Virus record (IMG/VR): IMGVR_UViG_3300016476_001554
Location: 7,123-71,122 of that record
Origin: a virus
Taxonomy: Duplodnaviria; Caudoviricetes
DNA length: 64,000 nucleotides
Strand: one strand, 5' to 3'
The notes below the pieces were generated by a model that was given only the letters and a program-made list of their open reading frames with translations, was not told where the DNA came from and made no database searches. Position 1 is the stretch's first letter; each line of letters starts with the position of its first letter. The translations under genes and the position numbers were made by a program. This document shows, one piece after another, positions 1-64,000 of this stretch.

Positions 1-275
1 TTATTTTTTTCGCCTAAACTTATAGTAGCTTCGTCAAAAACAGAATCATCTTCACTCAACTCTAAGTCTTCCTCTTCAGATATAGGAATATCTTGATCTG
101 TTTTATACTCTAAATCATTCCAAAAATCTATTTCTGTTGGAGTTTTTGGATTATTTTTATCATATTTCGGAAACCTAGAACCATCAGTAGAATATATATC
201 AGCCTTATAAAAAGCCATATTTCCATACTCAGACAAAACTTCTCTTATTATTTTTCTTAAAACAAAATTCCCCAT
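1..275 (-). CDS. Hypothetical acidic protein, truncated at left window edge (not in ORF track)
   Basis: Manual translation from ATG 275: MGNFVLRKIIREVLSEYGNMAFYKAD...; frame open to position 1; carries the LRKIIREVL motif and an upstream TATTTATT. Confidence 0.75.
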   Translation of the reverse strand, partial: MGNFVLRKIIREVLSEYGNMAFYKADIYSTDGSRFPKYDKNNPKTPTEIDFWNDLEYKTDQDIPISEEEDLELSEDDSVFDEATISLGEKN

Positions 276-300
276 ACTAATAAATATGGGGAATTTTGTT
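261..300. terminator. Perfect 16-bp inverted repeat; probable terminator overlapping the next start codon
   Basis: AACAAAATTCCCCATA (261-276) / 8-nt loop / TATGGGGAATTTTGTT (285-300); on minus strand a GC core is followed by TTTTGTTTT. Confidence 0.65.
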
Positions 301-322
301 TATTTGCTATATGATTTAAAAC

Positions 323-1759
323 CTAAGATAAAACTCTAAATATCCCCTTTGCAACATTGTAGTCTTTTGCTATCTTTCTTTCTGAGCCATTCATATCAGT
401 TATTTTTAAAAGGTTGCATATAGTCAAAAAATCTATCACTTCTTTTTCTTCGTATTTTACATCTAAATTATTTAAACCTTCTATGAATTTATTATATGGA
501 GGTATTATACTTCCGACATTTAAATTTCCGTTCATATATAAAGCATCTAAGAAGATTTGATATTTTTCATTAGCATGTATACCATGAGTTTTTATATCAT
601 TTAAAATTTTTACAGCTTCTTCAGAATTAATACTCTCACTTGGGTTATGCTCTACAAAATCTCCACTATCATTACTCTTAAGTTCAATTTTATCTAAATT
701 TGAATCTTTGATTTCAGATTCGTTGTTTTCGTATTCATTTACACTACCAATTACATCTTCAAACTCATCTATATAATCTCCAACTTCTTCTATCTCTTCT
801 AAAATTTCATCATCTTCCTTAGCTTCTAAACTTTGATTTAATTCTTTTACTTCTTCTAATATATCATTATCAACCAAACCTTTATCTTCAACCTCTAATT
901 CATCATCTTCTCCTTTTTTTCTCACTACAATATCAGACAATGTCTTTAAGCCAGCTCTCTCTAATGCTATATTTGTGGCAATAACCAAACAAACTGCCAT
1001 TGGATCAAAAACAAATATTAACAATAATATAAAAAAGTTTACTACAGAATCCATACTATAGCCTGTTAATTTAGCTATATACTTTAAAGGTCCAACTTCT
1101 CCAGCTACATCATTACTTTTTAATCCTAATATTTCAGTATCTAATTTTGCCAACTCATCATTTTTTAGTTGTATTTTTTGACTTAAAACATCAGCTTCTT
1201 TAGTAACCCTAGTTATTTCTAGATTAGATTGATTAATTTGTTCTTCTACTCTTTTTGCTATATTTACTTTACTTCTGTTATACAAACTATCAACTCTAGA
1301 CTCTTGCTGAGTTCTTAGGATTATTAATGACTGAACCCTATCTTGTTTTAATTTTTGATTTGATTCTAATCTAGAAATGTCATCTTGAACAATCTTTTTC
1401 TTTTGCTCTATTAAAGCTATTTGACCATCTATATTTTCTAATTTATTTGAAGTTTCTGAATATGCACTAGACAAAAATCCGTAAATACCAGCACTAGTAA
1501 TTAACATTATTGTAATTGTACCTATGGTCAAGTAGGTTTTCAACTTCCAATTTATATGCTTCCAATACTTGTGCAAAAAAGATGCTGTAACTAACTTAGA
1601 AAACTCTAAACTAGAAGCCATTATAATAACTGCCCCTTGAGCACCACCAAACAATTTAGATAGACCAGTTACAGAAAAAAAAGCTGCAGCTCCAGCTAAA
1701 GAAAATGCGGATAAGGCAACTAAAAACGGGAAAAAATATTCTTTAATTCTTAATAACAT
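323..1759 (-). CDS. Membrane-anchored coiled-coil protein (DUF4407-like architecture)
   Basis: Three N-terminal hydrophobic helices, long heptad-rich segment, a further TM (FFILLLIFVFDPMAVCLVIA), acidic tail. Confidence 0.6.
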   Translation of the reverse strand: MLLRIKEYFFPFLVALSAFSLAGAAAFFSVTGLSKLFGGAQGAVIIMASSLEFSKLVTASFLHKYWKHINWKLKTYLTIGTITIMLITSAGIYGFLSSAYSETSNKLENIDGQIALIEQKKKIVQDDISRLESNQKLKQDRVQSLIILRTQQESRVDSLYNRSKVNIAKRVEEQINQSNLEITRVTKEADVLSQKIQLKNDELAKLDTEILGLKSNDVAGEVGPLKYIAKLTGYSMDSVVNFFILLLIFVFDPMAVCLVIATNIALERAGLKTLSDIVVRKKGEDDELEVEDKGLVDNDILEEVKELNQSLEAKEDDEILEEIEEVGDYIDEFEDVIGSVNEYENNESEIKDSNLDKIELKSNDSGDFVEHNPSESINSEEAVKILNDIKTHGIHANEKYQIFLDALYMNGNLNVGSIIPPYNKFIEGLNNLDVKYEEKEVIDFLTICNLLKITDMNGSERKIAKDYNVAKGIFRVLS

Positions 1760-1763
1760 AATA

Positions 1764-1771
1764 CAAAAATA
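1764..1771 (-). promoter_or_regulatory. Bacteroidota-type -7 element TATTTTTG
   Basis: Matches TAnnTTTG, 4 nt upstream of ATG 1759; no clear -33 TTTG. Confidence 0.45.
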
Positions 1772-1798
1772 AAAAACATAAAAACTAAAATAAAGAAT

Positions 1799-2248
1799 TT
1801 ATTTTTCTCCTGGCTCTAAATCAGTATGAGTATTATCACCTAAGCCATGAGTATTTTTAAATTTCTTTATCAACTTATTAAGAAATGCAGTAGGTCTAGC
1901 TTGAACTTCTGAATTTGGCTTTAAATCTCTCAAATGCTTTCTAGTCCATATATTTATCTCCCCATCTTCTAGAATGTAATCTTGATTATTATAATACCAC
2001 CTATTCTTATACCATAAATAAAGAGGATGTTGTTCTCCGTAGGAATATGCCACATACATCTCTCCTAAATCACCAAGATCCTCACCATAAGTATGGGAAG
2101 CTACGAAATTTTCTCTATTATTAACTTTTTCAGCAGCTTCTTTATTTGTAATTCTTTCTTCATCCAATATGGCTTCATCTAAACCAAAACCATCTTCTTT
2201 GGTTATTTTTTCAACCATCTCTCTTATAAGCTTTCTAAAAGATTTCAT
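1799..2248 (-). CDS. Hypothetical protein with N-terminal FRKLIREMV motif
   Basis: 149 aa ORF; TATTTATA at 2262-2269 upstream. Confidence 0.75.
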   Translation of the reverse strand: MKSFRKLIREMVEKITKEDGFGLDEAILDEERITNKEAAEKVNNRENFVASHTYGEDLGDLGEMYVAYSYGEQHPLYLWYKNRWYYNNQDYILEDGEINIWTRKHLRDLKPNSEVQARPTAFLNKLIKKFKNTHGLGDNTHTDLEPGEK

Positions 2249-2284
2249 TTATTTTTTTATATATAAATATTTTACAAAAAAAGA

Positions 2285-2310
2285 AAAACCCCTCATATCT
2301 GAGGGGTTTT
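2285..2310 (-). terminator. Intrinsic terminator after ssb
   Basis: AAAACCCCTCA-TATC-TGAGGGGTTTT hairpin with T/A tracts. Confidence 0.85.
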
Positions 2311-2330
2311 GATAAATACACTACCTAATG

Positions 2331-2822
2331 TTAGAATGGTAAATCTTCATCCACTGAACTAGCCACAAAAGTATCGCTAGTTGCAGTTGCAGTTGCAGGT
2401 TCTGCAACGTATTGTTGAGTTTGCTGTCTAGCATCTTGCGATGTAGTTGCTTGGCTAGTATTAGTTTGTTGGCCATTTGAAGTTCCGTTATTGTTATTAC
2501 CTTTTAAGATTAACAAATCAGAACCAACGATTTTACATCTATATTGCTTCACACCCTCTTTCTCATAAATATCTGTTCTCAATTCTCCATTTACATAAAG
2601 TGTCATACCTTTTTTAATGTAATTTTCACAATATTGTGCTGTTGGACCCCAAAACTCAACATTATGCCACTCAGTTTTTGTTTCCTTTTCTCCATTTTGT
2701 TTTTTGTAGGTTTTATTTGTTGCTAAAACAATAGTAGCAACTTTTCTGTCATTTCCTACACTTCTGAAGTCTACATCCTTACCTACATTTCCGATTAACT
2801 TTACTTCATTTAAACCGTCCAT
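2331..2822 (-). CDS. ssb: Single-stranded DNA-binding protein
   Basis: LNEVKLIGNVGKD OB-fold start, KTEWHNV, acidic DEDLPF tail; start moved to MDGLNEV (2822). Confidence 0.96.
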   Translation of the reverse strand: MDGLNEVKLIGNVGKDVDFRSVGNDRKVATIVLATNKTYKKQNGEKETKTEWHNVEFWGPTAQYCENYIKKGMTLYVNGELRTDIYEKEGVKQYRCKIVGSDLLILKGNNNNGTSNGQQTNTSQATTSQDARQQTQQYVAEPATATATSDTFVASSVDEDLPF

Positions 2823-2855
2823 AACTCTAAATTTTATTTTAATTAATATTGTATA

Positions 2856-2863
2856 CAAATATA
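2856..2863 (-). promoter_or_regulatory. Bacteroidota-type -7 element TATATTTG for ssb
   Basis: TAnnTTTG in the intergenic region upstream of ssb. Confidence 0.6.
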
Positions 2864-2904
2864 ATACTTTTATAATAGAAAAATAAACATAAACTATTTT
2901 TTTT

Positions 2905-2919
2905 TCAACAGCGTGTTGA
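2905..2919. promoter_or_regulatory. Palindromic operator TCAACA-N3-TGTTGA, copy 1
   Basis: TCAACA GCG TGTTGA; second copy at 16241-16255 at similar distance from a -7 box. Confidence 0.6.
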
Positions 2920-2965
2920 TAACTTACTTTTTAATCGATTTATATCAAAAAAACAAAAAAAATAC

Positions 2966-2973
2966 TATTTATA
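2966..2973 (+). promoter_or_regulatory. TATTTATA motif (putative late promoter)
   Basis: 13 nt upstream of ATG 2987; same motif precedes many structural genes. Confidence 0.55.
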
Positions 2974-2986
2974 ATAAAAATCAAAA

Positions 2987-4117
2987 ATGAATAAGAATAT
3001 TGTAAAAACTATTAGAGAAGCTTTTAAAATTGCTTATACTAGTAAACTACTTAAGGAAGCTTCTGAAGATTTAGCTGCAAAATTAAGCCCAGAAGAACTT
3101 AGGTTGGCAGAGACAATTTACCCTAGATGGATTTCTGGAAGATTAAGATTACGTTTTGGTAGCAAAGAGGCTACTCCAGCTGTTCAAAACTATTTAATAG
3201 AAAAAGCAGTAGAAGAATATAAACAAACAGGAGATAAAAAAATTCATGATGCAATTTCTTATTTTTATTATCCACTAGCTAGAACTAAAACTTACAACGC
3301 AATAAAAATGGGTAAATATGGTTCTGCAATAGCACAAAACCTAAGAATAAAATTTGGAAATAATTGGGAAGATGGATTTCAGGAAAATGTTTTAACTGCA
3401 TGGGCTTTATCATTAGGAGATCCTACTATTTTTGATGAAATAATATCAACATATACACAAGATAGCCCAACAGGTATTGGTGGTTTACTTTTATATAAAC
3501 TTTCCGAAAAAGCATCTTCTTTAGCTGCGAAATCTAAAGCTTCTAAAAAAGGTGGAGGTGCAGAAAAAAAATCTTTAGACCAACCTGGCTATGATGATGA
3601 AGGCGGAAGAAAATTTGATATTGCTGGAGGAATTGAAATAAATGACGATGTTGATTTAAAAACTAAATTATATGAACTATTTTCTGAATTTGGTAATTTA
3701 GTTTCTGATTTTTTTGAATCTAAAGGTAAATTAGCTTTGGCTACATTAGCAAAAGAATTTTTTGTGAATGGAAAATCATATGCTGATATTTTATCAGACA
3801 ATCCAGATTTATTTGAAGGTAAAAAACCAGGTGATTTGTCAATGATGATGATTTTGCAAGTTTTAGCACCTTCAAGTGTTAAATCTATATCTAAAGCTGT
3901 GGCTAAAGAAATTGGTTTCCCTGAAGAATGGCTAGAAAACTTAATTGTATCTAAAAACATAAGTTCTATACAAGATGCATTTAAAGAAGTAGAACCAGAA
4001 ACAGAAGCGCCTGCTCCTATAAAAAAGAAAGACGAAGAAGGTTTAGTGTTCGAAAAATTTATAAATTCTAATATGGACAAAATTGTTAAAGAAGTTTATA
4101 AAAGATTAGGAAAATAA
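2987..4117 (+). CDS. Highly divergent sigma70-family-like protein
   Basis: Ordered sigma-like segments: YKQTGDKKIHDAISYFYYPL, WEDGFQENVLTAW, KSLDQPGYDDEG, FFVNGKSYADI. Confidence 0.5.
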   Translation: MNKNIVKTIREAFKIAYTSKLLKEASEDLAAKLSPEELRLAETIYPRWISGRLRLRFGSKEATPAVQNYLIEKAVEEYKQTGDKKIHDAISYFYYPLARTKTYNAIKMGKYGSAIAQNLRIKFGNNWEDGFQENVLTAWALSLGDPTIFDEIISTYTQDSPTGIGGLLLYKLSEKASSLAAKSKASKKGGGAEKKSLDQPGYDDEGGRKFDIAGGIEINDDVDLKTKLYELFSEFGNLVSDFFESKGKLALATLAKEFFVNGKSYADILSDNPDLFEGKKPGDLSMMMILQVLAPSSVKSISKAVAKEIGFPEEWLENLIVSKNISSIQDAFKEVEPETEAPAPIKKKDEEGLVFEKFINSNMDKIVKEVYKRLGK

Positions 4118-4139
4118 AATATCTTATACACAATATAAA

Positions 4140-4165
4140 AAAAGCCCTCAATTTAGAGGGCTTTT
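4140..4165. terminator. Bidirectional intrinsic terminator
   Basis: AAAAGCCCTC-AATTTA-GAGGGCTTTT between convergent genes ending at 4117 and 4175. Confidence 0.85.
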
Positions 4166-4174
4166 TTTATATCT

Positions 4175-4390
4175 TTAAACATCATATGCAAACTGAAGTG
4201 ATTCTCCTTCTCTAAAATCATTTTTATAAAAAGACCTAAACCATTCAACATTTTTTAAAAACTCATAAGGAAAAAAAGTTTTACCTAAACCCTCTGCTTT
4301 ACCGTCAAAGAAAAAAATCTCAGATTGTTTATATGGCATATTGTGCCAATAAAATACTTTTAACTCTTTTTGATTATCTATACTAATCAT
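4175..4390 (-). CDS. Hypothetical protein
   Basis: 71 aa ORF overlapping the upstream gene stop. Confidence 0.6.
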   Translation of the reverse strand: MISIDNQKELKVFYWHNMPYKQSEIFFFDGKAEGLGKTFFPYEFLKNVEWFRSFYKNDFREGESLQFAYDV

Positions 4391-4628
4391 TCTTGATTAT
4401 AACAGCTTCAAAATTATCACTATTTACCAACTCAATACCACCTTCAAAATTCTTTTTATATATATTGAGGTCAGAGTCAAAAAAAACTTTAGAATAATTC
4501 ATATCGGTTTCACTCAGTATTTTGTCTTTAGAAATGTCTTTGATTCTAATTTGTAATTTCTCTTCTTCTGAAGAGAGGTAACTTTCAAACATAAAGTCAA
4601 TCTCTTTATAAAACTTTTCATCACTCAT
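4383..4628 (-). CDS. Hypothetical protein
   Basis: 81 aa ORF preceded by a complete Bacteroidota-type promoter. Confidence 0.7.
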   Translation of the reverse strand: MSDEKFYKEIDFMFESYLSSEEEKLQIRIKDISKDKILSETDMNYSKVFFDSDLNIYKKNFEGGIELVNSDNFEAVIIKND

Positions 4629-4632
4629 CGTG

Positions 4633-4664
4633 CAAATATATTTACTTGTTTTTAAAAAAACAAA
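4633..4664 (-). promoter_or_regulatory. Bacteroidota sigma-A-type promoter
   Basis: TTTG (4661-4664), 20 nt, TATATTTG (4633-4640), 4 nt, ATG. Confidence 0.65.
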
Positions 4665-5085
4665 TAATATTTTCTATAGTTTTCATTCTATTTAAAAACA
4701 TATCTTTAACACCTGGGTGTAAATCATTGGGAACATTATCTAAATAAAACCACCCATAATCTATACCTTCATTTTCCTCTTCTAATTTAGGTATAAATTC
4801 TTCTTCAAATAATCCAACAAAAGTATAAAACTTTAAGTGATTACTATCAAAAACATCCAATGGCTTATTAGATATCTTAAACTTTCCATGATATCCACTT
4901 TCTTCTGTAAATTCACGCATAGCAATATCTTTAGGGGTATTATCCTCCCCTTCTTCATACTTTCCGCCAAACGTAGCCCAAGTTCCAGGTTGTGGCTGAT
5001 TTAAACCACGCCTAATCAATAATATTCTACCCGTTTTTATACAAACTGGAAGTATACCTGCCGCTATTATCTTTTCGCTTTTCAT
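4642..5085 (-). CDS. NUDIX hydrolase
   Basis: Nudix box GGKYEEGEDNTPKDIAMREFTEESG; WF...P..LHPG tail. Confidence 0.92.
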   Translation of the reverse strand: MKSEKIIAAGILPVCIKTGRILLIRRGLNQPQPGTWATFGGKYEEGEDNTPKDIAMREFTEESGYHGKFKISNKPLDVFDSNHLKFYTFVGLFEEEFIPKLEEENEGIDYGWFYLDNVPNDLHPGVKDMFLNRMKTIENIICFFKNK

Positions 5086-5113
5086 CTATTAAATAAATAT
5101 ATCTAAAAAAGAT

Positions 5114-6625
5114 TTATTTCGTCATGTATACCATAAAATACAACTTATGCTTACTTCTAGATACAGCTACATAATGAATATTTCTAGATTCTACATCATC
5201 TTCATCTTCAGGATCAAAACTAATTTGGGATATTTGTTTTTTTGAAAGTTTGTGAAAATTTGGATTTTGTTCTAAAAGCTCTGGAGCTATAGAATTTACA
5301 ACTACGCAAGTATGATATTCTCTACCCTTGCTTCTATGTATAGTTCTGATATGCTTATCTGAATTTCTATGTCTATAAATAAAATCTATAACTTCACTAT
5401 CATCATTGTTATAATATTCTCTAACTTCTTTTAGTCTATATTTTAAACCTTCAGTTATATTACCTTTTTTAAAGTTTTCTACATCTTTTTGACTGATAAA
5501 GCTATTATACGCAATAGGTATTTTTTTCTTTAACAAAACTCTCTCTAATTTTTTTATAACATCATTTGTTCTAACTAAAACAGCTACTTCCTCAGGAAAT
5601 TTTAATACTTCAATTAACTCATCTAATCTTAACATTATTTTTGTATCAACGAAGCCTTCACTATTACTATTTGCAACTGCTTTAAGAGATGAAAATTTAT
5701 TAGAATTTTCAACTATTTTTTTATCACTTCTAAAATTTACAGAAAGAGTAAGTTCTGTCATATCCCTTCTTGCTTTTACCATACTCTCAAGCAATGTACA
5801 ATTAGCTCCTGAATATCCGTAAATTGACTGATTTCTATCTCCTATTAAATAATAATACTTAGCATTTAAAGAAAGCAAAATCTGCAATTGTATTGCACTA
5901 GTATCTTGATATTCGTCGATGAAAATATAATCATATTTACCTCTGAACATTTTAAGCCACCTATCTTCTCGAAACATATCTCTTACTTCTATAAGCATAT
6001 CAGAAAAATCACGTGATTTACTTTCACGCATAAAAGCATTGTATTCACTTAAATAAGAAGGCACTTTTGCTTTTATACCATCTGCTGATTGAAGTTTAAA
6101 AGAAGCTATAGAAGAAGAAATAAAATCAGCATCTTCATACAAATTAGATATAGTTTCATAATAAAAATCTCTAGCCTCTTGGTCTGAATAAATTCCTGGT
6201 TTATATTTTACCTTAAACCATTCAATAAAATCTCTGAAATCAGATATTTTTCTTGCTTTCTGAGTACTATTTAAAACGTATCCACAAAAAGAGTGTATAG
6301 TGGATATTTTTATACCATTCTTTGAACTTTTTTCTTTTACTTGTATTCCTTGCTTTTTAACTCTTTCAATTAACTCCTTTACTGCATCATTAGTAAAACT
6401 AAAAAAAATTATTCTATTAGGATCTACGCCTCTAGTAATTAACTTTTTTAATCTTTCTACGCAAGAAAATGTTTTTCCAGAACCAGCACAGCTGGCTAAT
6501 ATTACAGAATTATTGTTGTCATATTCTATAAATCTCTTTTGCTCTTCTGTATAATTATTTTGTTTGTTTTCTTCGAATAAATTTAATTGTACATTCTTTT
6601 TGATAACTATATTTCTTTTGGCCAT
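5114..6625 (-). CDS. UvrD/Rep-family SF1A helicase, compact
   Basis: AGSGKT, IDEYQD, GDRNQSIYGY, NFRS, TIHRSKGREY, YVAVSRSK. Confidence 0.93.
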   Translation of the reverse strand: MAKRNIVIKKNVQLNLFEENKQNNYTEEQKRFIEYDNNNSVILASCAGSGKTFSCVERLKKLITRGVDPNRIIFFSFTNDAVKELIERVKKQGIQVKEKSSKNGIKISTIHSFCGYVLNSTQKARKISDFRDFIEWFKVKYKPGIYSDQEARDFYYETISNLYEDADFISSSIASFKLQSADGIKAKVPSYLSEYNAFMRESKSRDFSDMLIEVRDMFREDRWLKMFRGKYDYIFIDEYQDTSAIQLQILLSLNAKYYYLIGDRNQSIYGYSGANCTLLESMVKARRDMTELTLSVNFRSDKKIVENSNKFSSLKAVANSNSEGFVDTKIMLRLDELIEVLKFPEEVAVLVRTNDVIKKLERVLLKKKIPIAYNSFISQKDVENFKKGNITEGLKYRLKEVREYYNNDDSEVIDFIYRHRNSDKHIRTIHRSKGREYHTCVVVNSIAPELLEQNPNFHKLSKKQISQISFDPEDEDDVESRNIHYVAVSRSKHKLYFMVYMTK

Positions 6626-6683
6626 AAATTACTATATTTTCAACATTTATCTTATATTACACCTATTAAAATGATGCAAACAA

Positions 6684-6935
6684 TTAAATTAGATTAAAAT
6701 AATCCCCATTTATTATGTCTTGTATTTTAAAATCAATATCTTTTTCTAAATCTCCAACATAACTTAAATCTTCTAATCTAGTCCAAAACACTAAAATATC
6801 TTTATTTTGATTTTCATAAAGTAAAAACAAAATATCATCTTCCGACTTTAAACAATACAATAAATCATCTGATGGTATTTCAACACCATCAGACATAATT
6901 TTATTTTCATTTAATTTATAGCAAGAAAAAATCAT
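6684..6935 (-). CDS. Hypothetical protein
   Basis: 83 aa ORF with 4-nt overlap to sigma gene. Confidence 0.6.
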   Translation of the reverse strand: MIFSCYKLNENKIMSDGVEIPSDDLLYCLKSEDDILFLLYENQNKDILVFWTRLEDLSYVGDLEKDIDFKIQDIINGDYFNLI

Positions 6936-7807
6936 AGCTTACAATTTAAAAAATCTTTTAGTTTAGAACTCTTACCATACATTCTTAATTTTTTTAGAGC
7001 AAACTCTTTAATTTGTCTTACTCTTTCATTTGTAAGATCTAGCTCTTCTCCTATTTCTTTTAAACTCATTTCATAATGACCATTCAAGCCAAAATGCATA
7101 TTTAATATTCTTATTTCTCTTGCATTTAAATCTTCAAAAACAGAATTTATTTCATCTTTTAAAGAATTTAAATTAATTTTTTTATCTATATCATCCATGG
7201 TTTCTCCAGGGATAAAATCCCCAACCTCAGAATCAGAATCTTCTTTTACTTTATCATCTATAGAAACGTAACTCATGGAGTCATTAACCGAAATCTTTAC
7301 CTCCTTTTCGGTTAGCTCTGTAGCTTTTACAATTTCATCTATAGTGGGTTCTCTATCTAAAGTCTGATATAACTTATCAGAAGCTTTATTGATTTTACTT
7401 ATATTGTTTATTTTATTTATTGGTAGCCTTACAGTGTTTCCGTTTTCATAAACAGATTGCATAATAGATTGTCTAATCCACCAAACAGCATAAGAAATAA
7501 ATTTTACACCCTTTGTTTCATCAAATTTATTTACAGCTTTAATAAGTCCAATATTACCCTCACTAGACAATTCCTCCAAAGGAATACCAGACCATGAATA
7601 TTCTTTAGCAATTGACAATACAAACCTTAAATTAGATTCTACCAACCTATTCATAGCCCTTTGATCTCCTCCTCTAGCCTTTACTGCCAACTCAGCCTGT
7701 TCATCTCCAGAGATTGTATTTAACTTTCTTAGTTCCTTAAAGTAATTTCTGATTGATATACTATTGCCACTAGTAGAACAATCGTTGTTGTTGTTTGTTT
7801 TATCCAT
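6932..7807 (-). CDS. RpoD-like sigma70 factor of Bacteroidota primary-sigma type (no region 1.1)
   Basis: NLRFVLSIAK, EGNIGLIKAVNKFDETKGVKFISYAVWWIRQSI, VRLPINK, LTNERVRQIKEFALKKLR; 291 aa. Confidence 0.95.
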   Translation of the reverse strand: MDKTNNNNDCSTSGNSISIRNYFKELRKLNTISGDEQAELAVKARGGDQRAMNRLVESNLRFVLSIAKEYSWSGIPLEELSSEGNIGLIKAVNKFDETKGVKFISYAVWWIRQSIMQSVYENGNTVRLPINKINNISKINKASDKLYQTLDREPTIDEIVKATELTEKEVKISVNDSMSYVSIDDKVKEDSDSEVGDFIPGETMDDIDKKINLNSLKDEINSVFEDLNAREIRILNMHFGLNGHYEMSLKEIGEELDLTNERVRQIKEFALKKLRMYGKSSKLKDFLNCKL

Positions 7808-7825
7808 AATATCTACCTAACTTTT

Positions 7826-8275
7826 TTAATCATTCCACTCTAAATTTGCAACAAATTTCTTAAAGCTATTGAATTGTTCTTCTGATTTCATTTCCATTTT
7901 TAAAACCACTAAATTATGATCTTCATATATTTCTGCAGTATCTGCTTGATTTATAATAGTAAAAGAAACACACCTTTCTTCTATTCCTTTTTGTTTAACT
8001 ATTTTTAAATCAGTTTCTATAAAGCCATTATCATTATTACCAGTTCTACAATAAGTTCCGTTTTCTTCATATGCATATCTGCCATCATGAATATGATTTT
8101 GTGCTTCTGATTGGTTTTTACTAGATTTTAACTGAGCTTCAAACGCAGCCTGGTGGTCTATTTGATTATTTTGACCAACTTCTTGCGTAGAAATTTCTCC
8201 TAAATTTCCGTAAGGATTCTCAGTTTCTTCTCCTAAAATCCCTCTACTAAGTACTTGTTTTGCTTGATTATCCAT
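7826..8275 (-). CDS. Hypothetical protein
   Basis: 149 aa ORF, first gene of the sigma-uvrD run. Confidence 0.7.
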   Translation of the reverse strand: MDNQAKQVLSRGILGEETENPYGNLGEISTQEVGQNNQIDHQAAFEAQLKSSKNQSEAQNHIHDGRYAYEENGTYCRTGNNDNGFIETDLKIVKQKGIEERCVSFTIINQADTAEIYEDHNLVVLKMEMKSEEQFNSFKKFVANLEWND

Positions 8276-8310
8276 AATATGTAAAGTTTATAGCCAACAA
8301 AGGCTGACAA

Positions 8311-8342
8311 CAAAAATATGTCTTTTTTTTCTTTTAAACAAA
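8311..8342 (-). promoter_or_regulatory. Bacteroidota sigma-A-type promoter
   Basis: TTTG (8339-8342), 20 nt, TATTTTTG (8311-8318). Confidence 0.6.
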
Positions 8343-8445
8343 AAAATTATAATTAATAAGATTTTTTTATGCTATTAAGATGTAAACAGCATAATTTATA
8401 GAACAAATAAATTTGTTGATTTTTAATTGTGATAAATGTGTATAT

Positions 8446-8496
8446 TATTAAACTCTTTCTTTATATATTAAACTCTATTATTTTATATTAAACTCT
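8446..8496. repeat. Three direct repeats TATTAAACTCT with exact 20-bp period
   Basis: Copies at 8446-8456, 8466-8476, 8486-8496. Confidence 0.85.
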
Positions 8497-8805
8497 ATCC
8501 TCATATTTTAAAATTGATTGCATTTTTACTCCATCTAAAACAACTCCTTTTCCTCCATCTAAAACTATTTGATAATTTTTAGATAATGCATTTTTTATCT
8601 CTTCAAAAGATAATCTAGTGTCTCCAACCAAAAACCCTCTTTCTGAAAATACAACCTCCCAAGGCGCTGAAGAACTTTTGTCAAATACAACTTTAACAGG
8701 CTTTTTCTTTCCTTGTTGCGCTTGAGATTGAGCTTGAGCTTCTGCAATAGAAGATGCAAATTGCTCAATTGTTTCCACTAATGTTTTTACTTTATTATTT
8801 GACAC
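8488..8805 (-). CDS. Hypothetical protein
   Basis: Start moved to GTG 8805 (VSNNKVKTL), 14 nt below TATTTATA at 8820-8827. Confidence 0.65.
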   Translation of the reverse strand: MSNNKVKTLVETIEQFASSIAEAQAQSQAQQGKKKPVKVVFDKSSSAPWEVVFSERGFLVGDTRLSFEEIKNALSKNYQIVLDGGKGVVLDGVKMQSILKYEDRV

Positions 8806-8843
8806 GATAAAATATTTATTATAAATATGTAAAAAAAACAAAA

Positions 8844-8870
8844 AAAATAAGCCTCATAGAGGCTTATTTT
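8844..8870 (-). terminator. Intrinsic terminator ending the recA-nrdA run
   Basis: AAAATAAGCCTC-ATA-GAGGCTTATTTT. Confidence 0.8.
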
Positions 8871-8885
8871 TATAGAGATTTTATA

Positions 8886-9080
8886 TTATTGATTGAATCT
8901 AGATTGTAATATCTTATCCATTAATTCATTCATTTTCTTTTCTCTTAAGGCTTTAGCCATAATAGCTAACTTTCTTTTTTTAGCCACAACTTCTCTAGAT
9001 TTTTTAAGTCTTTGAGATCTTTTTGCTCCTCTTTTAACTGCAGCCAATCTTTTCTTTTGATTTTTTTCTGGTTTTTTCAT
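8886..9080 (-). CDS. Small very basic protein
   Basis: MKKPEKNQKKRLAAVKRGAKRSQRLKK..., 64 aa from ATG 9080; 24 K+R residues. Confidence 0.65.
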   Translation of the reverse strand: MKKPEKNQKKRLAAVKRGAKRSQRLKKSREVVAKKRKLAIMAKALREKKMNELMDKILQSRFNQ

Positions 9081-9129
9081 AATTATTATTTTCGTTAAAT
9101 ATAATGAATGTTTCACAAAAATCAAAATG

Positions 9130-11568
9130 TTAACTAGAACACCCAAAACACTCAAATTGGCTATCTACAGGTTTTGTAGGTATGATATCAACCTTAATCT
9201 CTTCTACTTCAGAAACAGGCTTTGCAACAATAGCTTTAGAATTTTGAGAGGAAGCTGATAAATCCACCGCCAAGTGTTTTGCGCCTGTTGATATAGCTCT
9301 AGTTCTTACATAATAACAAAGAGTTTTCAACCCAGACTTCCATGCATGAAAATGACTAGAAGTTATTTTTGACAAAGTTGGGTTTGCCATATAAATATTC
9401 ATAGACTGAGATTGGTCAATAAAAGGTGCTCTATCTGCGGCCATATTTATCAATTCTTTTTGAGATATTTCCCAAATAGTCTTATATTTCTTAATCAAAT
9501 GCTCAACTCTTTTTACTTTTTTAGAATAAGATTTTTCCTCAGGATCCAAATAGTTGTTAAAGTTTATGTTTTGAATAGAACCGTCGTTTAAGATAATTTC
9601 ATTCTTTAACTCTTCTGACCAAATACCTATTTTTTCAAAATCATAAATTAAATATCTATTCACAATCATAATCTCACCACCAACAACTCTTCTATTAAAC
9701 AATGCTGAATGTGCTGGTTCTGTCATTTCAAAAGAACCTGTAATTTTAGCAGAAGAAGCCACTGGCATTTGAGCTGTAAATAAAGAATTACAAACCCCAT
9801 GCTTTTCTACACTTTTCTTTAACTCACTCCAATCCCACATTAAATCACTCTCAGTTAAACCCCACATGTCAAATTGAAATTCTCCTTTTGACACAGGTGA
9901 ACCTTTAAAGTATTTATATGGAGAATATAAACCTTCCTTACACAATTCATTACTTTCTGTAATAGATGCAAAATAAATTGTTTCAAATATTTGTTTATTT
10001 AATTTTTTTGCTTCTTCTGAAGTAAATTCATAATCCATTAAATAAAATACATCAGCTAAACCTTGAGTCCCTATAGCTATAGCTCTTTGTTCTAGCCCTC
10101 CCTTTCTACCTTTTTCTGTAGAATAACTATTTATGTCTATAACTTTATTTAAAGCCTTTACAACTTTTCTTGTTTCTTCAAATAATTTTTGGTAGTTGAA
10201 TTTTCCATCTTCTACGAAATTTTTTAAAACCATAGAAGACAAAGTACAAATAGCTGTAGTTTGCTCATCTGTATATTGATAAATCTCATTACACAAATTA
10301 GATTGTTTAATTACTCCAATGTTTTTGTGATTTGTTTTTTTGTTGGCACTATCCTTAGAACATAAATATGGAACACCAGTTTCTATTTGGGATTCAACTA
10401 TTTTTTTCCAAACGTCAATAGCACTTACCTTTTTACCTAAACCTAATTCTACAGCTTTGTTGTAATTTTCTTCATATTCATCACCATATACTTCTTGTAA
10501 AGGCTTAAGACCTGCTTTTACAACTTCGTTTGGACAAAACAAATACCAATCACCATCAGATTCAACAGCTTTCATAAAATTATCTGGAATCCAAATAGAT
10601 GTAAATAAGTCTCTAGCTCTTAATTCTTCAGCTCCAGTATTTTTCTTGATTTCTAACAAATCAAAAATATCTTTGTGCCAAGGCTCAATATAAATAGCTG
10701 CACTTCCTGGTCTTCTTCCTTGTTGATTAAAAAATCTAAGCGATTCATTTACAATTTTTAAATATTTGAGCAATCCACCTGCAAACCCTCCAGAAGTTTT
10801 AATTCTACTTTCTTTACTTCTAATATTACTCATACACAAACCAATACCTGCTGCATCTGCAGAATATACAGAAATATCTCTTAGCGTGTCCAATAACCCC
10901 TCCCTAGAGTCATCATTATTATAATGCAATACGCAAGATGCTAATTGAGGTATTTTTGTTCCAGAGTTTATCATAATTGGTGTTGCTGGAGAAATAAGCT
11001 GATTAGATAAAGATTCATAATACTCTTTAGCTTGATCTAATGTTTTAGTTACCCACAAAGCAACCCTCAAATACATATGTTGAGGTCTTTCTATAGCTTT
11101 ACCCTCCGAAGTCTTCAAAAGATACATTTCCTGAAGTGATCTCCATGCAAAATAATCAAAATTATAATCTCTATTATGGTTAATAATAGAATCTACATTT
11201 TCTACACCATATTTTTCTATTGTTTCTATTAATTCTGAATTAACAACTCCATCTTCATGTAATTTATTCATAGTTACAGAAAAACTTTCTTCAGTTTCTT
11301 TATGATATGAAGATACAGAAATGTTAGCAGCTAACTTACTATAGTCATGGTGACTTCCAGTGTAAGATGCAGCTATTTCTGCAATTAACTTATCTAACTC
11401 CTTAGTAGAAATTACACCTTCAGTTGGAGCAGATGTAATAACTTTAATGAATATTTCATCACAATTTACACTTAAGCCTTTTGAAGCTTTTTTTATTCTT
11501 GTATGGATTTTTGTTGGATTGAAAGATGTTTCACTTCCATTTCTTTTTTTAATAATTAATGACATCAT
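9130..11568 (-). CDS. nrdA: Class Ia ribonucleotide reductase alpha subunit with ATP cone
   Basis: N-terminal ATP cone (IIKKRNGS), SPATP, QSNLCNEI, GLKTLCYYVR, C-terminal CFGCSS. Confidence 0.97.
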   Translation of the reverse strand: MMSLIIKKRNGSETSFNPTKIHTRIKKASKGLSVNCDEIFIKVITSAPTEGVISTKELDKLIAEIAASYTGSHHDYSKLAANISVSSYHKETEESFSVTMNKLHEDGVVNSELIETIEKYGVENVDSIINHNRDYNFDYFAWRSLQEMYLLKTSEGKAIERPQHMYLRVALWVTKTLDQAKEYYESLSNQLISPATPIMINSGTKIPQLASCVLHYNNDDSREGLLDTLRDISVYSADAAGIGLCMSNIRSKESRIKTSGGFAGGLLKYLKIVNESLRFFNQQGRRPGSAAIYIEPWHKDIFDLLEIKKNTGAEELRARDLFTSIWIPDNFMKAVESDGDWYLFCPNEVVKAGLKPLQEVYGDEYEENYNKAVELGLGKKVSAIDVWKKIVESQIETGVPYLCSKDSANKKTNHKNIGVIKQSNLCNEIYQYTDEQTTAICTLSSMVLKNFVEDGKFNYQKLFEETRKVVKALNKVIDINSYSTEKGRKGGLEQRAIAIGTQGLADVFYLMDYEFTSEEAKKLNKQIFETIYFASITESNELCKEGLYSPYKYFKGSPVSKGEFQFDMWGLTESDLMWDWSELKKSVEKHGVCNSLFTAQMPVASSAKITGSFEMTEPAHSALFNRRVVGGEIMIVNRYLIYDFEKIGIWSEELKNEIILNDGSIQNINFNNYLDPEEKSYSKKVKRVEHLIKKYKTIWEISQKELINMAADRAPFIDQSQSMNIYMANPTLSKITSSHFHAWKSGLKTLCYYVRTRAISTGAKHLAVDLSASSQNSKAIVAKPVSEVEEIKVDIIPTKPVDSQFECFGCSS

Positions 11569-11578
11569 AGTTTATAAA

Positions 11579-12544
11579 TTAAAAATCATCGTCAAATGAA
11601 ATTGTTTCGTTTAATTTTGCTTTTTGGTATTCTACAGTTCTAGACTCGAAAAAATTACCCTTTGTTTCTACAGCTATTTGTTCCATAAACTTAAAAGGTT
11701 GGTCCACATTAAATACTTTTTTGCAACCAAGCTTAACTAACAATTGGTCAGTAACAAATTCTAAATATTGTTTCATCAAATTAGAATTCATCCCTATCAA
11801 AGAAACTGGTAAAGATTCAGTTATAAATTCTTTTTCTATTTCCAAAGCTGATAATAAAATCTCTTTTATTCTTTTTTCAGATGGTTTATTAACAATATGA
11901 TTATTTAATAAGTGAATTGCAAAATCACAATGTAAATTTTCATCTTTAAAAATAAGAGCATTCGCATTACATAAGCCTTGCATTAAACCTCTAGATTTTA
12001 ACCAAAAAATAGAACAAAAAGAACCAGAAAAAAAGATACCCTCAACAGCAGCAAAAGCAACCAGCCTTTCTGCGAAAGATTTGTTTTCAATCCAATTCAA
12101 AGCCCAATTAGCTTTTTTTGCAACAGCTGGAATATTCTCTAAAGCTCTAAAACACTCTAACTTTTCTTTACCATTACTGATGTATGTATCTATCAATAAA
12201 GAATACATTAAACCATGTATATTTTCCATTGCTAGCTGAAATCCATAGAAGAATTTAGCTTCTGGATACTGAACTTCTCTGTAAAAATTTTCTGCTAAAT
12301 TTTCATTTACAATTCCATCTGATGCAGCAAAAAAAGAAAGTATATTTTTAATAAAATACCTTTCATTATCAGATAAATTTTCCCAATCTCTAATATCTCC
12401 AGATAAATCTACTTCCTCCGCAGTCCACAGAGCTGCTTGGTGTTTTTCATAAAATTCCCAAATATCATTATATTCAATTGGAAAGATAACAAACCTATTA
12501 GGGTTTTCTTGTAAAATTGGTTCTTGTGTGTTTTTGTCTTCCAT
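11579..12544 (-). CDS. nrdB: Ribonucleotide reductase beta subunit
   Basis: [49 protein letters not shown]. Confidence 0.97.
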
Positions 12545-12606
12545 ACTCTTTTGTTAATCAATTGTAGAAATAAATAAAATCAAAAAAATAAAATCTTATT
12601 TTTTTT

Positions 12607-14046
12607 TTAAAAATCGTTATCCATCAATATATCATTGATGTTTTCGATGTCATCATCCTTCTTTTTTTCATTTTTTTTGTTGGTTGTCTTTTGGTTTCCA
12701 GACATCATTACACCATCTTCTGGTGGTAAAATTTCAATAAATATTTTATGTGTATCAAAAACAGCTGGTAAATAAAAGCCATCAGATCCATTTCTGTTTT
12801 TTAAAATACCAAAAGTTGCTTCATTTGCTATCTTATTTTCATCTGGTCTACCTATGCCTATAACCAAATCAGCAGTTGCTGCTTTACCTAAAGCTTCTCC
12901 GATTGCATCTAACCCAAATTTATCTTTATTCATACCAGCTCTATTAGTTTGAGATGCAGTCCAAATTGGAACTCCTAACTCAACGGCAATACCTCTAATA
13001 CCCTCATAAATACTAGTAAGTGAATGTCTTTTTTCACTAAAATTAGCTAAAGGCTTCATAATATCAGCATAATCTATAAAAATTATATCTGGAACAAAAT
13101 TCTCATTAGCCTCCAAAGTTCTTAAGTGAGCAAGTATTGTATTTGTTGTAGCCTGACCAGTTGCAAACTCTTTTATAACTAACTGACCACCAGAATTATC
13201 TATGTCTATAGCATTTTCTCTTACAATATCTGGAAACTCCCAAACATCTTTAATTTTAATACCATTTAAACATGCATCAAATCTTTGACCGACTACACTT
13301 TCAGAAAGCTCCAATGTGTAATATACAACTTTTTTTGCATTTAACAATGCTGTAGATGCTATTTTTACTAAAGCCATTGATTTTCCACCACCCGGAGGGG
13401 CTAATACAATAGCCATTTCACCTCCAGCTAGACCACCACCAATATACTTATCTAAACCAGGCATAGCTGGAATAGGAGCTCTAAAATCACGCTCCAATCG
13501 CTTTTCTATATCTCTCAAATAATGATGGCCAGTTTCTTTTGGTTCTCCAGCCTTAAGAGCATTTTCCAACTTAATCTTCATAGAGTCATAATTATGACCC
13601 TTCCAGTCTTTTACTAGTTCAAACAAGCAATTTTTTACACTTTTTTCTTTAAAAAAGTAATAAGCAGAATCCTTTAAATGATTGGAGTTTTCTATTTCTA
13701 TAGACTCAAGTTTATCTACCAATCCTAATAAATGATCTTTCGCTAAACCCTTTTCTTTTTGCCTAATTATATCTTTTAAAGAATTAAACCTAGCTATCTC
13801 CCTATATTTATTATAAAAATCAATTTGATAATTAAGCAAAATCTTTTGGTATGATTCAAAATAATCAACCTGAACAATGTCAATTATTCTCTCAGGAAAC
13901 CCATCCTTATCTGTTATAAAAAGCTTTAAAAATCTATTTTGATAATCTACATCAAATGGTTCAATTTCATCCCCTTTAAAAAAAGAAATTAAATTTTGAA
14001 TATCCACTTCTTGAGTTGGCTCTATTTTCTTATTTTTAATTTCCAT
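12607..14046 (-). CDS. DnaB/T4 gp41-like replicative helicase
   Basis: APPGGGKS Walker A, FIDYAD, WTASQTNR, LKNRNG. Confidence 0.92.
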   Translation of the reverse strand: MEIKNKKIEPTQEVDIQNLISFFKGDEIEPFDVDYQNRFLKLFITDKDGFPERIIDIVQVDYFESYQKILLNYQIDFYNKYREIARFNSLKDIIRQKEKGLAKDHLLGLVDKLESIEIENSNHLKDSAYYFFKEKSVKNCLFELVKDWKGHNYDSMKIKLENALKAGEPKETGHHYLRDIEKRLERDFRAPIPAMPGLDKYIGGGLAGGEMAIVLAPPGGGKSMALVKIASTALLNAKKVVYYTLELSESVVGQRFDACLNGIKIKDVWEFPDIVRENAIDIDNSGGQLVIKEFATGQATTNTILAHLRTLEANENFVPDIIFIDYADIMKPLANFSEKRHSLTSIYEGIRGIAVELGVPIWTASQTNRAGMNKDKFGLDAIGEALGKAATADLVIGIGRPDENKIANEATFGILKNRNGSDGFYLPAVFDTHKIFIEILPPEDGVMMSGNQKTTNKKNEKKKDDDIENINDILMDNDF

Positions 14047-14048
14047 AC

Positions 14049-15074
14049 TTAAATCTTCATTCCTTTTGAATACTCTATTTCTTTGGTCATTATTCTATAA
14101 AAAGGAGAAAAGAAATCTTCCAAACTTCCATTTTGCAAATGACTAATCATTCCATCTTTTATAAAAACACTTATAGCTTGCTCAACACTTCTATCCTCTC
14201 CAAGTGTTCCATACTTTATAGCTTCAACCTTCTGAATTGCTTCATCGTTTAAAAATGGTTTTTTTAAATTCATAAGTCTCGCATTTCTATATAGAATACT
14301 TTCAGCTTCTATTATTTTATCATAAATTTTTAACTTTTTAGTTTTTTGAGCCTCCAAGCTTTCTTCAACTAATCTGCTATACAAATATTTTTCTGTTGCA
14401 ATATTAGGGAAATATTTTATTAAAGTCTCTCTTTTGATCCCTTTTATTCCTTCAATTTTATCAGAAGAGTCTCCTTCAAAGCATTTAAACAACAATTCAT
14501 TCTCAATAGTATGACCATATTTAGACTCATATTCTCTTTTATTTAAAGTAAAAGCACTATCTGAAGTCAGAACACTAACTTTATCAGAAATCAATTGTAA
14601 ATAATCCTTATCTCTACTATATACAACTATTTCTTCGCTATCATTTTCACTCTTTAAGATATATTGAGCTATCAAATCATCAGCCTCTATATAATCCACT
14701 TCAATTTGCCTAACAAACAATTCATCTAAATAGTTTTGTAAAGCTATTTTTTGTTTTAAAAACTCAACCTTTTCTAAATCTTGAGGATTATAAAGGCCAT
14801 CAGTTGCGATGGCCTTTTCAGTTTTTTCCCAATCTTTATTTCTATTTGCTTTATATGGGGGATATATATCATATCTATATTTTCCAGAATGAAAACCATC
14901 CCACATAACAACAACTCTATCTGGCAAAACTTTCTTCATTACAGAACTCAAACTATCTATAAATCCAAAACTACCACCACATAAATGACCAGTACTCGTC
15001 TTTAAATCTTTTCTTTTGTAGAAATTTCTTTTTAAATTCCACTGACCATCAATTAAGAGCGTTTTTATAGCCAT
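14049..15074 (-). CDS. 5'-3' exonuclease (PolI N-terminal / T4 RNase H-like)
   Basis: LLIDG, VVMWDG, YKANR, EADDLI, SRDKDYLQL, GDSSDKIEGIKG. Confidence 0.93.
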   Translation of the reverse strand: MAIKTLLIDGQWNLKRNFYKRKDLKTSTGHLCGGSFGFIDSLSSVMKKVLPDRVVVMWDGFHSGKYRYDIYPPYKANRNKDWEKTEKAIATDGLYNPQDLEKVEFLKQKIALQNYLDELFVRQIEVDYIEADDLIAQYILKSENDSEEIVVYSRDKDYLQLISDKVSVLTSDSAFTLNKREYESKYGHTIENELLFKCFEGDSSDKIEGIKGIKRETLIKYFPNIATEKYLYSRLVEESLEAQKTKKLKIYDKIIEAESILYRNARLMNLKKPFLNDEAIQKVEAIKYGTLGEDRSVEQAISVFIKDGMISHLQNGSLEDFFSPFYRIMTKEIEYSKGMKI

Positions 15075-15091
15075 AATATAATTAACTCGGC

Positions 15092-16159
15092 TTAATCAAC
15101 AGAAACAGAATCCCAACCTTTTTCGTATTCCAAATTCCAATCTGGAGCATATACTTTTTTATACTCATCTAAAGCATTCTTGTCATCTAACACAAAACCA
15201 TGATTTGTACAAACGATTGTACCTTTTGCAGATGTTTCTGTGATATGATTCTTTTCAAGTAATATACCAGACTTAATAGCGTAATTCATTTTTTCACCAT
15301 TTCTAGTAGCATCAACTTTAGCACTTCTAGTCATTACACCTCCCATTCTAAATATTAAAGTAGAAGGCAAAACAAGACTATCACCGCCATAAGGCTCAAT
15401 AGTTGTATTTCTTTTACCCATTTGTATATTTGGAGGTGACATATAACCTTGATTTACCATAAACAAAGTTGCATTATAAGGACAAGATTCAGCTCTGGTG
15501 CCATTTATTCTATGAACTAAATATCTTTGAAATTCTTCTTTCATTACTCTAGCAGCTTTCATCATAGCACCCCCTTCTCCTTCGTCTTCTTTTCTTTCTA
15601 ACTCATCTTTTGTGGGTGTTGCACCTATTGAATCCCATATGAAACAAACATCGAATTTAAAATCTTTTAATTTAGGATTATCTAAATCATCAAGAATTTG
15701 TTTTATATGTAAAGCCCCCTCTTCAATTGTTTTTACATCATTAAAAATGATTGCATTTTCAGGATCAAAACCCATATTTTCTAATCTTTTTACAGAGAAT
15801 TTTCTTTCTGTAATAATAAGTACAGGCACGATTCCTTGTTTTTGAGCATAAGTAGCTAATTCCATAGCCATTGTAGACTTACCAGTATCTGATTTACCAT
15901 AAATCATACACATATGACCAATAGGAATACCTGGAAGATTAAATGTTTGTTTATAAGCAGGGCTCATATCAATCCAATCTTGTTGTTTATACTTTGTCTC
16001 AACAAAGTTAATTTTTGCTTTATAATCCTTTAAGGATGCAAAAGCTTTATTTACTACTGCCTTTTCTTTTACCCCTGAAACCTCTGAAACCTCTAAAATT
16101 TCTCCAGTTTCTATATCAACTAGCTCTTCATCAATTTTTTTTGTTGTTCTCTTTGCCAT
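15092..16159 (-). CDS. RecA/UvsX-like recombinase
   Basis: IYGKSDTGKST, FIWDSIGA, VNQ, GG..L motifs. Confidence 0.88.
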   Translation of the reverse strand: MAKRTTKKIDEELVDIETGEILEVSEVSGVKEKAVVNKAFASLKDYKAKINFVETKYKQQDWIDMSPAYKQTFNLPGIPIGHMCMIYGKSDTGKSTMAMELATYAQKQGIVPVLIITERKFSVKRLENMGFDPENAIIFNDVKTIEEGALHIKQILDDLDNPKLKDFKFDVCFIWDSIGATPTKDELERKEDEGEGGAMMKAARVMKEEFQRYLVHRINGTRAESCPYNATLFMVNQGYMSPPNIQMGKRNTTIEPYGGDSLVLPSTLIFRMGGVMTRSAKVDATRNGEKMNYAIKSGILLEKNHITETSAKGTIVCTNHGFVLDDKNALDEYKKVYAPDWNLEYEKGWDSVSVD

Positions 16160-16190
16160 AATTTTATTTTTAATTTGTTTATTCAGATTA

Positions 16191-16222
16191 CAAATCTACC
16201 AAAGTATTTCTATTTTCTCAAA
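16191..16222 (-). promoter_or_regulatory. Bacteroidota sigma-A-type promoter of the recA run
   Basis: TTTG (16219-16222), 20 nt, TAGATTTG (16191-16198). Confidence 0.65.
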
Positions 16223-16240
16223 ATTTATTTATTAATTTTA

Positions 16241-16255
16241 TCAACATTATGTTGA
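16241..16255. promoter_or_regulatory. Palindromic operator TCAACA-N3-TGTTGA, copy 2
   Basis: TCAACA TTA TGTTGA upstream of the recA promoter. Confidence 0.6.
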
Positions 16256-16259
16256 CAAA

Positions 16260-16281
16260 AAAAGAGCGTTTCCGCTCTTTT
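16260..16281 (-). terminator. Intrinsic terminator insulating the recA promoter
   Basis: AAAAGAGCG-TTTC-CGCTCTTTT. Confidence 0.8.
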
Positions 16282-16289
16282 CAGTTTTT

Positions 16290-16628
16290 TTAATCCATTG
16301 GGGTATTTGCATCTTGCCAATCCAACACCTTTCTATCACCTTCTTGTCGAGTTCTTAAATAAAATATATCTGGATTTTCTTGTTGCTGACCAAAATTTAA
16401 ATATGCTTTACATTGCTTACATTTAATTGTAACATACTTAAATTTTCCTTTAGCAGCGTGAGCACCTAAATCTAAATCTTCACAACCGCACTTTCCACAT
16501 TTGTCTACATTGTTAAATGATAAATTTTTTGATGTCATGACTGCATCAAATAAGTTGTCTCCTTCTACTGAAAATGAATGAATTTCTCTACCAATCTTTT
16601 TTTTCACATAATACGTAATCTTTCCCAT
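16290..16628 (-). CDS. Small zinc-ribbon protein
   Basis: CGKCG and CKQC pairs. Confidence 0.7.
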   Translation of the reverse strand: MGKITYYVKKKIGREIHSFSVEGDNLFDAVMTSKNLSFNNVDKCGKCGCEDLDLGAHAAKGKFKYVTIKCKQCKAYLNFGQQQENPDIFYLRTRQEGDRKVLDWQDANTPMD

Positions 16629-16695
16629 AATAACTCTTAAATTTATTTATATTTCAATAAATAAATATAAACAAATAAAGATGTAAAATCAATAG

Positions 16696-16893
16696 TTATT
16701 TTAGTGGTTTAGATTTAGTTTTTTGACCAGATCTTCTTTTTTTTCTAGCGTCACAATGCGCTTTTTGACTAAACCCTTTTGGGTGCTTGCAGTTTATACT
16801 TTTTTTATATTTTACACTCCAAACTTCTTTGAAAAATTCTCTTATTATATTTCTTATTTCTGCTTCCATTTCAACAATTTTCCTTTGTGACAA
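16696..16893 (-). CDS. Small basic phage protein (WSxKYKxSIxCxxPKGFSQxAHC type)
   Basis: 65 aa, possible start at 16869; IRNIIREFF motif then basic Cys/His segment. Confidence 0.65.
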   Translation of the reverse strand: MSQRKIVEMEAEIRNIIREFFKEVWSVKYKKSINCKHPKGFSQKAHCDARKKRRSGQKTKSKPLK

Positions 16894-17066
16894 TTTTGAG
16901 CAAATTCCTCCGAGCTAATAAACCTCCAAAACTTATCACCTTTTTTTCTCATATAAAAAACAGAACCACCTATATCTCTAACTTGAAATTCTAATTCATG
17001 TTCAGACTCTGATATAATACCAGCTAAATTTTTAATTCTTTTTTTGTACGATTCTGATAAAAACAT
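16854..17066 (-). CDS. Hypothetical protein (LSESYKKRIKNLAGI motif)
   Basis: 70 aa; TATTTATT at 17087-17094 upstream. Confidence 0.7.
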   Translation of the reverse strand: MFLSESYKKRIKNLAGIISESEHELEFQVRDIGGSVFYMRKKGDKFWRFISSEEFAQNCHKGKLLKWKQK

Positions 17067-17105
17067 ATAAACAATCTATCTCTTTAAATAAATAGATTAA
17101 AAGTT

Positions 17106-18749
17106 TTAGTAATTAGAATAAACTATGTTTTGAGATAAATTTTTATAGTCGACACCTATTTTATATGCTAACGTAAATACCATATCATTATGCGTAGATA
17201 AAATATCTCCAATTTCCTTTAAAAGACTTTTTTCTGATGGATGAATATCAAAAACTAAAGAATCATGAACTTGAAAAAGGAACTGACTTTGTTTATTCTT
17301 CAACAAATTCCTTATCTGCCAAACTTTATCTACTATTATTTCAGATGCGGTAGATTGTATATAATTATTAAAACTGGCATGTGTTTTTTCCACTCTCACA
17401 ATAGAACCCCAATCATTAATCAAATAACCCCTATTTGAATAAACTTCTTTTAGTTCATTGGAAATAGATATCAAAGGAGATAAAAAACTTTTTATTAAAT
17501 ACAACTTATACTCAGGCTCTAAAACATTAACCATCTTTTTTAATAGCGTTTCTTCACCTGCTCCATACAAGATAGCGTGATTTAATACTTTGCAAAAATC
17601 TCTCTCTTCTTCTGTTATATTCTCTCTTTGATAAACTATTTTTGCTGTTTCATAATGCAAATCAGAATCTTTATATTTCTGCTTATATTCTTCATCTCTA
17701 CATTTAAATAAAGATATTCTAGTCTCAAAAGATGTATAATCATAAACTAATATATTACCCCCTTCAAACCTAGTTATTATATCCGCTCTATCTTGATTGT
17801 CTTTTTGTAAATTTTGAGGATTGTAGTTGTCGTGCGCTGTTATACGACCTGTTATAGTTCTCTTGTTTGAATAATCTATTCTCGCAAGTTTATAACCTTT
17901 CCTATGCTTAAAATTTAACTTATTATTTTTAAAACTTTCCGAAAAAGCCAATTCTCTAATTGACATCCAAAAAGTAGCTAAATCTCTTTTACACATTCTA
18001 CTTAAAAATCTAACTTCTTCTTGATCTAATGTGATAGAGTTTAGTTTACTCATCAAAAAAGGAGTATATTTAGCAGAATCAAAATTAGGTATAATATTAA
18101 AATACTTCTCACTAGTATCTACACCCATACTAACCCATCTTAGATTTTCAATAGTAACAATTTCATTAATATTATCCAAATCTATATACTCACAAAAATT
18201 TTTATAAGAAAAAGCAACTACATTATAAGAGTTCATAAACTCTGTAATGATTGATTTAAAATTCAATTCCGTTAAATACAAAGATTTTATGTTAATAATA
18301 TAATCACAATTATAATTTCTAACATATAAAGCACCATTATCAAAATAAACAAAAGATTTATAATCTTTATTTAAATTAATGTCACAAAAATTTAAAAAAC
18401 TTAATTCAGAAAACAATGAATCATATTCTATGAAGTTACTTGGCAACCATTTTTTTACTTCTCTATAAAAAAACTCTTCCACTTCAGAAATAAAAAGTTT
18501 TTTATCCTCATCTTGATTATAAACCCAAAATAAATTTTCTTTTATTTTTTTGTCAAATATATTTTGATTTGGGTATTTTTCTTTAACAACACTCCAACCA
18601 ACAATAATTGTTGGTATTTCAAACAAATCACTTTCTTTAAATTCACTAACAACACTCAAGGGATACCCTTTAAGATGCTGCACCAAGAATAAATAATCTT
18701 CTTGATTTGTAGCGATGATATTACCAATACAAAATATACCTTGACTCAT
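17106..18749 (-). CDS. Family A DNA polymerase-like protein, divergent
   Basis: Motif A YDYTSFETR, motif B KVLNHAILYG, motif C QVHDSLVFD; no recognisable exonuclease motifs in N-terminal half. Confidence 0.85.
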   Translation of the reverse strand: MSQGIFCIGNIIATNQEDYLFLVQHLKGYPLSVVSEFKESDLFEIPTIIVGWSVVKEKYPNQNIFDKKIKENLFWVYNQDEDKKLFISEVEEFFYREVKKWLPSNFIEYDSLFSELSFLNFCDINLNKDYKSFVYFDNGALYVRNYNCDYIINIKSLYLTELNFKSIITEFMNSYNVVAFSYKNFCEYIDLDNINEIVTIENLRWVSMGVDTSEKYFNIIPNFDSAKYTPFLMSKLNSITLDQEEVRFLSRMCKRDLATFWMSIRELAFSESFKNNKLNFKHRKGYKLARIDYSNKRTITGRITAHDNYNPQNLQKDNQDRADIITRFEGGNILVYDYTSFETRISLFKCRDEEYKQKYKDSDLHYETAKIVYQRENITEEERDFCKVLNHAILYGAGEETLLKKMVNVLEPEYKLYLIKSFLSPLISISNELKEVYSNRGYLINDWGSIVRVEKTHASFNNYIQSTASEIIVDKVWQIRNLLKNKQSQFLFQVHDSLVFDIHPSEKSLLKEIGDILSTHNDMVFTLAYKIGVDYKNLSQNIVYSNY

Positions 18750-18773
18750 ATAAACATCAAAGTTACTTAAATT

Positions 18774-21700
18774 TTATTGTATTGCCAATATTTCAGCTAA
18801 AGTTGTGTTATTATTTATTTTTACATTATTAAGAGCAAAAAAACCAATAATACTATTTAAATAATTATTACTCAATCTAGGGCCTGTTGCATACAACAAT
18901 AAATATTGACCCAGTGTACCAGTATAATTAAATTTAAACCCTGACACACACTTACCTAAACCTGTTCCAGATTCACTATCATAACTTCCCCTATAAATAT
19001 CTGTACCTATAAAATGAGTTTGATTTAAATGGTTTTCCTGTCTGGCTACAGCCCTATCCCTTTTATATGCCGCTTGGTATATATAATTAAATAAACTTTT
19101 GATACCATTTTCTAATCTTAATTGATTAGAGCTAGCTCCACTATCGGTATTTCCTATATTACCAGGATTTTTAGTAGTATATGCCTTAGCTCCAGGATAA
19201 AAACCTTCATGTATAGCTTGAGCTATTGCCAGAAGCTTAAACCCTCTAGTTTGATTTTCATAATCTTTTTTAATTATCGGCATAATTTCAGCTATAACAT
19301 ATTTTTGTTGTTTTCCGTCTTTATTATTAAATCTAACACCAGCTATAGTTATATCAGATTTAATTGGGAAATTACTTCCTGTTGCAAGACCTTGATTGGC
19401 TAAAGGCGCTGGGTTCGTACAATCACCTGCTCTCACAGGAGTAATACCATCATCTCTTTGACCGCCTGTTAAATCCTGTTGTGCGGCATCAAATATTTCC
19501 ACACCTCCATCAATACCTATCGCATAAGTAGGTGCAACCCTAGTTGTATTAACAGCTCTACCTCTTAAGTCATCTGACTCTACAGTTGCCTCAACAACAG
19601 ATAAACCAGCTAAAGAATCTAAAGTTACTGGTTTTATAGCAGCCAACTCACCAGCAGAAAACCTCATTCTAATACCTTCAGCACTAGTTTTCATATCATT
19701 TGGAGTTATATTATGCTTAACATTAATAACTTGATATATACCATTAAACAACGGAATACTATTTAAATAAAAATATTGCATAGGAAATATCTGAGCATTT
19801 CCAATCATATCAAAATTGGCAGTATAACTTCTTCCTTCCATCACAGGAAGCTGAGAACAATCTGTAGCTATTTTTTTATGCGGATTATCATTATCTGTAG
19901 CTCTTTGATTGCTGATTATTGATTCTGCTGTAGTTTTTGTTTCATAAGAATCTACACTTAAATTTGTAAAAACTTTATTATCTGGAGACCCCAACTTAAC
20001 CTCATAAGCTGTCTGACTTAAACTAGATATTCCATAATCTTCAACTAGTGTAGATTTACTTTGATTAATTGATTTAACTCTAGATTCAGGAGTAGGATTA
20101 AACATTACATAAAATAAATTCTGCAACTTAACTTTAGTTGTTATACTTGGTTTAAAAACTTCTTCATAATCATTAAAATTTCCATTACCAGGTATTGGAA
20201 CAAACATAAAATTGTTTTTTTTACACAACTGCTGAAACATATTTAAAACAGTTGTATTTCCATCCACTTGATATAACGGGTCTAAGTTAATTATTGAATT
20301 TTTTATATCTACATTATTTTTCTCACTTAATGGATAATCATAAACAAATACATTTGTATCCAATCCACTTATTTGCGTTTTTTTATCTACACCTCTTACA
20401 GAATAATGTCTTTTATTATCTTTTGGATCTGCTGATCCGTAACGATTTTCTAATGTACTAGCTATAGAATTTATTGGAATAGGAGTAAAATTATCTGTAG
20501 AATCTAATGCATCATATTTAGAATCATCAAACAACAAAGACTCCCATTGATGATATAGTGTATGAAATTGTTTATAGATTAAATCTCTATTTTCAATAGC
20601 CTGACCTAAAACGTCTGAAATTATCTGATTTTTTTCTTGCTCAACAACAGACATTTTATTTAATACAATATTACACATTCGCTTTATAGAAGCTCTATGG
20701 TTTACACCTGAAGTACTTTTTAAAAAAGGAGCAAAAACTAAACCTTGATCGTCTGATAGTGGTGCCATAGCTACAGCCACAGCTAAATTATTAGCTGGAA
20801 TTTGCTTATTATAAGAATTAATTACAGAATCAGATGGAACTATTTTTGCATCCTTTGGATATATAACTCTATCCTCCCACTTATCTCCACTAGACTCAAA
20901 TAGTTCAGTTAAAGGATTTTCAATTTCTAAATAATTAATAACAGCAAAAGCAAATCTTTCGTTTATAAATTTTATTCTACCTAATGGTTCTGTAGAATTG
21001 CCTGCCAAAATTTGAGTAATTGTACCCCCTGAATTTGTAGGATCATTTTGAGCCTCTGAACCTGTTGGGTAATATGTATCTATAGGCACAATTCCAAACA
21101 AAGGTTTTTGACCACTAACCGAACCTAAAAGACCAGTTGCGTCAGGATCTTCATTTCTAGCCTCATTATCACTAACTGCATTATTTGCTTCTTTTGCCTT
21201 TGTAGCATCCCCACCTCTAAACAACACAAATGTAAAATCATCAGTAACTGTGTCAGTTTTTGGAACTCTATATAATATATCATTATTAAACACAGCTTGT
21301 GCTTGCATTTTTGATCTTGATATAAACGCTGAATTTGATTTGTCGTAACCAACTTCATCTAAATCTGGAGTAGTTTTTTTTCCAAAAACATAATCATAAA
21401 CATCAAATATATCCCAAGTTACACTTTTATCAGATAAATCAACTTGAACATTTCTTTTCGCAGAACTTGGTATCCCTTGATTAAATTCTACACCTTCTAA
21501 ATCACCATCTGGCTTTCCATCACTACCAAGCACTTTTGTGCCATCGTCAGAAATTAATCTCACCCAATAATAACAAAACTTTTTTAATAAAATATATTCC
21601 GACTCATCCATTTCAGCCAACATATCCGTAGTAATGTTTTCCATATCCGAAGCTGCAAGTTCTAAAACCTCATCTATAGAAGCTCTATCAAAATAAAAGT

Positions 21701-23237
21701 TGTCGTACCAACCTGGATAGTTTGGGTCATTACTTCTAACTAAAAAAGCTATAATTCCAGCTCTCACCATAATGTTTTGAGCTATATTTCTAAAAAAAGG
21801 CTTATACGGATTTCCTTTAGGGGCTTCAATATTTATAATTCTCCTTACTAACTTATCATTATCTTGTAAAACACCTCTCTTGTCATCTTTTACCAAATCC
21901 TTAGCTACACCTTGACTAACAGCAGTAATAAATCTATCAACAAAACTTAACTCAAACTCCTCAACTCCAACACCTTCTCCTATTGCTGGAATTTCAGTTC
22001 CAGTTACTGGGTCTACTTTTAAAGGGTATTGCTTTCCTATAATTTGTTGTTTTTTTACTAAAGAATTTCTGTCATTTTTATACTTATCATAACCCCTAGC
22101 TCCATATTCCAAAATTTTACCCATAATATAACCAGAATCCCTTCCAATTTGTTGAAATATTTGTCCAATAGTTATTTTTTCTAATTTACTTTTAGTAGAA
22201 TCATAAACTCTCTTTTTTATAGCATCTTCAATAACTTTAATATTATCATCAACCTGTTTCAATCTTTTTCTTACTTCCTCTTGCTTGAATGCGCCACTAC
22301 TGAAATCTACAGAATCTAATGAAATACCTTGACTACCTCTTGACCCTATTGTCGCATTCAATAACAAAAACGTATTAACCTTTCTGAGTGCATCAGCGTT
22401 CCCTCCAGTATATTCTTTTATTTTTTCAATAGAGTTTATAGATGAGTTTCTAGGAGTTGGAAATGTAATTGTATGAAAGTTAATAGAGTTTGCGCCATCT
22501 TTTGTAGATTTTACTTTTGAACCTCCTGCTGTACCATCTATTTTTTCATCAAAATTTATTATTTTACTATAACAAATAGCCTCTACTATTCTATTCGTTT
22601 TTATTAAATTCATTTGCTGTAGAAGAACATCAAATTGTTTTGTTACCTCTTTTGTTTTTGCATCAGCCTTAATACCTATTTTAATTAAATCAAAAATAGT
22701 TTGCTGTTTCTTAAATTCAGAAGGAGGTAATTCATCTCTTTTTAATCCTTTTACTGCTAATAAAAACAAAAAAGGCAAATCACCCATAAAACCCCACTGA
22801 CTCGGAATAAACTCACACTTTATCTCATAACTTCCATCATCTTTATATGAAGTTGATGTTTGCTTTAAATTAAGAACCCAAGAAACTTGCCTACCTAAAT
22901 ACCCTTTAAATGTGAATAAAAATTTAGGTGGCGGCCAATTAAATAAAACAGAATAATTAGGCACTTCTTCAGATACCATTTGTTTTCCAAAAACAGCATT
23001 TCCATATAAATCTTTAAACGTAATAGTCACTATAGGCTGCAAAGAAGCATTCACTTCTACATCTATATTTGTTATACCGAAACCTATATTTTTTCTAAAG
23101 AAACCAGTAGTAAATATTTTACGACCCATAAAGTCATATTGACTACCGTCAACTATAGCAGTCAATCTACCATCCAAATAAAAACCAGGATCTTTAATTA
23201 AAAATTCGGTTTTTTCTGCTTTTATTATACCTCCCAT
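18774..23237 (-). CDS. Giant baseplate-hub-like paralog 1 with C-terminal lysozyme-like domain
   Basis: Shared body with paralogs 2 and 3; hub-like IGNAQIFP...FNGIYQVINVKHNIT segment; C-terminal HEGFYPG...KNPGNIG. Confidence 0.65.
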   Translation of the reverse strand: MGGIIKAEKTEFLIKDPGFYLDGRLTAIVDGSQYDFMGRKIFTTGFFRKNIGFGITNIDVEVNASLQPIVTITFKDLYGNAVFGKQMVSEEVPNYSVLFNWPPPKFLFTFKGYLGRQVSWVLNLKQTSTSYKDDGSYEIKCEFIPSQWGFMGDLPFLFLLAVKGLKRDELPPSEFKKQQTIFDLIKIGIKADAKTKEVTKQFDVLLQQMNLIKTNRIVEAICYSKIINFDEKIDGTAGGSKVKSTKDGANSINFHTITFPTPRNSSINSIEKIKEYTGGNADALRKVNTFLLLNATIGSRGSQGISLDSVDFSSGAFKQEEVRKRLKQVDDNIKVIEDAIKKRVYDSTKSKLEKITIGQIFQQIGRDSGYIMGKILEYGARGYDKYKNDRNSLVKKQQIIGKQYPLKVDPVTGTEIPAIGEGVGVEEFELSFVDRFITAVSQGVAKDLVKDDKRGVLQDNDKLVRRIINIEAPKGNPYKPFFRNIAQNIMVRAGIIAFLVRSNDPNYPGWYDNFYFDRASIDEVLELAASDMENITTDMLAEMDESEYILLKKFCYYWVRLISDDGTKVLGSDGKPDGDLEGVEFNQGIPSSAKRNVQVDLSDKSVTWDIFDVYDYVFGKKTTPDLDEVGYDKSNSAFISRSKMQAQAVFNNDILYRVPKTDTVTDDFTFVLFRGGDATKAKEANNAVSDNEARNEDPDATGLLGSVSGQKPLFGIVPIDTYYPTGSEAQNDPTNSGGTITQILAGNSTEPLGRIKFINERFAFAVINYLEIENPLTELFESSGDKWEDRVIYPKDAKIVPSDSVINSYNKQIPANNLAVAVAMAPLSDDQGLVFAPFLKSTSGVNHRASIKRMCNIVLNKMSVVEQEKNQIISDVLGQAIENRDLIYKQFHTLYHQWESLLFDDSKYDALDSTDNFTPIPINSIASTLENRYGSADPKDNKRHYSVRGVDKKTQISGLDTNVFVYDYPLSEKNNVDIKNSIINLDPLYQVDGNTTVLNMFQQLCKKNNFMFVPIPGNGNFNDYEEVFKPSITTKVKLQNLFYVMFNPTPESRVKSINQSKSTLVEDYGISSLSQTAYEVKLGSPDNKVFTNLSVDSYETKTTAESIISNQRATDNDNPHKKIATDCSQLPVMEGRSYTANFDMIGNAQIFPMQYFYLNSIPLFNGIYQVINVKHNITPNDMKTSAEGIRMRFSAGELAAIKPVTLDSLAGLSVVEATVESDDLRGRAVNTTRVAPTYAIGIDGGVEIFDAAQQDLTGGQRDDGITPVRAGDCTNPAPLANQGLATGSNFPIKSDITIAGVRFNNKDGKQQKYVIAEIMPIIKKDYENQTRGFKLLAIAQAIHEGFYPGAKAYTTKNPGNIGNTDSGASSNQLRLENGIKSLFNYIYQAAYKRDRAVARQENHLNQTHFIGTDIYRGSYDSESGTGLGKCVSGFKFNYTGTLGQYLLLYATGPRLSNNYLNSIIGFFALNNVKINNNTTLAEILAIQ

Positions 23238-23258
23238 TATTCAATTTTAAAATAAATT

Positions 23259-26200
23259 TTACCAAGTATCATCACTAAATCTTTTATCTCTAGGGTGTTC
23301 TGTTTCACCTATAGACCAATGCCACCACTCACCAGAAATCCTTCTTAAACCTGCATTATATAGCGCTTGATATATTGGTCCGTGATTTCGTATGTCCTTA
23401 CGATTAAAGGAGCTTTGCTCGATATCCATTGCCTGCCCTCTAACGTGATAACCCGAGCAAGGCTCAGCAACATTAGCTGGTTTTTTACTAGCTGGATAAG
23501 TTTTTCCATTTTTTACCCAAGATTTACCTGCTTTATAATTTTCAAGAGCAACTAAATATGACTCACGAGCTTTCTTCTGAAATTCAAAACTCCTATATGT
23601 ATCACCAATAGATAAACTAATACCCAAAGATTTAAGAGCCAAATAGGCGTTTTCTACAGCTCTTACAAACTCAGCTTTACCTTGTATTTTATGTCCATAA
23701 GCATCTGGTACCCATGAAGATTTTACAATAGCACCTGGCAATACATTTGGTAAAGGAGGACATTGTTCTAAACTTCCCGCATTTGGATCACCTGAATCTA
23801 CAGCAACTGGATTACTAAACGGAGGTGTATAAGACAATCTTTCTTTCACATCTCTACTTTTAAGTTTATCCGCTTCTAAACTGCTAATATCAACATCTAA
23901 ATTTGCTAAACTTTCTAATGTTATAGGTTTTATTCCAGCTTCTGTATTTTTAGAAAATCTCATCCTAATACCCTGTGCTTTAGTTGTCATATCATTAGGA
24001 GTAATACTATGGTTTACTTTTAATGTTTGATATAAACCATTAAAAAGCGGAATACTATTTAGATAAAAATATTGGAATGGGTATATTTGAGCATTACCAA
24101 CCATTTCAAATGTAGTTTTACAACTCCTACCCTCCATAACAGGAAGAAGAGAACAATCTGTAGTCACTTTTTTATTTTGATTTTCATTATCTGTTAGTCT
24201 TTGTAAATTCACAATACTTTCTGCAGTTGGCTTATTTTCATAAGTTTCTATATCTATAGATTTAAAAATTTTATTAAAAGGAGAACCAACTTGAACCTCC
24301 ATAGCATCAGCTGTAATTTCTACTTCCCCGTTCTGAGATAATGATGAAAAATCGTTATTATCCAATTTTGTTCTAGATTCAGGAGTAGGACTAAACATGA
24401 CGTAAAATAAATTCTTCAATTCAACATTTGTAGTTATTTTAGGAGTAAAAACCTCAGAACAATCGTTAAAATTTCCATTACCAGGTATTGGTACAAACAT
24501 AAAATTATTTTTTGCACACATTTGCTGTATAATATTTAATACAGTCGTATTACCATTTGGTTTATACATAGGCTCAATGTTTACTATTGAATTTTTTACA
24601 TTTAGCTTAGTTGTATTATTTAAAGGATAATCATAAACAAAAGTGCAATTATTATATGAATTAACAGATGCTACCCTATTTCCAGAAGTAGGAGATTTGT
24701 GTTGACTATCTGCACCAAATCTATTTTCTAACGCACTTACTATCTCGCCAGTTTTTAATTTTATATAAGAACCATTTATTTTATCATCACTAGCATCTGT
24801 ATATAACAAACTTTCCCATTGGTGATAAAGAATATTAAATTGCTTATACAAAGCATTTTTTCCTTCTTCTGCCTTACCTAAAACTTGAGATACTATTTGA
24901 TTTTTTTCTTCTTCTAGCTTAGAAAATTTATCTAATATGATTTCGCACATTTTTTTTATGCAAGCTGCATGATTTCTTCCAGATGTTGTTTCATAGAAAA
25001 TACCAAAAACTAAACCTTTATCTCCAGTATATGTATGAAATGCAACTGATACAGCACTATTTGTTGCTGGTATCTGTTTTTCATAATTAGTTATAGGTTC
25101 ATTTGCATTTACAAACACAGTATCTGTAGGATATACACAATCAGCCATCCACGCTGATTCACTATCCCAAGAAGAAATACCTGGATTTGCCATATCAGCA
25201 TATTTTAGAAGTGCCACAGAAGCTCTTTCGTTCATAAATTCAATTCTACCCAACACTGTGCCGTTATTGTCATTATACGTATCTATTGGCACATAACCTT
25301 TAAGATTTGGCAAACCAGTAAATATCCCACCTTCATCAGCATTTGAATTTCTAGCTTCTGAATCTGAATTAGAACTATTCACTTCTTTTACTTTTGTTGC
25401 GTCTACTCCTGTAAATATAACAAAAGCAAAATCATCTTTTACCTTTGTCCCATCTGGAACTCTATATAAAATACCATTATTGTAAATTGCTTGCGCTTGT
25501 AAAGAACCAGAGTCTATATATTTAAAATTAGAATTATCTATAGAATTTTTTGGTCCTACACCCCCAAACGCCATAGTATAAATCTCTTTTAATGTCTTTT
25601 TTGTTTTTGATGATTTATCTACAATGACACCTTTGTTTAATGTGCTAGATGGAATATTATCGCCAAAACCTACTTTAGGTGCATCAAAAGCAACACTGCC
25701 ATTATCATTTAATATTTTAGTACCATCATTACTAACAAAATTTTTCCAAAAAGTACAAAATTGCTTGAGTTGAATCGCTTCCTCTTCGTCCATTTCAGAA
25801 AGCATAGAAACACTAATATTTTCCATATCAGATGTAGCTAAAGACGTAACCTCCTCAACAGACTCTCGGTCTATCATAAAAGCGTCGTAATCACCTGGAT
25901 AGTTTGGGTCATTACTTCTCGTTAAGAACGATATAATACCAGATCTTACCATTACATTTTGTGCTATATTTCTAAAAAAAGGTCTATATGGATTATCCTT
26001 TGGACCTTCCACATTATTTACTCTTTTTACTAACACGTTGTTCGTAGAAGCCTGACCTGATTCATTTGTAGTTGTTATTAAATCTTTTGCAACACCCTCG
26101 CTTATTGCTGTTACAAACTGATTTACAAAAGCCATTTCATATTTATCAACACCATAACCTTCAGCTGGAACTTCCTCTTTTTTATCTCCTTTTATCATTA

Positions 26201-27395
26201 GAGGATAATACTTGTTTATAATAGCTTCGCTTTCAACAGCGCTATCTCTATCTGTATTATTTACATAACCCTCTTCTCCTGCTTTTAATATTCTACCGAT
26301 TAAATATCCAGAATCTCTTGCTAAATGTTTAAATATTTCACCTATAGTTATTTTACTTAGCTGAGATTTTGATGATTCATAAACCCTACTTTTTATCGCT
26401 TCTTGAATAACTCTTATGTTATCATCTATTGCACTAGTTCTTTGTCTGGATGCAACTTCTTCATACACACCACCATTGAAATTTATAGAGTCTAAAGAAA
26501 CACCCAAAGGGGATATGCCTCCTATTTTTGCATTTAACAATAAATATGTATTCACTTTCCTTAATGCTTCTGCGCTTGTTGATGTATATGCCTTTATTTT
26601 TTCTACAGAATCTATTCTACTATCAGAAGGTTTATTAATAGTAATTGTGTTAAAATTTAATGAGCCACTTTTTTTTATTTTATTTTTACCTACAGTACCA
26701 TCTATTTTTTCGCCTAATCTTATTAATCTACTATAAGCTAAAGCTTCCACAATTCTACCAGACTTAATTAAAGTCATTTGTTGAAGTAGGTTGTCAAATT
26801 CTCTAGAAACTTCTTTAGTTTTAACTTCTACTCTTCTACCTATCTTAATTAAATCAAAAACACTTTTAAATTCACTAAACTCACTACTATTCAATTCTTT
26901 CTTTTTTAAACCCTTAACAGCTAACAAAAAAAGAAATGGAAGATCCGCAAAAAAACCCCATTGATTTGGAACAAACTCACACTTTATATCATAACTCCCA
27001 TCTTGCTGGTAAGTTACCGATGTTTGTTTAAGCGTTAACAACCAAGACACTTGATTACCTAAATACCCTTTAAATGTAAATAAAAATTTAGGCGGAGGCC
27101 AATTAAATAAGACTTTATAATTACCATAATTCGTTCCTTGATTTTTCCCAAACATTACATTTCCATATAAATCTTTAAAAGTTATAGTTATAATTGGATG
27201 TAAATTTGTGTTTAATTCAATATCTATATTAGTTATTCCAAAACCGATATTTTGCCTAAAAAATCCTGTTGTAAATATTTCTTTACCCATAAAATCATAA
27301 GGACTACCATCTACCAAGGCAGTAAGCCTTCCATCAAGGTAAAAGCCTTTGTCGCTGATTTTAAAAGGTATGTCTTTGGGTGAAATTTTTGGCAT
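23259..27395 (-). CDS. Giant baseplate-hub-like paralog 2 with C-terminal M15 (VanY-like) peptidase
   Basis: Start moved to MPKISPK (27395); DTYRS..Q, SGYHVRGQAMDI, EWWHW. Confidence 0.72.
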   Translation of the reverse strand: MPKISPKDIPFKISDKGFYLDGRLTALVDGSPYDFMGKEIFTTGFFRQNIGFGITNIDIELNTNLHPIITITFKDLYGNVMFGKNQGTNYGNYKVLFNWPPPKFLFTFKGYLGNQVSWLLTLKQTSVTYQQDGSYDIKCEFVPNQWGFFADLPFLFLLAVKGLKKKELNSSEFSEFKSVFDLIKIGRRVEVKTKEVSREFDNLLQQMTLIKSGRIVEALAYSRLIRLGEKIDGTVGKNKIKKSGSLNFNTITINKPSDSRIDSVEKIKAYTSTSAEALRKVNTYLLLNAKIGGISPLGVSLDSINFNGGVYEEVASRQRTSAIDDNIRVIQEAIKSRVYESSKSQLSKITIGEIFKHLARDSGYLIGRILKAGEEGYVNNTDRDSAVESEAIINKYYPLMIKGDKKEEVPAEGYGVDKYEMAFVNQFVTAISEGVAKDLITTTNESGQASTNNVLVKRVNNVEGPKDNPYRPFFRNIAQNVMVRSGIISFLTRSNDPNYPGDYDAFMIDRESVEEVTSLATSDMENISVSMLSEMDEEEAIQLKQFCTFWKNFVSNDGTKILNDNGSVAFDAPKVGFGDNIPSSTLNKGVIVDKSSKTKKTLKEIYTMAFGGVGPKNSIDNSNFKYIDSGSLQAQAIYNNGILYRVPDGTKVKDDFAFVIFTGVDATKVKEVNSSNSDSEARNSNADEGGIFTGLPNLKGYVPIDTYNDNNGTVLGRIEFMNERASVALLKYADMANPGISSWDSESAWMADCVYPTDTVFVNANEPITNYEKQIPATNSAVSVAFHTYTGDKGLVFGIFYETTSGRNHAACIKKMCEIILDKFSKLEEEKNQIVSQVLGKAEEGKNALYKQFNILYHQWESLLYTDASDDKINGSYIKLKTGEIVSALENRFGADSQHKSPTSGNRVASVNSYNNCTFVYDYPLNNTTKLNVKNSIVNIEPMYKPNGNTTVLNIIQQMCAKNNFMFVPIPGNGNFNDCSEVFTPKITTNVELKNLFYVMFSPTPESRTKLDNNDFSSLSQNGEVEITADAMEVQVGSPFNKIFKSIDIETYENKPTAESIVNLQRLTDNENQNKKVTTDCSLLPVMEGRSCKTTFEMVGNAQIYPFQYFYLNSIPLFNGLYQTLKVNHSITPNDMTTKAQGIRMRFSKNTEAGIKPITLESLANLDVDISSLEADKLKSRDVKERLSYTPPFSNPVAVDSGDPNAGSLEQCPPLPNVLPGAIVKSSWVPDAYGHKIQGKAEFVRAVENAYLALKSLGISLSIGDTYRSFEFQKKARESYLVALENYKAGKSWVKNGKTYPASKKPANVAEPCSGYHVRGQAMDIEQSSFNRKDIRNHGPIYQALYNAGLRRISGEWWHWSIGETEHPRDKRFSDDTW

Positions 27396-27486
27396 AAATT
27401 TTATTTTAAATAAATATAGTTTTTTAGAATACACTTGTAAAGCGTTTCTGTACTAAGTATAAATATTTTCAATTAAATTTTATACA

Positions 27487-30400
27487 TTAAGGGAAAAAAC
27501 TTGCATATTTATTAACCCAATTATCAAAATTTGGCATATCATATACAACATTATCTTGATAATTATACGCAAAACCAAAGACATTATTACCTGGTATTCT
27601 CTGCACAAAAGATACTCTTTTTCCAGTTGGATCAAAAGGCCCAGAGTTAGTTTTCTTGTTTTTTACCTCTACCGTACCTTGACTTTGAGCTTGAAAATCC
27701 GTCCTCCCTTGTATAAAATCTTTAGCAGCAGTTCTATAAGCTATATTCGTTATACCTTCATATGTATCTTTAAGCATTTTTTCAGCAGTAGACTGAGTTA
27801 CACCCTTAGAGTTCATAACTGCTATTAAAGCACTTTGTTTATCGTTTATAGCGTTCCATTGAGGTTTGTTTTTAAATGTAGGTTCATATTGACCATTTGA
27901 GCACACAATAGATTTTATAGACTCAGAATTACTATACTTTTTACAACCCAACCTATTATAAATAGACTGAGCTACGTCTGCTCTAGATTGCCCAGCGCCA
28001 GCCTCCATACTACAAAGAGCAATCAAGGCCCAAAAATCAGCATCATCACCCTGCGCTATTTGACCACTACCACTTACATTAGCTACAATAGTACTAGCAT
28101 TAACAGCTCTTTGAAATAAACCGAAACTAAAAACAGGAGGAGATTGTGGTTTTGTTCTTTGAATATCTTTTCTATTTTCCAAATCACTACTATCCAATGA
28201 CTCAATTTTTAAATCTAAATTTTCAAAAGTTTCTAAAGTTATTGGTCTCATAGCAGCGGTTCCTCCCAAATTAACTCGCATTCTAATACCTTCAGCATTA
28301 GTAGACATACTATTCGGAGTTATGGAATGTCTTACTTTTCTAATTTGATATAAGCCATTAAAAAGAGGGATGCTATTTAAATAAAAATACTGCATAGGGA
28401 AAATTTGAGCATTTCCAACCATAGAAAACCCAGCCATATATGACTTACCTTCCATAACTGGCAAAGTAGAACAATCAACACCCATTTGATTATTTGTATT
28501 ATCTTTATCTGTAAGTGTTTGTAAAGTTATTACACTTTCTGCAGTTGGTTTATTTTCAGCACTATCTATAGTTACACTTTTAAATATTTTATTTTCTGTA
28601 GAACCCACTTTAACTTCAAACGCATCTGTATTTAATACAGGCGTTTTAGCTTGTGATAAAACAACATTACTTGTATTTGATAAAGTCGTTCTGGACTCTG
28701 GAGTAGGATTAAAAAGCACATAAAATAAATTCTGAATTTTTTGAGGTGTAGATCTATGAGGAGTAAAAACCTCAGAGTAATCACTAAAATTACCATTTCC
28801 TGGAATTGGAATAAAACTAAAATTATTTTTTGCACATATTTGCTGAATCATATTTAGAACTGTTGTATTTCCATCAGGATTATACATAGGTCCTATATTT
28901 ATTAACGAATTTCTAACATCTATATCTGCAACATCACTCACAACACAATCATAAACAAACACATTAGAATCTAAATTTTGTATCTTAGTTTTTCTATCTT
29001 CTTTTTGTATAGAAACGTGTCTAGAATCTGCATTTTCTCCTCCATATCTATTCTCTAAAACTGAAACTATTTGATTTGATTTAATCTGATTGCTATCTGA
29101 ACATAAATTATCAGAAGTAGGGTCATCATACATCAAAACTTGCCATTGATGAAATAGAGTATGGAATTGTTTATACAAAGCTGTTTTACCCTCCTCTGCT
29201 TTTCCTATAACATTTGATATAACTTTATTTCTATTTTCCTCTAACGTACCCATTTTTTCTAATAAAATAGAGCACATTTTTTTTATACAAGATCTATGAT
29301 TTCTTCCTGATGTTGTTTCCATAAAAGGTCCAAAAACCAACCCTTTATCTTGAGACAGAGGAGAAAAAGCTATAGAAACAGCTAAGTTAGATAAAAAAAC
29401 TTCATGGTTATTACCTGTATATGTATTTGGGTCAACTATTTTACTTCTTTTGTCATAAACAACATTGGATAGCCATTTTTCTTCATTTTTCCAAGTATCA
29501 GAACCAGGATTTGCCATTTCATTAAAGTTCAAAACAGCAACTTGAAATCTTTTATTAGTTAAAGCCACCCTACCTAATTCCCCTCCAAGAGATATAGGTT
29601 GCATACTAAACGGATCTAATACAGTAGTTGACGTTGTGCCTGATGTTGAACCAGTTGTTGACATACCTGTAGTGGGCGCTAAAGATTCTGAAGGATAATA
29701 AGTATCTATAGGTACAATACCAAGCAATGCCTTATCTAAATCTTCTGAAGATAACCTATCATCACTTACAGCGTTACGAGCCTCTTTGGCGTAAGTAGCA
29801 TAAAACCCTTCAAAAAGAACAAAAGAAAAATCATCCAAAAAATCACTATTTGTGGTTGCACTAGTACTTGAACTTGTGTCTATTTCTATAGCAGTCTTAG
29901 GTACTCTATATAATATTCCATTATTATAAACAGCTTGAGACTGCATAGATTTTTCATTTATATACTTTGCACTTGAATTATCTATTACATCGCCATCTTC
30001 ATTGTTTGACCCTTGCTTAGACCCAAAAGTCTCTGCATATATAGTTTTTAAATCTTTTTTTATATTAGCAGCTTTATCTACTATTACATCTCTATTTAAT
30101 AAACTACTACTAATAGATTCACGAAATCCATTTGTAGGGATTGCGCCTGCCTTATCTCCATTTGAGTCTAAGTAATAGAGACCATCTTCTGTCATCAACC
30201 TCGTCCAATAGTTGCAAAATTGTCTAAGTTTTATATACTCATCTGATGTTAATTGTGATAATAAATTTTCGGATATATTTTCCATATCAGCCGCAGCTAA
30301 CTCTAATACTTCCTCTACAGAAGTCCTATCAATACCCCAAAAAGTATCATAATCACCTGGTAAATTTGGATCATTACTTCTTGTCAAGAAAGCTATAATA

Positions 30401-31869
30401 CCAGATCTAATCATAATATTTTGGGCTATATTTCTAAAAAAAGGTCTGTACGGATTTCCTTGTGGAGCTTCAACATTATTGATTCTCTTTATTAATTTCA
30501 ATTCATCTTGAGTTCCAGATGCTTGGTCATTTTGAACCAAATCCAGTGCGACACCTTCGCTTATGGCTGAAACAAATTCATTTATAAAAGCCATTTCATT
30601 TTCTTCTACACCATATCTTTTACAAGGTATTTCATCTCCAGTATTATCTTCTATCTCTAAAGGAAAGTTTGTTCCTATAATTTCATGTGATTTAGCAGCC
30701 AAAACTCTTCCAGGGTTATTTTCTAAACCTTTAGAACCAGCTTCTAAAATCTTACCCATTATATATCCAGAATCTTGAGTTAGTTGTTTAAAAACCTCCC
30801 CTATAGTTACTTTTCTTAATTGAGTTTTAGAACTAGAATATGCCCTAGCTTTAATAGCATCTTCAATTAAAGAAATATTATTTGATATAACCGTAGACCT
30901 CTCTCTTGATTTGTCTTCCTTATATCCACCAGAGTCAAAATTTACAGCATCAACAGTTGATACTCCAGCGCTTGAAGCACCCCCAATTGAAGCATTTAAA
31001 AATAAAAAAGTATTCATTTTTCTTAAAGCTTCTGCGCTAGTAGAAGAATAATTTTTTATCTTATCTATGGTATTATAATCAGTAGGCGCTTTTATAGTTA
31101 CAGATTGAAATTTTTTTTCTGAAGTACCTTTTATTTTTAACCTACCTGCTGTACCATCTATTGTTTCTCCAAGTTTTAATATTCCACTATAACATAAACC
31201 TTCAACTATTCTTCCCGATTTAATCAACGTCATTTGTTGAAGTAAATTATCAAACTCCCTAGAAACCTCTTTTGTTTTAACTTCTATTTTTTTACCTATT
31301 TTAATTAAATCAAAAATAGTTTGAACTTTTTTGAATTTAGTATCTGGCATTTCTCTTCTCTTTAAACCTTTAACAGCCAATAAAAAAAGAAATGGAAGAT
31401 CCCCAAAAAAACCCCATTGATTTGGTACAAACTCACATTTTATATCATAACTTCCATCTTGTTGATAATTAGTAGAAGTTTTTTTTAAATTCAACATCCA
31501 AGAAACTTGTTTTCCTAGATATCCTTTGAATGTGAATAAAAATTTAGGTGGCGGCCAATTAAATAAAACAGAATAATCTGGAACTTCTCGGTCTATATTT
31601 TTTTTTCCAAATACAACATTACCATACAAATCTTTAAATGTTATAGTAACTATAGGTTGCATAGATTGATTAATTTCTATATCTATATTCGTTATTCCAA
31701 AACCTATATTGTTCCTAAAAAACCCTGTTGTAAATATTTTACGACCCATAAAGTCATAACATGAACCATCAACGATGGTAGTTAATCTACCATCTAAATA
31801 AAAACCGTCATCGCTAATTTTAAATGGTACACTATTGGGTGATATTAATTTACTTCCAGTAGTTTGCAT
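27487..31869 (-). CDS. Giant baseplate-hub-like paralog 3 with C-terminal SleB/Hydrolase_2-like domain
   Basis: ALCSMEAGAGQSRADVAQSIYNRL...IKSIVCSNGQYEP. Confidence 0.72.
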   Translation of the reverse strand: MQTTGSKLISPNSVPFKISDDGFYLDGRLTTIVDGSCYDFMGRKIFTTGFFRNNIGFGITNIDIEINQSMQPIVTITFKDLYGNVVFGKKNIDREVPDYSVLFNWPPPKFLFTFKGYLGKQVSWMLNLKKTSTNYQQDGSYDIKCEFVPNQWGFFGDLPFLFLLAVKGLKRREMPDTKFKKVQTIFDLIKIGKKIEVKTKEVSREFDNLLQQMTLIKSGRIVEGLCYSGILKLGETIDGTAGRLKIKGTSEKKFQSVTIKAPTDYNTIDKIKNYSSTSAEALRKMNTFLFLNASIGGASSAGVSTVDAVNFDSGGYKEDKSRERSTVISNNISLIEDAIKARAYSSSKTQLRKVTIGEVFKQLTQDSGYIMGKILEAGSKGLENNPGRVLAAKSHEIIGTNFPLEIEDNTGDEIPCKRYGVEENEMAFINEFVSAISEGVALDLVQNDQASGTQDELKLIKRINNVEAPQGNPYRPFFRNIAQNIMIRSGIIAFLTRSNDPNLPGDYDTFWGIDRTSVEEVLELAAADMENISENLLSQLTSDEYIKLRQFCNYWTRLMTEDGLYYLDSNGDKAGAIPTNGFRESISSSLLNRDVIVDKAANIKKDLKTIYAETFGSKQGSNNEDGDVIDNSSAKYINEKSMQSQAVYNNGILYRVPKTAIEIDTSSSTSATTNSDFLDDFSFVLFEGFYATYAKEARNAVSDDRLSSEDLDKALLGIVPIDTYYPSESLAPTTGMSTTGSTSGTTSTTVLDPFSMQPISLGGELGRVALTNKRFQVAVLNFNEMANPGSDTWKNEEKWLSNVVYDKRSKIVDPNTYTGNNHEVFLSNLAVSIAFSPLSQDKGLVFGPFMETTSGRNHRSCIKKMCSILLEKMGTLEENRNKVISNVIGKAEEGKTALYKQFHTLFHQWQVLMYDDPTSDNLCSDSNQIKSNQIVSVLENRYGGENADSRHVSIQKEDRKTKIQNLDSNVFVYDCVVSDVADIDVRNSLINIGPMYNPDGNTTVLNMIQQICAKNNFSFIPIPGNGNFSDYSEVFTPHRSTPQKIQNLFYVLFNPTPESRTTLSNTSNVVLSQAKTPVLNTDAFEVKVGSTENKIFKSVTIDSAENKPTAESVITLQTLTDKDNTNNQMGVDCSTLPVMEGKSYMAGFSMVGNAQIFPMQYFYLNSIPLFNGLYQIRKVRHSITPNSMSTNAEGIRMRVNLGGTAAMRPITLETFENLDLKIESLDSSDLENRKDIQRTKPQSPPVFSFGLFQRAVNASTIVANVSGSGQIAQGDDADFWALIALCSMEAGAGQSRADVAQSIYNRLGCKKYSNSESIKSIVCSNGQYEPTFKNKPQWNAINDKQSALIAVMNSKGVTQSTAEKMLKDTYEGITNIAYRTAAKDFIQGRTDFQAQSQGTVEVKNKKTNSGPFDPTGKRVSFVQRIPGNNVFGFAYNYQDNVVYDMPNFDNWVNKYASFFP

Positions 31870-31877
31870 AAAAAAAA

Positions 31878-32189
31878 CTATTGATTTGCGTAATCAATTA
31901 TTTGTTGTGTTATTTCTGAAAGAACATCATTTATTGGATATGGCACTCTTATTATTGTTTGAGCTGGTATATCGAACTCCACAAAATATTGAGGGTTTGC
32001 CCACATGATTACTCTCCATAAAGTCTCATCTTGATAAAGTTGCCCTGCAATATAATCTAATCTAATTTTATCTTTATTATATTCAATATATTTGTCAGTT
32101 TCCCTTCTAGATATAGTAATTGTTGGCATATCCTTCAATTCTCTAGGATTATTTGGGTCTCTTAAATATTTATAAAAATCATATGGCAT
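31878..32189 (-). CDS. LysM-like baseplate wedge protein (P2 gpX / T4 gp53-like)
   Basis: RLDYIAGQLYQDETLWRVIMWANP...IPAQTIIRVP. Confidence 0.8.
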   Translation of the reverse strand: MPYDFYKYLRDPNNPRELKDMPTITISRRETDKYIEYNKDKIRLDYIAGQLYQDETLWRVIMWANPQYFVEFDIPAQTIIRVPYPINDVLSEITQQIIDYANQ

Positions 32190-32245
32190 ATTATAATAGT
32201 AATTTAATTTTAATTTAAAATAAACAAAAAAAATTTAATATTTTA

Positions 32246-35200
32246 TTAAATATTGTTATTAGATAGAATACTTGTATTAAGAGGAGGACCAAGAGGGTTT
32301 TCAAGCTCTGGTTTTCCATCTAAACCTATATTTTGAGACACAACATTAGCTAACCTCTGCTTATCTTGTTCAAGCCTTTCCAATTCTGCAGCTCCAGCGT
32401 CAAATTCTTCTTCTAATTGTTTATCAGCTGCTAATCTCTGCCTTTCTAATTCATCATTTCCAGCTTGTGTTATAGCTTCTTTCCTTTCTTTTCTATTTAA
32501 TTTTTTCTTTTTATCTGCTTTATCATCTTCAGAGTCATTATCACGTCTACCTAAAAAATATACACCTCCAACATCGGTAGAGAGAACAGGTCTACCTTCT
32601 CCTCCATATCTACCTACAAAATCAAAGCTTAATGTGACTTTAGCCCACAAAGGTTGTACACTTCCTAAATCTAAAGCCCAAGGAGCTTCTGAATAATCTA
32701 CAGAAACCGTTTTAACTACAATATCATGATCCCACCAATCACCTAATTTAATATGCGCCACAGGAGGTTTGGTAAATGAATACCCAGACCCTTGAGATGC
32801 TTCCGCTGGCTTTGTTAATTTAGCTAAAAAGTCCATTCTATTTGCAAAATCCGTTTTAGAGCCAGAAAAATAAGCTGGCTGAAATGTTAAATTTTGAATC
32901 ATAGCATCCAATCTCTTAATTGAATTTTCAGCTTTAGAGTCTATTTCTCCATTTTTTTCAGACTTAACAGATGTCATAAAATCATAAACATTTCTATTTG
33001 TGTTTGATACATTATTATACAAATAAGAAAGGTTGTCTGTACTTATTTTTGAATCTAGTTTAGAACCTAAGTTTAGTTTTTCGCCAGTAAGCTCTTCGTA
33101 TATATCTTTTTTATTAGCTGTTTCCCCAGCTTGGTCATTAGAATTGGCGTTATTGAAATTTAAATTCTCTAACAATTCACTTTTTTTATCATTAATATCC
33201 CTCAATAGCTCAGAAGAACCAAAATCCTGTAGAGCTACATTAAAAGATTTAGATTCAGAAAAATTTCTATTTATTTTTCTAGTCACTTTCTCATTAGGAT
33301 TATTCCAATCTCTACCCAAAACAACCTCATCGCCATAATCTGTTAACACAAAAAATGATATAGTACCATCTCTTTTAGAATTGTTATAAGTATAAATAGG
33401 CTCTGGTCTTCCTAAAAAATTTATTTCATTCCAGTTCGCTGTATGAGAATCTGAAAAATCTTCAATATAAGCTGGGAAAATAATTGTAGTTCCATTAGAG
33501 TAATTCTTCAATGAAAAAACTAAAGATTTAGCAGAAGGCGGAGCATAAGGATTTCTTATCGTATATCTTTGCTGAGAATAAACTTTTTCATTACCCTTTT
33601 GACTTATTAAAAACTTAGCACCAACTTGATTAGATTGACCTTGAGGGTAATAATTACCAGCTAAAGCAATAGTATCAGAAGCTGATCTAATTGTTTTCAT
33701 TATATACTTAACACCTCTCTCTCCGTTTTCAAACTTATCGTTTGTTAGCGGATTTCCTGCTGTTACCTTAGCCATCATAGATTGAGGCGTTTTAATCCAT
33801 GCATCTTTTTGCCCAGGACCTATACCGCCCTCTGGTCTAATCAACTCTTCTGCAGAACCATTTAAGTATTGATAATTACCATTTGATTCATAAACACCAA
33901 CACTTGGAACTAAATTACCAAATTGTTGAGCTGAAATAGACTGAGTTGGTGTTTTAAAAGCACCTATTGTTTTTTGTATTAAATCCTGAAACCCCTGATC
34001 ATTGTTAGATTCTATATCACCTTTATAACTAGACATTGAAGTTACTGGTTGTATTTTTTGACTATTATATAAGTTTCTGGATAAATTATAATTTCTAATA
34101 GCTTCTGTAATATTACCCTTATGATATGCAGTCAAAACTTGAGCTTCATAAACAGCACCTTGAGTCTGCCAATAACCTCCTTGAGCATTGTCTATTTTTG
34201 TGTAATAAAAACCACCTCCTATATTAGAAGTTTTTTGTTCGTTTGTATTTTCAGTTCTTAAACCATACTTATCTTGTAATGCTGTTGATATAAGTCTAAA
34301 ATTAAAATTTTCTTTTATTTGTCTATCTTGACTTTTTTCAACTGTTGTATCATCTGTAAACAAGTTAACAATAGCTGGTAACGAAAATCCCTCAACATCC
34401 TTTCTAGTAGTAAGTGTATTAGAATTTAACCCTCTTACATATTCAGAACTACCGTAAACATAATCATTCTGAGCAAGTAATTTTACTCCAACTAAACTAG
34501 TAGGATTAAAGAAATATGCTGATTGATAATCACTTGGGTTATTGTAAGAAAAAGACATTAATGGGTTTGGTTGGTTTCTATTTAACAAGAAAGACCTAAA
34601 AACTAAACCTTGTATTCCAACTACAGATAATCCAAGATAACTAAAACTACCTAAAGCATCAAACGTAATTCCAAGATTATTATTTGGATTTAAAGCTAAT
34701 TGATTATCTCTAAAAACACTTGAATCGTTCAATAAATCTGAATTAGTTGATTGATTTGATGCAAGTAATCCATCCTTAATAGGTAATGAGTCTGATAATA
34801 AATCAGAAAATATAGGTACGTTACTATTTAAGTTTGTTTGTAAATAATAAGCTGAATCTGTTAATAAATCTGAATTATTTGGCACATTACTAGATAATTC
34901 ATCTTGCAAATAAGAATAAGAGTCTATTAACAAATCTGAATTATTTGGTACATTATTAGATAAATTTTGGTTTAAATAATACTGAGAAGAAGCTAATATA
35001 TCGTAAGGATTTGGCACGTTAGCAATCATATTATCTAAATAAAAAGCAAAAGAGTCATTTAATAAGTCAATACTCACTGGAACATTATACTTTAAAATAT
35101 CATCTCTCGTTTTATCTGAATCATTTAACAAATCAGTTACTTTAGGTACATTTGAAGCTATTACATTATTTCTCGGTATTTCTGAATCAATTAACAAATC

Positions 35201-36826
35201 TGATATACTTGGAGAATTTTTACTAATTAATATATCCCTAGGTTTTTCACCATTTTTTACTAAATCTATATCAATTGGAACGTTAGCATTTAATAAATCC
35301 GATCTAGATATGGCACCTAAACTTTCTAAATCTATATTAGAAGTAGCTTTTTTAGATAATGCACTCTTCCTAATTTCATTAGAATCTTCTAGTAAATTTC
35401 CAACATTCTGTGTATTATTTGACAAATCATCTTCTCTAAAAACATTAGAACTTATCAATAAGTCAGTTTGACTTATCTTGTTTTTAGATAAATCTTCCAA
35501 TCTAAATTGAATGGATTCATCCTCTAAATTAGTTTTAGAATCTACATTTCTACCAATTTGATCTTCTCTAAAAGTTTCGCTTTCTCGCTCAATGTTTGAA
35601 TTATTTGGCAAATTGTTTTTTAAAGCATTAAACCTAGAATCTTCTGAATCAATTAATAAATCCCCACTAGAAGCAATATTTTTAGATAAATCATCACCCC
35701 TTTTTTGTATTGAGTCATTAAGCAAGTCACTTTCTGATGGTGCATTTTTAGACAAATCACTTAATCTATTAGATTCATTTAAATCCAAAAGATTAATACT
35801 ATTATCTGTCTTGTTTTTAGCTAAATCATCTTCTCTTTTATTCAAAGAACTATCCATCAAATCAACAGAAGAAGAAACGTTTTTAGCTAAATCGTCTTTT
35901 CTAAAAGAATTAGATTCATTTAACAAATCACCAACTCCATTTTCGTTTTTAGATAAATTACTTTCTCTTGCCGCATCAGAACTTTCATCTAATGTAGATC
36001 CATTTTGACTTATGTTTTTAAAAGTATTATTTAATCTAAAATCTTTAGACTCAATTTCTATTCCGTCATTTGGTTTAGTTACATTTTTACTTTCAAGTTC
36101 TTTTCTTTTTTTATCTGATAATATATCAAATGAACTTACAGAGTTTTCGCCAATTGGAACTTTAACATTTTTAGATAAATTATTATCTCTAGCAATTTCA
36201 CCTTCTTGACTTAAATCAGTTTCTTTAATATTATTTTTATGAAGATTGTTATCTCTAAAATCTTTTGATTGAGAATCTATATCTACTTGTGTAGGAATAT
36301 TTTTATTTACATTATCAACCCTAAAAGATTCATTTCTACGATCTATTTCACTTTGTTGATTAAGCTGTTCTTTATTTCTAGATAAAGATTCCCTTCTTTG
36401 CTTTTCTGCTATTTCATCTATACCATCATAAAGAGTGGGACTATTTCTTTTTAACATCCCATTTCTTATACTATCTATTTTTTTTTGTAAATCAAAAGTT
36501 GATGTGGCTAATTTATTTTTTGCCAATAACTGATTTCTTATTTTTTCAGATATAGATTCTATATTGATATTATCTTCAACTAGTTTTTTTATTAATGAAT
36601 TTCTTATACTATCAGCACTACTATCTATAGTTATATCACTAGGCTGATTTTTTTCCATTAATTGATTTTTTGTTTGAGGATACAAAACATCGTAGACATT
36701 TTGTATAATAGGAAGATTCTTAGCAAGAAGTCTTCTTCTTACATCTAAAGAGAAAACTTCATAAAACTCATAAAATTTTTGCTCTTGTCTTTCCTCTTCG
36801 TTATTCTCATCAAACAAACTAGACAT
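32246..36826 (-). CDS. Tail tube initiator/baseplate-like protein with long N-terminal repeat array
   Basis: C-terminal FPAYIEDFSDSHTANWNEINFLGRPEPIYTYNNSKRDGTISF and KVTLSFDFVG; adjacent to LysM and hub genes. Confidence 0.6.
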   Translation of the reverse strand: MSSLFDENNEEERQEQKFYEFYEVFSLDVRRRLLAKNLPIIQNVYDVLYPQTKNQLMEKNQPSDITIDSSADSIRNSLIKKLVEDNINIESISEKIRNQLLAKNKLATSTFDLQKKIDSIRNGMLKRNSPTLYDGIDEIAEKQRRESLSRNKEQLNQQSEIDRRNESFRVDNVNKNIPTQVDIDSQSKDFRDNNLHKNNIKETDLSQEGEIARDNNLSKNVKVPIGENSVSSFDILSDKKRKELESKNVTKPNDGIEIESKDFRLNNTFKNISQNGSTLDESSDAARESNLSKNENGVGDLLNESNSFRKDDLAKNVSSSVDLMDSSLNKREDDLAKNKTDNSINLLDLNESNRLSDLSKNAPSESDLLNDSIQKRGDDLSKNIASSGDLLIDSEDSRFNALKNNLPNNSNIERESETFREDQIGRNVDSKTNLEDESIQFRLEDLSKNKISQTDLLISSNVFREDDLSNNTQNVGNLLEDSNEIRKSALSKKATSNIDLESLGAISRSDLLNANVPIDIDLVKNGEKPRDILISKNSPSISDLLIDSEIPRNNVIASNVPKVTDLLNDSDKTRDDILKYNVPVSIDLLNDSFAFYLDNMIANVPNPYDILASSQYYLNQNLSNNVPNNSDLLIDSYSYLQDELSSNVPNNSDLLTDSAYYLQTNLNSNVPIFSDLLSDSLPIKDGLLASNQSTNSDLLNDSSVFRDNQLALNPNNNLGITFDALGSFSYLGLSVVGIQGLVFRSFLLNRNQPNPLMSFSYNNPSDYQSAYFFNPTSLVGVKLLAQNDYVYGSSEYVRGLNSNTLTTRKDVEGFSLPAIVNLFTDDTTVEKSQDRQIKENFNFRLISTALQDKYGLRTENTNEQKTSNIGGGFYYTKIDNAQGGYWQTQGAVYEAQVLTAYHKGNITEAIRNYNLSRNLYNSQKIQPVTSMSSYKGDIESNNDQGFQDLIQKTIGAFKTPTQSISAQQFGNLVPSVGVYESNGNYQYLNGSAEELIRPEGGIGPGQKDAWIKTPQSMMAKVTAGNPLTNDKFENGERGVKYIMKTIRSASDTIALAGNYYPQGQSNQVGAKFLISQKGNEKVYSQQRYTIRNPYAPPSAKSLVFSLKNYSNGTTIIFPAYIEDFSDSHTANWNEINFLGRPEPIYTYNNSKRDGTISFFVLTDYGDEVVLGRDWNNPNEKVTRKINRNFSESKSFNVALQDFGSSELLRDINDKKSELLENLNFNNANSNDQAGETANKKDIYEELTGEKLNLGSKLDSKISTDNLSYLYNNVSNTNRNVYDFMTSVKSEKNGEIDSKAENSIKRLDAMIQNLTFQPAYFSGSKTDFANRMDFLAKLTKPAEASQGSGYSFTKPPVAHIKLGDWWDHDIVVKTVSVDYSEAPWALDLGSVQPLWAKVTLSFDFVGRYGGEGRPVLSTDVGGVYFLGRRDNDSEDDKADKKKKLNRKERKEAITQAGNDELERQRLAADKQLEEEFDAGAAELERLEQDKQRLANVVSQNIGLDGKPELENPLGPPLNTSILSNNNI
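34680..36760 (-). repeat. About 31 degenerate 22-aa protein repeats (xDLLxDSxxxRxxxLxKNxxxx)
   Basis: e.g. SDLLNDSIQKRGDDLSKNIASS followed by GDLLIDSEDSRFNALKNNLPNN; counted by eye. Confidence 0.8.
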
Positions 36827-36885
36827 ATTAACTCATTTATTAATAAATAATCAGTCAAAAAAAAAATATAAAAAAAATAAGATAT

Positions 36886-36903
36886 TTATGTAATATTACA
36901 TAA
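36886..36903. promoter_or_regulatory. Perfect 18-bp palindrome TTATGTAATATTACATAA, candidate RHH operator
   Basis: Overlaps TATTTATG (36883-36890) and ends 4 nt before RHH ATG 36908. Confidence 0.65.
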
Positions 36904-36907
36904 TATT

Positions 36908-37081
36908 ATGAAAACAAAAAATTTAACATTTTGTATACCAAAAGAAATCGTGCAAGAATTTGATATTATCTCAAAAGAAACTATGATACCTAAATCTAAA
37001 ATAATTTCTAAATTATTAGAAGAATATATAAAAAATTTCAAAAAAAATGAAAAAATATTCAACAAAAGCATTTATAAGTAA
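36908..37081 (+). CDS. Ribbon-helix-helix (CopG/Arc-like) protein, not in ORF track
   Basis: MKTKNLTFCIPKEIVQEFDIISKETMIPKSKIISKLLEEYIKNFKKNEKIFNKSIYK (57 aa); overlaps endonuclease start. Confidence 0.75.
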   Translation: MKTKNLTFCIPKEIVQEFDIISKETMIPKSKIISKLLEEYIKNFKKNEKIFNKSIYK

Positions 37082-38162
37082 ATGTAAAGAATTTTGGGGA
37101 GAAACTTATAGCTATGAAAACTTAGAATATATTAATTCTAACATACCAATACAAGTAAATTGTTTTAAGCATGGGGAATTTAAGATAAGACCTCTCAAGT
37201 TTATAAAAGGTCGTGGTTGTCCTTATTGTAAAATAAAAAAAACAAATACAAAAAAATTAACAAATGAAGAATTTATTAACCAAGCAAATATCATTCATGG
37301 AAATAAATATAATTATTCAAAAACACTATATGTAAATCAAAAAACAAAAGTAGTTGTTACATGCAAATCTCATGGCGATTTTGAGATTATACCTAATTAT
37401 CACACACATGATAAAGTAGGATGTAAAATTTGTAGTAAAGAAAGAACAATTAAATCAAACTCATATTCTTTTAAAGAGTTTTTAAAAAAAGCAAATATCG
37501 TTCATGGAAATAAATTCTATTATTCAGAAAAAGGGTATGAAAATTTAAATTCTAAAATTAAAATAATATGTCCTAAACATGGAGAATTTGAGCAAAGTGC
37601 ATTTAATCACCTTAGAACGAGTGGCTGTAAACAATGTGGACATTTAAATACTTCTAAAATCCTATCATATACAAAAGAAAGTTTTATTGAAAAGTCTAAA
37701 AAAATACATTTTGACAAGTATAATTATGATTTGGTTTTATATAAAAACTCAAAAGAGAAAGTAAAAATAATTTGCAATAAACATGGAGAATTTAAACAAT
37801 CACCAGCAATGCACCTCCAAGGCCAAGGTTGCCCAAATTGCAACAATTCTTTAGGGGAGAACAGGATATATAATATACTAAAATTAAAAAAAGTAGAATT
37901 TATTCAACAAAAAACTTTTGATGATTGTAAAAATATAAGACCGCTACCTTTTGATTTTTACATACCTAGCAAAAACATTTTAATAGAGTTTCAGGGTATA
38001 CAACATTATGATTATTACCATCATTTTGGCGGTATTATAGGATATAATAACCTAATCAAAAATGATGGTATAAAGAAAAAATACGCATCTGATAACAACA
38101 TAAAGCTAATAGAGATTAAGTACGATGATGATATAGTTGATATTTTAAATAAAATTATTTAA
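37047..38162 (+). mobile_element. Free-standing homing-endonuclease-like gene (DUF723-like Cys/His repeats plus Vsr/DUF559-like nuclease)
   Basis: Four repeats of F...HG.KY.Y...Y.....V.I.C..HGEF......H....GC..C; C-terminal FDFYIPSKNILIEFQGIQHY; antisense to tail genes. Confidence 0.8.
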
Positions 38163-41100
38163 CAATTTGAGTGTCTTTATTTATTACATAAGCTACATCT
38201 CTTCCATTCATCTTAATGTCTATTTCTAATTTTCTAGTGCCACCGCCACCAGAAGCCCCTCCGCCTCCACCAGCAGATTCAGCAGCAGCAGCTGTTGCTG
38301 CCGCAAGATTTCCAGCAGCAGAAGCCTTCGCCATAGCATCAGATATTTTCTGTAATTTTGATAATTTTTCATCAGATATCGTATCGGCAGCAGCAGACAA
38401 CCTTTCTAATCCAATAGCAAATTTTGTTAAAGAGTCTGCGCCCAACTGAAGTGATGATGCCAACGGAACCATTACAGCAGCCAATGCACCTATAGATGCA
38501 ACCATAAAGAACATACCTACTAAAGCTAGCGGATTTGCAAACATCATGGCGGCGAAAGAAAATGCAATCAAACCTCCAGAAGCCTGTAATAAAGCCCCTC
38601 CCATTCCTGCTATTACACTCCAATTAACTTGAGAAGCTAACATAGATGCACCTGCGATTGCTAACAAACCTATTGATCCAGTGATTAACCCTGGTGTTGC
38701 ATAGAGTAGAGCTAGACCGCCAAATAATAACCCAGGAGCTGCTGACAATAAAGCTCCGCCTAAATTAACCATCCAAGAAAAATCTACACCTTTCATCATA
38801 TTAGATGCAGCGGCAAAAACCATCATTGACGCTCCAAATATAGCCAACCCTATTCCAACTCCTATTAAAGCAGCGACACCTACAGCCAAGAACATTCCAG
38901 CAGGGCTCATCAATAAAGCGCCTAATCCAATAAGCCCTAATGTCACCAAAGCCAATATTCCAACACCTGCAAGAACTGACATCCAATCAACTCCAGCCAT
39001 CATAGAAATAGCATAACCAAACGGAATTAGTGCAGCCCCTATAACAAGCATCGCTAAAGAACCTTTAAGTACATTTGTTAAGTTTGCACCTAATGCACCT
39101 AAACCTTTAGATAACCCTTCAAATCCAGCTACCACTAAAGGACTCATTACACCAACTAGACCCATCGCTAAAAGACCAGGAACAGCAGCTGTAAACAAAA
39201 GCAAAGGAATTACAGCAGCAGCTAGAGCTAAACTACCTTTTAATACAGAACTAAAATTATCCCCAAATTCCATCAATCCAAGAGCGACAGCCTCAAACCC
39301 TTTTATAACACTACCACTAACAGCACCAATTAATGCCAATACCAACAAACCTGGCAAAGCAGGAACAAACAATAAAAATGCTGGACCAGCTAAAGCAACA
39401 GCCAATAAACCTTTAAACACCTTAGAATCCCCCATAGCTTTCAAACCTTCAGCTAAACTCATTAACCCAGCTCCAACCGTTGGGGCTGGACCTTTGGCTT
39501 TAGACCCCATATCTGTATCTCCGCCAGTAGCAATGTCCTTACCTTTTGAGAAAAGACTTGCACCTTTAGATACAACCAAATCTTTAATATTTTTAGCAAA
39601 ACCACCAATACCTTTCGTCACAAAACTAAGTACACTTCTAGCAAACCCAGTTCCAAACAGAAACATCATTGGTATTGCCCATTTAATAATAGTTCCAATC
39701 ATACCCCAGCTATCTAAAACTTTACCAATCGAGGTAACAACATTAGTAAATTTTTGTATAATAAAAGTAAGAGCTTCCAAAACTGGTTGTAAAATATGAA
39801 ATAAACTTTGTAAAGATGTCCAAAAATTTTCTAGAGAACTAGCAAAATCTTGATTTGCTAAATTCTGCCCCTCTAATGTCTTAGCATCTGCAGCCATTTT
39901 TTGTTTTAACTGATCTCCGTTTAACTTTTGCAAATCTTCAAGAGATTCTATACCCATACGCTTAGCCATGTCACTAGATGCATCAAATTCAACCTTACCG
40001 TTTTTTCCAATCTTCATCATATCAGAAAGACCAGATTTGACCATCTGTGCATCTAAATCATTCATACCATCCGTAATCCCTTGGAACATATTTAGTTTCT
40101 TGGCATCTTCAGCATTTGACTGAATCATATTTTGAATTGAATCTAGAGATTGACCAGTTGCATCCGCAACCATTTGTAATCTATCTACATCAACTGCATC
40201 AAACTCAAACTTACCTGTCTTTTCATTGAACTTACCTATATCTCCCCCCATTTTGGTTAAGATTTTTTGCAACTCTTCAGGACCATTCCTAGCGGCAGCC
40301 AATAAATCCATTGGGTTTATATTTGCAAAAGAACCTCCAGCTAATTGCAATTCAGATGCCATTTCCATAGCACCCTCAATATTTCTAGCTCTTTTTGCAA
40401 CGTCAAATATTTCATCAACATTCATATTAAGTTTTTCGGCAGTCATAACCATTTTTTGTAATGATTCTTCTCCGCCTTTAAAACCCATAGTTCTAATTTT
40501 ACTTATATTTCTAGATATAGCATCTATTGCTCTCTTAGAGCTTACGCCAAATTTTTGAGCCATCATAGAAGCTCCTTGCATATAATTTTTGACCTGCTCT
40601 GATGATTGACCCATACGCATCAATTCACCTGCTATCCCTGTTATATTTTCAGCAGACGCACCAGTAGCACCTTCAATTGCAGCAAAATCTTCAGTAGCTT
40701 TAGCTAATGTATTAAAGTCTGTTGTTTTTAATTCATTTGACATAGCCTCCATATATTGACCAGCTTGCTGAACACTCATTCCAAATTTAGAAACATTTCT
40801 AGTTACACTGGCAAAAGCTTGTGAGTTACCAAACTCATCCATCATAGCCCCTGTGTTTCTCTGAACATCATGAATTGTTTTATCAAACGTCATCAATGAA
40901 CGTAAACCCTCTTTTAACACATTTTCCTTAAAAGCAGCTTTTAATCCAGACGAAAGAGAAAAAGCTTCTTTTGACCCTTTTTCTAATTCTTTTCTTATTT
41001 GTTCAGTTTGACTATGTAATTCTCTTGCCTTTCTTTCTGAATCCAAAAATAAATTTGGATTTTTTGAATTTGCTTTAAGTATATTTTTTGATGATTCGTC

Positions 41101-41601
41101 TAAGTTATCATATATTTCAGATAACTTACCCCCTTGAGATATGTGCTTTCCTATACTTTTTAAGTCATCATCACTCATAGAAGCAAACTCACTTCTCTGA
41201 GCTCTTATTTTTTGCAAAAAATCAACTTCTGCTTGATAGGCTTGGGCGCTTCCTATACCATATTTTTTCTGCTGATAAGCCATAAACTTAAAAGCAGAAG
41301 ATGATGACTTTGTAAGTTTATTTATATTTTCATCACTATCTAGAGCTTTTCCAAAATTTTCTCCTAATACTTTAATTTGCTCATCTACTTTTTTTAATTC
41401 ACCATTTAACTTCCTTATTTCATCAGCACTTAGGGGTATTTGCTTAAAAAAAGCAGCACCATCTAACTTAAAAACTTCAGAAGCTATAGCATTCCAAGAC
41501 TCTTTAAGTTTATCCGCAGATTGATTTAATGCCTTCTGCTTTTTAAGCATAGCTTCAACCGCTTCTAAAGCTTTTTTGTAATTTTCATTAGGATCAGCCA
41601 T
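38155..41601 (-). CDS. Tail tape measure protein
   Basis: 1148 aa helical Ala/Gly-rich protein with hydrophobic repeats, C-terminal LEIDIKMNGRDVAYVI, downstream of tail chaperones. Confidence 0.85.
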   Translation of the reverse strand: MADPNENYKKALEAVEAMLKKQKALNQSADKLKESWNAIASEVFKLDGAAFFKQIPLSADEIRKLNGELKKVDEQIKVLGENFGKALDSDENINKLTKSSSSAFKFMAYQQKKYGIGSAQAYQAEVDFLQKIRAQRSEFASMSDDDLKSIGKHISQGGKLSEIYDNLDESSKNILKANSKNPNLFLDSERKARELHSQTEQIRKELEKGSKEAFSLSSGLKAAFKENVLKEGLRSLMTFDKTIHDVQRNTGAMMDEFGNSQAFASVTRNVSKFGMSVQQAGQYMEAMSNELKTTDFNTLAKATEDFAAIEGATGASAENITGIAGELMRMGQSSEQVKNYMQGASMMAQKFGVSSKRAIDAISRNISKIRTMGFKGGEESLQKMVMTAEKLNMNVDEIFDVAKRARNIEGAMEMASELQLAGGSFANINPMDLLAAARNGPEELQKILTKMGGDIGKFNEKTGKFEFDAVDVDRLQMVADATGQSLDSIQNMIQSNAEDAKKLNMFQGITDGMNDLDAQMVKSGLSDMMKIGKNGKVEFDASSDMAKRMGIESLEDLQKLNGDQLKQKMAADAKTLEGQNLANQDFASSLENFWTSLQSLFHILQPVLEALTFIIQKFTNVVTSIGKVLDSWGMIGTIIKWAIPMMFLFGTGFARSVLSFVTKGIGGFAKNIKDLVVSKGASLFSKGKDIATGGDTDMGSKAKGPAPTVGAGLMSLAEGLKAMGDSKVFKGLLAVALAGPAFLLFVPALPGLLVLALIGAVSGSVIKGFEAVALGLMEFGDNFSSVLKGSLALAAAVIPLLLFTAAVPGLLAMGLVGVMSPLVVAGFEGLSKGLGALGANLTNVLKGSLAMLVIGAALIPFGYAISMMAGVDWMSVLAGVGILALVTLGLIGLGALLMSPAGMFLAVGVAALIGVGIGLAIFGASMMVFAAASNMMKGVDFSWMVNLGGALLSAAPGLLFGGLALLYATPGLITGSIGLLAIAGASMLASQVNWSVIAGMGGALLQASGGLIAFSFAAMMFANPLALVGMFFMVASIGALAAVMVPLASSLQLGADSLTKFAIGLERLSAAADTISDEKLSKLQKISDAMAKASAAGNLAAATAAAAESAGGGGGASGGGGTRKLEIDIKMNGRDVAYVINKDTQIVK

Positions 41602-41641
41602 AAAATAATATATTCATTTTTAATAAATATACAACAAAAAA

Positions 41642-41667
41642 AAGTCACGCTAAAGTAAGCGTGACTT
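41642..41667 (-). terminator. Intrinsic terminator upstream of the tape measure gene
   Basis: AAGTCACGC-TAAAGTAA-GCGTGACTT flanked by a long A tract on plus strand. Confidence 0.8.
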
Positions 41668-41688
41668 CTTTATATAATATGACTTTTT

Positions 41689-42228
41689 TTATTTTTTACC
41701 TCTCAAATAATCCATTCTTCTCTCAGGACTCATCATAGACATTTTTGAATTAATGTATCCCATTACCGCCTTATTATCTCCCAAATTTAACAACCTATTT
41801 GTTTCCATATAAAATTCAGCAGCTCTTTCTCTAGACATCGTTTTCATTTTAGCATCTCTATATCGAAGTGCTTCATCAATATTAGAAAAATTAGAATCCA
41901 CATCTGTCATATTTTCTTTTTGGTATTGTGTCATTTTTACTTCATAAGTATATAGGTACATATTAAAAGTATACACTTTATATATACCCAAAACAAACCA
42001 ATATAACATCCATCCAGCTACAACAGCAGCGAATAAAGAAGCAATCAAATTAGGAAAAGGAGCTTCAGGGTTATCGCTTAATGTAGAAACAATTGTATGT
42101 TCTGCCTTATCTATCCACTTAGGACCTAAGTATGCATAAAATAAACCTACAGAAATAACTCTAAAAAGACCTCCGAATAACTTCTTAGCACTTTCTTCTC
42201 TATCTAACATTCTATCTAAACCAGCCAT
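41689..42228 (-). CDS. Two-TM membrane protein of unknown function
   Basis: Two hydrophobic helices; C-terminal duplicated Y...KM..MS.ER...Y segment. Confidence 0.7.
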   Translation of the reverse strand: MAGLDRMLDREESAKKLFGGLFRVISVGLFYAYLGPKWIDKAEHTIVSTLSDNPEAPFPNLIASLFAAVVAGWMLYWFVLGIYKVYTFNMYLYTYEVKMTQYQKENMTDVDSNFSNIDEALRYRDAKMKTMSRERAAEFYMETNRLLNLGDNKAVMGYINSKMSMMSPERRMDYLRGKK

Positions 42229-42281
42229 AACATGTGTTTTTTATATGTATACGATTAGAATATTAAAAAGTTACAAAAGTT

Positions 42282-44444
42282 TTATAAAAAATTATTCAAT
42301 ACTTTTCTTATTTCATGTCTTATATAAGACTCTTTAATATTTCCTATTTTTCCCTTCTGAGGCTTAACTATACTAGAAGAAGTACTAGGTTGTTCTTGAG
42401 CGGTTGATACTGGTGAAGTGCTAGGTGTTTCTTGAGCAATTGGTGTAGGTGAAATTATTTGAGATGTTTTTTGAGTAGTTGACTTAGGTAAATCTTTATG
42501 GGCTGTAATTTTTCTTTTAAGTAAGTCTATAAAATATTTTCTAATTTTATTTGTATCCTCTTTTTCATCTATCTTATAAACAAAATATTTTACAAAATTT
42601 TCTATTCTTTTCAACACCACCCCTTCTTCTTTAGCAATACCTCCTAGTGTATTATTAGAATTATAATCATCTAATCCAACACTACCTTTTTTATTTTTTC
42701 CAAAAACAGAATTATATATTTGCTGATATTCTTGTTGATATTTAGCAGGTTTTTTACCTCCATTTGATTCTATCTCTGATTTATATTTTTGATTTAAATA
42801 ATCAGATATTTCATAAGGTTTTTCAAAAGGTTTTCCTGTAATAGGATTTTTAATAGCAGTTCCATATATACCTGCACTAGTATAAGGTTTATTACTTGAA
42901 AAACTAACAGCTGCCTCCGAAATTACATCACTAGTAAAAACATTAACAAGATATGGAAACTTTGTTTTTATATCACTAGTTGTTATAAGCTTATTATCTA
43001 AATAAACAGAAGCTTTTTTGAGGTCATTTTCAAACTGAGGAGAATTTATATAACCTTTTATTTTATTGAAATTATCTAATTCTGAATCACTTGTAATATT
43101 AAACTTAAAACTTCTATTATATTTACTTCCAGATATCTGCTTTAAACCTTTTAAGTTTGCTGTATTTTCAGTATATTCTTTTGTGTCGTCGAATTTTTCT
43201 ATTTTTTTAAAATCTGGAGGTGTTCCAAGCTCTACCACTCTTAACTCTATTATACTTTCATCTGAATTTAGAGAAAACAACCCAGGAAGTCCTTTCATTT
43301 TAGAGCTAACCTTGTATTCTTCATATCTCTTTCTAACAGACTCCCAAGTAAGAGTGATTGTCTGTGGATCTGATTCATCAATACCATAACCCATATATAC
43401 AGAATAAATGAAATTTGTATTTTCTTCATCTAATCTTTTTTCACATACAATTTTATGAATTAATTGTTTATCTGTTAAAACTTCTATAGAGTAATTTACT
43501 GGTAATTGTATCAAATGAAAAGCGTAGTTTTCGTTACTATTCTTAACATCATTCAAACCTAACAATCCAGACTCAGAAGTGTCTGTAAAAGTTCCAGAAA
43601 CAAAAGATGTTGGCTTTGATTTCCAAGCTTCATTATTATTAAAAAATCCACCCCTAAAATTATTTCCTACAAAATCAGCTTCAAAAAAACCTCCAGCAAA
43701 ATCTCCAATCCAAAAACCATCTCTCACAGCTAAAATTTTGCCTTTTTTAAAATCAAAAGAAATTTCTCTCAACCCAAACTTTAGAGGATCTTCAAAAAGA
43801 TACTTCAAAGGACTTTTTTGCCAATTATATGCTTGTATTTCAGAGTCTGCATTATTTATATCTTCCACAAACCTTTCTGGGCTTCCAAATAAATACCTAC
43901 GAGTTTTCTTATCATATGTAATTACATAACTAGGAACATTTTGTTGATTTGGGGCTATACTTTGAGATTGACCTGGGTCTTGATTTTGGTTTGGGTCTTG
44001 ACTTTGGCTTGGGTCTTGACTTTGGTTTGGGTCTTGACTTTGAGACTGACTATTCTTAATAGGCTTACCTTTTCCTTTTTGATATATTATAGTATCACCA
44101 TCTTGTTTTAAAGATCCTGTAAAACTATCATTTAAACCTAACCCTTTTATAAGTTCCCAAGCTTTATTTTTTTCATCTTGTGTTGCTCTTCCTATTTCAA
44201 TTTCTTCATCTCCAATATTAATCTTATAAGACTTCCAGTTTGGAGCTTGCATTAATTTATCAAAGTAATCTTTTAATTTATCTTCTCTGATATCACTTTT
44301 TTCTTTTTCTGTTTTAATTAAACCAAAAAAAGCCTCATTCAGCTCAATTTTGTCTGAATTTATTTTCTTATCTAAAGATTCAAAAATTTGTTTTGCTTTA
44401 CTTTTTTGATTCTCGTATTCAGCGAAAAAATCTAGATTACTCAT
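42282..44444 (-). CDS. Large hypothetical protein, candidate virion protein
   Basis: 720 aa; upstream TATTTATT (44462-44469); QSQDPN repeats; C-terminal IRHEIRKVL. Confidence 0.7.
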   Translation of the reverse strand: MSNLDFFAEYENQKSKAKQIFESLDKKINSDKIELNEAFFGLIKTEKEKSDIREDKLKDYFDKLMQAPNWKSYKINIGDEEIEIGRATQDEKNKAWELIKGLGLNDSFTGSLKQDGDTIIYQKGKGKPIKNSQSQSQDPNQSQDPSQSQDPNQNQDPGQSQSIAPNQQNVPSYVITYDKKTRRYLFGSPERFVEDINNADSEIQAYNWQKSPLKYLFEDPLKFGLREISFDFKKGKILAVRDGFWIGDFAGGFFEADFVGNNFRGGFFNNNEAWKSKPTSFVSGTFTDTSESGLLGLNDVKNSNENYAFHLIQLPVNYSIEVLTDKQLIHKIVCEKRLDEENTNFIYSVYMGYGIDESDPQTITLTWESVRKRYEEYKVSSKMKGLPGLFSLNSDESIIELRVVELGTPPDFKKIEKFDDTKEYTENTANLKGLKQISGSKYNRSFKFNITSDSELDNFNKIKGYINSPQFENDLKKASVYLDNKLITTSDIKTKFPYLVNVFTSDVISEAAVSFSSNKPYTSAGIYGTAIKNPITGKPFEKPYEISDYLNQKYKSEIESNGGKKPAKYQQEYQQIYNSVFGKNKKGSVGLDDYNSNNTLGGIAKEEGVVLKRIENFVKYFVYKIDEKEDTNKIRKYFIDLLKRKITAHKDLPKSTTQKTSQIISPTPIAQETPSTSPVSTAQEQPSTSSSIVKPQKGKIGNIKESYIRHEIRKVLNNFL
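43974..44045. repeat. Four 18-bp tandem repeats encoding QSQDPN
   Basis: TGGGTCTTGA(C/T)TTTGG(T/C)T units. Confidence 0.9.
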
Positions 44445-44487
44445 TTGAAAAAATGTTTTTCAATAAATAGGTTGTTTTTTGGAAAAT

Positions 44488-45531
44488 CTACCTTTTCTTG
44501 GAAGAACTTTTAGCTTTAGCCATTTCTTTTCGTTCATACTCTCTTTGCTTTTCCATTTCTTCACTAATTCTATTTATAAACCACCTTCTTTCTGTGACAG
44601 GCATTTTTTTAGCATCTTCAATTGTTATTGATTTTCCGTAGTATGTAAGTAAAAATAATTCCTCTAAAACATTATTTCTATAACTAAATGGCAATTTTAA
44701 TAAATCAAAAGTATTACCTCCAAAATCATAATTTGTAGTTTGTCCGCAATATTCACACTCATATTCATATTTTGTATCTACTCCAGGTGTATTGTTTTGT
44801 ATTGCATTCCTCAACTCTCTAGACTCTAAAAGCCTCAATGTTCTAATTGAGTTTAATATTTTACTCTTATTTCTTTCACCATTAAACTCTTTTACATATA
44901 TTGCAATATCCTCTAATGGTTTTCTGTCTTTTTTATTTTTAATTTCTATCTCTTCTTTAAAAGTCACTGGCTTAATTTTTATAGACACTTTACCATTAGC
45001 TATTGAAATTGGGATTTCACCATTTTCGTCGGCATTATCTTCGATAGTCTTCATTTTAAATGTAGTTAAAGGTATAGTATCTTTAGATGTTTTTCCGCAA
45101 TGACTGCATTTCAAATCTAATTCAATATTGTTACCATAAGAAAAAGACCTCAACGCTAAAGACATTGCTTGAACATCTCCTGTTAGTAACTCGTCTATAT
45201 TAATATTTTTACTTACAATTAAATTATTAAAAGCTATTTCATAGGCAACGCCACTCTCAACAAGCATTTCGCTTGTCAAAAGATTTTCTTCAACATAAGT
45301 TAAATACCCAATTAGAATGTATTTGTTTTTATTTTTATAAAAAAAGCCTTTTGAAGGTAGGTATAACATTTCAAAAGGCTTTTCTAATCTTACATTCTCT
45401 TTTGTGAGATTTTCAGCAAACTTATCTAAATTTTCAATTAAATTCTTATGCTCACTTTTAAAAATCTCAAACTCTTGTTTTAATTCACTTATATCTTTTA
45501 TTAAATTAATATCTTTATCTTTATTAGACAT
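44488..45531 (-). CDS. Tail assembly/baseplate hub chaperone (T4 gp26-like) with C-terminal extension
   Basis: LPSKGFFY, YLTYVEENLL, LLTGDVQ, CSHCG, CEYCG; extension EELFLLTYY...KMPVTERRWFI. Confidence 0.75.
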   Translation of the reverse strand: MSNKDKDINLIKDISELKQEFEIFKSEHKNLIENLDKFAENLTKENVRLEKPFEMLYLPSKGFFYKNKNKYILIGYLTYVEENLLTSEMLVESGVAYEIAFNNLIVSKNINIDELLTGDVQAMSLALRSFSYGNNIELDLKCSHCGKTSKDTIPLTTFKMKTIEDNADENGEIPISIANGKVSIKIKPVTFKEEIEIKNKKDRKPLEDIAIYVKEFNGERNKSKILNSIRTLRLLESRELRNAIQNNTPGVDTKYEYECEYCGQTTNYDFGGNTFDLLKLPFSYRNNVLEELFLLTYYGKSITIEDAKKMPVTERRWFINRISEEMEKQREYERKEMAKAKSSSKKR

Positions 45532-46406
45532 TAAACTTCTGCATCTGGATAAAACAATTTACTCGTGATTGGAACGTCACGATCCTGAACATGTCCACAT
45601 TGAGAGCATTCAAATTCATAATTTAAGTCAATACCAGGTTCAATTTGTCTATTATACTCTCTAAAAAATAAAGAATCTTTAGTTGGCATAGCTGAAATAA
45701 ACTTGTTTATATATAATTTATCTCTATTTCCATTAACTTCCATTATCTGAAGCAAATATCTTTCTGTAATAAGCCTACTTACTTTAGCATTTCCAGTTTT
45801 CTTTTCCATTGCCTTGCTAAGTCTCTTTTCATCAGAACCTCTAAGTAATCTAAACTTTACATTCACTTTAGTAACTGGCAATACAACTTGGTATAACCCT
45901 TCTGAATCTGGAATCTCACCAACTTCTCTTAATTTTAGCAAACTTAAATCAACAGTAGGTTCAAAATCTGAACCACAAGATTCACATCTAATTTTGCCAG
46001 GCTTGTAATCGTCACCCAAACCAGTTCTTCTAGCTTCGATAAGTACATAATTTCTATCTCCAGAAAGCATATCATCTGGCCTTAAATCTTTATCTTTGAT
46101 TACAGATTCTAAAAGCACATCTAACACCTTTCCGCTTTTAATTAAATCAGCTGAAAAAAGAATATTATCTTCTTCTGCTGTCATATATTTTATTTCAACA
46201 GTTGATTTTCTATTTGGATAAAACAAACCTTTTGAAGGCAGTTCTACTACTTCTGTGGGGATAATAAAATCATCATTATTAACGTACTCTTCAGGTATAT
46301 TGTATTCTTGAGCCACCGCCTTTCTTTCTTCTACATTTGGGGGTGTATTTATAGTTGTAGTTCTATTAAAATCACCTCCAATTGTAATTTTTTCATTCTC
46401 TTCCAT
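45531..46406 (-). CDS. Tail assembly/baseplate hub chaperone (T4 gp26-like)
   Basis: ELPSKGLFYP, YMTAEEDNIL, MLSGDRN, CESCG, FRLLRGSDE, CSQCG; TAATG-coupled to its paralog. Confidence 0.8.
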   Translation of the reverse strand: MEENEKITIGGDFNRTTTINTPPNVEERKAVAQEYNIPEEYVNNDDFIIPTEVVELPSKGLFYPNRKSTVEIKYMTAEEDNILFSADLIKSGKVLDVLLESVIKDKDLRPDDMLSGDRNYVLIEARRTGLGDDYKPGKIRCESCGSDFEPTVDLSLLKLREVGEIPDSEGLYQVVLPVTKVNVKFRLLRGSDEKRLSKAMEKKTGNAKVSRLITERYLLQIMEVNGNRDKLYINKFISAMPTKDSLFFREYNRQIEPGIDLNYEFECSQCGHVQDRDVPITSKLFYPDAEV

Positions 46407-46468
46407 AGATATCCATTTTAATTTTTAGATAAATATAGAATTAAAAAAAAATAAAGTAAATAGAAAAT

Positions 46469-46930
46469 TTAGATAGGTGAATTTAAAGATGGTAAAATTG
46501 TATTAGACGAACCACCTTCCTTTTCAGACTTTTTTAAATCGAGCTCTTTCTTTTTAAGATCATCAGACATTTTTTGATAATTCTTTTGTGCTTTTTCTAT
46601 ATTCTTTAAAGCTTTTTTTCTAGCATCTATTACTTTTTGTTTTGCTGGCAATTCCTGATCTAACCCTTTTCTTGTTGGGTTCGCAACCGATTCTCCATCT
46701 ATTTTTATTGTTGTAGGCGAATTACTTCTACGCTGTCTATCTACGTTTAATAATTTTTCATCAGTTTTTATTGAGGATTGTGTTTCTTTTTCTAAATTGT
46801 CTAAATATTCCTGAGTGTCAGCAACTTGATTTTGAATATCATTTATAGCATCTCCAGCAAGACTATTCTCTTGAGATTCAATTATTTTTTCTAATTGTTC
46901 TCTAATAATATACCTTAAATTATTTTTCAT
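46469..46930 (-). CDS. Coiled-coil hypothetical protein with LRYIIREQL motif
   Basis: 153 aa ORF with 4-nt overlap to the upstream nuclease gene. Confidence 0.7.
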   Translation of the reverse strand: MKNNLRYIIREQLEKIIESQENSLAGDAINDIQNQVADTQEYLDNLEKETQSSIKTDEKLLNVDRQRRSNSPTTIKIDGESVANPTRKGLDQELPAKQKVIDARKKALKNIEKAQKNYQKMSDDLKKKELDLKKSEKEGGSSNTILPSLNSPI

Positions 46931-47382
46931 AAACCTAATTGCTTTTTTATGTTCAACTTAACTTCTTCATATTTATTTGCTAAATCACTTTCCCAAACTC
47001 TAATCAAATTATAACCTCTTCCATTTGCTAAAGTATCCTTAAATTCATCATTCTTTAAATTTCTTTTCTGCATTGAATTTAAAGCTTCTTCAGTGTAAAC
47101 TTCAGGGTTTGCGTGAAAATAATCTCCATCCACTTCAATTAATAAGTTTGATTGAGGTACATAAAAATCATAAATTTTAAAACCAACAACTTTTTGAGGT
47201 TCAAATTCTACTTTTAGCTCTTTAAGGATTTGATTCATCTCTTTCTCTGGCTTTGTCATCTTTTTAGTCATTTTTGAAGCATTTTTTTTAATACTATCGC
47301 TCGAACCAAAAGGATTTCTTGCATTTTTCTTTATCTTCGAAAGTTCTTTACTTGCCGCTTTTTTAAAATTTATTTTTTTCAT
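46927..47382 (-). CDS. Vsr/DUF559-like endonuclease
   Basis: YDFYVPQSNLLIEVDGDYFH, NDEFKD, LIRVWESD. Confidence 0.85.
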   Translation of the reverse strand: MKKINFKKAASKELSKIKKNARNPFGSSDSIKKNASKMTKKMTKPEKEMNQILKELKVEFEPQKVVGFKIYDFYVPQSNLLIEVDGDYFHANPEVYTEEALNSMQKRNLKNDEFKDTLANGRGYNLIRVWESDLANKYEEVKLNIKKQLGL

Positions 47383-47543
47383 ATCACAATCTTTTAATAA
47401 ATATTTATTTTTTTTACTAAAATTATCTTAAAAGCATTGGAATAAAAAAGTTTTGTGAATATGTATAAAAACAGACTTTTAACTTTTGAGTTTTAGGTCA
47501 AATTTATATGTTTAAAAAATGAAAAACTTTTAATTAATATATC

Positions 47544-47732
47544 ATGAACGATCAGCCAATAGATTTCTATTTAAATAGCAACTGCATTGAAATAGTAGAT
47601 AAAATTGAAAATATTAGTAAAAAATTGCGAAAGATTGCAAGTGAATTTAAAAAGGCTGAAACCTTACTAGAAGAAGATAGGAAAACTGAAGTATTTCAAA
47701 AAATAAAAGTAGATGTCAGAAATAGAAAATAA
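47544..47732 (+). CDS. Hypothetical protein
   Basis: 62 aa ORF overlapping the next plus-strand gene. Confidence 0.5.
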   Translation: MNDQPIDFYLNSNCIEIVDKIENISKKLRKIASEFKKAETLLEEDRKTEVFQKIKVDVRNRK

Positions 47733-48117
47733 CAATGGTTGGAACGAGTGGTCTAAATATGTTCTAAAGGAGCTAGAAAAACTCGGAGAAATATGTGATT
47801 CTTTAGCCGATGAAATAAATGGCCTTAATGTAGAATTGACTAAAATATCAGGAATTAAACATACTATAAATGACTTAAAAGATTGGAAAAGTCATGTAGA
47901 AGACATTGTTAATATTAATGATTTAAATAGCATTAAAGCTTTTTATATTACAAATAAAGACATAAAAGATACTATTGATTCAATAAAAGAAGCAATAAAA
48001 AAACAAGAAGAACAAATTGACGATTATAAAAAATTTAAAACAAAAGTTTATGCAATCGCTGGCGTTTTATCCTTCTTGTTAGCTACCTCTTTAACTGTAT
48101 TAAGAATATTTTATTAA
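47713..48117 (+). CDS. Coiled-coil protein with C-terminal TM helix
   Basis: GWNEWSKYVLKELEKL heptads; VYAIAGVLSFLLATSLTVLRIFY at C-terminus. Confidence 0.7.
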   Translation: MSEIENNNGWNEWSKYVLKELEKLGEICDSLADEINGLNVELTKISGIKHTINDLKDWKSHVEDIVNINDLNSIKAFYITNKDIKDTIDSIKEAIKKQEEQIDDYKKFKTKVYAIAGVLSFLLATSLTVLRIFY

Positions 48118-48581
48118 CTTCTCATTTTTTGCCTTGCTACAGAATCAACTTTCTTGGCAAAAACACCAGTTCTTCTTTTTATTTTTTTAAAGTTTATATT
48201 ATATTTATTTCTGTAATCAATTAAGATATTCCAATAATCTTGATTGATTACACTTTCTCCTTTTGAGTTTTTCCAACCATTATTTTGCCATTTTTCAATC
48301 CAACAATCCTGAAATGCGTTAACAATATATGCACTATCACAATTTATAGTTAAAGAATTTTCTTGTGTATTAAAAAAACCCACACTATACATATGCTCAA
48401 CAGCTTTTATTATAGCCAACATCTCAGCTCTATTATTAGTTGTATCTAATTCAAATCCAGATTCATTGAATAATATCTGATTATCCTCGTTTATAACAAC
48501 AAAAGCCCATCCTCCGTTAGTATTTTTAACCCCTTTTACTCCTTGATTGCAAGACCCATCAGTGTAAACATTGTAAATCAT
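48114..48581 (-). CDS. rnhA: Ribonuclease HI
   Basis: VYTDGS, TTNNRAEMLA, INCDSAY, WQNNGWKNSKG..V.NQDYW. Confidence 0.93.
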   Translation of the reverse strand: MIYNVYTDGSCNQGVKGVKNTNGGWAFVVINEDNQILFNESGFELDTTNNRAEMLAIIKAVEHMYSVGFFNTQENSLTINCDSAYIVNAFQDCWIEKWQNNGWKNSKGESVINQDYWNILIDYRNKYNINFKKIKRRTGVFAKKVDSVARQKMRS

Positions 48582-51500
48582 ATTTCTACTCTTTTAAATT
48601 GTGTATTTCTAGAAAAATTAATAAAACCTCCATCATTTTTTTCAAATTTAGCAACAAAAACGCTATTTTCTAAAAGTTCTGGCTTTATTTTCTTAGCTAA
48701 AGGATCAAAAACCCTTAAAGTCGTGCTGTTTATACCATCTCCCACACGCAAAACCAAATACTCGCTACCAGTTTTTGATATCATAACTTTAAACTCCTCT
48801 AGGACAAAGAAATACCAACCCTCATCTTCAAAGTTTATTACATTATCTATAGGTCTTTTAGATTTTTCATTTATAACTTTTTTGATTTTCATCATAAATT
48901 GAATTTTTTCTAAATCAAAATTACAAACCTCTATAAATTCAGCTCTTTTTTGCTCTTCAGTTGTTTTTATATAATGACCTATATCATCAGTTTTAATATC
49001 AAATTCTTTCGAGCTCATGTCAAACAAAGACATTTGATTTGCCACTACGACTTTTTTCTTTTTCTTCTCTCTTAATGACATCAAATAATCTCTAGACTCT
49101 GACCAATCATCAAAAACACCTGCTTTCAAACAAGATTCAAAAGCTTTTTTGTTAAACTTAGAAAAAGGAAAATCATAAAATTCTGAAACACTAATAGTTT
49201 CCAAATTTTTATTTTTTTGAGCTAAAAAACTACACAATTCTTGATATGCTATATCACCTAAACCATTAATCCCTGAAAAGCCCATAGATATTTCTTTTTC
49301 TCCTGTCATAGTCCAATTCCAACCAGACTTTCTAGATGGAGGAGATATAACAATTCCTTTAGACATAGCAGATGCAATTGCTGCTGCTAACCAAGCTTGT
49401 TCTTTTTCTTTACCTCCACTTGTTTTGGGGTGATTCAAAAGTGCAGTATAAAACTCAGTAGGGTAATAATGTTTTAAATATAAAGTTTGCATAGCAAGGT
49501 ATGCATACGCTGTTGAATGTGACTTGTTGAATGAGTAACCCAAATATTTAATTACCCAATCTTTAATAATATCTACTTCTTCAGCTTTGTATCCGTTTTT
49601 AACAGCACCCTCAATAAATTTATTCCAATATTTTTCAAATTCAGAATAATTATCTTGTTCTTTTTTATTTAAAGTTTCACCAGCAGACTTCTTCATGATA
49701 GCTGAACTAGCCTTATCCATATATCTACGAAGCATATCTCCTTCACCCAAACTCATGCCTCCAATTTTATTTGCCAAAAACATAAGCTGCTCTTGATAAA
49801 TCAATACCCCATTTGTTTCACTCAAAATAGTTTCAAGAGCTGGATGTACATATTTGATATTTTCAGGGTGAAATTTATTTTTAATAAACTCCTCATGAGC
49901 ACCGATACCCATAGGCCCTGGTCTATAAAGAGCGTTAGCTGCAGTAAGTTCTGCAAAACTCTCTGTTGACATTCCTCTAATCAAAGCATTCATCCCGGGA
50001 CTTTCAAACTGAAATATACCATGATTCATGCCTAGCCTTAATTCAATAAACAAATTAGGGTCTTTTATATTTACGTTTCTTACTTTTTCGGTAATATCGT
50101 ATCCACGCTTTTCTTTAACAACTCTAATAGTATCTTCAATTACATTTAAAGTCTCAAGTTTTAATCTATCCAACTTAAGAATATTAAGTTCAGATAAATC
50201 TTTTCCACTTTTATCAGCTTCTTGAAAAGCTGTTACAATACTTTTATTAGAAGCAATAATATTTGTTGGTAAATACTCCCAACAAGGACCAGGTGTAATT
50301 ACTATACCTGCTGCGTGTTGACCAATACCTCTAATTTGACCTTGTAATTTTAATGTCTGATCTAATATTTTTCTATTACTCTTATCTGTTAGCCACATCC
50401 TTACTCTGTCTGAACAAGCAGGGTCGTTTGGCCATCTCTCAAACCAATCACCTAAAGAGTATTCGACTTTATCAAAGTTCGGCATTTCTTTAGTAACAGC
50501 ATGAACATCAGACTCAAAACCAGTTTCTTCGTCTCCAAAATGAGCTCTTACAACATCCTTTAAACATCCTTTTTCGTTAAATGTAGAAAAAGTAGAAACG
50601 CTTAAAACACGATTTTTACCATATTTTTCATGTAAAAAACCATTAGTAATATGGTCTGTGCCTGTCATAAAATCTACATCAATATCTGGTAATCCCTTAC
50701 GAGTAGGATTTAAAAACCTTTCAAAGTACAAATCAAACCTTATAGGGTCTATATCTGTAATCTCTAAACACCAAGACAATAAACATCCTCCAGCAGAACC
50801 ACGTGATGGTCCAATATTATAACCCTTTTGTCTGTAATCTCTAATTAACTCCCAATAAACCAAAAAGTAATCTAATGTATTTTTCTCCTTAATTACCTCT
50901 AGTTCATATATCAACCTATCATTATATTCTTTTTCTTTTTCTGGAGTTATATCAACTAAACCATTTTCTTTGTATTTTGCTAACTTTTGTTTTAATTTTC
51001 CAAAAGCTAATCTTGTAATAATAGTCTCTGTATCATCTGTCTTAAAATAACCAGAAACATCTGGGGTTGCTTCGTATTTTGGATATTTTTCTGTTTTTGT
51101 ATCAAACTCATAATTTAACTTCTCAGCAACTTTAAGAGTGTTATCTAAGCACATATCAACAAAAGACTCTGGATAGTTAAATCCAAATTGTTTATTGAAA
51201 TTATGAAAATCATCTACATTTGCATAGTAAAGATTTCTCGTATTGAGCTTAAATGAATTTCCTAATTTTGATTTTTGATTTATAGCAATAAGAGTATCTT
51301 GAAGTTCGGCATCTTCTTTGAAAGCGTAATGAACATCATTTGTAAGTATAGGCATGAGGCTATACTTTTTAATCATCTTTAAAAGCCAGCTATTATAAAC
51401 TTTTTGACCTTCATATTCATTAAATTGTAATTCAGCAACCAAATTATCTCCAAACTCTCTCATAAGACCTTTTAAATATTCTTCAGCCTCACTCTCTTTA

Positions 51501-52120
51501 CCTTCAAGAACCAATTTAGACATATGGCTTACAGCACAAGAAGTTGTCAAAAACAAACCTTGTTTATGTTCAAATAACCATTCGGTTTTAATTCTACCTC
51601 TTTTATAAAACCCTTCATCGTAAGAGCGATAAGCTAATCTATTTATATTAACAAACCCCTCTTGGTTCATAACAAATATAGACTGATGAGAATTTCCACC
51701 TTCATATTTCTTCTCTTCAAACTCTCCTTGCCTATCATTTACATAAGCCTCCATTCCCATAATCGACTTTATACCACCAGCTTTACATTTTTTAAAAAGC
51801 TCGTAAGTACCCGAAAGTGTACCATGATCAGTTAGAGCTATTGCTGGGTGATTATATTCTTTTGCAAGTTTAACATAATTATCTATACTTCCACATCCAT
51901 CCAATATAGAATGAAACGAATGACAATGTAAGTGAACCATAGGTCTCTTCCTCCTATCCTCCTCTTCTTTTAAATAATTTTTTAATTCATATTTTTTCTC
52001 TTCAAACTTTTCAAATGCTTGATTTACAGACAATTTATATAGTTCAGTTAGCTCATCTTTATATATATGCTCTTTCCCACAATTACAATTTTTTTGACTA
52101 CACACTTGATTTTGAGACAT
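48578..52120 (-). CDS. dnaE: DNA polymerase III alpha subunit (family C)
   Basis: PHP HLHCHSFHSILDG, RGSAGG, PDIDVDF, GQHAAGIV, GIFQFES, YSFNKSHS; no intein seen. Confidence 0.96.
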   Translation of the reverse strand: MSQNQVCSQKNCNCGKEHIYKDELTELYKLSVNQAFEKFEEKKYELKNYLKEEEDRRKRPMVHLHCHSFHSILDGCGSIDNYVKLAKEYNHPAIALTDHGTLSGTYELFKKCKAGGIKSIMGMEAYVNDRQGEFEEKKYEGGNSHQSIFVMNQEGFVNINRLAYRSYDEGFYKRGRIKTEWLFEHKQGLFLTTSCAVSHMSKLVLEGKESEAEEYLKGLMREFGDNLVAELQFNEYEGQKVYNSWLLKMIKKYSLMPILTNDVHYAFKEDAELQDTLIAINQKSKLGNSFKLNTRNLYYANVDDFHNFNKQFGFNYPESFVDMCLDNTLKVAEKLNYEFDTKTEKYPKYEATPDVSGYFKTDDTETIITRLAFGKLKQKLAKYKENGLVDITPEKEKEYNDRLIYELEVIKEKNTLDYFLVYWELIRDYRQKGYNIGPSRGSAGGCLLSWCLEITDIDPIRFDLYFERFLNPTRKGLPDIDVDFMTGTDHITNGFLHEKYGKNRVLSVSTFSTFNEKGCLKDVVRAHFGDEETGFESDVHAVTKEMPNFDKVEYSLGDWFERWPNDPACSDRVRMWLTDKSNRKILDQTLKLQGQIRGIGQHAAGIVITPGPCWEYLPTNIIASNKSIVTAFQEADKSGKDLSELNILKLDRLKLETLNVIEDTIRVVKEKRGYDITEKVRNVNIKDPNLFIELRLGMNHGIFQFESPGMNALIRGMSTESFAELTAANALYRPGPMGIGAHEEFIKNKFHPENIKYVHPALETILSETNGVLIYQEQLMFLANKIGGMSLGEGDMLRRYMDKASSAIMKKSAGETLNKKEQDNYSEFEKYWNKFIEGAVKNGYKAEEVDIIKDWVIKYLGYSFNKSHSTAYAYLAMQTLYLKHYYPTEFYTALLNHPKTSGGKEKEQAWLAAAIASAMSKGIVISPPSRKSGWNWTMTGEKEISMGFSGINGLGDIAYQELCSFLAQKNKNLETISVSEFYDFPFSKFNKKAFESCLKAGVFDDWSESRDYLMSLREKKKKKVVVANQMSLFDMSSKEFDIKTDDIGHYIKTTEEQKRAEFIEVCNFDLEKIQFMMKIKKVINEKSKRPIDNVINFEDEGWYFFVLEEFKVMISKTGSEYLVLRVGDGINSTTLRVFDPLAKKIKPELLENSVFVAKFEKNDGGFINFSRNTQFKRVEI

Positions 52121-52151
52121 AAAAAATATATTTTTTTAATATTTATTAATA

Positions 52152-52182
52152 CAAATATAAATATAATGTTTGAATTATCAAA
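52152..52182 (-). promoter_or_regulatory. Bacteroidota sigma-A-type promoter for dnaE
   Basis: TTTG (52179-52182), 19 nt, TATATTTG (52152-52159). Confidence 0.6.
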
Positions 52183-53350
52183 AAAATTAAAAGAAAGAAG
52201 TTTAGAAAAAATGTCTTTACCATCTTTAAAAACATTCTTCAAAGAAAATAAATCACTATATAATGAATTTAAAAGTTATTGGTCAATACTTGATCCTAAT
52301 CATTCAAGAAACACAAAACAAAAAGTAATCGACACAATAGCGGCGTTTCCTTCAAAAGAAAACATTAAAAATCACATTGAACAATACCTAATTGATTCAC
52401 AAGGAGAGGTATCTCCAAGTAAAATATCACTCTTAAACAAAATCAATCCTAACTTTAATAATATTATTATAGAACATACAAAAACTTTTCCAATTGATTT
52501 TAAAATAGTTGGTCGTTGTGAATTAATAAGAAAAGATATTACTGAATTTCCTAAATGTAAAAACTGTAACAATCCTGTAAGTTGGGCAAACTCATCTAAA
52601 TTGTTAAATTTTTGCTCAAAAGAATGTTCAGATAATTCAGATTTTATAAAAAACAAAAAAAGCGATACTATATTAAAACTATATGGTGTAAAGAGCTATA
52701 CTGAATCTAATGAATTTAAATTAAAATCTAAAAACACTAAAAAAGAAAGATATGGTAATGAAAGTTTTACAAATAGAGAAAAAGCTAAAGAAACCTGGGT
52801 TAATTTGTATGGCGTAGATAACCCACTAAAAGATAAAGATATTAGAAAAAAAGCAAAAAAAACTATGAAGTTAAAATATGGTGTTGAGAATTATGTGGAA
52901 CATAATGATTTTAGGGCTAAATCTGAAAAATCTTGTCTAAAAAAATTTGGATTTAGAAATCAAACCCAAAACCCTAAAATATACGAAAAAATTTTAAAAT
53001 CACTTCATAGAGTTAAAAAATATAAGGACACAAATATTCTATACCAATCTTCCTATGAATTGTTCTTCTTAGAACTTATGGAGGAACGAGGATTATTAAA
53101 AGAGATTAAAAAACCAAAAAGATTCACTTATGAGTTTAACAATGAAACTTGTATATATAACCCAGATTTTCTATTTAAAGGTACAACAATAGAAATTAAA
53201 TCAACTTGGACATATAACAGAAATGGTGCGGATAAAACTTTAGAAGCTAAAAATCACGCAAAATGGGATTCAGTTAAATCCGTAGGAGAAAACATCGTTA
53301 TATTAATGAATAAAAAAGAAATAAAAAATTTTGTTAAAACACTAAATTAA
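52166..53350 (+). mobile_element. Free-standing homing-endonuclease-like gene (zinc finger, KxTxxxxYGVxN repeats, PD-(D/E)xK nuclease)
   Basis: CKNC...CSKEC; repeats KLYGVKS/ERYGNE/NLYGVDN/LKYGVEN; YNPDF...IEIKS; start moved to ATG 52166, 18 nt below TATTTATT (52140-52147). Confidence 0.75.
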
Positions 53351-53490
53351 ACATTGTTTTCTTTAAAAATAATCATTAATTTTTCAATTAATTCTTTAAC
53401 TTTAAATCCGTTTCTATTGGCAATCTTTTTAAAATCTTCATATATTTCTTTATCAACCAAAACTGACTTTAAATCTTTTTTTGCTTTCAT
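53347..53490 (-). CDS. Ribbon-helix-helix protein, not in ORF track
   Basis: MKAKKDLKSVLVDKEIYEDFKKIANRNGFKVKELIEKLMIIFKENNV (47 aa); TATATTTG (53495-53502) 4 nt upstream. Confidence 0.75.
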   Translation of the reverse strand: MKAKKDLKSVLVDKEIYEDFKKIANRNGFKVKELIEKLMIIFKENNV

Positions 53491-53509
53491 AACACAAATA
53501 TACAAAAAA

Positions 53510-53533
53510 AAAGTGACTATTCGTAGTCACTTT
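53510..53533 (-). terminator. Intrinsic terminator of the terminase-portal run
   Basis: AAAGTGACTA-TTCG-TAGTCACTTT with adjacent A tract on plus strand. Confidence 0.8.
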
Positions 53534-53762
53534 CATAATCTTGTTTAGTTTTTAAAATTTTCCTTGAAATATTTGGTATTAATTCTTTTTTTAAAAGGGC
53601 TAATTTTTTTCTAGCCCTCTTACCTTTATATTTAACTTTTCTATTACCCAAGAAGGCGTTTATATCTTGTTCTATTTGATCTATAATAGATTTAAGCTCT
53701 GCAAAATCTTTTTTGATTTTGTATGTATCATTTATATTTAGCCAACCAGGATATTTTTCCAT
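53517..53762 (-). CDS. Small basic protein, possibly Hc1/histone-H1-like
   Basis: IEQDINAFLGNRKVKYKGKRARKKL resembles the KF..GNKAAGTRARK pattern recalled for Bacteroidota histone H1-like proteins. Confidence 0.45.
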   Translation of the reverse strand: MEKYPGWLNINDTYKIKKDFAELKSIIDQIEQDINAFLGNRKVKYKGKRARKKLALLKKELIPNISRKILKTKQDYESDYE

Positions 53763-55966
53763 TATTTTTCTTTTTGTTCTTCAGAGTCTTCGATATTCTC
53801 TTCTATTATTTCTTCATTTATATCAATTTCTTCTATAAAATCTTCTGATAAAACTTCATCTTCACTAAATTCAACTTCTTCTTTTTTAAATCCAAAACCA
53901 GTAACTTTATTTCCACTCATCATCTCTTCTAGATGCTGAAACATTGAGTTTGTCTTATCTATTACAATATTACTTCTCTCAAAAAGTGTATTTTTACTTT
54001 TATCAGCTTGGAATTTTTTTGTATTCTCGATTCTTTCTACTTGCTTTGTTTCATCTAAACTAACTTGAATATTATCAATCATTTTTTGAATTTTATAATT
54101 CAATTTTTTATTTTGATTTAATAACTTATTTTCTTTCTCTTCCCTCTCAGCTAATGTTGGTGCATCCGTTGTATCACCTAATAAATCAAGTAATAAATCT
54201 TCAGTGTTTTTGTCAGACTCTTTTAAAACTCTTTTTATTATATTATTTCTATTTTCTGCCAATGGTGCTTCGGGTGCTCCTCCAGCCTCAGGTGCTCCTC
54301 CAGTCTCAGGCGCTCCTCCAACTTCAGGTGATCCACCGCCTGCTTCCATACCTCCAAGTTGACTTCCTAATTCTATATTTCCTAAGCCTCCTAATGCGCC
54401 GCCACCGCCGCCGCCACCACCTTCTTCACCTGTGGTAGCCGCTCCAGTACCTATAGCTCCTGGAATTTCATATTTTTCATCTAGCTCTCTAAATAAACCA
54501 ATTTTCTTATAAGTTTCAACAGAAGCATCAATTTCTGCAAATATTTTCTTTTCAACTTTTTTCTGTTTCAAAATAAGTTTTATTTCCGCTTTAGAAAATC
54601 CTAAAATATTTTCCATAGCCCAAGTATAAGAAACTGGAGAATTGGCTTCTGAATTATACATCTCTTTGAACACTTCCATTCTAGCTTTCATCGTTTCTAG
54701 CTTCAACAATTCTTGTTGAGTTGATGGGTTTGTAAGTGTTAAAGTAAAGTTATCTATTTCATCTTTAAGACCTGAAAAGAAAAGATGAATATTAGCAATC
54801 CTTCTAAGCTCTAACAATACAACTTCTTGTATGGAATTTATTGTTCTTGCAAATCTTAAGTCTGCCTGAGAAAGTGTTGATCCCCCAGGTAGATTTTCTG
54901 CATAATTTAAGTACGCTTTTGGAACTTGTAATGATGCGAATAATTTATTTTGTAAATACTCAATATCTTGAATATCTCCCATATTTGATGCTCCAGGTAA
55001 TGTATCAATTTTAGAAGACTTATCACCTCTAATAGGAATAAAATAATCTTCTGTAATATTCATTGGGTCATACTTTAGATTATACTGACCATTCCTAGAA
55101 TCAACAACTGGCTGTTTCTTTATTTGGTTTTGTATTTTCATGATGTATGTTTGAACATCTTGATCTCCCAAATTACCAACTTCAATATAAAACACTCTTC
55201 TCTCTGGCGCTCTAGTTATACGATAAACTAACATTGAATCCTCTGCTAACTGCAATTGTTTCCACAATTTTCTAGCAGGATCTAACATAGAACGGCCATA
55301 AGGCAATTTTTTAGTGTCCTCTAATATTCTAAAGTGTGCAACTTGCCAATCTTCAAGATACATACCCATAGTTTCCCAGCGAAATCTTACGCTATCAGGA
55401 TTTCCATCATAAGCTTCTTCTCTATGAACTTCTTCCACAGGTAAAGATAAGAAATTATATATTCCATCATTCTTATCTATTTCAAGATACACGAAGTAAT
55501 CTCCGTATTTGATTAAATCACGAATCCAAAGCTTTAAATTATAATCTACATTTATTCTAGTTCCGAATAAATCTTTAAGAATTTGTTTTACTCTTGAATT
55601 TTCAGAATATATATCCAATATATTTCCTCGTTCATTTCTAGTTAAACATTCATCTCTTATAATATTAAGCGCAGCGGCGATTTCTGGAGACATATCCATG
55701 GCTCTAAAATCTTGATATGCACTAAGTCTATCTGTATCGAAATAAATAGATCTAGTATATAAATTATGTGCTATCTTGTTAACCTGCCAATCTAGAAATT
55801 GCTGTTGCATTTCTTCCATTGGATTATAACCGCCATTCACCAAGTCACCAGGTTTGTTTGGAACAAACTGAGCAGAAGCTGGCATTGTAGGTGTTCTTTT
55901 TTTACCTTTATTTATTGCATCTACAACTCCTTGGAATATACTTTGCGGTTTTTTATCTTCAGCCAT
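53762..55966 (-). CDS. Portal protein (T4 gp20-like) with long C-terminal extension
   Basis: MDMSPEIAAAL, YGRSML, YRITRAPERRVFYIEVGNL, EDYFIP.RG. Confidence 0.93.
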   Translation of the reverse strand: MAEDKKPQSIFQGVVDAINKGKKRTPTMPASAQFVPNKPGDLVNGGYNPMEEMQQQFLDWQVNKIAHNLYTRSIYFDTDRLSAYQDFRAMDMSPEIAAALNIIRDECLTRNERGNILDIYSENSRVKQILKDLFGTRINVDYNLKLWIRDLIKYGDYFVYLEIDKNDGIYNFLSLPVEEVHREEAYDGNPDSVRFRWETMGMYLEDWQVAHFRILEDTKKLPYGRSMLDPARKLWKQLQLAEDSMLVYRITRAPERRVFYIEVGNLGDQDVQTYIMKIQNQIKKQPVVDSRNGQYNLKYDPMNITEDYFIPIRGDKSSKIDTLPGASNMGDIQDIEYLQNKLFASLQVPKAYLNYAENLPGGSTLSQADLRFARTINSIQEVVLLELRRIANIHLFFSGLKDEIDNFTLTLTNPSTQQELLKLETMKARMEVFKEMYNSEANSPVSYTWAMENILGFSKAEIKLILKQKKVEKKIFAEIDASVETYKKIGLFRELDEKYEIPGAIGTGAATTGEEGGGGGGGGALGGLGNIELGSQLGGMEAGGGSPEVGGAPETGGAPEAGGAPEAPLAENRNNIIKRVLKESDKNTEDLLLDLLGDTTDAPTLAEREEKENKLLNQNKKLNYKIQKMIDNIQVSLDETKQVERIENTKKFQADKSKNTLFERSNIVIDKTNSMFQHLEEMMSGNKVTGFGFKKEEVEFSEDEVLSEDFIEEIDINEEIIEENIEDSEEQKEK
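54273..54326. repeat. Three 18-bp tandem repeats encoding E(V/T/A)GGAP in the portal tail
   Basis: GG(T/C)GCTCCTCCA units. Confidence 0.8.
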
Positions 55967-56007
55967 TTTTTGTATTTTTTTAAATATAAGTAATTAAGCG
56001 TGTAAAA

Positions 56008-57729
56008 TCAATTTTTTAACAACCAATCTAAATCATTATCATCTGAATCCGTAAAAGAAGACCCTAAAAACAACCCACTTCCTCCATCTGGAACTGTAAT
56101 GTCTTTTTTGTTTTGTGGGTTATTATAATCTATTTTACCCATCATATTATTTGAATTAAAAGATATTGCACTAAGCATGGATTTATATAACCCATCTGTT
56201 GCAACTATATTATTATATTCATTATCTCTAACATACAAGGCTAGACCTAAACCAAATATTAAATCATCATTGAAACCTGGTTCATGTTGAGGTTTGTTAT
56301 TAACCATTACAAATGTTGAAAATTCAGAAGTAAGCCTAGGAGAATGAAGTATTAAAGAATTTTCTCTCATATGTTGTATAATAGAAGCCACTACTAATGG
56401 TCTAGTTTTCATTGTAGTTTGAAACCCTGGTATTTCAGTACCCTCATTTACTTTATAATCATATGGTCTAACATGTATATCTTGAACATTTTTAGAAAAG
56501 AACATTCTTTTATATTGCAATTGATCTCTCAATGTAAGTGCAACGTGTAAACCAAAAGAGTTGCACTCTACAACTAAATAAGCTGTATTATATACTCTAC
56601 CAACCCAATCAATTAAATAAGGAAATAAATCCACACCTACTTTATCTCTGTATTCTGCAACTTGTTCTAAAGTATCTGCATCTAAAACTTGTATCGTTGA
56701 ATAATCTTTACCATCTCCACGAGCAACGTCACAACCAACTATATATTGTTTACCCTCCTCAGGTCTTTTCCAGACATGAAAAGCTGTTTCATCTAATATA
56801 AAATTACCAGCCTCTGCTGTTCCTTTAAATGCAAAATCGTATTTGATGTAGAAATTTGGTTTTTGACCTCTAACTCTTTTTTCATATTTATCAATAAGTT
56901 GCTGTTCAATAACAAGATATTTAGATCCCTCAAAAGATAAATCAAGCTCTTGAGCAATCTTAACACTATCATAATTCATTCTTCTACATTGTTCTTCATA
57001 CCAAGGACTCCACGGAAATTCTTCTCCATTGACATTTTTATTAATTTGTAAACCTACAGAAGATTGTGGATTTTCAGTCCAATGAACAGTTAATGGAGTA
57101 AAATCATTTTCTTTTTTAGTAGCACCCACCCACGTCTTATGATATAAATTACCAGTTCCGTTGGGTGTGGATATCATTATACACTTTCCTTTTGTGGCAG
57201 ACAATGCCATACCTGCCGCCATCCAAATAGCCTCAGCATCTTTAATAAAAGCTGTCTCATCCAATACAAGCATAGTCAATGAATCTCCACGACCAGCATC
57301 TGGAGATGATGCCTTTGCTTGAACCCATGATCCATTTGAAAAAACTAGTTTTCTTCTATTGTTTAACAATATAGCTTCTGGCTGAAGCCAGTTTGGCGTA
57401 TTTTGGATGAATTGTTTCACTGTTTCTAAGAATCTTTCAGCACCATTACCATCATTGGCAACAATTAAAATTCTTTCATCGTATCTAAACATTAATCTCC
57501 AAGCAACATAACCTGCTGTAATAACAGAAAGGCCTGTTTGTCTAGATTTTAATATAATGGAGTTTTGATTTTTATGAAATACATTTACACATCTTTCTTG
57601 ATATTCGAAACACTTCATCTTTCTAACGCTTTTTGCCATAGCGTCAAAAACATAACCGTAATTATTTAAGAAATAAACAGGGCTTTTAGCACATTTTATG
57701 CGCTCTTGTAAAATATATTCAGAAGTCAT
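56008..57729 (-). CDS. Terminase large subunit (T4 gp17-like)
   Basis: KSRQTGLS, LVLDETAF, ISTPNG, GCDVARGDGKD, NDDL. Confidence 0.95.
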   Translation of the reverse strand: MTSEYILQERIKCAKSPVYFLNNYGYVFDAMAKSVRKMKCFEYQERCVNVFHKNQNSIILKSRQTGLSVITAGYVAWRLMFRYDERILIVANDGNGAERFLETVKQFIQNTPNWLQPEAILLNNRRKLVFSNGSWVQAKASSPDAGRGDSLTMLVLDETAFIKDAEAIWMAAGMALSATKGKCIMISTPNGTGNLYHKTWVGATKKENDFTPLTVHWTENPQSSVGLQINKNVNGEEFPWSPWYEEQCRRMNYDSVKIAQELDLSFEGSKYLVIEQQLIDKYEKRVRGQKPNFYIKYDFAFKGTAEAGNFILDETAFHVWKRPEEGKQYIVGCDVARGDGKDYSTIQVLDADTLEQVAEYRDKVGVDLFPYLIDWVGRVYNTAYLVVECNSFGLHVALTLRDQLQYKRMFFSKNVQDIHVRPYDYKVNEGTEIPGFQTTMKTRPLVVASIIQHMRENSLILHSPRLTSEFSTFVMVNNKPQHEPGFNDDLIFGLGLALYVRDNEYNNIVATDGLYKSMLSAISFNSNNMMGKIDYNNPQNKKDITVPDGGSGLFLGSSFTDSDDNDLDWLLKN

Positions 57730-57777
57730 TAATTATAAGCTTTCTTTGATAAATAGCTTACAATTATTTATTTTCTA

Positions 57778-58080
57778 TTACAGACCTATATAGATATTTG
57801 AGTCTATAGTTGGTTTTATTTCAACTATATTAGAAATAAAAATTACATTAGTGGAGTTGTTTTTAGCATAAAGTTGATATTGTCCATAAGAATCTCCAGA
57901 CCAAGAAAAAGTAAATACACCCCTAACTGAATCAGTTAAAGAATAATTAGGTGTATTTCCTGAATATGGTGAATCATTAAAAAACAATATACTATCAAAA
58001 GTTGCACCAGTAACAGGATGATTATCTACATCAAAAGATAATATCTGTTCATAAACTATTTCACCTATACCAACATTCAT
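57778..58080 (-). CDS. Hypothetical beta-rich protein
   Basis: 100 aa; TATTTATA at 58084-58091. Confidence 0.7.
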   Translation of the reverse strand: MNVGIGEIVYEQILSFDVDNHPVTGATFDSILFFNDSPYSGNTPNYSLTDSVRGVFTFSWSGDSYGQYQLYAKNNSTNVIFISNIVEIKPTIDSNIYIGL

Positions 58081-58099
58081 ATATATAAATATATTTTAA

Positions 58100-58585
58100 T
58101 TATTTATTAGTATTTTTTTTCTGAAAATATTTTTCACGCAAATCTTTTCTTGCTTTTGTATAATACCAAGCATCAATAGCATGTTGCTTTTGCCAAAATA
58201 CAAAATTTAATAATTTACTAAACCTTAAGCCAAATTTATTTAATTTGTCATCAATCTGTAATTTACCTATACTTGCAGAAACAGACATATCTCTATCTGT
58301 AAAAGTGGTATTCTCTTCGTTTGTTACCATATCTTCTATGATTTCTCCATTCACATTCCATGTTAAATCTAAACCATAAGCCGTTTCAAATATAATATGA
58401 CCTATTGCAAATAAAACACCATCTACTAACCTCCACCAAAACTTAAAAAAAGCATACCACTTTTTAAGAGTTATAGTAAGCCATATAGAATATCCAATAG
58501 AATACACAAAACCAATAGTCCACATTAAACACGTAACAAAAATAGCCCATAAAAGAGCCCAAATTGAAGTGAAGAATTCTTTCAT
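58100..58585 (-). CDS. Membrane protein of unknown function
   Basis: Trp-rich hydrophobic N-terminus, 161 aa. Confidence 0.7.
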   Translation of the reverse strand: MKEFFTSIWALLWAIFVTCLMWTIGFVYSIGYSIWLTITLKKWYAFFKFWWRLVDGVLFAIGHIIFETAYGLDLTWNVNGEIIEDMVTNEENTTFTDRDMSVSASIGKLQIDDKLNKFGLRFSKLLNFVFWQKQHAIDAWYYTKARKDLREKYFQKKNTNK

Positions 58586-58620
58586 AATAAATATTTATCA
58601 ATAAATATCTAAATAAATAT

Positions 58621-59565
58621 TTACCAACAACTAATAAGCACTAAACCATCTCCTCCACGTCCTCCTGAACCTCCAGTAGATGAATAAGAAGCACCTCCGC
58701 CTCCACCTCCTGAGCCATAAGAACCATTACCTCCAGTACCGCCACTATAACCAGTATTTCCACCAGCACCTCCACCAGATCCACCTGTAAATACCATAGG
58801 TAAATTCATATAAGATTCTGTACCTGGTTTTATTCCCATAAAACCAAATTTTCCAGCTCTAGCAACATTATCAGCAACATTAGAAGTTCCTCCAGATATA
58901 GTCGGTAAAAAACCGCTACCTGTTATATTACCTGGTAAACCCTGTGTAGTACCACCCGCATTATTGCTTCCACCTCCAGTGCCAGCGGTAACACCTAATA
59001 TTGGCGTAATATTAGGAGCATCAGCAGGAACGTTTGAACCTCCAGCTCCACCAGTTTGACCTGCAACAGAAGTAATCATACCAACTTTACCATAAGGAAA
59101 ATTGGTATATGTCCAAGCAGCACCAGCAGTTCCTCCTACACCAGCACCAGTACCTGTGTTAGTTCCTCCACCACCACCTCCAGCGGGAGAATCTCCAGAT
59201 TTCATAACAACATGAAGAGCGTTAGTGTTTGGTTGTACAGATACATAAGATAAATCTCCAGAAGCAGCTCCAGCTCCAGCTGTTGCACCAGAAACACCTA
59301 AACCAACTTGCACATATAAAATATCTGGCAACATAAAAGCTGGAAATAATCCAACACTTACAGAAGAAGAGCCTCCTCCGCCTCCGCCTCCACCTGAGTT
59401 TACTGCGCCAGTTCTACCTCCTCCGCCAGCTCCTCCAGCGCCTATAACGTAAAAATAAATAAAATTTACATTATTTGGTTTTTGCCAAACTTGCCAAATA
59501 TCTCCAGAAGCATAAAACACTTTATGATATTGAGGTTGGTTTGGTATGTGAGAAAATTCAATCAT
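58621..59565 (-). CDS. Glycine-rich tail-fibre-associated protein, paralog A
   Basis: WQVWQKPN...IGAGGAGGGG start; GGRGGDGLVLISCW end. Confidence 0.75.
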   Translation of the reverse strand: MIEFSHIPNQPQYHKVFYASGDIWQVWQKPNNVNFIYFYVIGAGGAGGGGRTGAVNSGGGGGGGGSSSVSVGLFPAFMLPDILYVQVGLGVSGATAGAGAASGDLSYVSVQPNTNALHVVMKSGDSPAGGGGGGTNTGTGAGVGGTAGAAWTYTNFPYGKVGMITSVAGQTGGAGGSNVPADAPNITPILGVTAGTGGGSNNAGGTTQGLPGNITGSGFLPTISGGTSNVADNVARAGKFGFMGIKPGTESYMNLPMVFTGGSGGGAGGNTGYSGGTGGNGSYGSGGGGGGASYSSTGGSGGRGGDGLVLISCW

Positions 59566-59566
59566 A

Positions 59567-60490
59567 TTAATAACAAGTTATAATAACAATACCATCTCCG
59601 CCTCGACCACCAGGTCCAGCACTATTGGTGACACCAACTCCGCCGCCGCCTCCACCAGAACCATAACCTCCAGCTCCGCCAGTACCACCTACAAAGTTGT
59701 TTGAAGCGCCTCCACCAGCACCACCTGTAAAAAACATTGGCAAATAAGTAGAACCATTTATAGATGGATTTAAAGACACAAAACCACCAGTACCATCAAC
59801 GCCATTTGCATTGACATTTCCTGTCCCTCCTGATATTGTAGCACAGAAACCTGTCCCAATAATAGAAGCTCCAGAAAACACAGTACCTAAGTTTGTACCA
59901 CCTCCAGAACCACCGCCTGTTGTAATTCCAGCAATTGTTATACTAGTAGAAACACCAGCTGAAACACCAGCACTACCAGCTTGACCAGCTATTGAAGTAA
60001 CTAAACCTAAATCATTTAAAATATTACCAGTTCCAGCCCAAGCTGTACCAGCAATACCTGCCGTACCTGAGTTTGTACCTGAGTTACCTCCACCAGCAGC
60101 AACAGCACCACTTTGAACTACTATATTAATCGCTGTAGTATTTGGCTGTACAGATACATAAGATAATGCGCCAGAACTTCCGTTTGAACCTGTAGTACCA
60201 GAACCTCCAATTCCGCCTGAGCCAACTTGAACGAACAGAGTATCTGGAAGCATAGTAGCAGAAAAAACACCTAATGATACAGATGAAGATCCGCCACCAG
60301 CACCACCCCTTCTACTTGTAGAGCCTGTACCTGGTTGACCTGAACCTCCACCGCCTCCGCCACCTATAGCCATAATACTAATAACCTTAGCGCTATTTGG
60401 CTTTTGCCAAACTTGCCAGTTATTAGCACCTTGAGTATAGAAAGCTTGATTGCTTAATTCTCTATTTGCAAAATGAAAAGTATCTATCAT
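59567..60490 (-). CDS. Glycine-rich tail-fibre-associated protein, paralog B
   Basis: Start moved to MIDTFH (60490); same N- and C-terminal motifs as paralog A. Confidence 0.75.
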   Translation of the reverse strand: MIDTFHFANRELSNQAFYTQGANNWQVWQKPNSAKVISIMAIGGGGGGGSGQPGTGSTSRRGGAGGGSSSVSLGVFSATMLPDTLFVQVGSGGIGGSGTTGSNGSSGALSYVSVQPNTTAINIVVQSGAVAAGGGNSGTNSGTAGIAGTAWAGTGNILNDLGLVTSIAGQAGSAGVSAGVSTSITIAGITTGGGSGGGTNLGTVFSGASIIGTGFCATISGGTGNVNANGVDGTGGFVSLNPSINGSTYLPMFFTGGAGGGASNNFVGGTGGAGGYGSGGGGGGVGVTNSAGPGGRGGDGIVIITCY

Positions 60491-60501
60491 AATTTTTATT
60501 T

Positions 60502-60675
60502 TTATACCCAATAAGGTATGATAGGTTCAACATTAACTATTCTGTATCCATAACTACCTTCAAGAGTTAATTGATTATTATCCAAATCAACATAGCCTAT
60601 TACATTTCCATCAACAACAACTTGATAGAATTGACCAACATAGCCATACTCGAACTCACATAAATAATGTTCCAT
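60502..60675 (-). CDS. Small hypothetical protein, not in ORF track
   Basis: MEHYLCEFEYGYVGQFYQVVVDGNVIGYVDLDNNQLTLEGSYGYRIVNVEPIIPYWV (57 aa) fills the gap exactly. Confidence 0.7.
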   Translation of the reverse strand: MEHYLCEFEYGYVGQFYQVVVDGNVIGYVDLDNNQLTLEGSYGYRIVNVEPIIPYWV

Positions 60676-60677
60676 AA

Positions 60678-61100
60678 TTAATATTTACCGCCTACACAAG
60701 TTATAGTATATCCCGCAGCTACAGCTGTACCAAGTGTTGCATACAATCTATAACCCGCAGGCAAAGCAAAGTTTAAAGGAATTTCATACGTTGATAATGC
60801 TGAAGTTTCAGATAATGTTGTTGCAGCTAAAGAAATTTCATCCCAAAGAGCATTATTTGTAGCTCCTGATGTTGCACTACCATTATTAATAAATATTCTC
60901 GCAACAGTTGCTACATTAGTACCTAAAGGTCTAAATCTCATTCTTTGTACATATCCACCATTTGGACCTGCAGTAAAAACTAAATGACTAGTACCAGATG
61001 TTAAATCTTTTGTTGTATTTGCCGTTACGGCTGATACAGACCACTGAGTATCAGCAGATGCTGTATAAATAGGGAACGTATTTAATGATGTATTTGCCAT
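60678..61100 (-). CDS. Putative tail fibre-associated beta-sandwich protein
   Basis: 140 aa Thr/Ala/Gly-rich, inside fibre cluster. Confidence 0.55.
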   Translation of the reverse strand: MANTSLNTFPIYTASADTQWSVSAVTANTTKDLTSGTSHLVFTAGPNGGYVQRMRFRPLGTNVATVARIFINNGSATSGATNNALWDEISLAATTLSETSALSTYEIPLNFALPAGYRLYATLGTAVAAGYTITCVGGKY

Positions 61101-61135
61101 ATTTTATTTATTTTATTATTATTACTATTATTATA

Positions 61136-61978
61136 TTAAGCTAAAAAATTTCCGCTAGAAATTGCATATACTAACCCATAAGGTAAATTTGCTGTAACAT
61201 TAGTTAAACCAGATCCATCTCCACTATATGTTGATGCGCTTATAGAATTAGTTGTTAATCCATTTGTAAAAGTAGTAGCACCAGTTACAGTACCTCCTGT
61301 AAAATAAGATTCTAAATTAAGAGTTGTAGAACCTGTTATAAACCTAACAGTTCCGCCAGTTGAAGTTAATGACTTAAATTGTAAATCGACGCCGCTTTTT
61401 TGAGCAAACAACCCATTTCCTATACCTAAATTTGAGGCTGTATTAGCTTCACCTCCTCCACCAGTCAATAAATTAGATGCTACTCCAGACCCAGCAGATG
61501 TTAAATCAATATAAGCACCTCTATTAACTCCTCCTGTTTCAAAAAACCTAAGTTTATTTTGGTATATATCAATAGTAACAGAATTTCCACTCAAAGAACT
61601 ATTAGTTTGAGCAACAGATAATACAATTTCACCACCTTCATCACCACTTGATTGAGTTGAATAAAAAGTAGAAGCGCTTAGTGTATTTTGAGAAATAATT
61701 GTTGATGCACTAAAAGTGTTAGCCGTTAATCCTCCAGTAAAATTAGTTGAACCGTCGACTGTACCTCCAGTAAAAGTTGAAGAAGTTGAACCGCTACTAG
61801 AAAAAATATCCATAATTTCTCCAGTAGAAGATTTATACCTAATTAAACCATCAACGCCAAGACTTAAGTCTTTAAAATAAATATTACTTGTTAACCCAGA
61901 ATAATCACTACTTGAATCTACTTCATAAGTATATCCAATACCATTGCCTCCAGCTACTCTAACATTTCTTATTGCCAT
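61136..61978 (-). CDS. Tail fibre-like protein
   Basis: Repeated FTGGTVxGxTxFTxGLT module, ASNLGIGNGLFAQKSGVDLQFKSL, STYSGDGSGLT. Confidence 0.6.
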   Translation of the reverse strand: MAIRNVRVAGGNGIGYTYEVDSSSDYSGLTSNIYFKDLSLGVDGLIRYKSSTGEIMDIFSSSGSTSSTFTGGTVDGSTNFTGGLTANTFSASTIISQNTLSASTFYSTQSSGDEGGEIVLSVAQTNSSLSGNSVTIDIYQNKLRFFETGGVNRGAYIDLTSAGSGVASNLLTGGGGEANTASNLGIGNGLFAQKSGVDLQFKSLTSTGGTVRFITGSTTLNLESYFTGGTVTGATTFTNGLTTNSISASTYSGDGSGLTNVTANLPYGLVYAISSGNFLA

Positions 61979-62163
61979 TATATTTTACTATTAGCTAAGT
62001 TTATAAAAGCATTATAAATATCTAATTCACTTTCAGTTAAACTAGATTTATTTACTATTTTGTACTCTTGTTCGTTATTTTCAATATAGTTCACAATAAA
62101 TCTTTCTTCTGAAAGATGTTGCTCTTCAGATATTTGAACTACGATATTATTAATTTCTTTCAT
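61978..62163 (-). CDS. Small hypothetical protein (possible fibre chaperone)
   Basis: 61 aa; TATTTATA at 62168-62175. Confidence 0.6.
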   Translation of the reverse strand: MKEINNIVVQISEEQHLSEERFIVNYIENNEQEYKIVNKSSLTESELDIYNAFINLANSKI

Positions 62164-62182
62164 TTTTTATAAATATTTAAAA

Positions 62183-64000
62183 TTATTCTACATCAGCATC
62201 TTCTATAATCATACCTCCAGTGCTATTTGTCATACTATAACTATTTACTCTGATGATAACAGCTGTTAGGTTTGTATATGTTGACATTGTAAATGGCACC
62301 CCTGCTGTATCAGCTTCGATATAAAAATATGTATCTGTACCTGGATTGTCTTGACTTGCAGTGATATCTAACGTGCCAGAAGCATTGATAAGTGCAGCTA
62401 TTCTTTGAGCTAACAAAGCAGTAGTGTTATAAACAGCAGTATTTGTTTCTGTAAAAGTCTCATTTCCTCCACTACCATCATTAAGAACAATAGTTGTTGT
62501 TGCTACCGAGTTAATTGTTAGTTTATATTTTTGTTTTTTTGCACTTAAAACGCCAATAGTTGAATTTGTATTAAAACCTCCAGATAATACTTTAAATTTT
62601 AAATTTGGCGAATAAACTTCTATTGGCAAACAATCGTCATTTAATGTTACTATTCTAGCGCCATTTGAAATTAATGTACCTCCAGAATATTTAATACCAG
62701 TATTTCTACTTGCAGTACTACTATAAGTTGTTGTTGCACTAGAGTTTAATTTAATGGTTGACTGGCCCAGATCTAATATCCCGCTGCTAATTCTAATAAA
62801 TTCCCATCTATCCACTAATTGCGCATTTAAAGAATTTAAATTTACCCTACCACCGCTAATCAAAAATTGATATCCTGTTCCGTAAAAATAACCATCTGTT
62901 AAATGAGCTGTATCAAAATTCATAACTCCTCCAGTGGAACTTACTGTTAAGTAAGTACAAGATCTAGGTAGTTTTATATTCGAAACACCTGCTGATTGTG
63001 TGATGCTCAAACTAGTTCCAAGCATTTGAACATCAGCCCTAGCGTTATTTCCGTAATCATCATTAACTATTAAAGTTTGACACATAGCTCCTCCAACAAC
63101 AACACCTGATGTTTTTAAGGTAGTTGCATACCCATTAAATGTAACACTACAAGAAAATGGATAAAAATAATTTGTATTACCATTGAATATATACCTTGCT
63201 GCATAAGAAGAAAATCCCGTAGAAGCATTTCCTAATACGTTGGAAATATTAAAAATTGAATTATTTGAACCATTAACATAAATCGCTTGAGTAGCTGTAC
63301 TTTCACATAACTCGCCATTAGCTTGTAAATAACTTGAAGATGATTGGCAAAACATTGCTTCAGACGATGTGCTTCTTAAATACTTAAATTTTATATCACA
63401 ATATGTAGAGTCTACAAAAATTACCCTTCCTGCTGTAGTTACACCATATCTAAGGTTGACTTTTGAATACGTACCGCCTAAATAAATACAATTTGATACT
63501 GTACTACTTATGTCTAATGCATTAAATTCTGAGTAATTTATAGATGAGTTGTAAATAAGGCCAGTGCTAGTTGTTTTATTAAAAGAGCCTTGCCCATACA
63601 CATTTGTTGGCAAAGAAAACCCTGTATTGTTAAAAATATCACCAGAAGATGTTTTTAAAACAGTAGCACCTGGATGGAAGTAATAATTAACACCATTTTT
63701 AGCAATACCATTTGTTGAAGTTGTCGTCGCAGTATAGGCGCCTGGAAAAACAACAATTGTGTCCCCTGAAGTGGACGCTGTCACTGCAGCGTCTAGAGTT
63801 AAAAAAGGTTTAGTCAATAAATTTCTAGCCCCTGTAGAGTCATTTCCATTTTTAGAAACATAAACAACATTATCTGTTTGGACTATAGTGCTTATTCCAG
63901 TTAAGTTAGAACCATTACCATAATAAGTTGTTGCCGATATAGATGTTGCTGATAATACTGAAGTATTTATTGTTCCTATGGATGTTAAACCAGAAACTGA
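62183..64000 (-). CDS. Tailspike/fibre with probable right-handed beta-helix, truncated at right window edge
   Basis: Frame stays open beyond the tracked TTG at 63817 to 64000 (...TTYYGNGSNLTG...VVYVSKNGNDSTG..LTKPFLTLDAAV...GDTIVVFPGAY), a DUF1565/pectate-lyase-like entry motif. Confidence 0.7.
   Translation of the reverse strand, partial: SVSGLTSIGTINTSVLSATSISATTYYGNGSNLTGISTIVQTDNVVYVSKNGNDSTGARNLLTKPFLTLDAAVTASTSGDTIVVFPGAYTATTTSTNGIAKNGVNYYFHPGATVLKTSSGDIFNNTGFSLPTNVYGQGSFNKTTSTGLIYNSSINYSEFNALDISSTVSNCIYLGGTYSKVNLRYGVTTAGRVIFVDSTYCDIKFKYLRSTSSEAMFCQSSSSYLQANGELCESTATQAIYVNGSNNSIFNISNVLGNASTGFSSYAARYIFNGNTNYFYPFSCSVTFNGYATTLKTSGVVVGGAMCQTLIVNDDYGNNARADVQMLGTSLSITQSAGVSNIKLPRSCTYLTVSSTGGVMNFDTAHLTDGYFYGTGYQFLISGGRVNLNSLNAQLVDRWEFIRISSGILDLGQSTIKLNSSATTTYSSTASRNTGIKYSGGTLISNGARIVTLNDDCLPIEVYSPNLKFKVLSGGFNTNSTIGVLSAKKQKYKLTINSVATTTIVLNDGSGGNETFTETNTAVYNTTALLAQRIAALINASGTLDITASQDNPGTDTYFYIEADTAGVPFTMSTYTNLTAVIIRVNSYSMTNSTGGMIIEDADVE

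What the first reader, a model, noticed from the sequence alone, without database searches (positions are those of the whole stretch)
18774..31869. Three tandem giant hub paralogs, each ending in a different peptidoglycan hydrolase
Three proteins of about 1380-1490 aa share a collinear body of roughly 1200 aa (e.g. FNWPPPKFLFTFKGYLG, IMVR.GII.FL.RSNDPN.PG, GNAQI.P.QYFYLNSIPLFNG.YQ...V.H.ITPN.M.T.A.GIRMR). That last segment resembles the closing barrel of gp27/GpD/VgrG hubs. After a linker the tails are unrelated: lysozyme-like EGFYPG/NPGNI (about 18774-19600), M15 zinc peptidase (about 23259-23880), SleB-like lytic transglycosylase (about 27487-28180). Such hubs are trimers, so three paralogs could build one heterotrimer carrying two glycan cutters and a peptide cutter, or alternative tips for different hosts. 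This parallels evolved VgrG effectors and is the strongest candidate for an undescribed system here.
Basis: partly seen in the sequence, partly recalled or inferred. Interest (0 to 1): 0.88.

Follow-up and report, generated by a model that had tools for sequence, protein, structure and literature searches.

The report
Triplicated giant tail hub with enzymes
A fragment of an uncultured giant phage carries three side-by-side copies of the protein that caps the tail tube, each ending in a different cell-wall-cutting enzyme, and their strict co-retention in relatives suggests (unproven) that the normally three-identical-subunit cap is here built from three different subunits.

Summary
Three tandem minus-strand genes (27487-31869, 23259-27395/27434, 18774-23237) encode 1378-1487 aa proteins. 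They are 53-54% identical over about 1230 aa and have unrelated tails.

The hub idea is supported by fold. An AF2 model of the body (pLDDT 80) matches P1, Mu gp44, T4 gp27, Afp8/PVC8 and VgrG hubs at Z 15-16.5. The N-terminal ~130 aa and C-terminal ~190 aa form the hub. An ~800 aa, mostly helical insertion with no known match lies between them. No Pfam or PHROG model sees the body.

The tails:
- M15/VanY-like zinc peptidase: motifs present, and all 11 orthologues hit VanY.
- SleB-like: sub-threshold hits only.
- GH73-like glucosaminidase: fold Z 9, conserved motifs.

Eight related metagenomic genomes keep the same order, small baseplate protein, B, C, A, DNA polymerase. The three bodies fall into three fully supported clades. 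Sister lineages have one copy in the same slot. Tails are swapped within clades, no genome repeats a tail type, and two genomes keep a tail-less body.

Best reading (about 0.5): a mixed, probably 1:1:1, hub trimer. Giant hubs with exchangeable lysin domains are known; the conserved triplication is the new part.

The parts
27487..31869 (-). Paralogue B (P0003, 1460 aa): hub body about 28225-31869, then a linker and SleB-like (Hydrolase_2) tail about 27487-28224
   Evidence: clade B in the tree; the tail is shared only with P0023. Pfam Hydrolase_2 E 0.004 (18.1 bits, cut-off 27); phrog_12490 endolysin E 1.5e-4.
23259..27395 (-). Paralogue C (P0002/P0032, 1378 aa from the ATG at 27395): hub body about 23895-27395, M15/VanY-like zinc peptidase tail about 23259-23894
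   Evidence: All 11 orthologous tails hit Pfam VanY (best E 1.1e-4) and 10 hit Peptidase_M15. The H-x2-G-x-A-x-D and E-W-W-H motifs are invariant in alignment A3.
18774..23237 (-). Paralogue A (P0001, 1487 aa): hub body about 19602-23237, linker, GH73-like glucosaminidase/lysozyme-superfamily tail about 18774-19313
   Evidence: Tail alignment A2 has invariant E-G and NPGNIGNTD. AF2 model pLDDT 65.5. VIA wide best hits are GH73 enzymes, Z 9.0 (116 aligned, rmsd 2.8), 7.6 and 7.6, followed by other lysozyme-superfamily enzymes. Atlas lead: PF01832.
26961..27353 (-). N-terminal hub core of paralogue C (model residues 15-145; tube-like barrel domain)
   Evidence: AF2 model. Hub alignments span model residues 15..1147. 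Tube proteins align to 11-145 alone (ranks 34, 45, 46). 72% of these positions are identical in all three paralogues.
23955..24518 (-). C-terminal hub core of paralogue C (model residues about 960-1147; holds the GNAQ...GIRMR motif)
24519..26960 (-). About 800 aa, mostly helical insertion inside the hub fold of paralogue C (model residues about 146-959); the same position in A and B
   Evidence: Secondary structure. No solved chain aligns to it above Z about 5.5 in the whole-model search. It is the least conserved part between paralogues: 27-38% of positions are identical in all three for most of it.
31878..32189 (-). 103 aa small baseplate protein (P0279) immediately upstream of paralogue B; the same 103 aa gene precedes the hub(s) in every relative examined
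   Evidence: phrog_7145 'baseplate wedge subunit' E 1.7e-7; sequence; synteny. A LysM/gpX-like reading by eye is inference only, since Pfam found nothing.
32246..36826 (-). 1526 aa repeat-rich protein (P0004) upstream of the small baseplate protein; conserved at about 1400-1430 aa in relatives
   Evidence: no family; synteny. Its role (tube initiator or tape measure partner) was not tested here.

Best explanation
The three genes encode paralogous subunits of the central baseplate hub of a contractile-tailed jumbo phage. The hub is the trimeric, gp27-type adaptor that closes the tail tube. Each subunit has a conserved hub core made of its N-terminal ~130 and C-terminal ~190 residues. Inside that fold sits an ~800-residue insertion, and a flexible linker leads to one peptidoglycan hydrolase. 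An ancestral single-copy gene, presumably forming a homotrimer, triplicated in place. The three descendants (A, B, C) are now all required and most likely co-assemble into one mixed hub trimer, probably one of each. On tail contraction the tip would then present three different wall-cutting chemistries at the point of penetration. In this phage these are a GH73-like glycosidase, an M15 peptidase and a SleB-like enzyme. Shown: paralogy, hub fold, synteny, the three conserved clades, single-copy sisters and tail shuffling. Inferred: presence in the virion, enzyme activity and co-assembly. Confidence that these are hub proteins carrying wall hydrolases is about 0.9. Confidence in the mixed trimer is about 0.5.
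For: - **Paralogy:** 53-54% identity over about 1230 aa.
- **Hub fold:** AF2 pLDDT 80, pTM 0.72. All top Foldseek hits are hubs with probability 1.0. VIA Z is 15-16.5 with 250-290 aligned residues against P1, Mu gp44, T4 gp27, PVC8/Afp8 and VgrG. Thirty-three entries reach Z 8 or more and all are hubs, followed by a drop to 6.
- **Context:** T4 gp20-type portal, two PF12322 T4_baseplate genes, and a PHROG 'baseplate wedge' gene directly upstream.
- **Copy number:** about 37 distant IMG/VR loci hold one copy each, and only the closest relatives hold tandem copies.
- **Tree:** clades A, B and C each have 100% support and are jointly monophyletic. The branching order inside each clade is the same: the window copy first, then the copy from the 46,040-bp contig.
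- **Hub-core tree:** the hub core alone also sorts by clade, so gene conversion is not the cause of its conservation.
- **Synteny:** eight complete trios show the order small protein, B, C, A, DNA polA.
- **Sister lineages:** two have a single hub in the same slot.
- **Tails:** they are shuffled within clades, and no genome examined has two of one type.
- **Tail-less bodies:** two genomes keep a full body with the tail cleanly deleted (A in L047, C in L053) and no excess branch length relative to their genome-mates.
- **Core conservation:** 72% of hub-core positions are identical in all three paralogues, so the subunits offer nearly the same contact surfaces.
- **Operon structure:** no minus-strand terminator-like site lies between the genes.
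Against: - No direct evidence of assembly, stoichiometry or virion presence exists.
- High conservation of the core also fits three separate homotrimers that dock to the same partners.
- Paralogous VgrG hubs can refuse to mix: Serratia VgrG1 and VgrG2 form no heterotrimers under native conditions (PMC4924876).
- Clade-specific conserved residues could not be mapped onto interfaces because no coordinates were available in the script box.
- No spike or PAAR gene was found in the 71-kb fragment, which is only about 26% of the genome.
- The tail assignments for B and C rest on sub-threshold Pfam scores for the window's own proteins.
Confidence: 0.5

Rival explanations
1. Alternative homotrimeric hubs. 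Each paralogue forms its own trimer, so a burst contains three kinds of virions, each armed with one enzyme. This would be bet-hedging against hosts with different wall chemistries.
For: Tails are exchanged often within each clade, as expected for host-adaptive modules. In Serratia, paralogous VgrGs define separate assemblies and do not mix. About 12% of hub-core positions are clade-specific and conserved, which could enforce self-recognition.
Against: The copy number is fixed at three in all eight complete trios, with no two- or four-copy genomes seen. Two genomes retain a full-length body that has lost its enzyme. As a homotrimer that body would give an unarmed virion and should be lost. The hub core is 72% identical in all three paralogues, which makes exclusion of mixed trimers hard.
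Confidence: 0.25
2. Random mixing. The three subunits are interchangeable and assemble in any combination, so virions carry variable enzyme sets with no fixed 1:1:1 order.
For: The hub cores are nearly identical. The three genes are tandem and probably co-expressed. Single-copy sisters show that the fold works as a homotrimer.
Against: Interchangeable subunits should tolerate loss of a copy, yet none of the eight trios lacks one. The three clades have stayed distinct with conserved clade-specific residues, notably 30% of positions in segment 1050-1090.
Confidence: 0.15
3. Only one paralogue is the hub. The others have moved to a different place or role, for example an accessory baseplate ring, an ejected protein or a non-virion lysin.
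For: The 800-aa insertion and the low-confidence loop at 1050-1090 carry most of the clade-specific residues, which could mean different partners.
Against: All three keep the full hub core under equal constraint, with stem lengths of 0.22-0.24 and similar tip lengths. There is no sign of relaxed or divergent evolution in any one clade. A hub fold has no known second site in a tail (own knowledge).
Confidence: 0.1

Closest known systems
Bacillus phage 0305phi8-36 gp147, a 'hyperplastic' homologue of the T4 gp27 hub (Hardies et al. 2007, PMC2147016)
   Same: [quoted passage not shown] Peptidoglycan-degrading domains are attached to it and exchanged between relatives.
   Different: It is a single gene with enzymes at both ends. 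Here there are three conserved paralogues, each with one C-terminal enzyme, and the extra mass is an insertion inside the hub fold. No sequence similarity was detected: tblastn of P0001 against 50,697 phage records found nothing.
T4 gp27-gp5 cell-puncturing device (PDB 1k28)
   Same: The gp27 fold matches at Z 15.1 with 289 aligned residues. Three wall-hydrolase domains are carried at the tail tip. The phage has a T4-type portal.
   Different: In T4 the lysozyme sits on the separate spike protein gp5 and all three copies are identical. Here the enzyme is fused to the hub subunit and the three differ.
Tail-associated lysins / hub proteins of Staphylococcus phage 812 (9euf_E), phage NF5 Tal (9m7n_A), and lactococcal Tal
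   Same: A hub fold is fused to wall-degrading domains in one polypeptide. Matches are Z 14.7-14.8 with 323-324 aligned residues and Z 11.7.
   Different: Those are single-copy homotrimers. They show no triplication and no 800-aa helical insertion.
Evolved VgrG proteins of type VI secretion (e.g. V. cholerae VgrG-3 with a peptidoglycan-targeting C-terminal domain; mixed VgrG trimers)
   Same: Paralogous hub subunits each carry a different C-terminal effector. Mixed trimers have been proposed in V. cholerae (own knowledge; mentioned in PMC4453574).
   Different: VgrG is a gp27+gp5 fusion with an OB fold and a beta-helix spike. The alignments here stop at about VgrG residue 351, and the phage proteins pass from the hub straight to a linker and an enzyme. 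VgrG paralogues are usually dispersed and variable in number, not a fixed tandem trio.
phiKZ tail fibre complex of paralogues gp131-gp135 (PMC13250141)
   Same: It is a precedent in a jumbo phage for paralogues that share an anchoring domain but differ distally and co-assemble in one hetero-oligomer.
   Different: That is a fibre, not the hub. The phiKZ hub gp101 itself is a homotrimer.

Membership tests
gp27 / P2 gpD / Mu gp44 / VgrG-N type baseplate hub (fold level) | Hub fold with two tube-like barrel domains that give a pseudo-hexameric trimer | tested here: met
   VIA Z 15-16.5, rmsd 2.9-4.4, 250-290 of about 330 residues aligned to P1, Mu gp44, Neisseria and Shewanella Mu-like hubs, T4 gp27, PVC8 and Afp8. 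All 33 entries with Z 8 or more are hubs. Foldseek probability 1.0.
gp27 / P2 gpD / Mu gp44 / VgrG-N type baseplate hub (sequence families) | Match to a curated hub profile (Pfam Phage_GPD, T4 gp27 families; PHROG hub families) or to a solved hub by sequence | tested here: not met
   No hub family appears in Pfam at E up to 0.1 or in PHROGs at E up to 0.01 for any of the three. A profile of 45 homologues finds no PDB chain. The family is therefore a separate, uncurated sequence family with the hub fold.
gp27-type baseplate hub | Gene position in the tail module, after the tape measure / tube-initiator genes and a small baseplate protein | tested here: inconclusive
   A PHROG 'baseplate wedge subunit' gene lies directly upstream, and large conserved genes of unknown family lie before it. 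Neither a tape measure nor a tube initiator was verified.
gp27-type baseplate hub | Partner spike (gp5/gpV-type OB fold plus beta-helix) and PAAR tip | tested here: inconclusive
   PF04717 and PF05488 were not found in the 71-kb record, but CheckV rates the record 26% complete.
gp27-type baseplate hub | Trimer at the tip of the tail tube in the virion | not testable with these tools
   Needs virion proteomics or cryo-EM. No multimer prediction was available.
Evolved VgrG | gp27-like module fused to a gp5-like OB fold and beta-helical spike, followed by the effector domain | tested here: not met
   VgrG chains align only up to about residue 351, their gp27-like part. In the model the hub's last strands (1120-1145) are followed by short elements and the linker, and the tails are enzyme domains.
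Peptidase M15 / VanY (LAS zinc peptidases), tail of paralogue C | Profile match plus zinc ligands H-x(6)-D and a C-terminal H | tested here: inconclusive
   The window protein scores 15.4 bits (VanY, cut-off 25) and 17.2 bits (M15, cut-off 27). All 11 orthologous tails hit VanY, best E 1.1e-4. H1317, D1324, E1356 and H1359 are invariant in A3. There is no PDB sequence match.
Hydrolase_2 (SleB/CwlJ-type cell wall hydrolase), tail of paralogue B | Profile match and catalytic Glu near the start of the domain | tested here: inconclusive
   18.1 bits against a cut-off of 27, E 0.004. phrog_12490 endolysin E 1.5e-4. An M-E-A-G segment is conserved with P0023. There is no PDB sequence match, and the tail was not folded.
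GH73 N-acetylglucosaminidase (lysozyme superfamily), tail of paralogue A | Lysozyme-like fold with a catalytic Glu; GH73 profile match | tested here: inconclusive
   No Pfam hit. A moderate model (pLDDT 65.5) has its best matches to three GH73 structures (Z 9.0, 7.6, 7.6), and nearly all further hits are lysozyme-superfamily enzymes. E-G and NPGNIGNTD are invariant. The Atlas lead is PF01832, present in 33% of one neighbouring cluster.

The most novel reading that the evidence does not exclude
The hub of this jumbo-phage clade is an obligate, ordered A-B-C heterotrimer. A gene triplication would then have broken the three-fold symmetry of the tail tip, so that one particle carries three different peptidoglycan-cleaving chemistries. 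The enzyme modules are reshuffled among the three fixed chassis. If the earlier scan note of a hub triplication in an unrelated phage also holds, this solution arose more than once.
Probability: 0.35. Interest if true: 0.8.

Novelty: new variant of a known kind. Interest (0 to 1): 0.66.

Why it matters
In every solved contractile or long-tailed phage and tailocin matched here, the hub appears as a single hub chain; for phiKZ the paper states a homotrimer outright, for the others this is my own knowledge. A conserved three-gene hub would be the first phage case of a symmetry-broken tail tip. It would show how a phage can bring a glycosidase, a peptidase and a second glycan-cutter to one penetration site. 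The family is large (1916 representative clusters) and is absent from Pfam and PHROGs, so naming it would annotate a giant 'hypothetical protein' in many metagenomic jumbo phages. The fixed chassis with swapped tails is also a natural catalogue of virion-associated lysins. It gives functional leads for unknown domains such as DUF5675, which fills the enzyme slot in 19 of 21 clade-B proteins.

Tried and rejected
- **Phage records:** tblastn of P0001 and megablast of the whole region against 50,697 phage records found no match.
- **Solved structures by sequence:** phmmer of the three tails and profiles A1, A3 and A4 gave nothing usable. The single 0.069 hit to RhsFi is noise.
- **Foldseek on the P0001 tail model:** nothing below E = 3. 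Only the exhaustive VIA search gave the GH73 matches.
- **Search for a fold for the 800-aa insertion:** the whole-model VIA wide run gave nothing above Z about 5.5 in that range.
- **Gene conversion as the cause of the conserved core:** rejected. The tree of residues 15-145 alone still sorts by clade.
- **Internal or ejection proteins or a tape measure (from size and lysin tails):** rejected by the hub fold.
- **gp6/gp7-like wedge proteins (from the position after a 'wedge' PHROG gene):** rejected by the hub fold.
- **Literature:** searches found no phage hub heterotrimer. The heterotrimers in phiKZ and in mycobacteriophage Mysterious are wedge or accessory proteins.
- **Failed alignment:** a first alignment of 86 sequences failed in the tool, so 45 were used instead.


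Full report
**What is there**

The window is 64 kb of a 71-kb IMG/VR virus record. CheckV rates the record 26% complete. It has about 30% G+C, and nearly all genes lie on the minus strand. Three consecutive minus-strand ORFs fill 18774-31869:
- P0003 (27487-31869, 1460 aa)
- P0002 (23259-27434 from a GTG; the ATG at 27395 gives the 1378-aa form P0032 that the protein collection holds)
- P0001 (18774-23237, 1487 aa)

BLASTP gives 53-54% identity over 1227-1254 positions for each pair. Similarity ends about 30 residues after the GIRMR motif, and the last 180-260 residues are unrelated.

**What the body is**

Neither Pfam nor PHROGs recognises the body, and a 45-sequence profile finds no solved structure by sequence. 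An AlphaFold2 model of P0002 residues 14-1200, built on that alignment, is good: mean pLDDT 80, pTM 0.72.

Foldseek against the PDB returns only baseplate hubs and VgrG proteins, at probability 1.0 with modest E-values. The structural aligner gives Z 15-16.5 with 250-290 aligned residues. The matches include the hubs of P1, Agrobacterium phage 7-7-1, Mu (gp44) and its Neisseria and Shewanella relatives, T4 gp27, PVC8, Afp8, phage 812, R-type pyocin and VgrG1.

In the unbiased search of 48,161 chains, all 33 entries with Z of 8 or more are hubs, and the next matches are tube proteins at Z 6 or less. These alignments span model residues about 15 to 1147. The N-terminal ~130 residues and the C-terminal ~190 residues therefore fold together into one complete hub, and about 800 mostly helical residues are inserted between them. 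Nothing solved matches the insertion in the whole-model search, but it was not folded alone.

**Context**

- The portal is of the T4 gp20 type. The nearest isolates are Microcystis phage Mel-JY01 and Flavobacterium phage immuto.
- Two tandem genes carry Pfam T4_baseplate.
- A 103-aa gene that hits a PHROG 'baseplate wedge subunit' family lies eight bases upstream of P0003.
- Downstream, the module ends at a DNA polymerase A gene.
- A close relative sits on a 393.5-kb contig, so these are jumbo phages.
- No spike or PAAR gene is in the fragment. This says little, given how incomplete the record is.

**The tails**

*Paralogue C.* Sub-threshold VanY and Peptidase_M15 hits. All 11 orthologous tails hit VanY (best E 1.1e-4) and 10 hit Peptidase_M15. 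The zinc-site motifs H-x2-G-x-A-x-D and E-W-W-H are invariant.

*Paralogue B.* A sub-threshold Hydrolase_2 (SleB) hit, E 0.004, and a PHROG endolysin hit, E 1.5e-4.

*Paralogue A.* No family hit. Eight homologues share invariant E-G and NPGNIGNTD motifs. A moderate model (pLDDT 65.5) is closest to three GH73 glucosaminidases (Z 9.0, 7.6, 7.6). Almost all other matches are lysozyme-superfamily enzymes. The protein atlas points the same way.

Confidence is moderate for B and A, and no activity has been shown.

**The family and the triplication**

The body family is large: 1916 representative clusters at E of 0.001 or better. Members elsewhere end in M23, VanY, Phage_lysozyme2, C39-like, GH19-like, M74, SLT or DUF5675 domains.

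In IMG/VR, about 37 loci with more distant members (44% identity or less) hold a single copy, most with up to 10 kb of flank on each side. Only the closest relatives have tandem copies.

A tree of 95 bodies resolves three clades, each with 100% support: A with P0001, B with P0003 and C with P0002. Together they are monophyletic. In each clade the window's copy branches first and the copy from one 46-kb contig branches next, so the three paralogues have diverged in parallel. The hub core alone gives the same three clades, which rules out gene conversion.

Eight related genomes covered across the locus all show the order 1400-aa protein, 103-aa protein, B, C, A, DNA polymerase A. The two nearest sister lineages have exactly one hub in that same slot, with an M23 or a DUF5675 tail. 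The triplication therefore happened once, in place, and all three copies have been kept since.

**Tail shuffling**

- Clade B carries DUF5675 in 19 of 21 members and the SleB-like tail in two, including the window's.
- Clade C carries the M15-like tail in 10 and Phage_lysozyme2 in 10.
- Clade A has at least five tail types.
- No genome examined has two tails of one type.
- In the 46-kb contig the tail type usual for A sits on C, and A has no tail.
- In another genome C has no tail.
- In both tail-less cases the deletion is clean and the tail-less body shows no extra divergence compared with its genome-mates.

**Reading**

A hub is a trimer, and there is one per tail. A single-copy gene in the same slot in sister phages, a fixed number of three, equal constraint on all three bodies, and retention of bodies that have lost their enzyme all argue the same thing: each body is structurally needed. 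This fits a mixed trimer better than three optional alternatives.

The hub core is the most conserved part between paralogues. In residues 15-145, 72% of positions are identical in all three, against 27-38% in most of the insertion. The subunits therefore present nearly the same surfaces to each other and to shared partners.

None of this proves co-assembly. Paralogous VgrG hubs provide a cautionary case: in Serratia they do not mix. I put the mixed trimer at about 0.5 (ordered 1:1:1 at about 0.35), separate homotrimers at 0.25, random mixing at 0.15 and a non-hub role for some copies at 0.1.

**Comparison with what is known**

Hubs or spikes that carry wall hydrolases are long known, for example T4 gp5, lactococcal and staphylococcal tail-associated lysins, and phage 812. 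A giant gp27 homologue with exchangeable peptidoglycan-degrading domains was described for Bacillus phage 0305phi8-36 in 2007.

The proteins here are not evolved-VgrG-like in architecture, because no gp5-like module lies between hub and enzyme. Literature searches found no phage with a hub made of different subunits. The phiKZ hub is a homotrimer, although its fibres are hetero-oligomers of paralogues.

An earlier, unchecked note of this scan (e1-1241154) reports three tandem hub genes with different wall modules in another phage, with relatives holding three or one. By its description it has a different architecture (enzymes at the N-terminus), and the sequence look-up found no similarity to this window. 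If that note holds, the triplication is recurrent.

**Verdict**

The heterotrimer remains a well-motivated, testable hypothesis. It is a new variant of a known kind, a tail hub carrying lysin domains.

Noticed in passing
L045 10001-14227, and clade-B proteins P0005-P0024: DUF5675 (PF18925) fills the enzyme slot of the hub in 19 of 21 clade-B proteins and in a single-copy sister (P0067). This predicts a peptidoglycan-degrading role for this domain of unknown function. The protein atlas places it near Tlde1 and YkuD (L,D-transpeptidase-fold) clusters at scores of 0.88-0.90, which is a lead only.
   Followed up: partly
L047 14381-18025 and L053 9318-12911: Two relatives carry a hub paralogue with the enzyme tail cleanly deleted (A of 1214 aa, C of 1197 aa). 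The body is kept intact and in place.
   Followed up: partly
window 23955-24290 (model residues about 1050-1090 of paralogue C, and the same segment in A and B): A low-confidence loop inside the hub core holds the highest density of residues that are conserved within each clade but differ between clades: 30% of positions, against 6-16% elsewhere. It is a candidate paralogue-specific contact segment.
   Followed up: partly
window 37047-38162 (+): An HNH/homing endonuclease gene on the opposite strand lies between two large tail genes. It is absent at this spot in several relatives (L045, L051). Other relatives have an opposite-strand DUF723 gene nearby (L049, L052), which looks like mobile endonuclease traffic in the tail module.
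   Followed up: no
window 44488-45531 and 45531-46406 (-): Two tandem paralogues match Pfam T4_baseplate (PF12322, E about 2e-11). The downstream-encoded one has a C-terminal zinc ribbon.
   Followed up: no
window 32246-36826 (-): A 1526-aa protein whose N-terminal half is a degenerate array of short repeats (DLL.DS ... N.P type). No family hit was found. It is conserved at about 1400-1430 aa directly upstream of the hub module in all relatives.
   Followed up: no
window 38155-41601 (-): A 1148-aa protein with no family hit lies in a stretch of raised G+C (0.39 against about 0.30). It is conserved at about 1137-1145 aa in relatives and is a possible tape measure, which was not tested.
   Followed up: no
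whole record (G000) and L045: The 71-kb record is rated 26% complete, and a close relative lies on a 393.5-kb contig. The clade therefore appears to consist of uncultured jumbo phages with a T4-type portal and no isolate relative at the level of the hub gene.
   Followed up: partly
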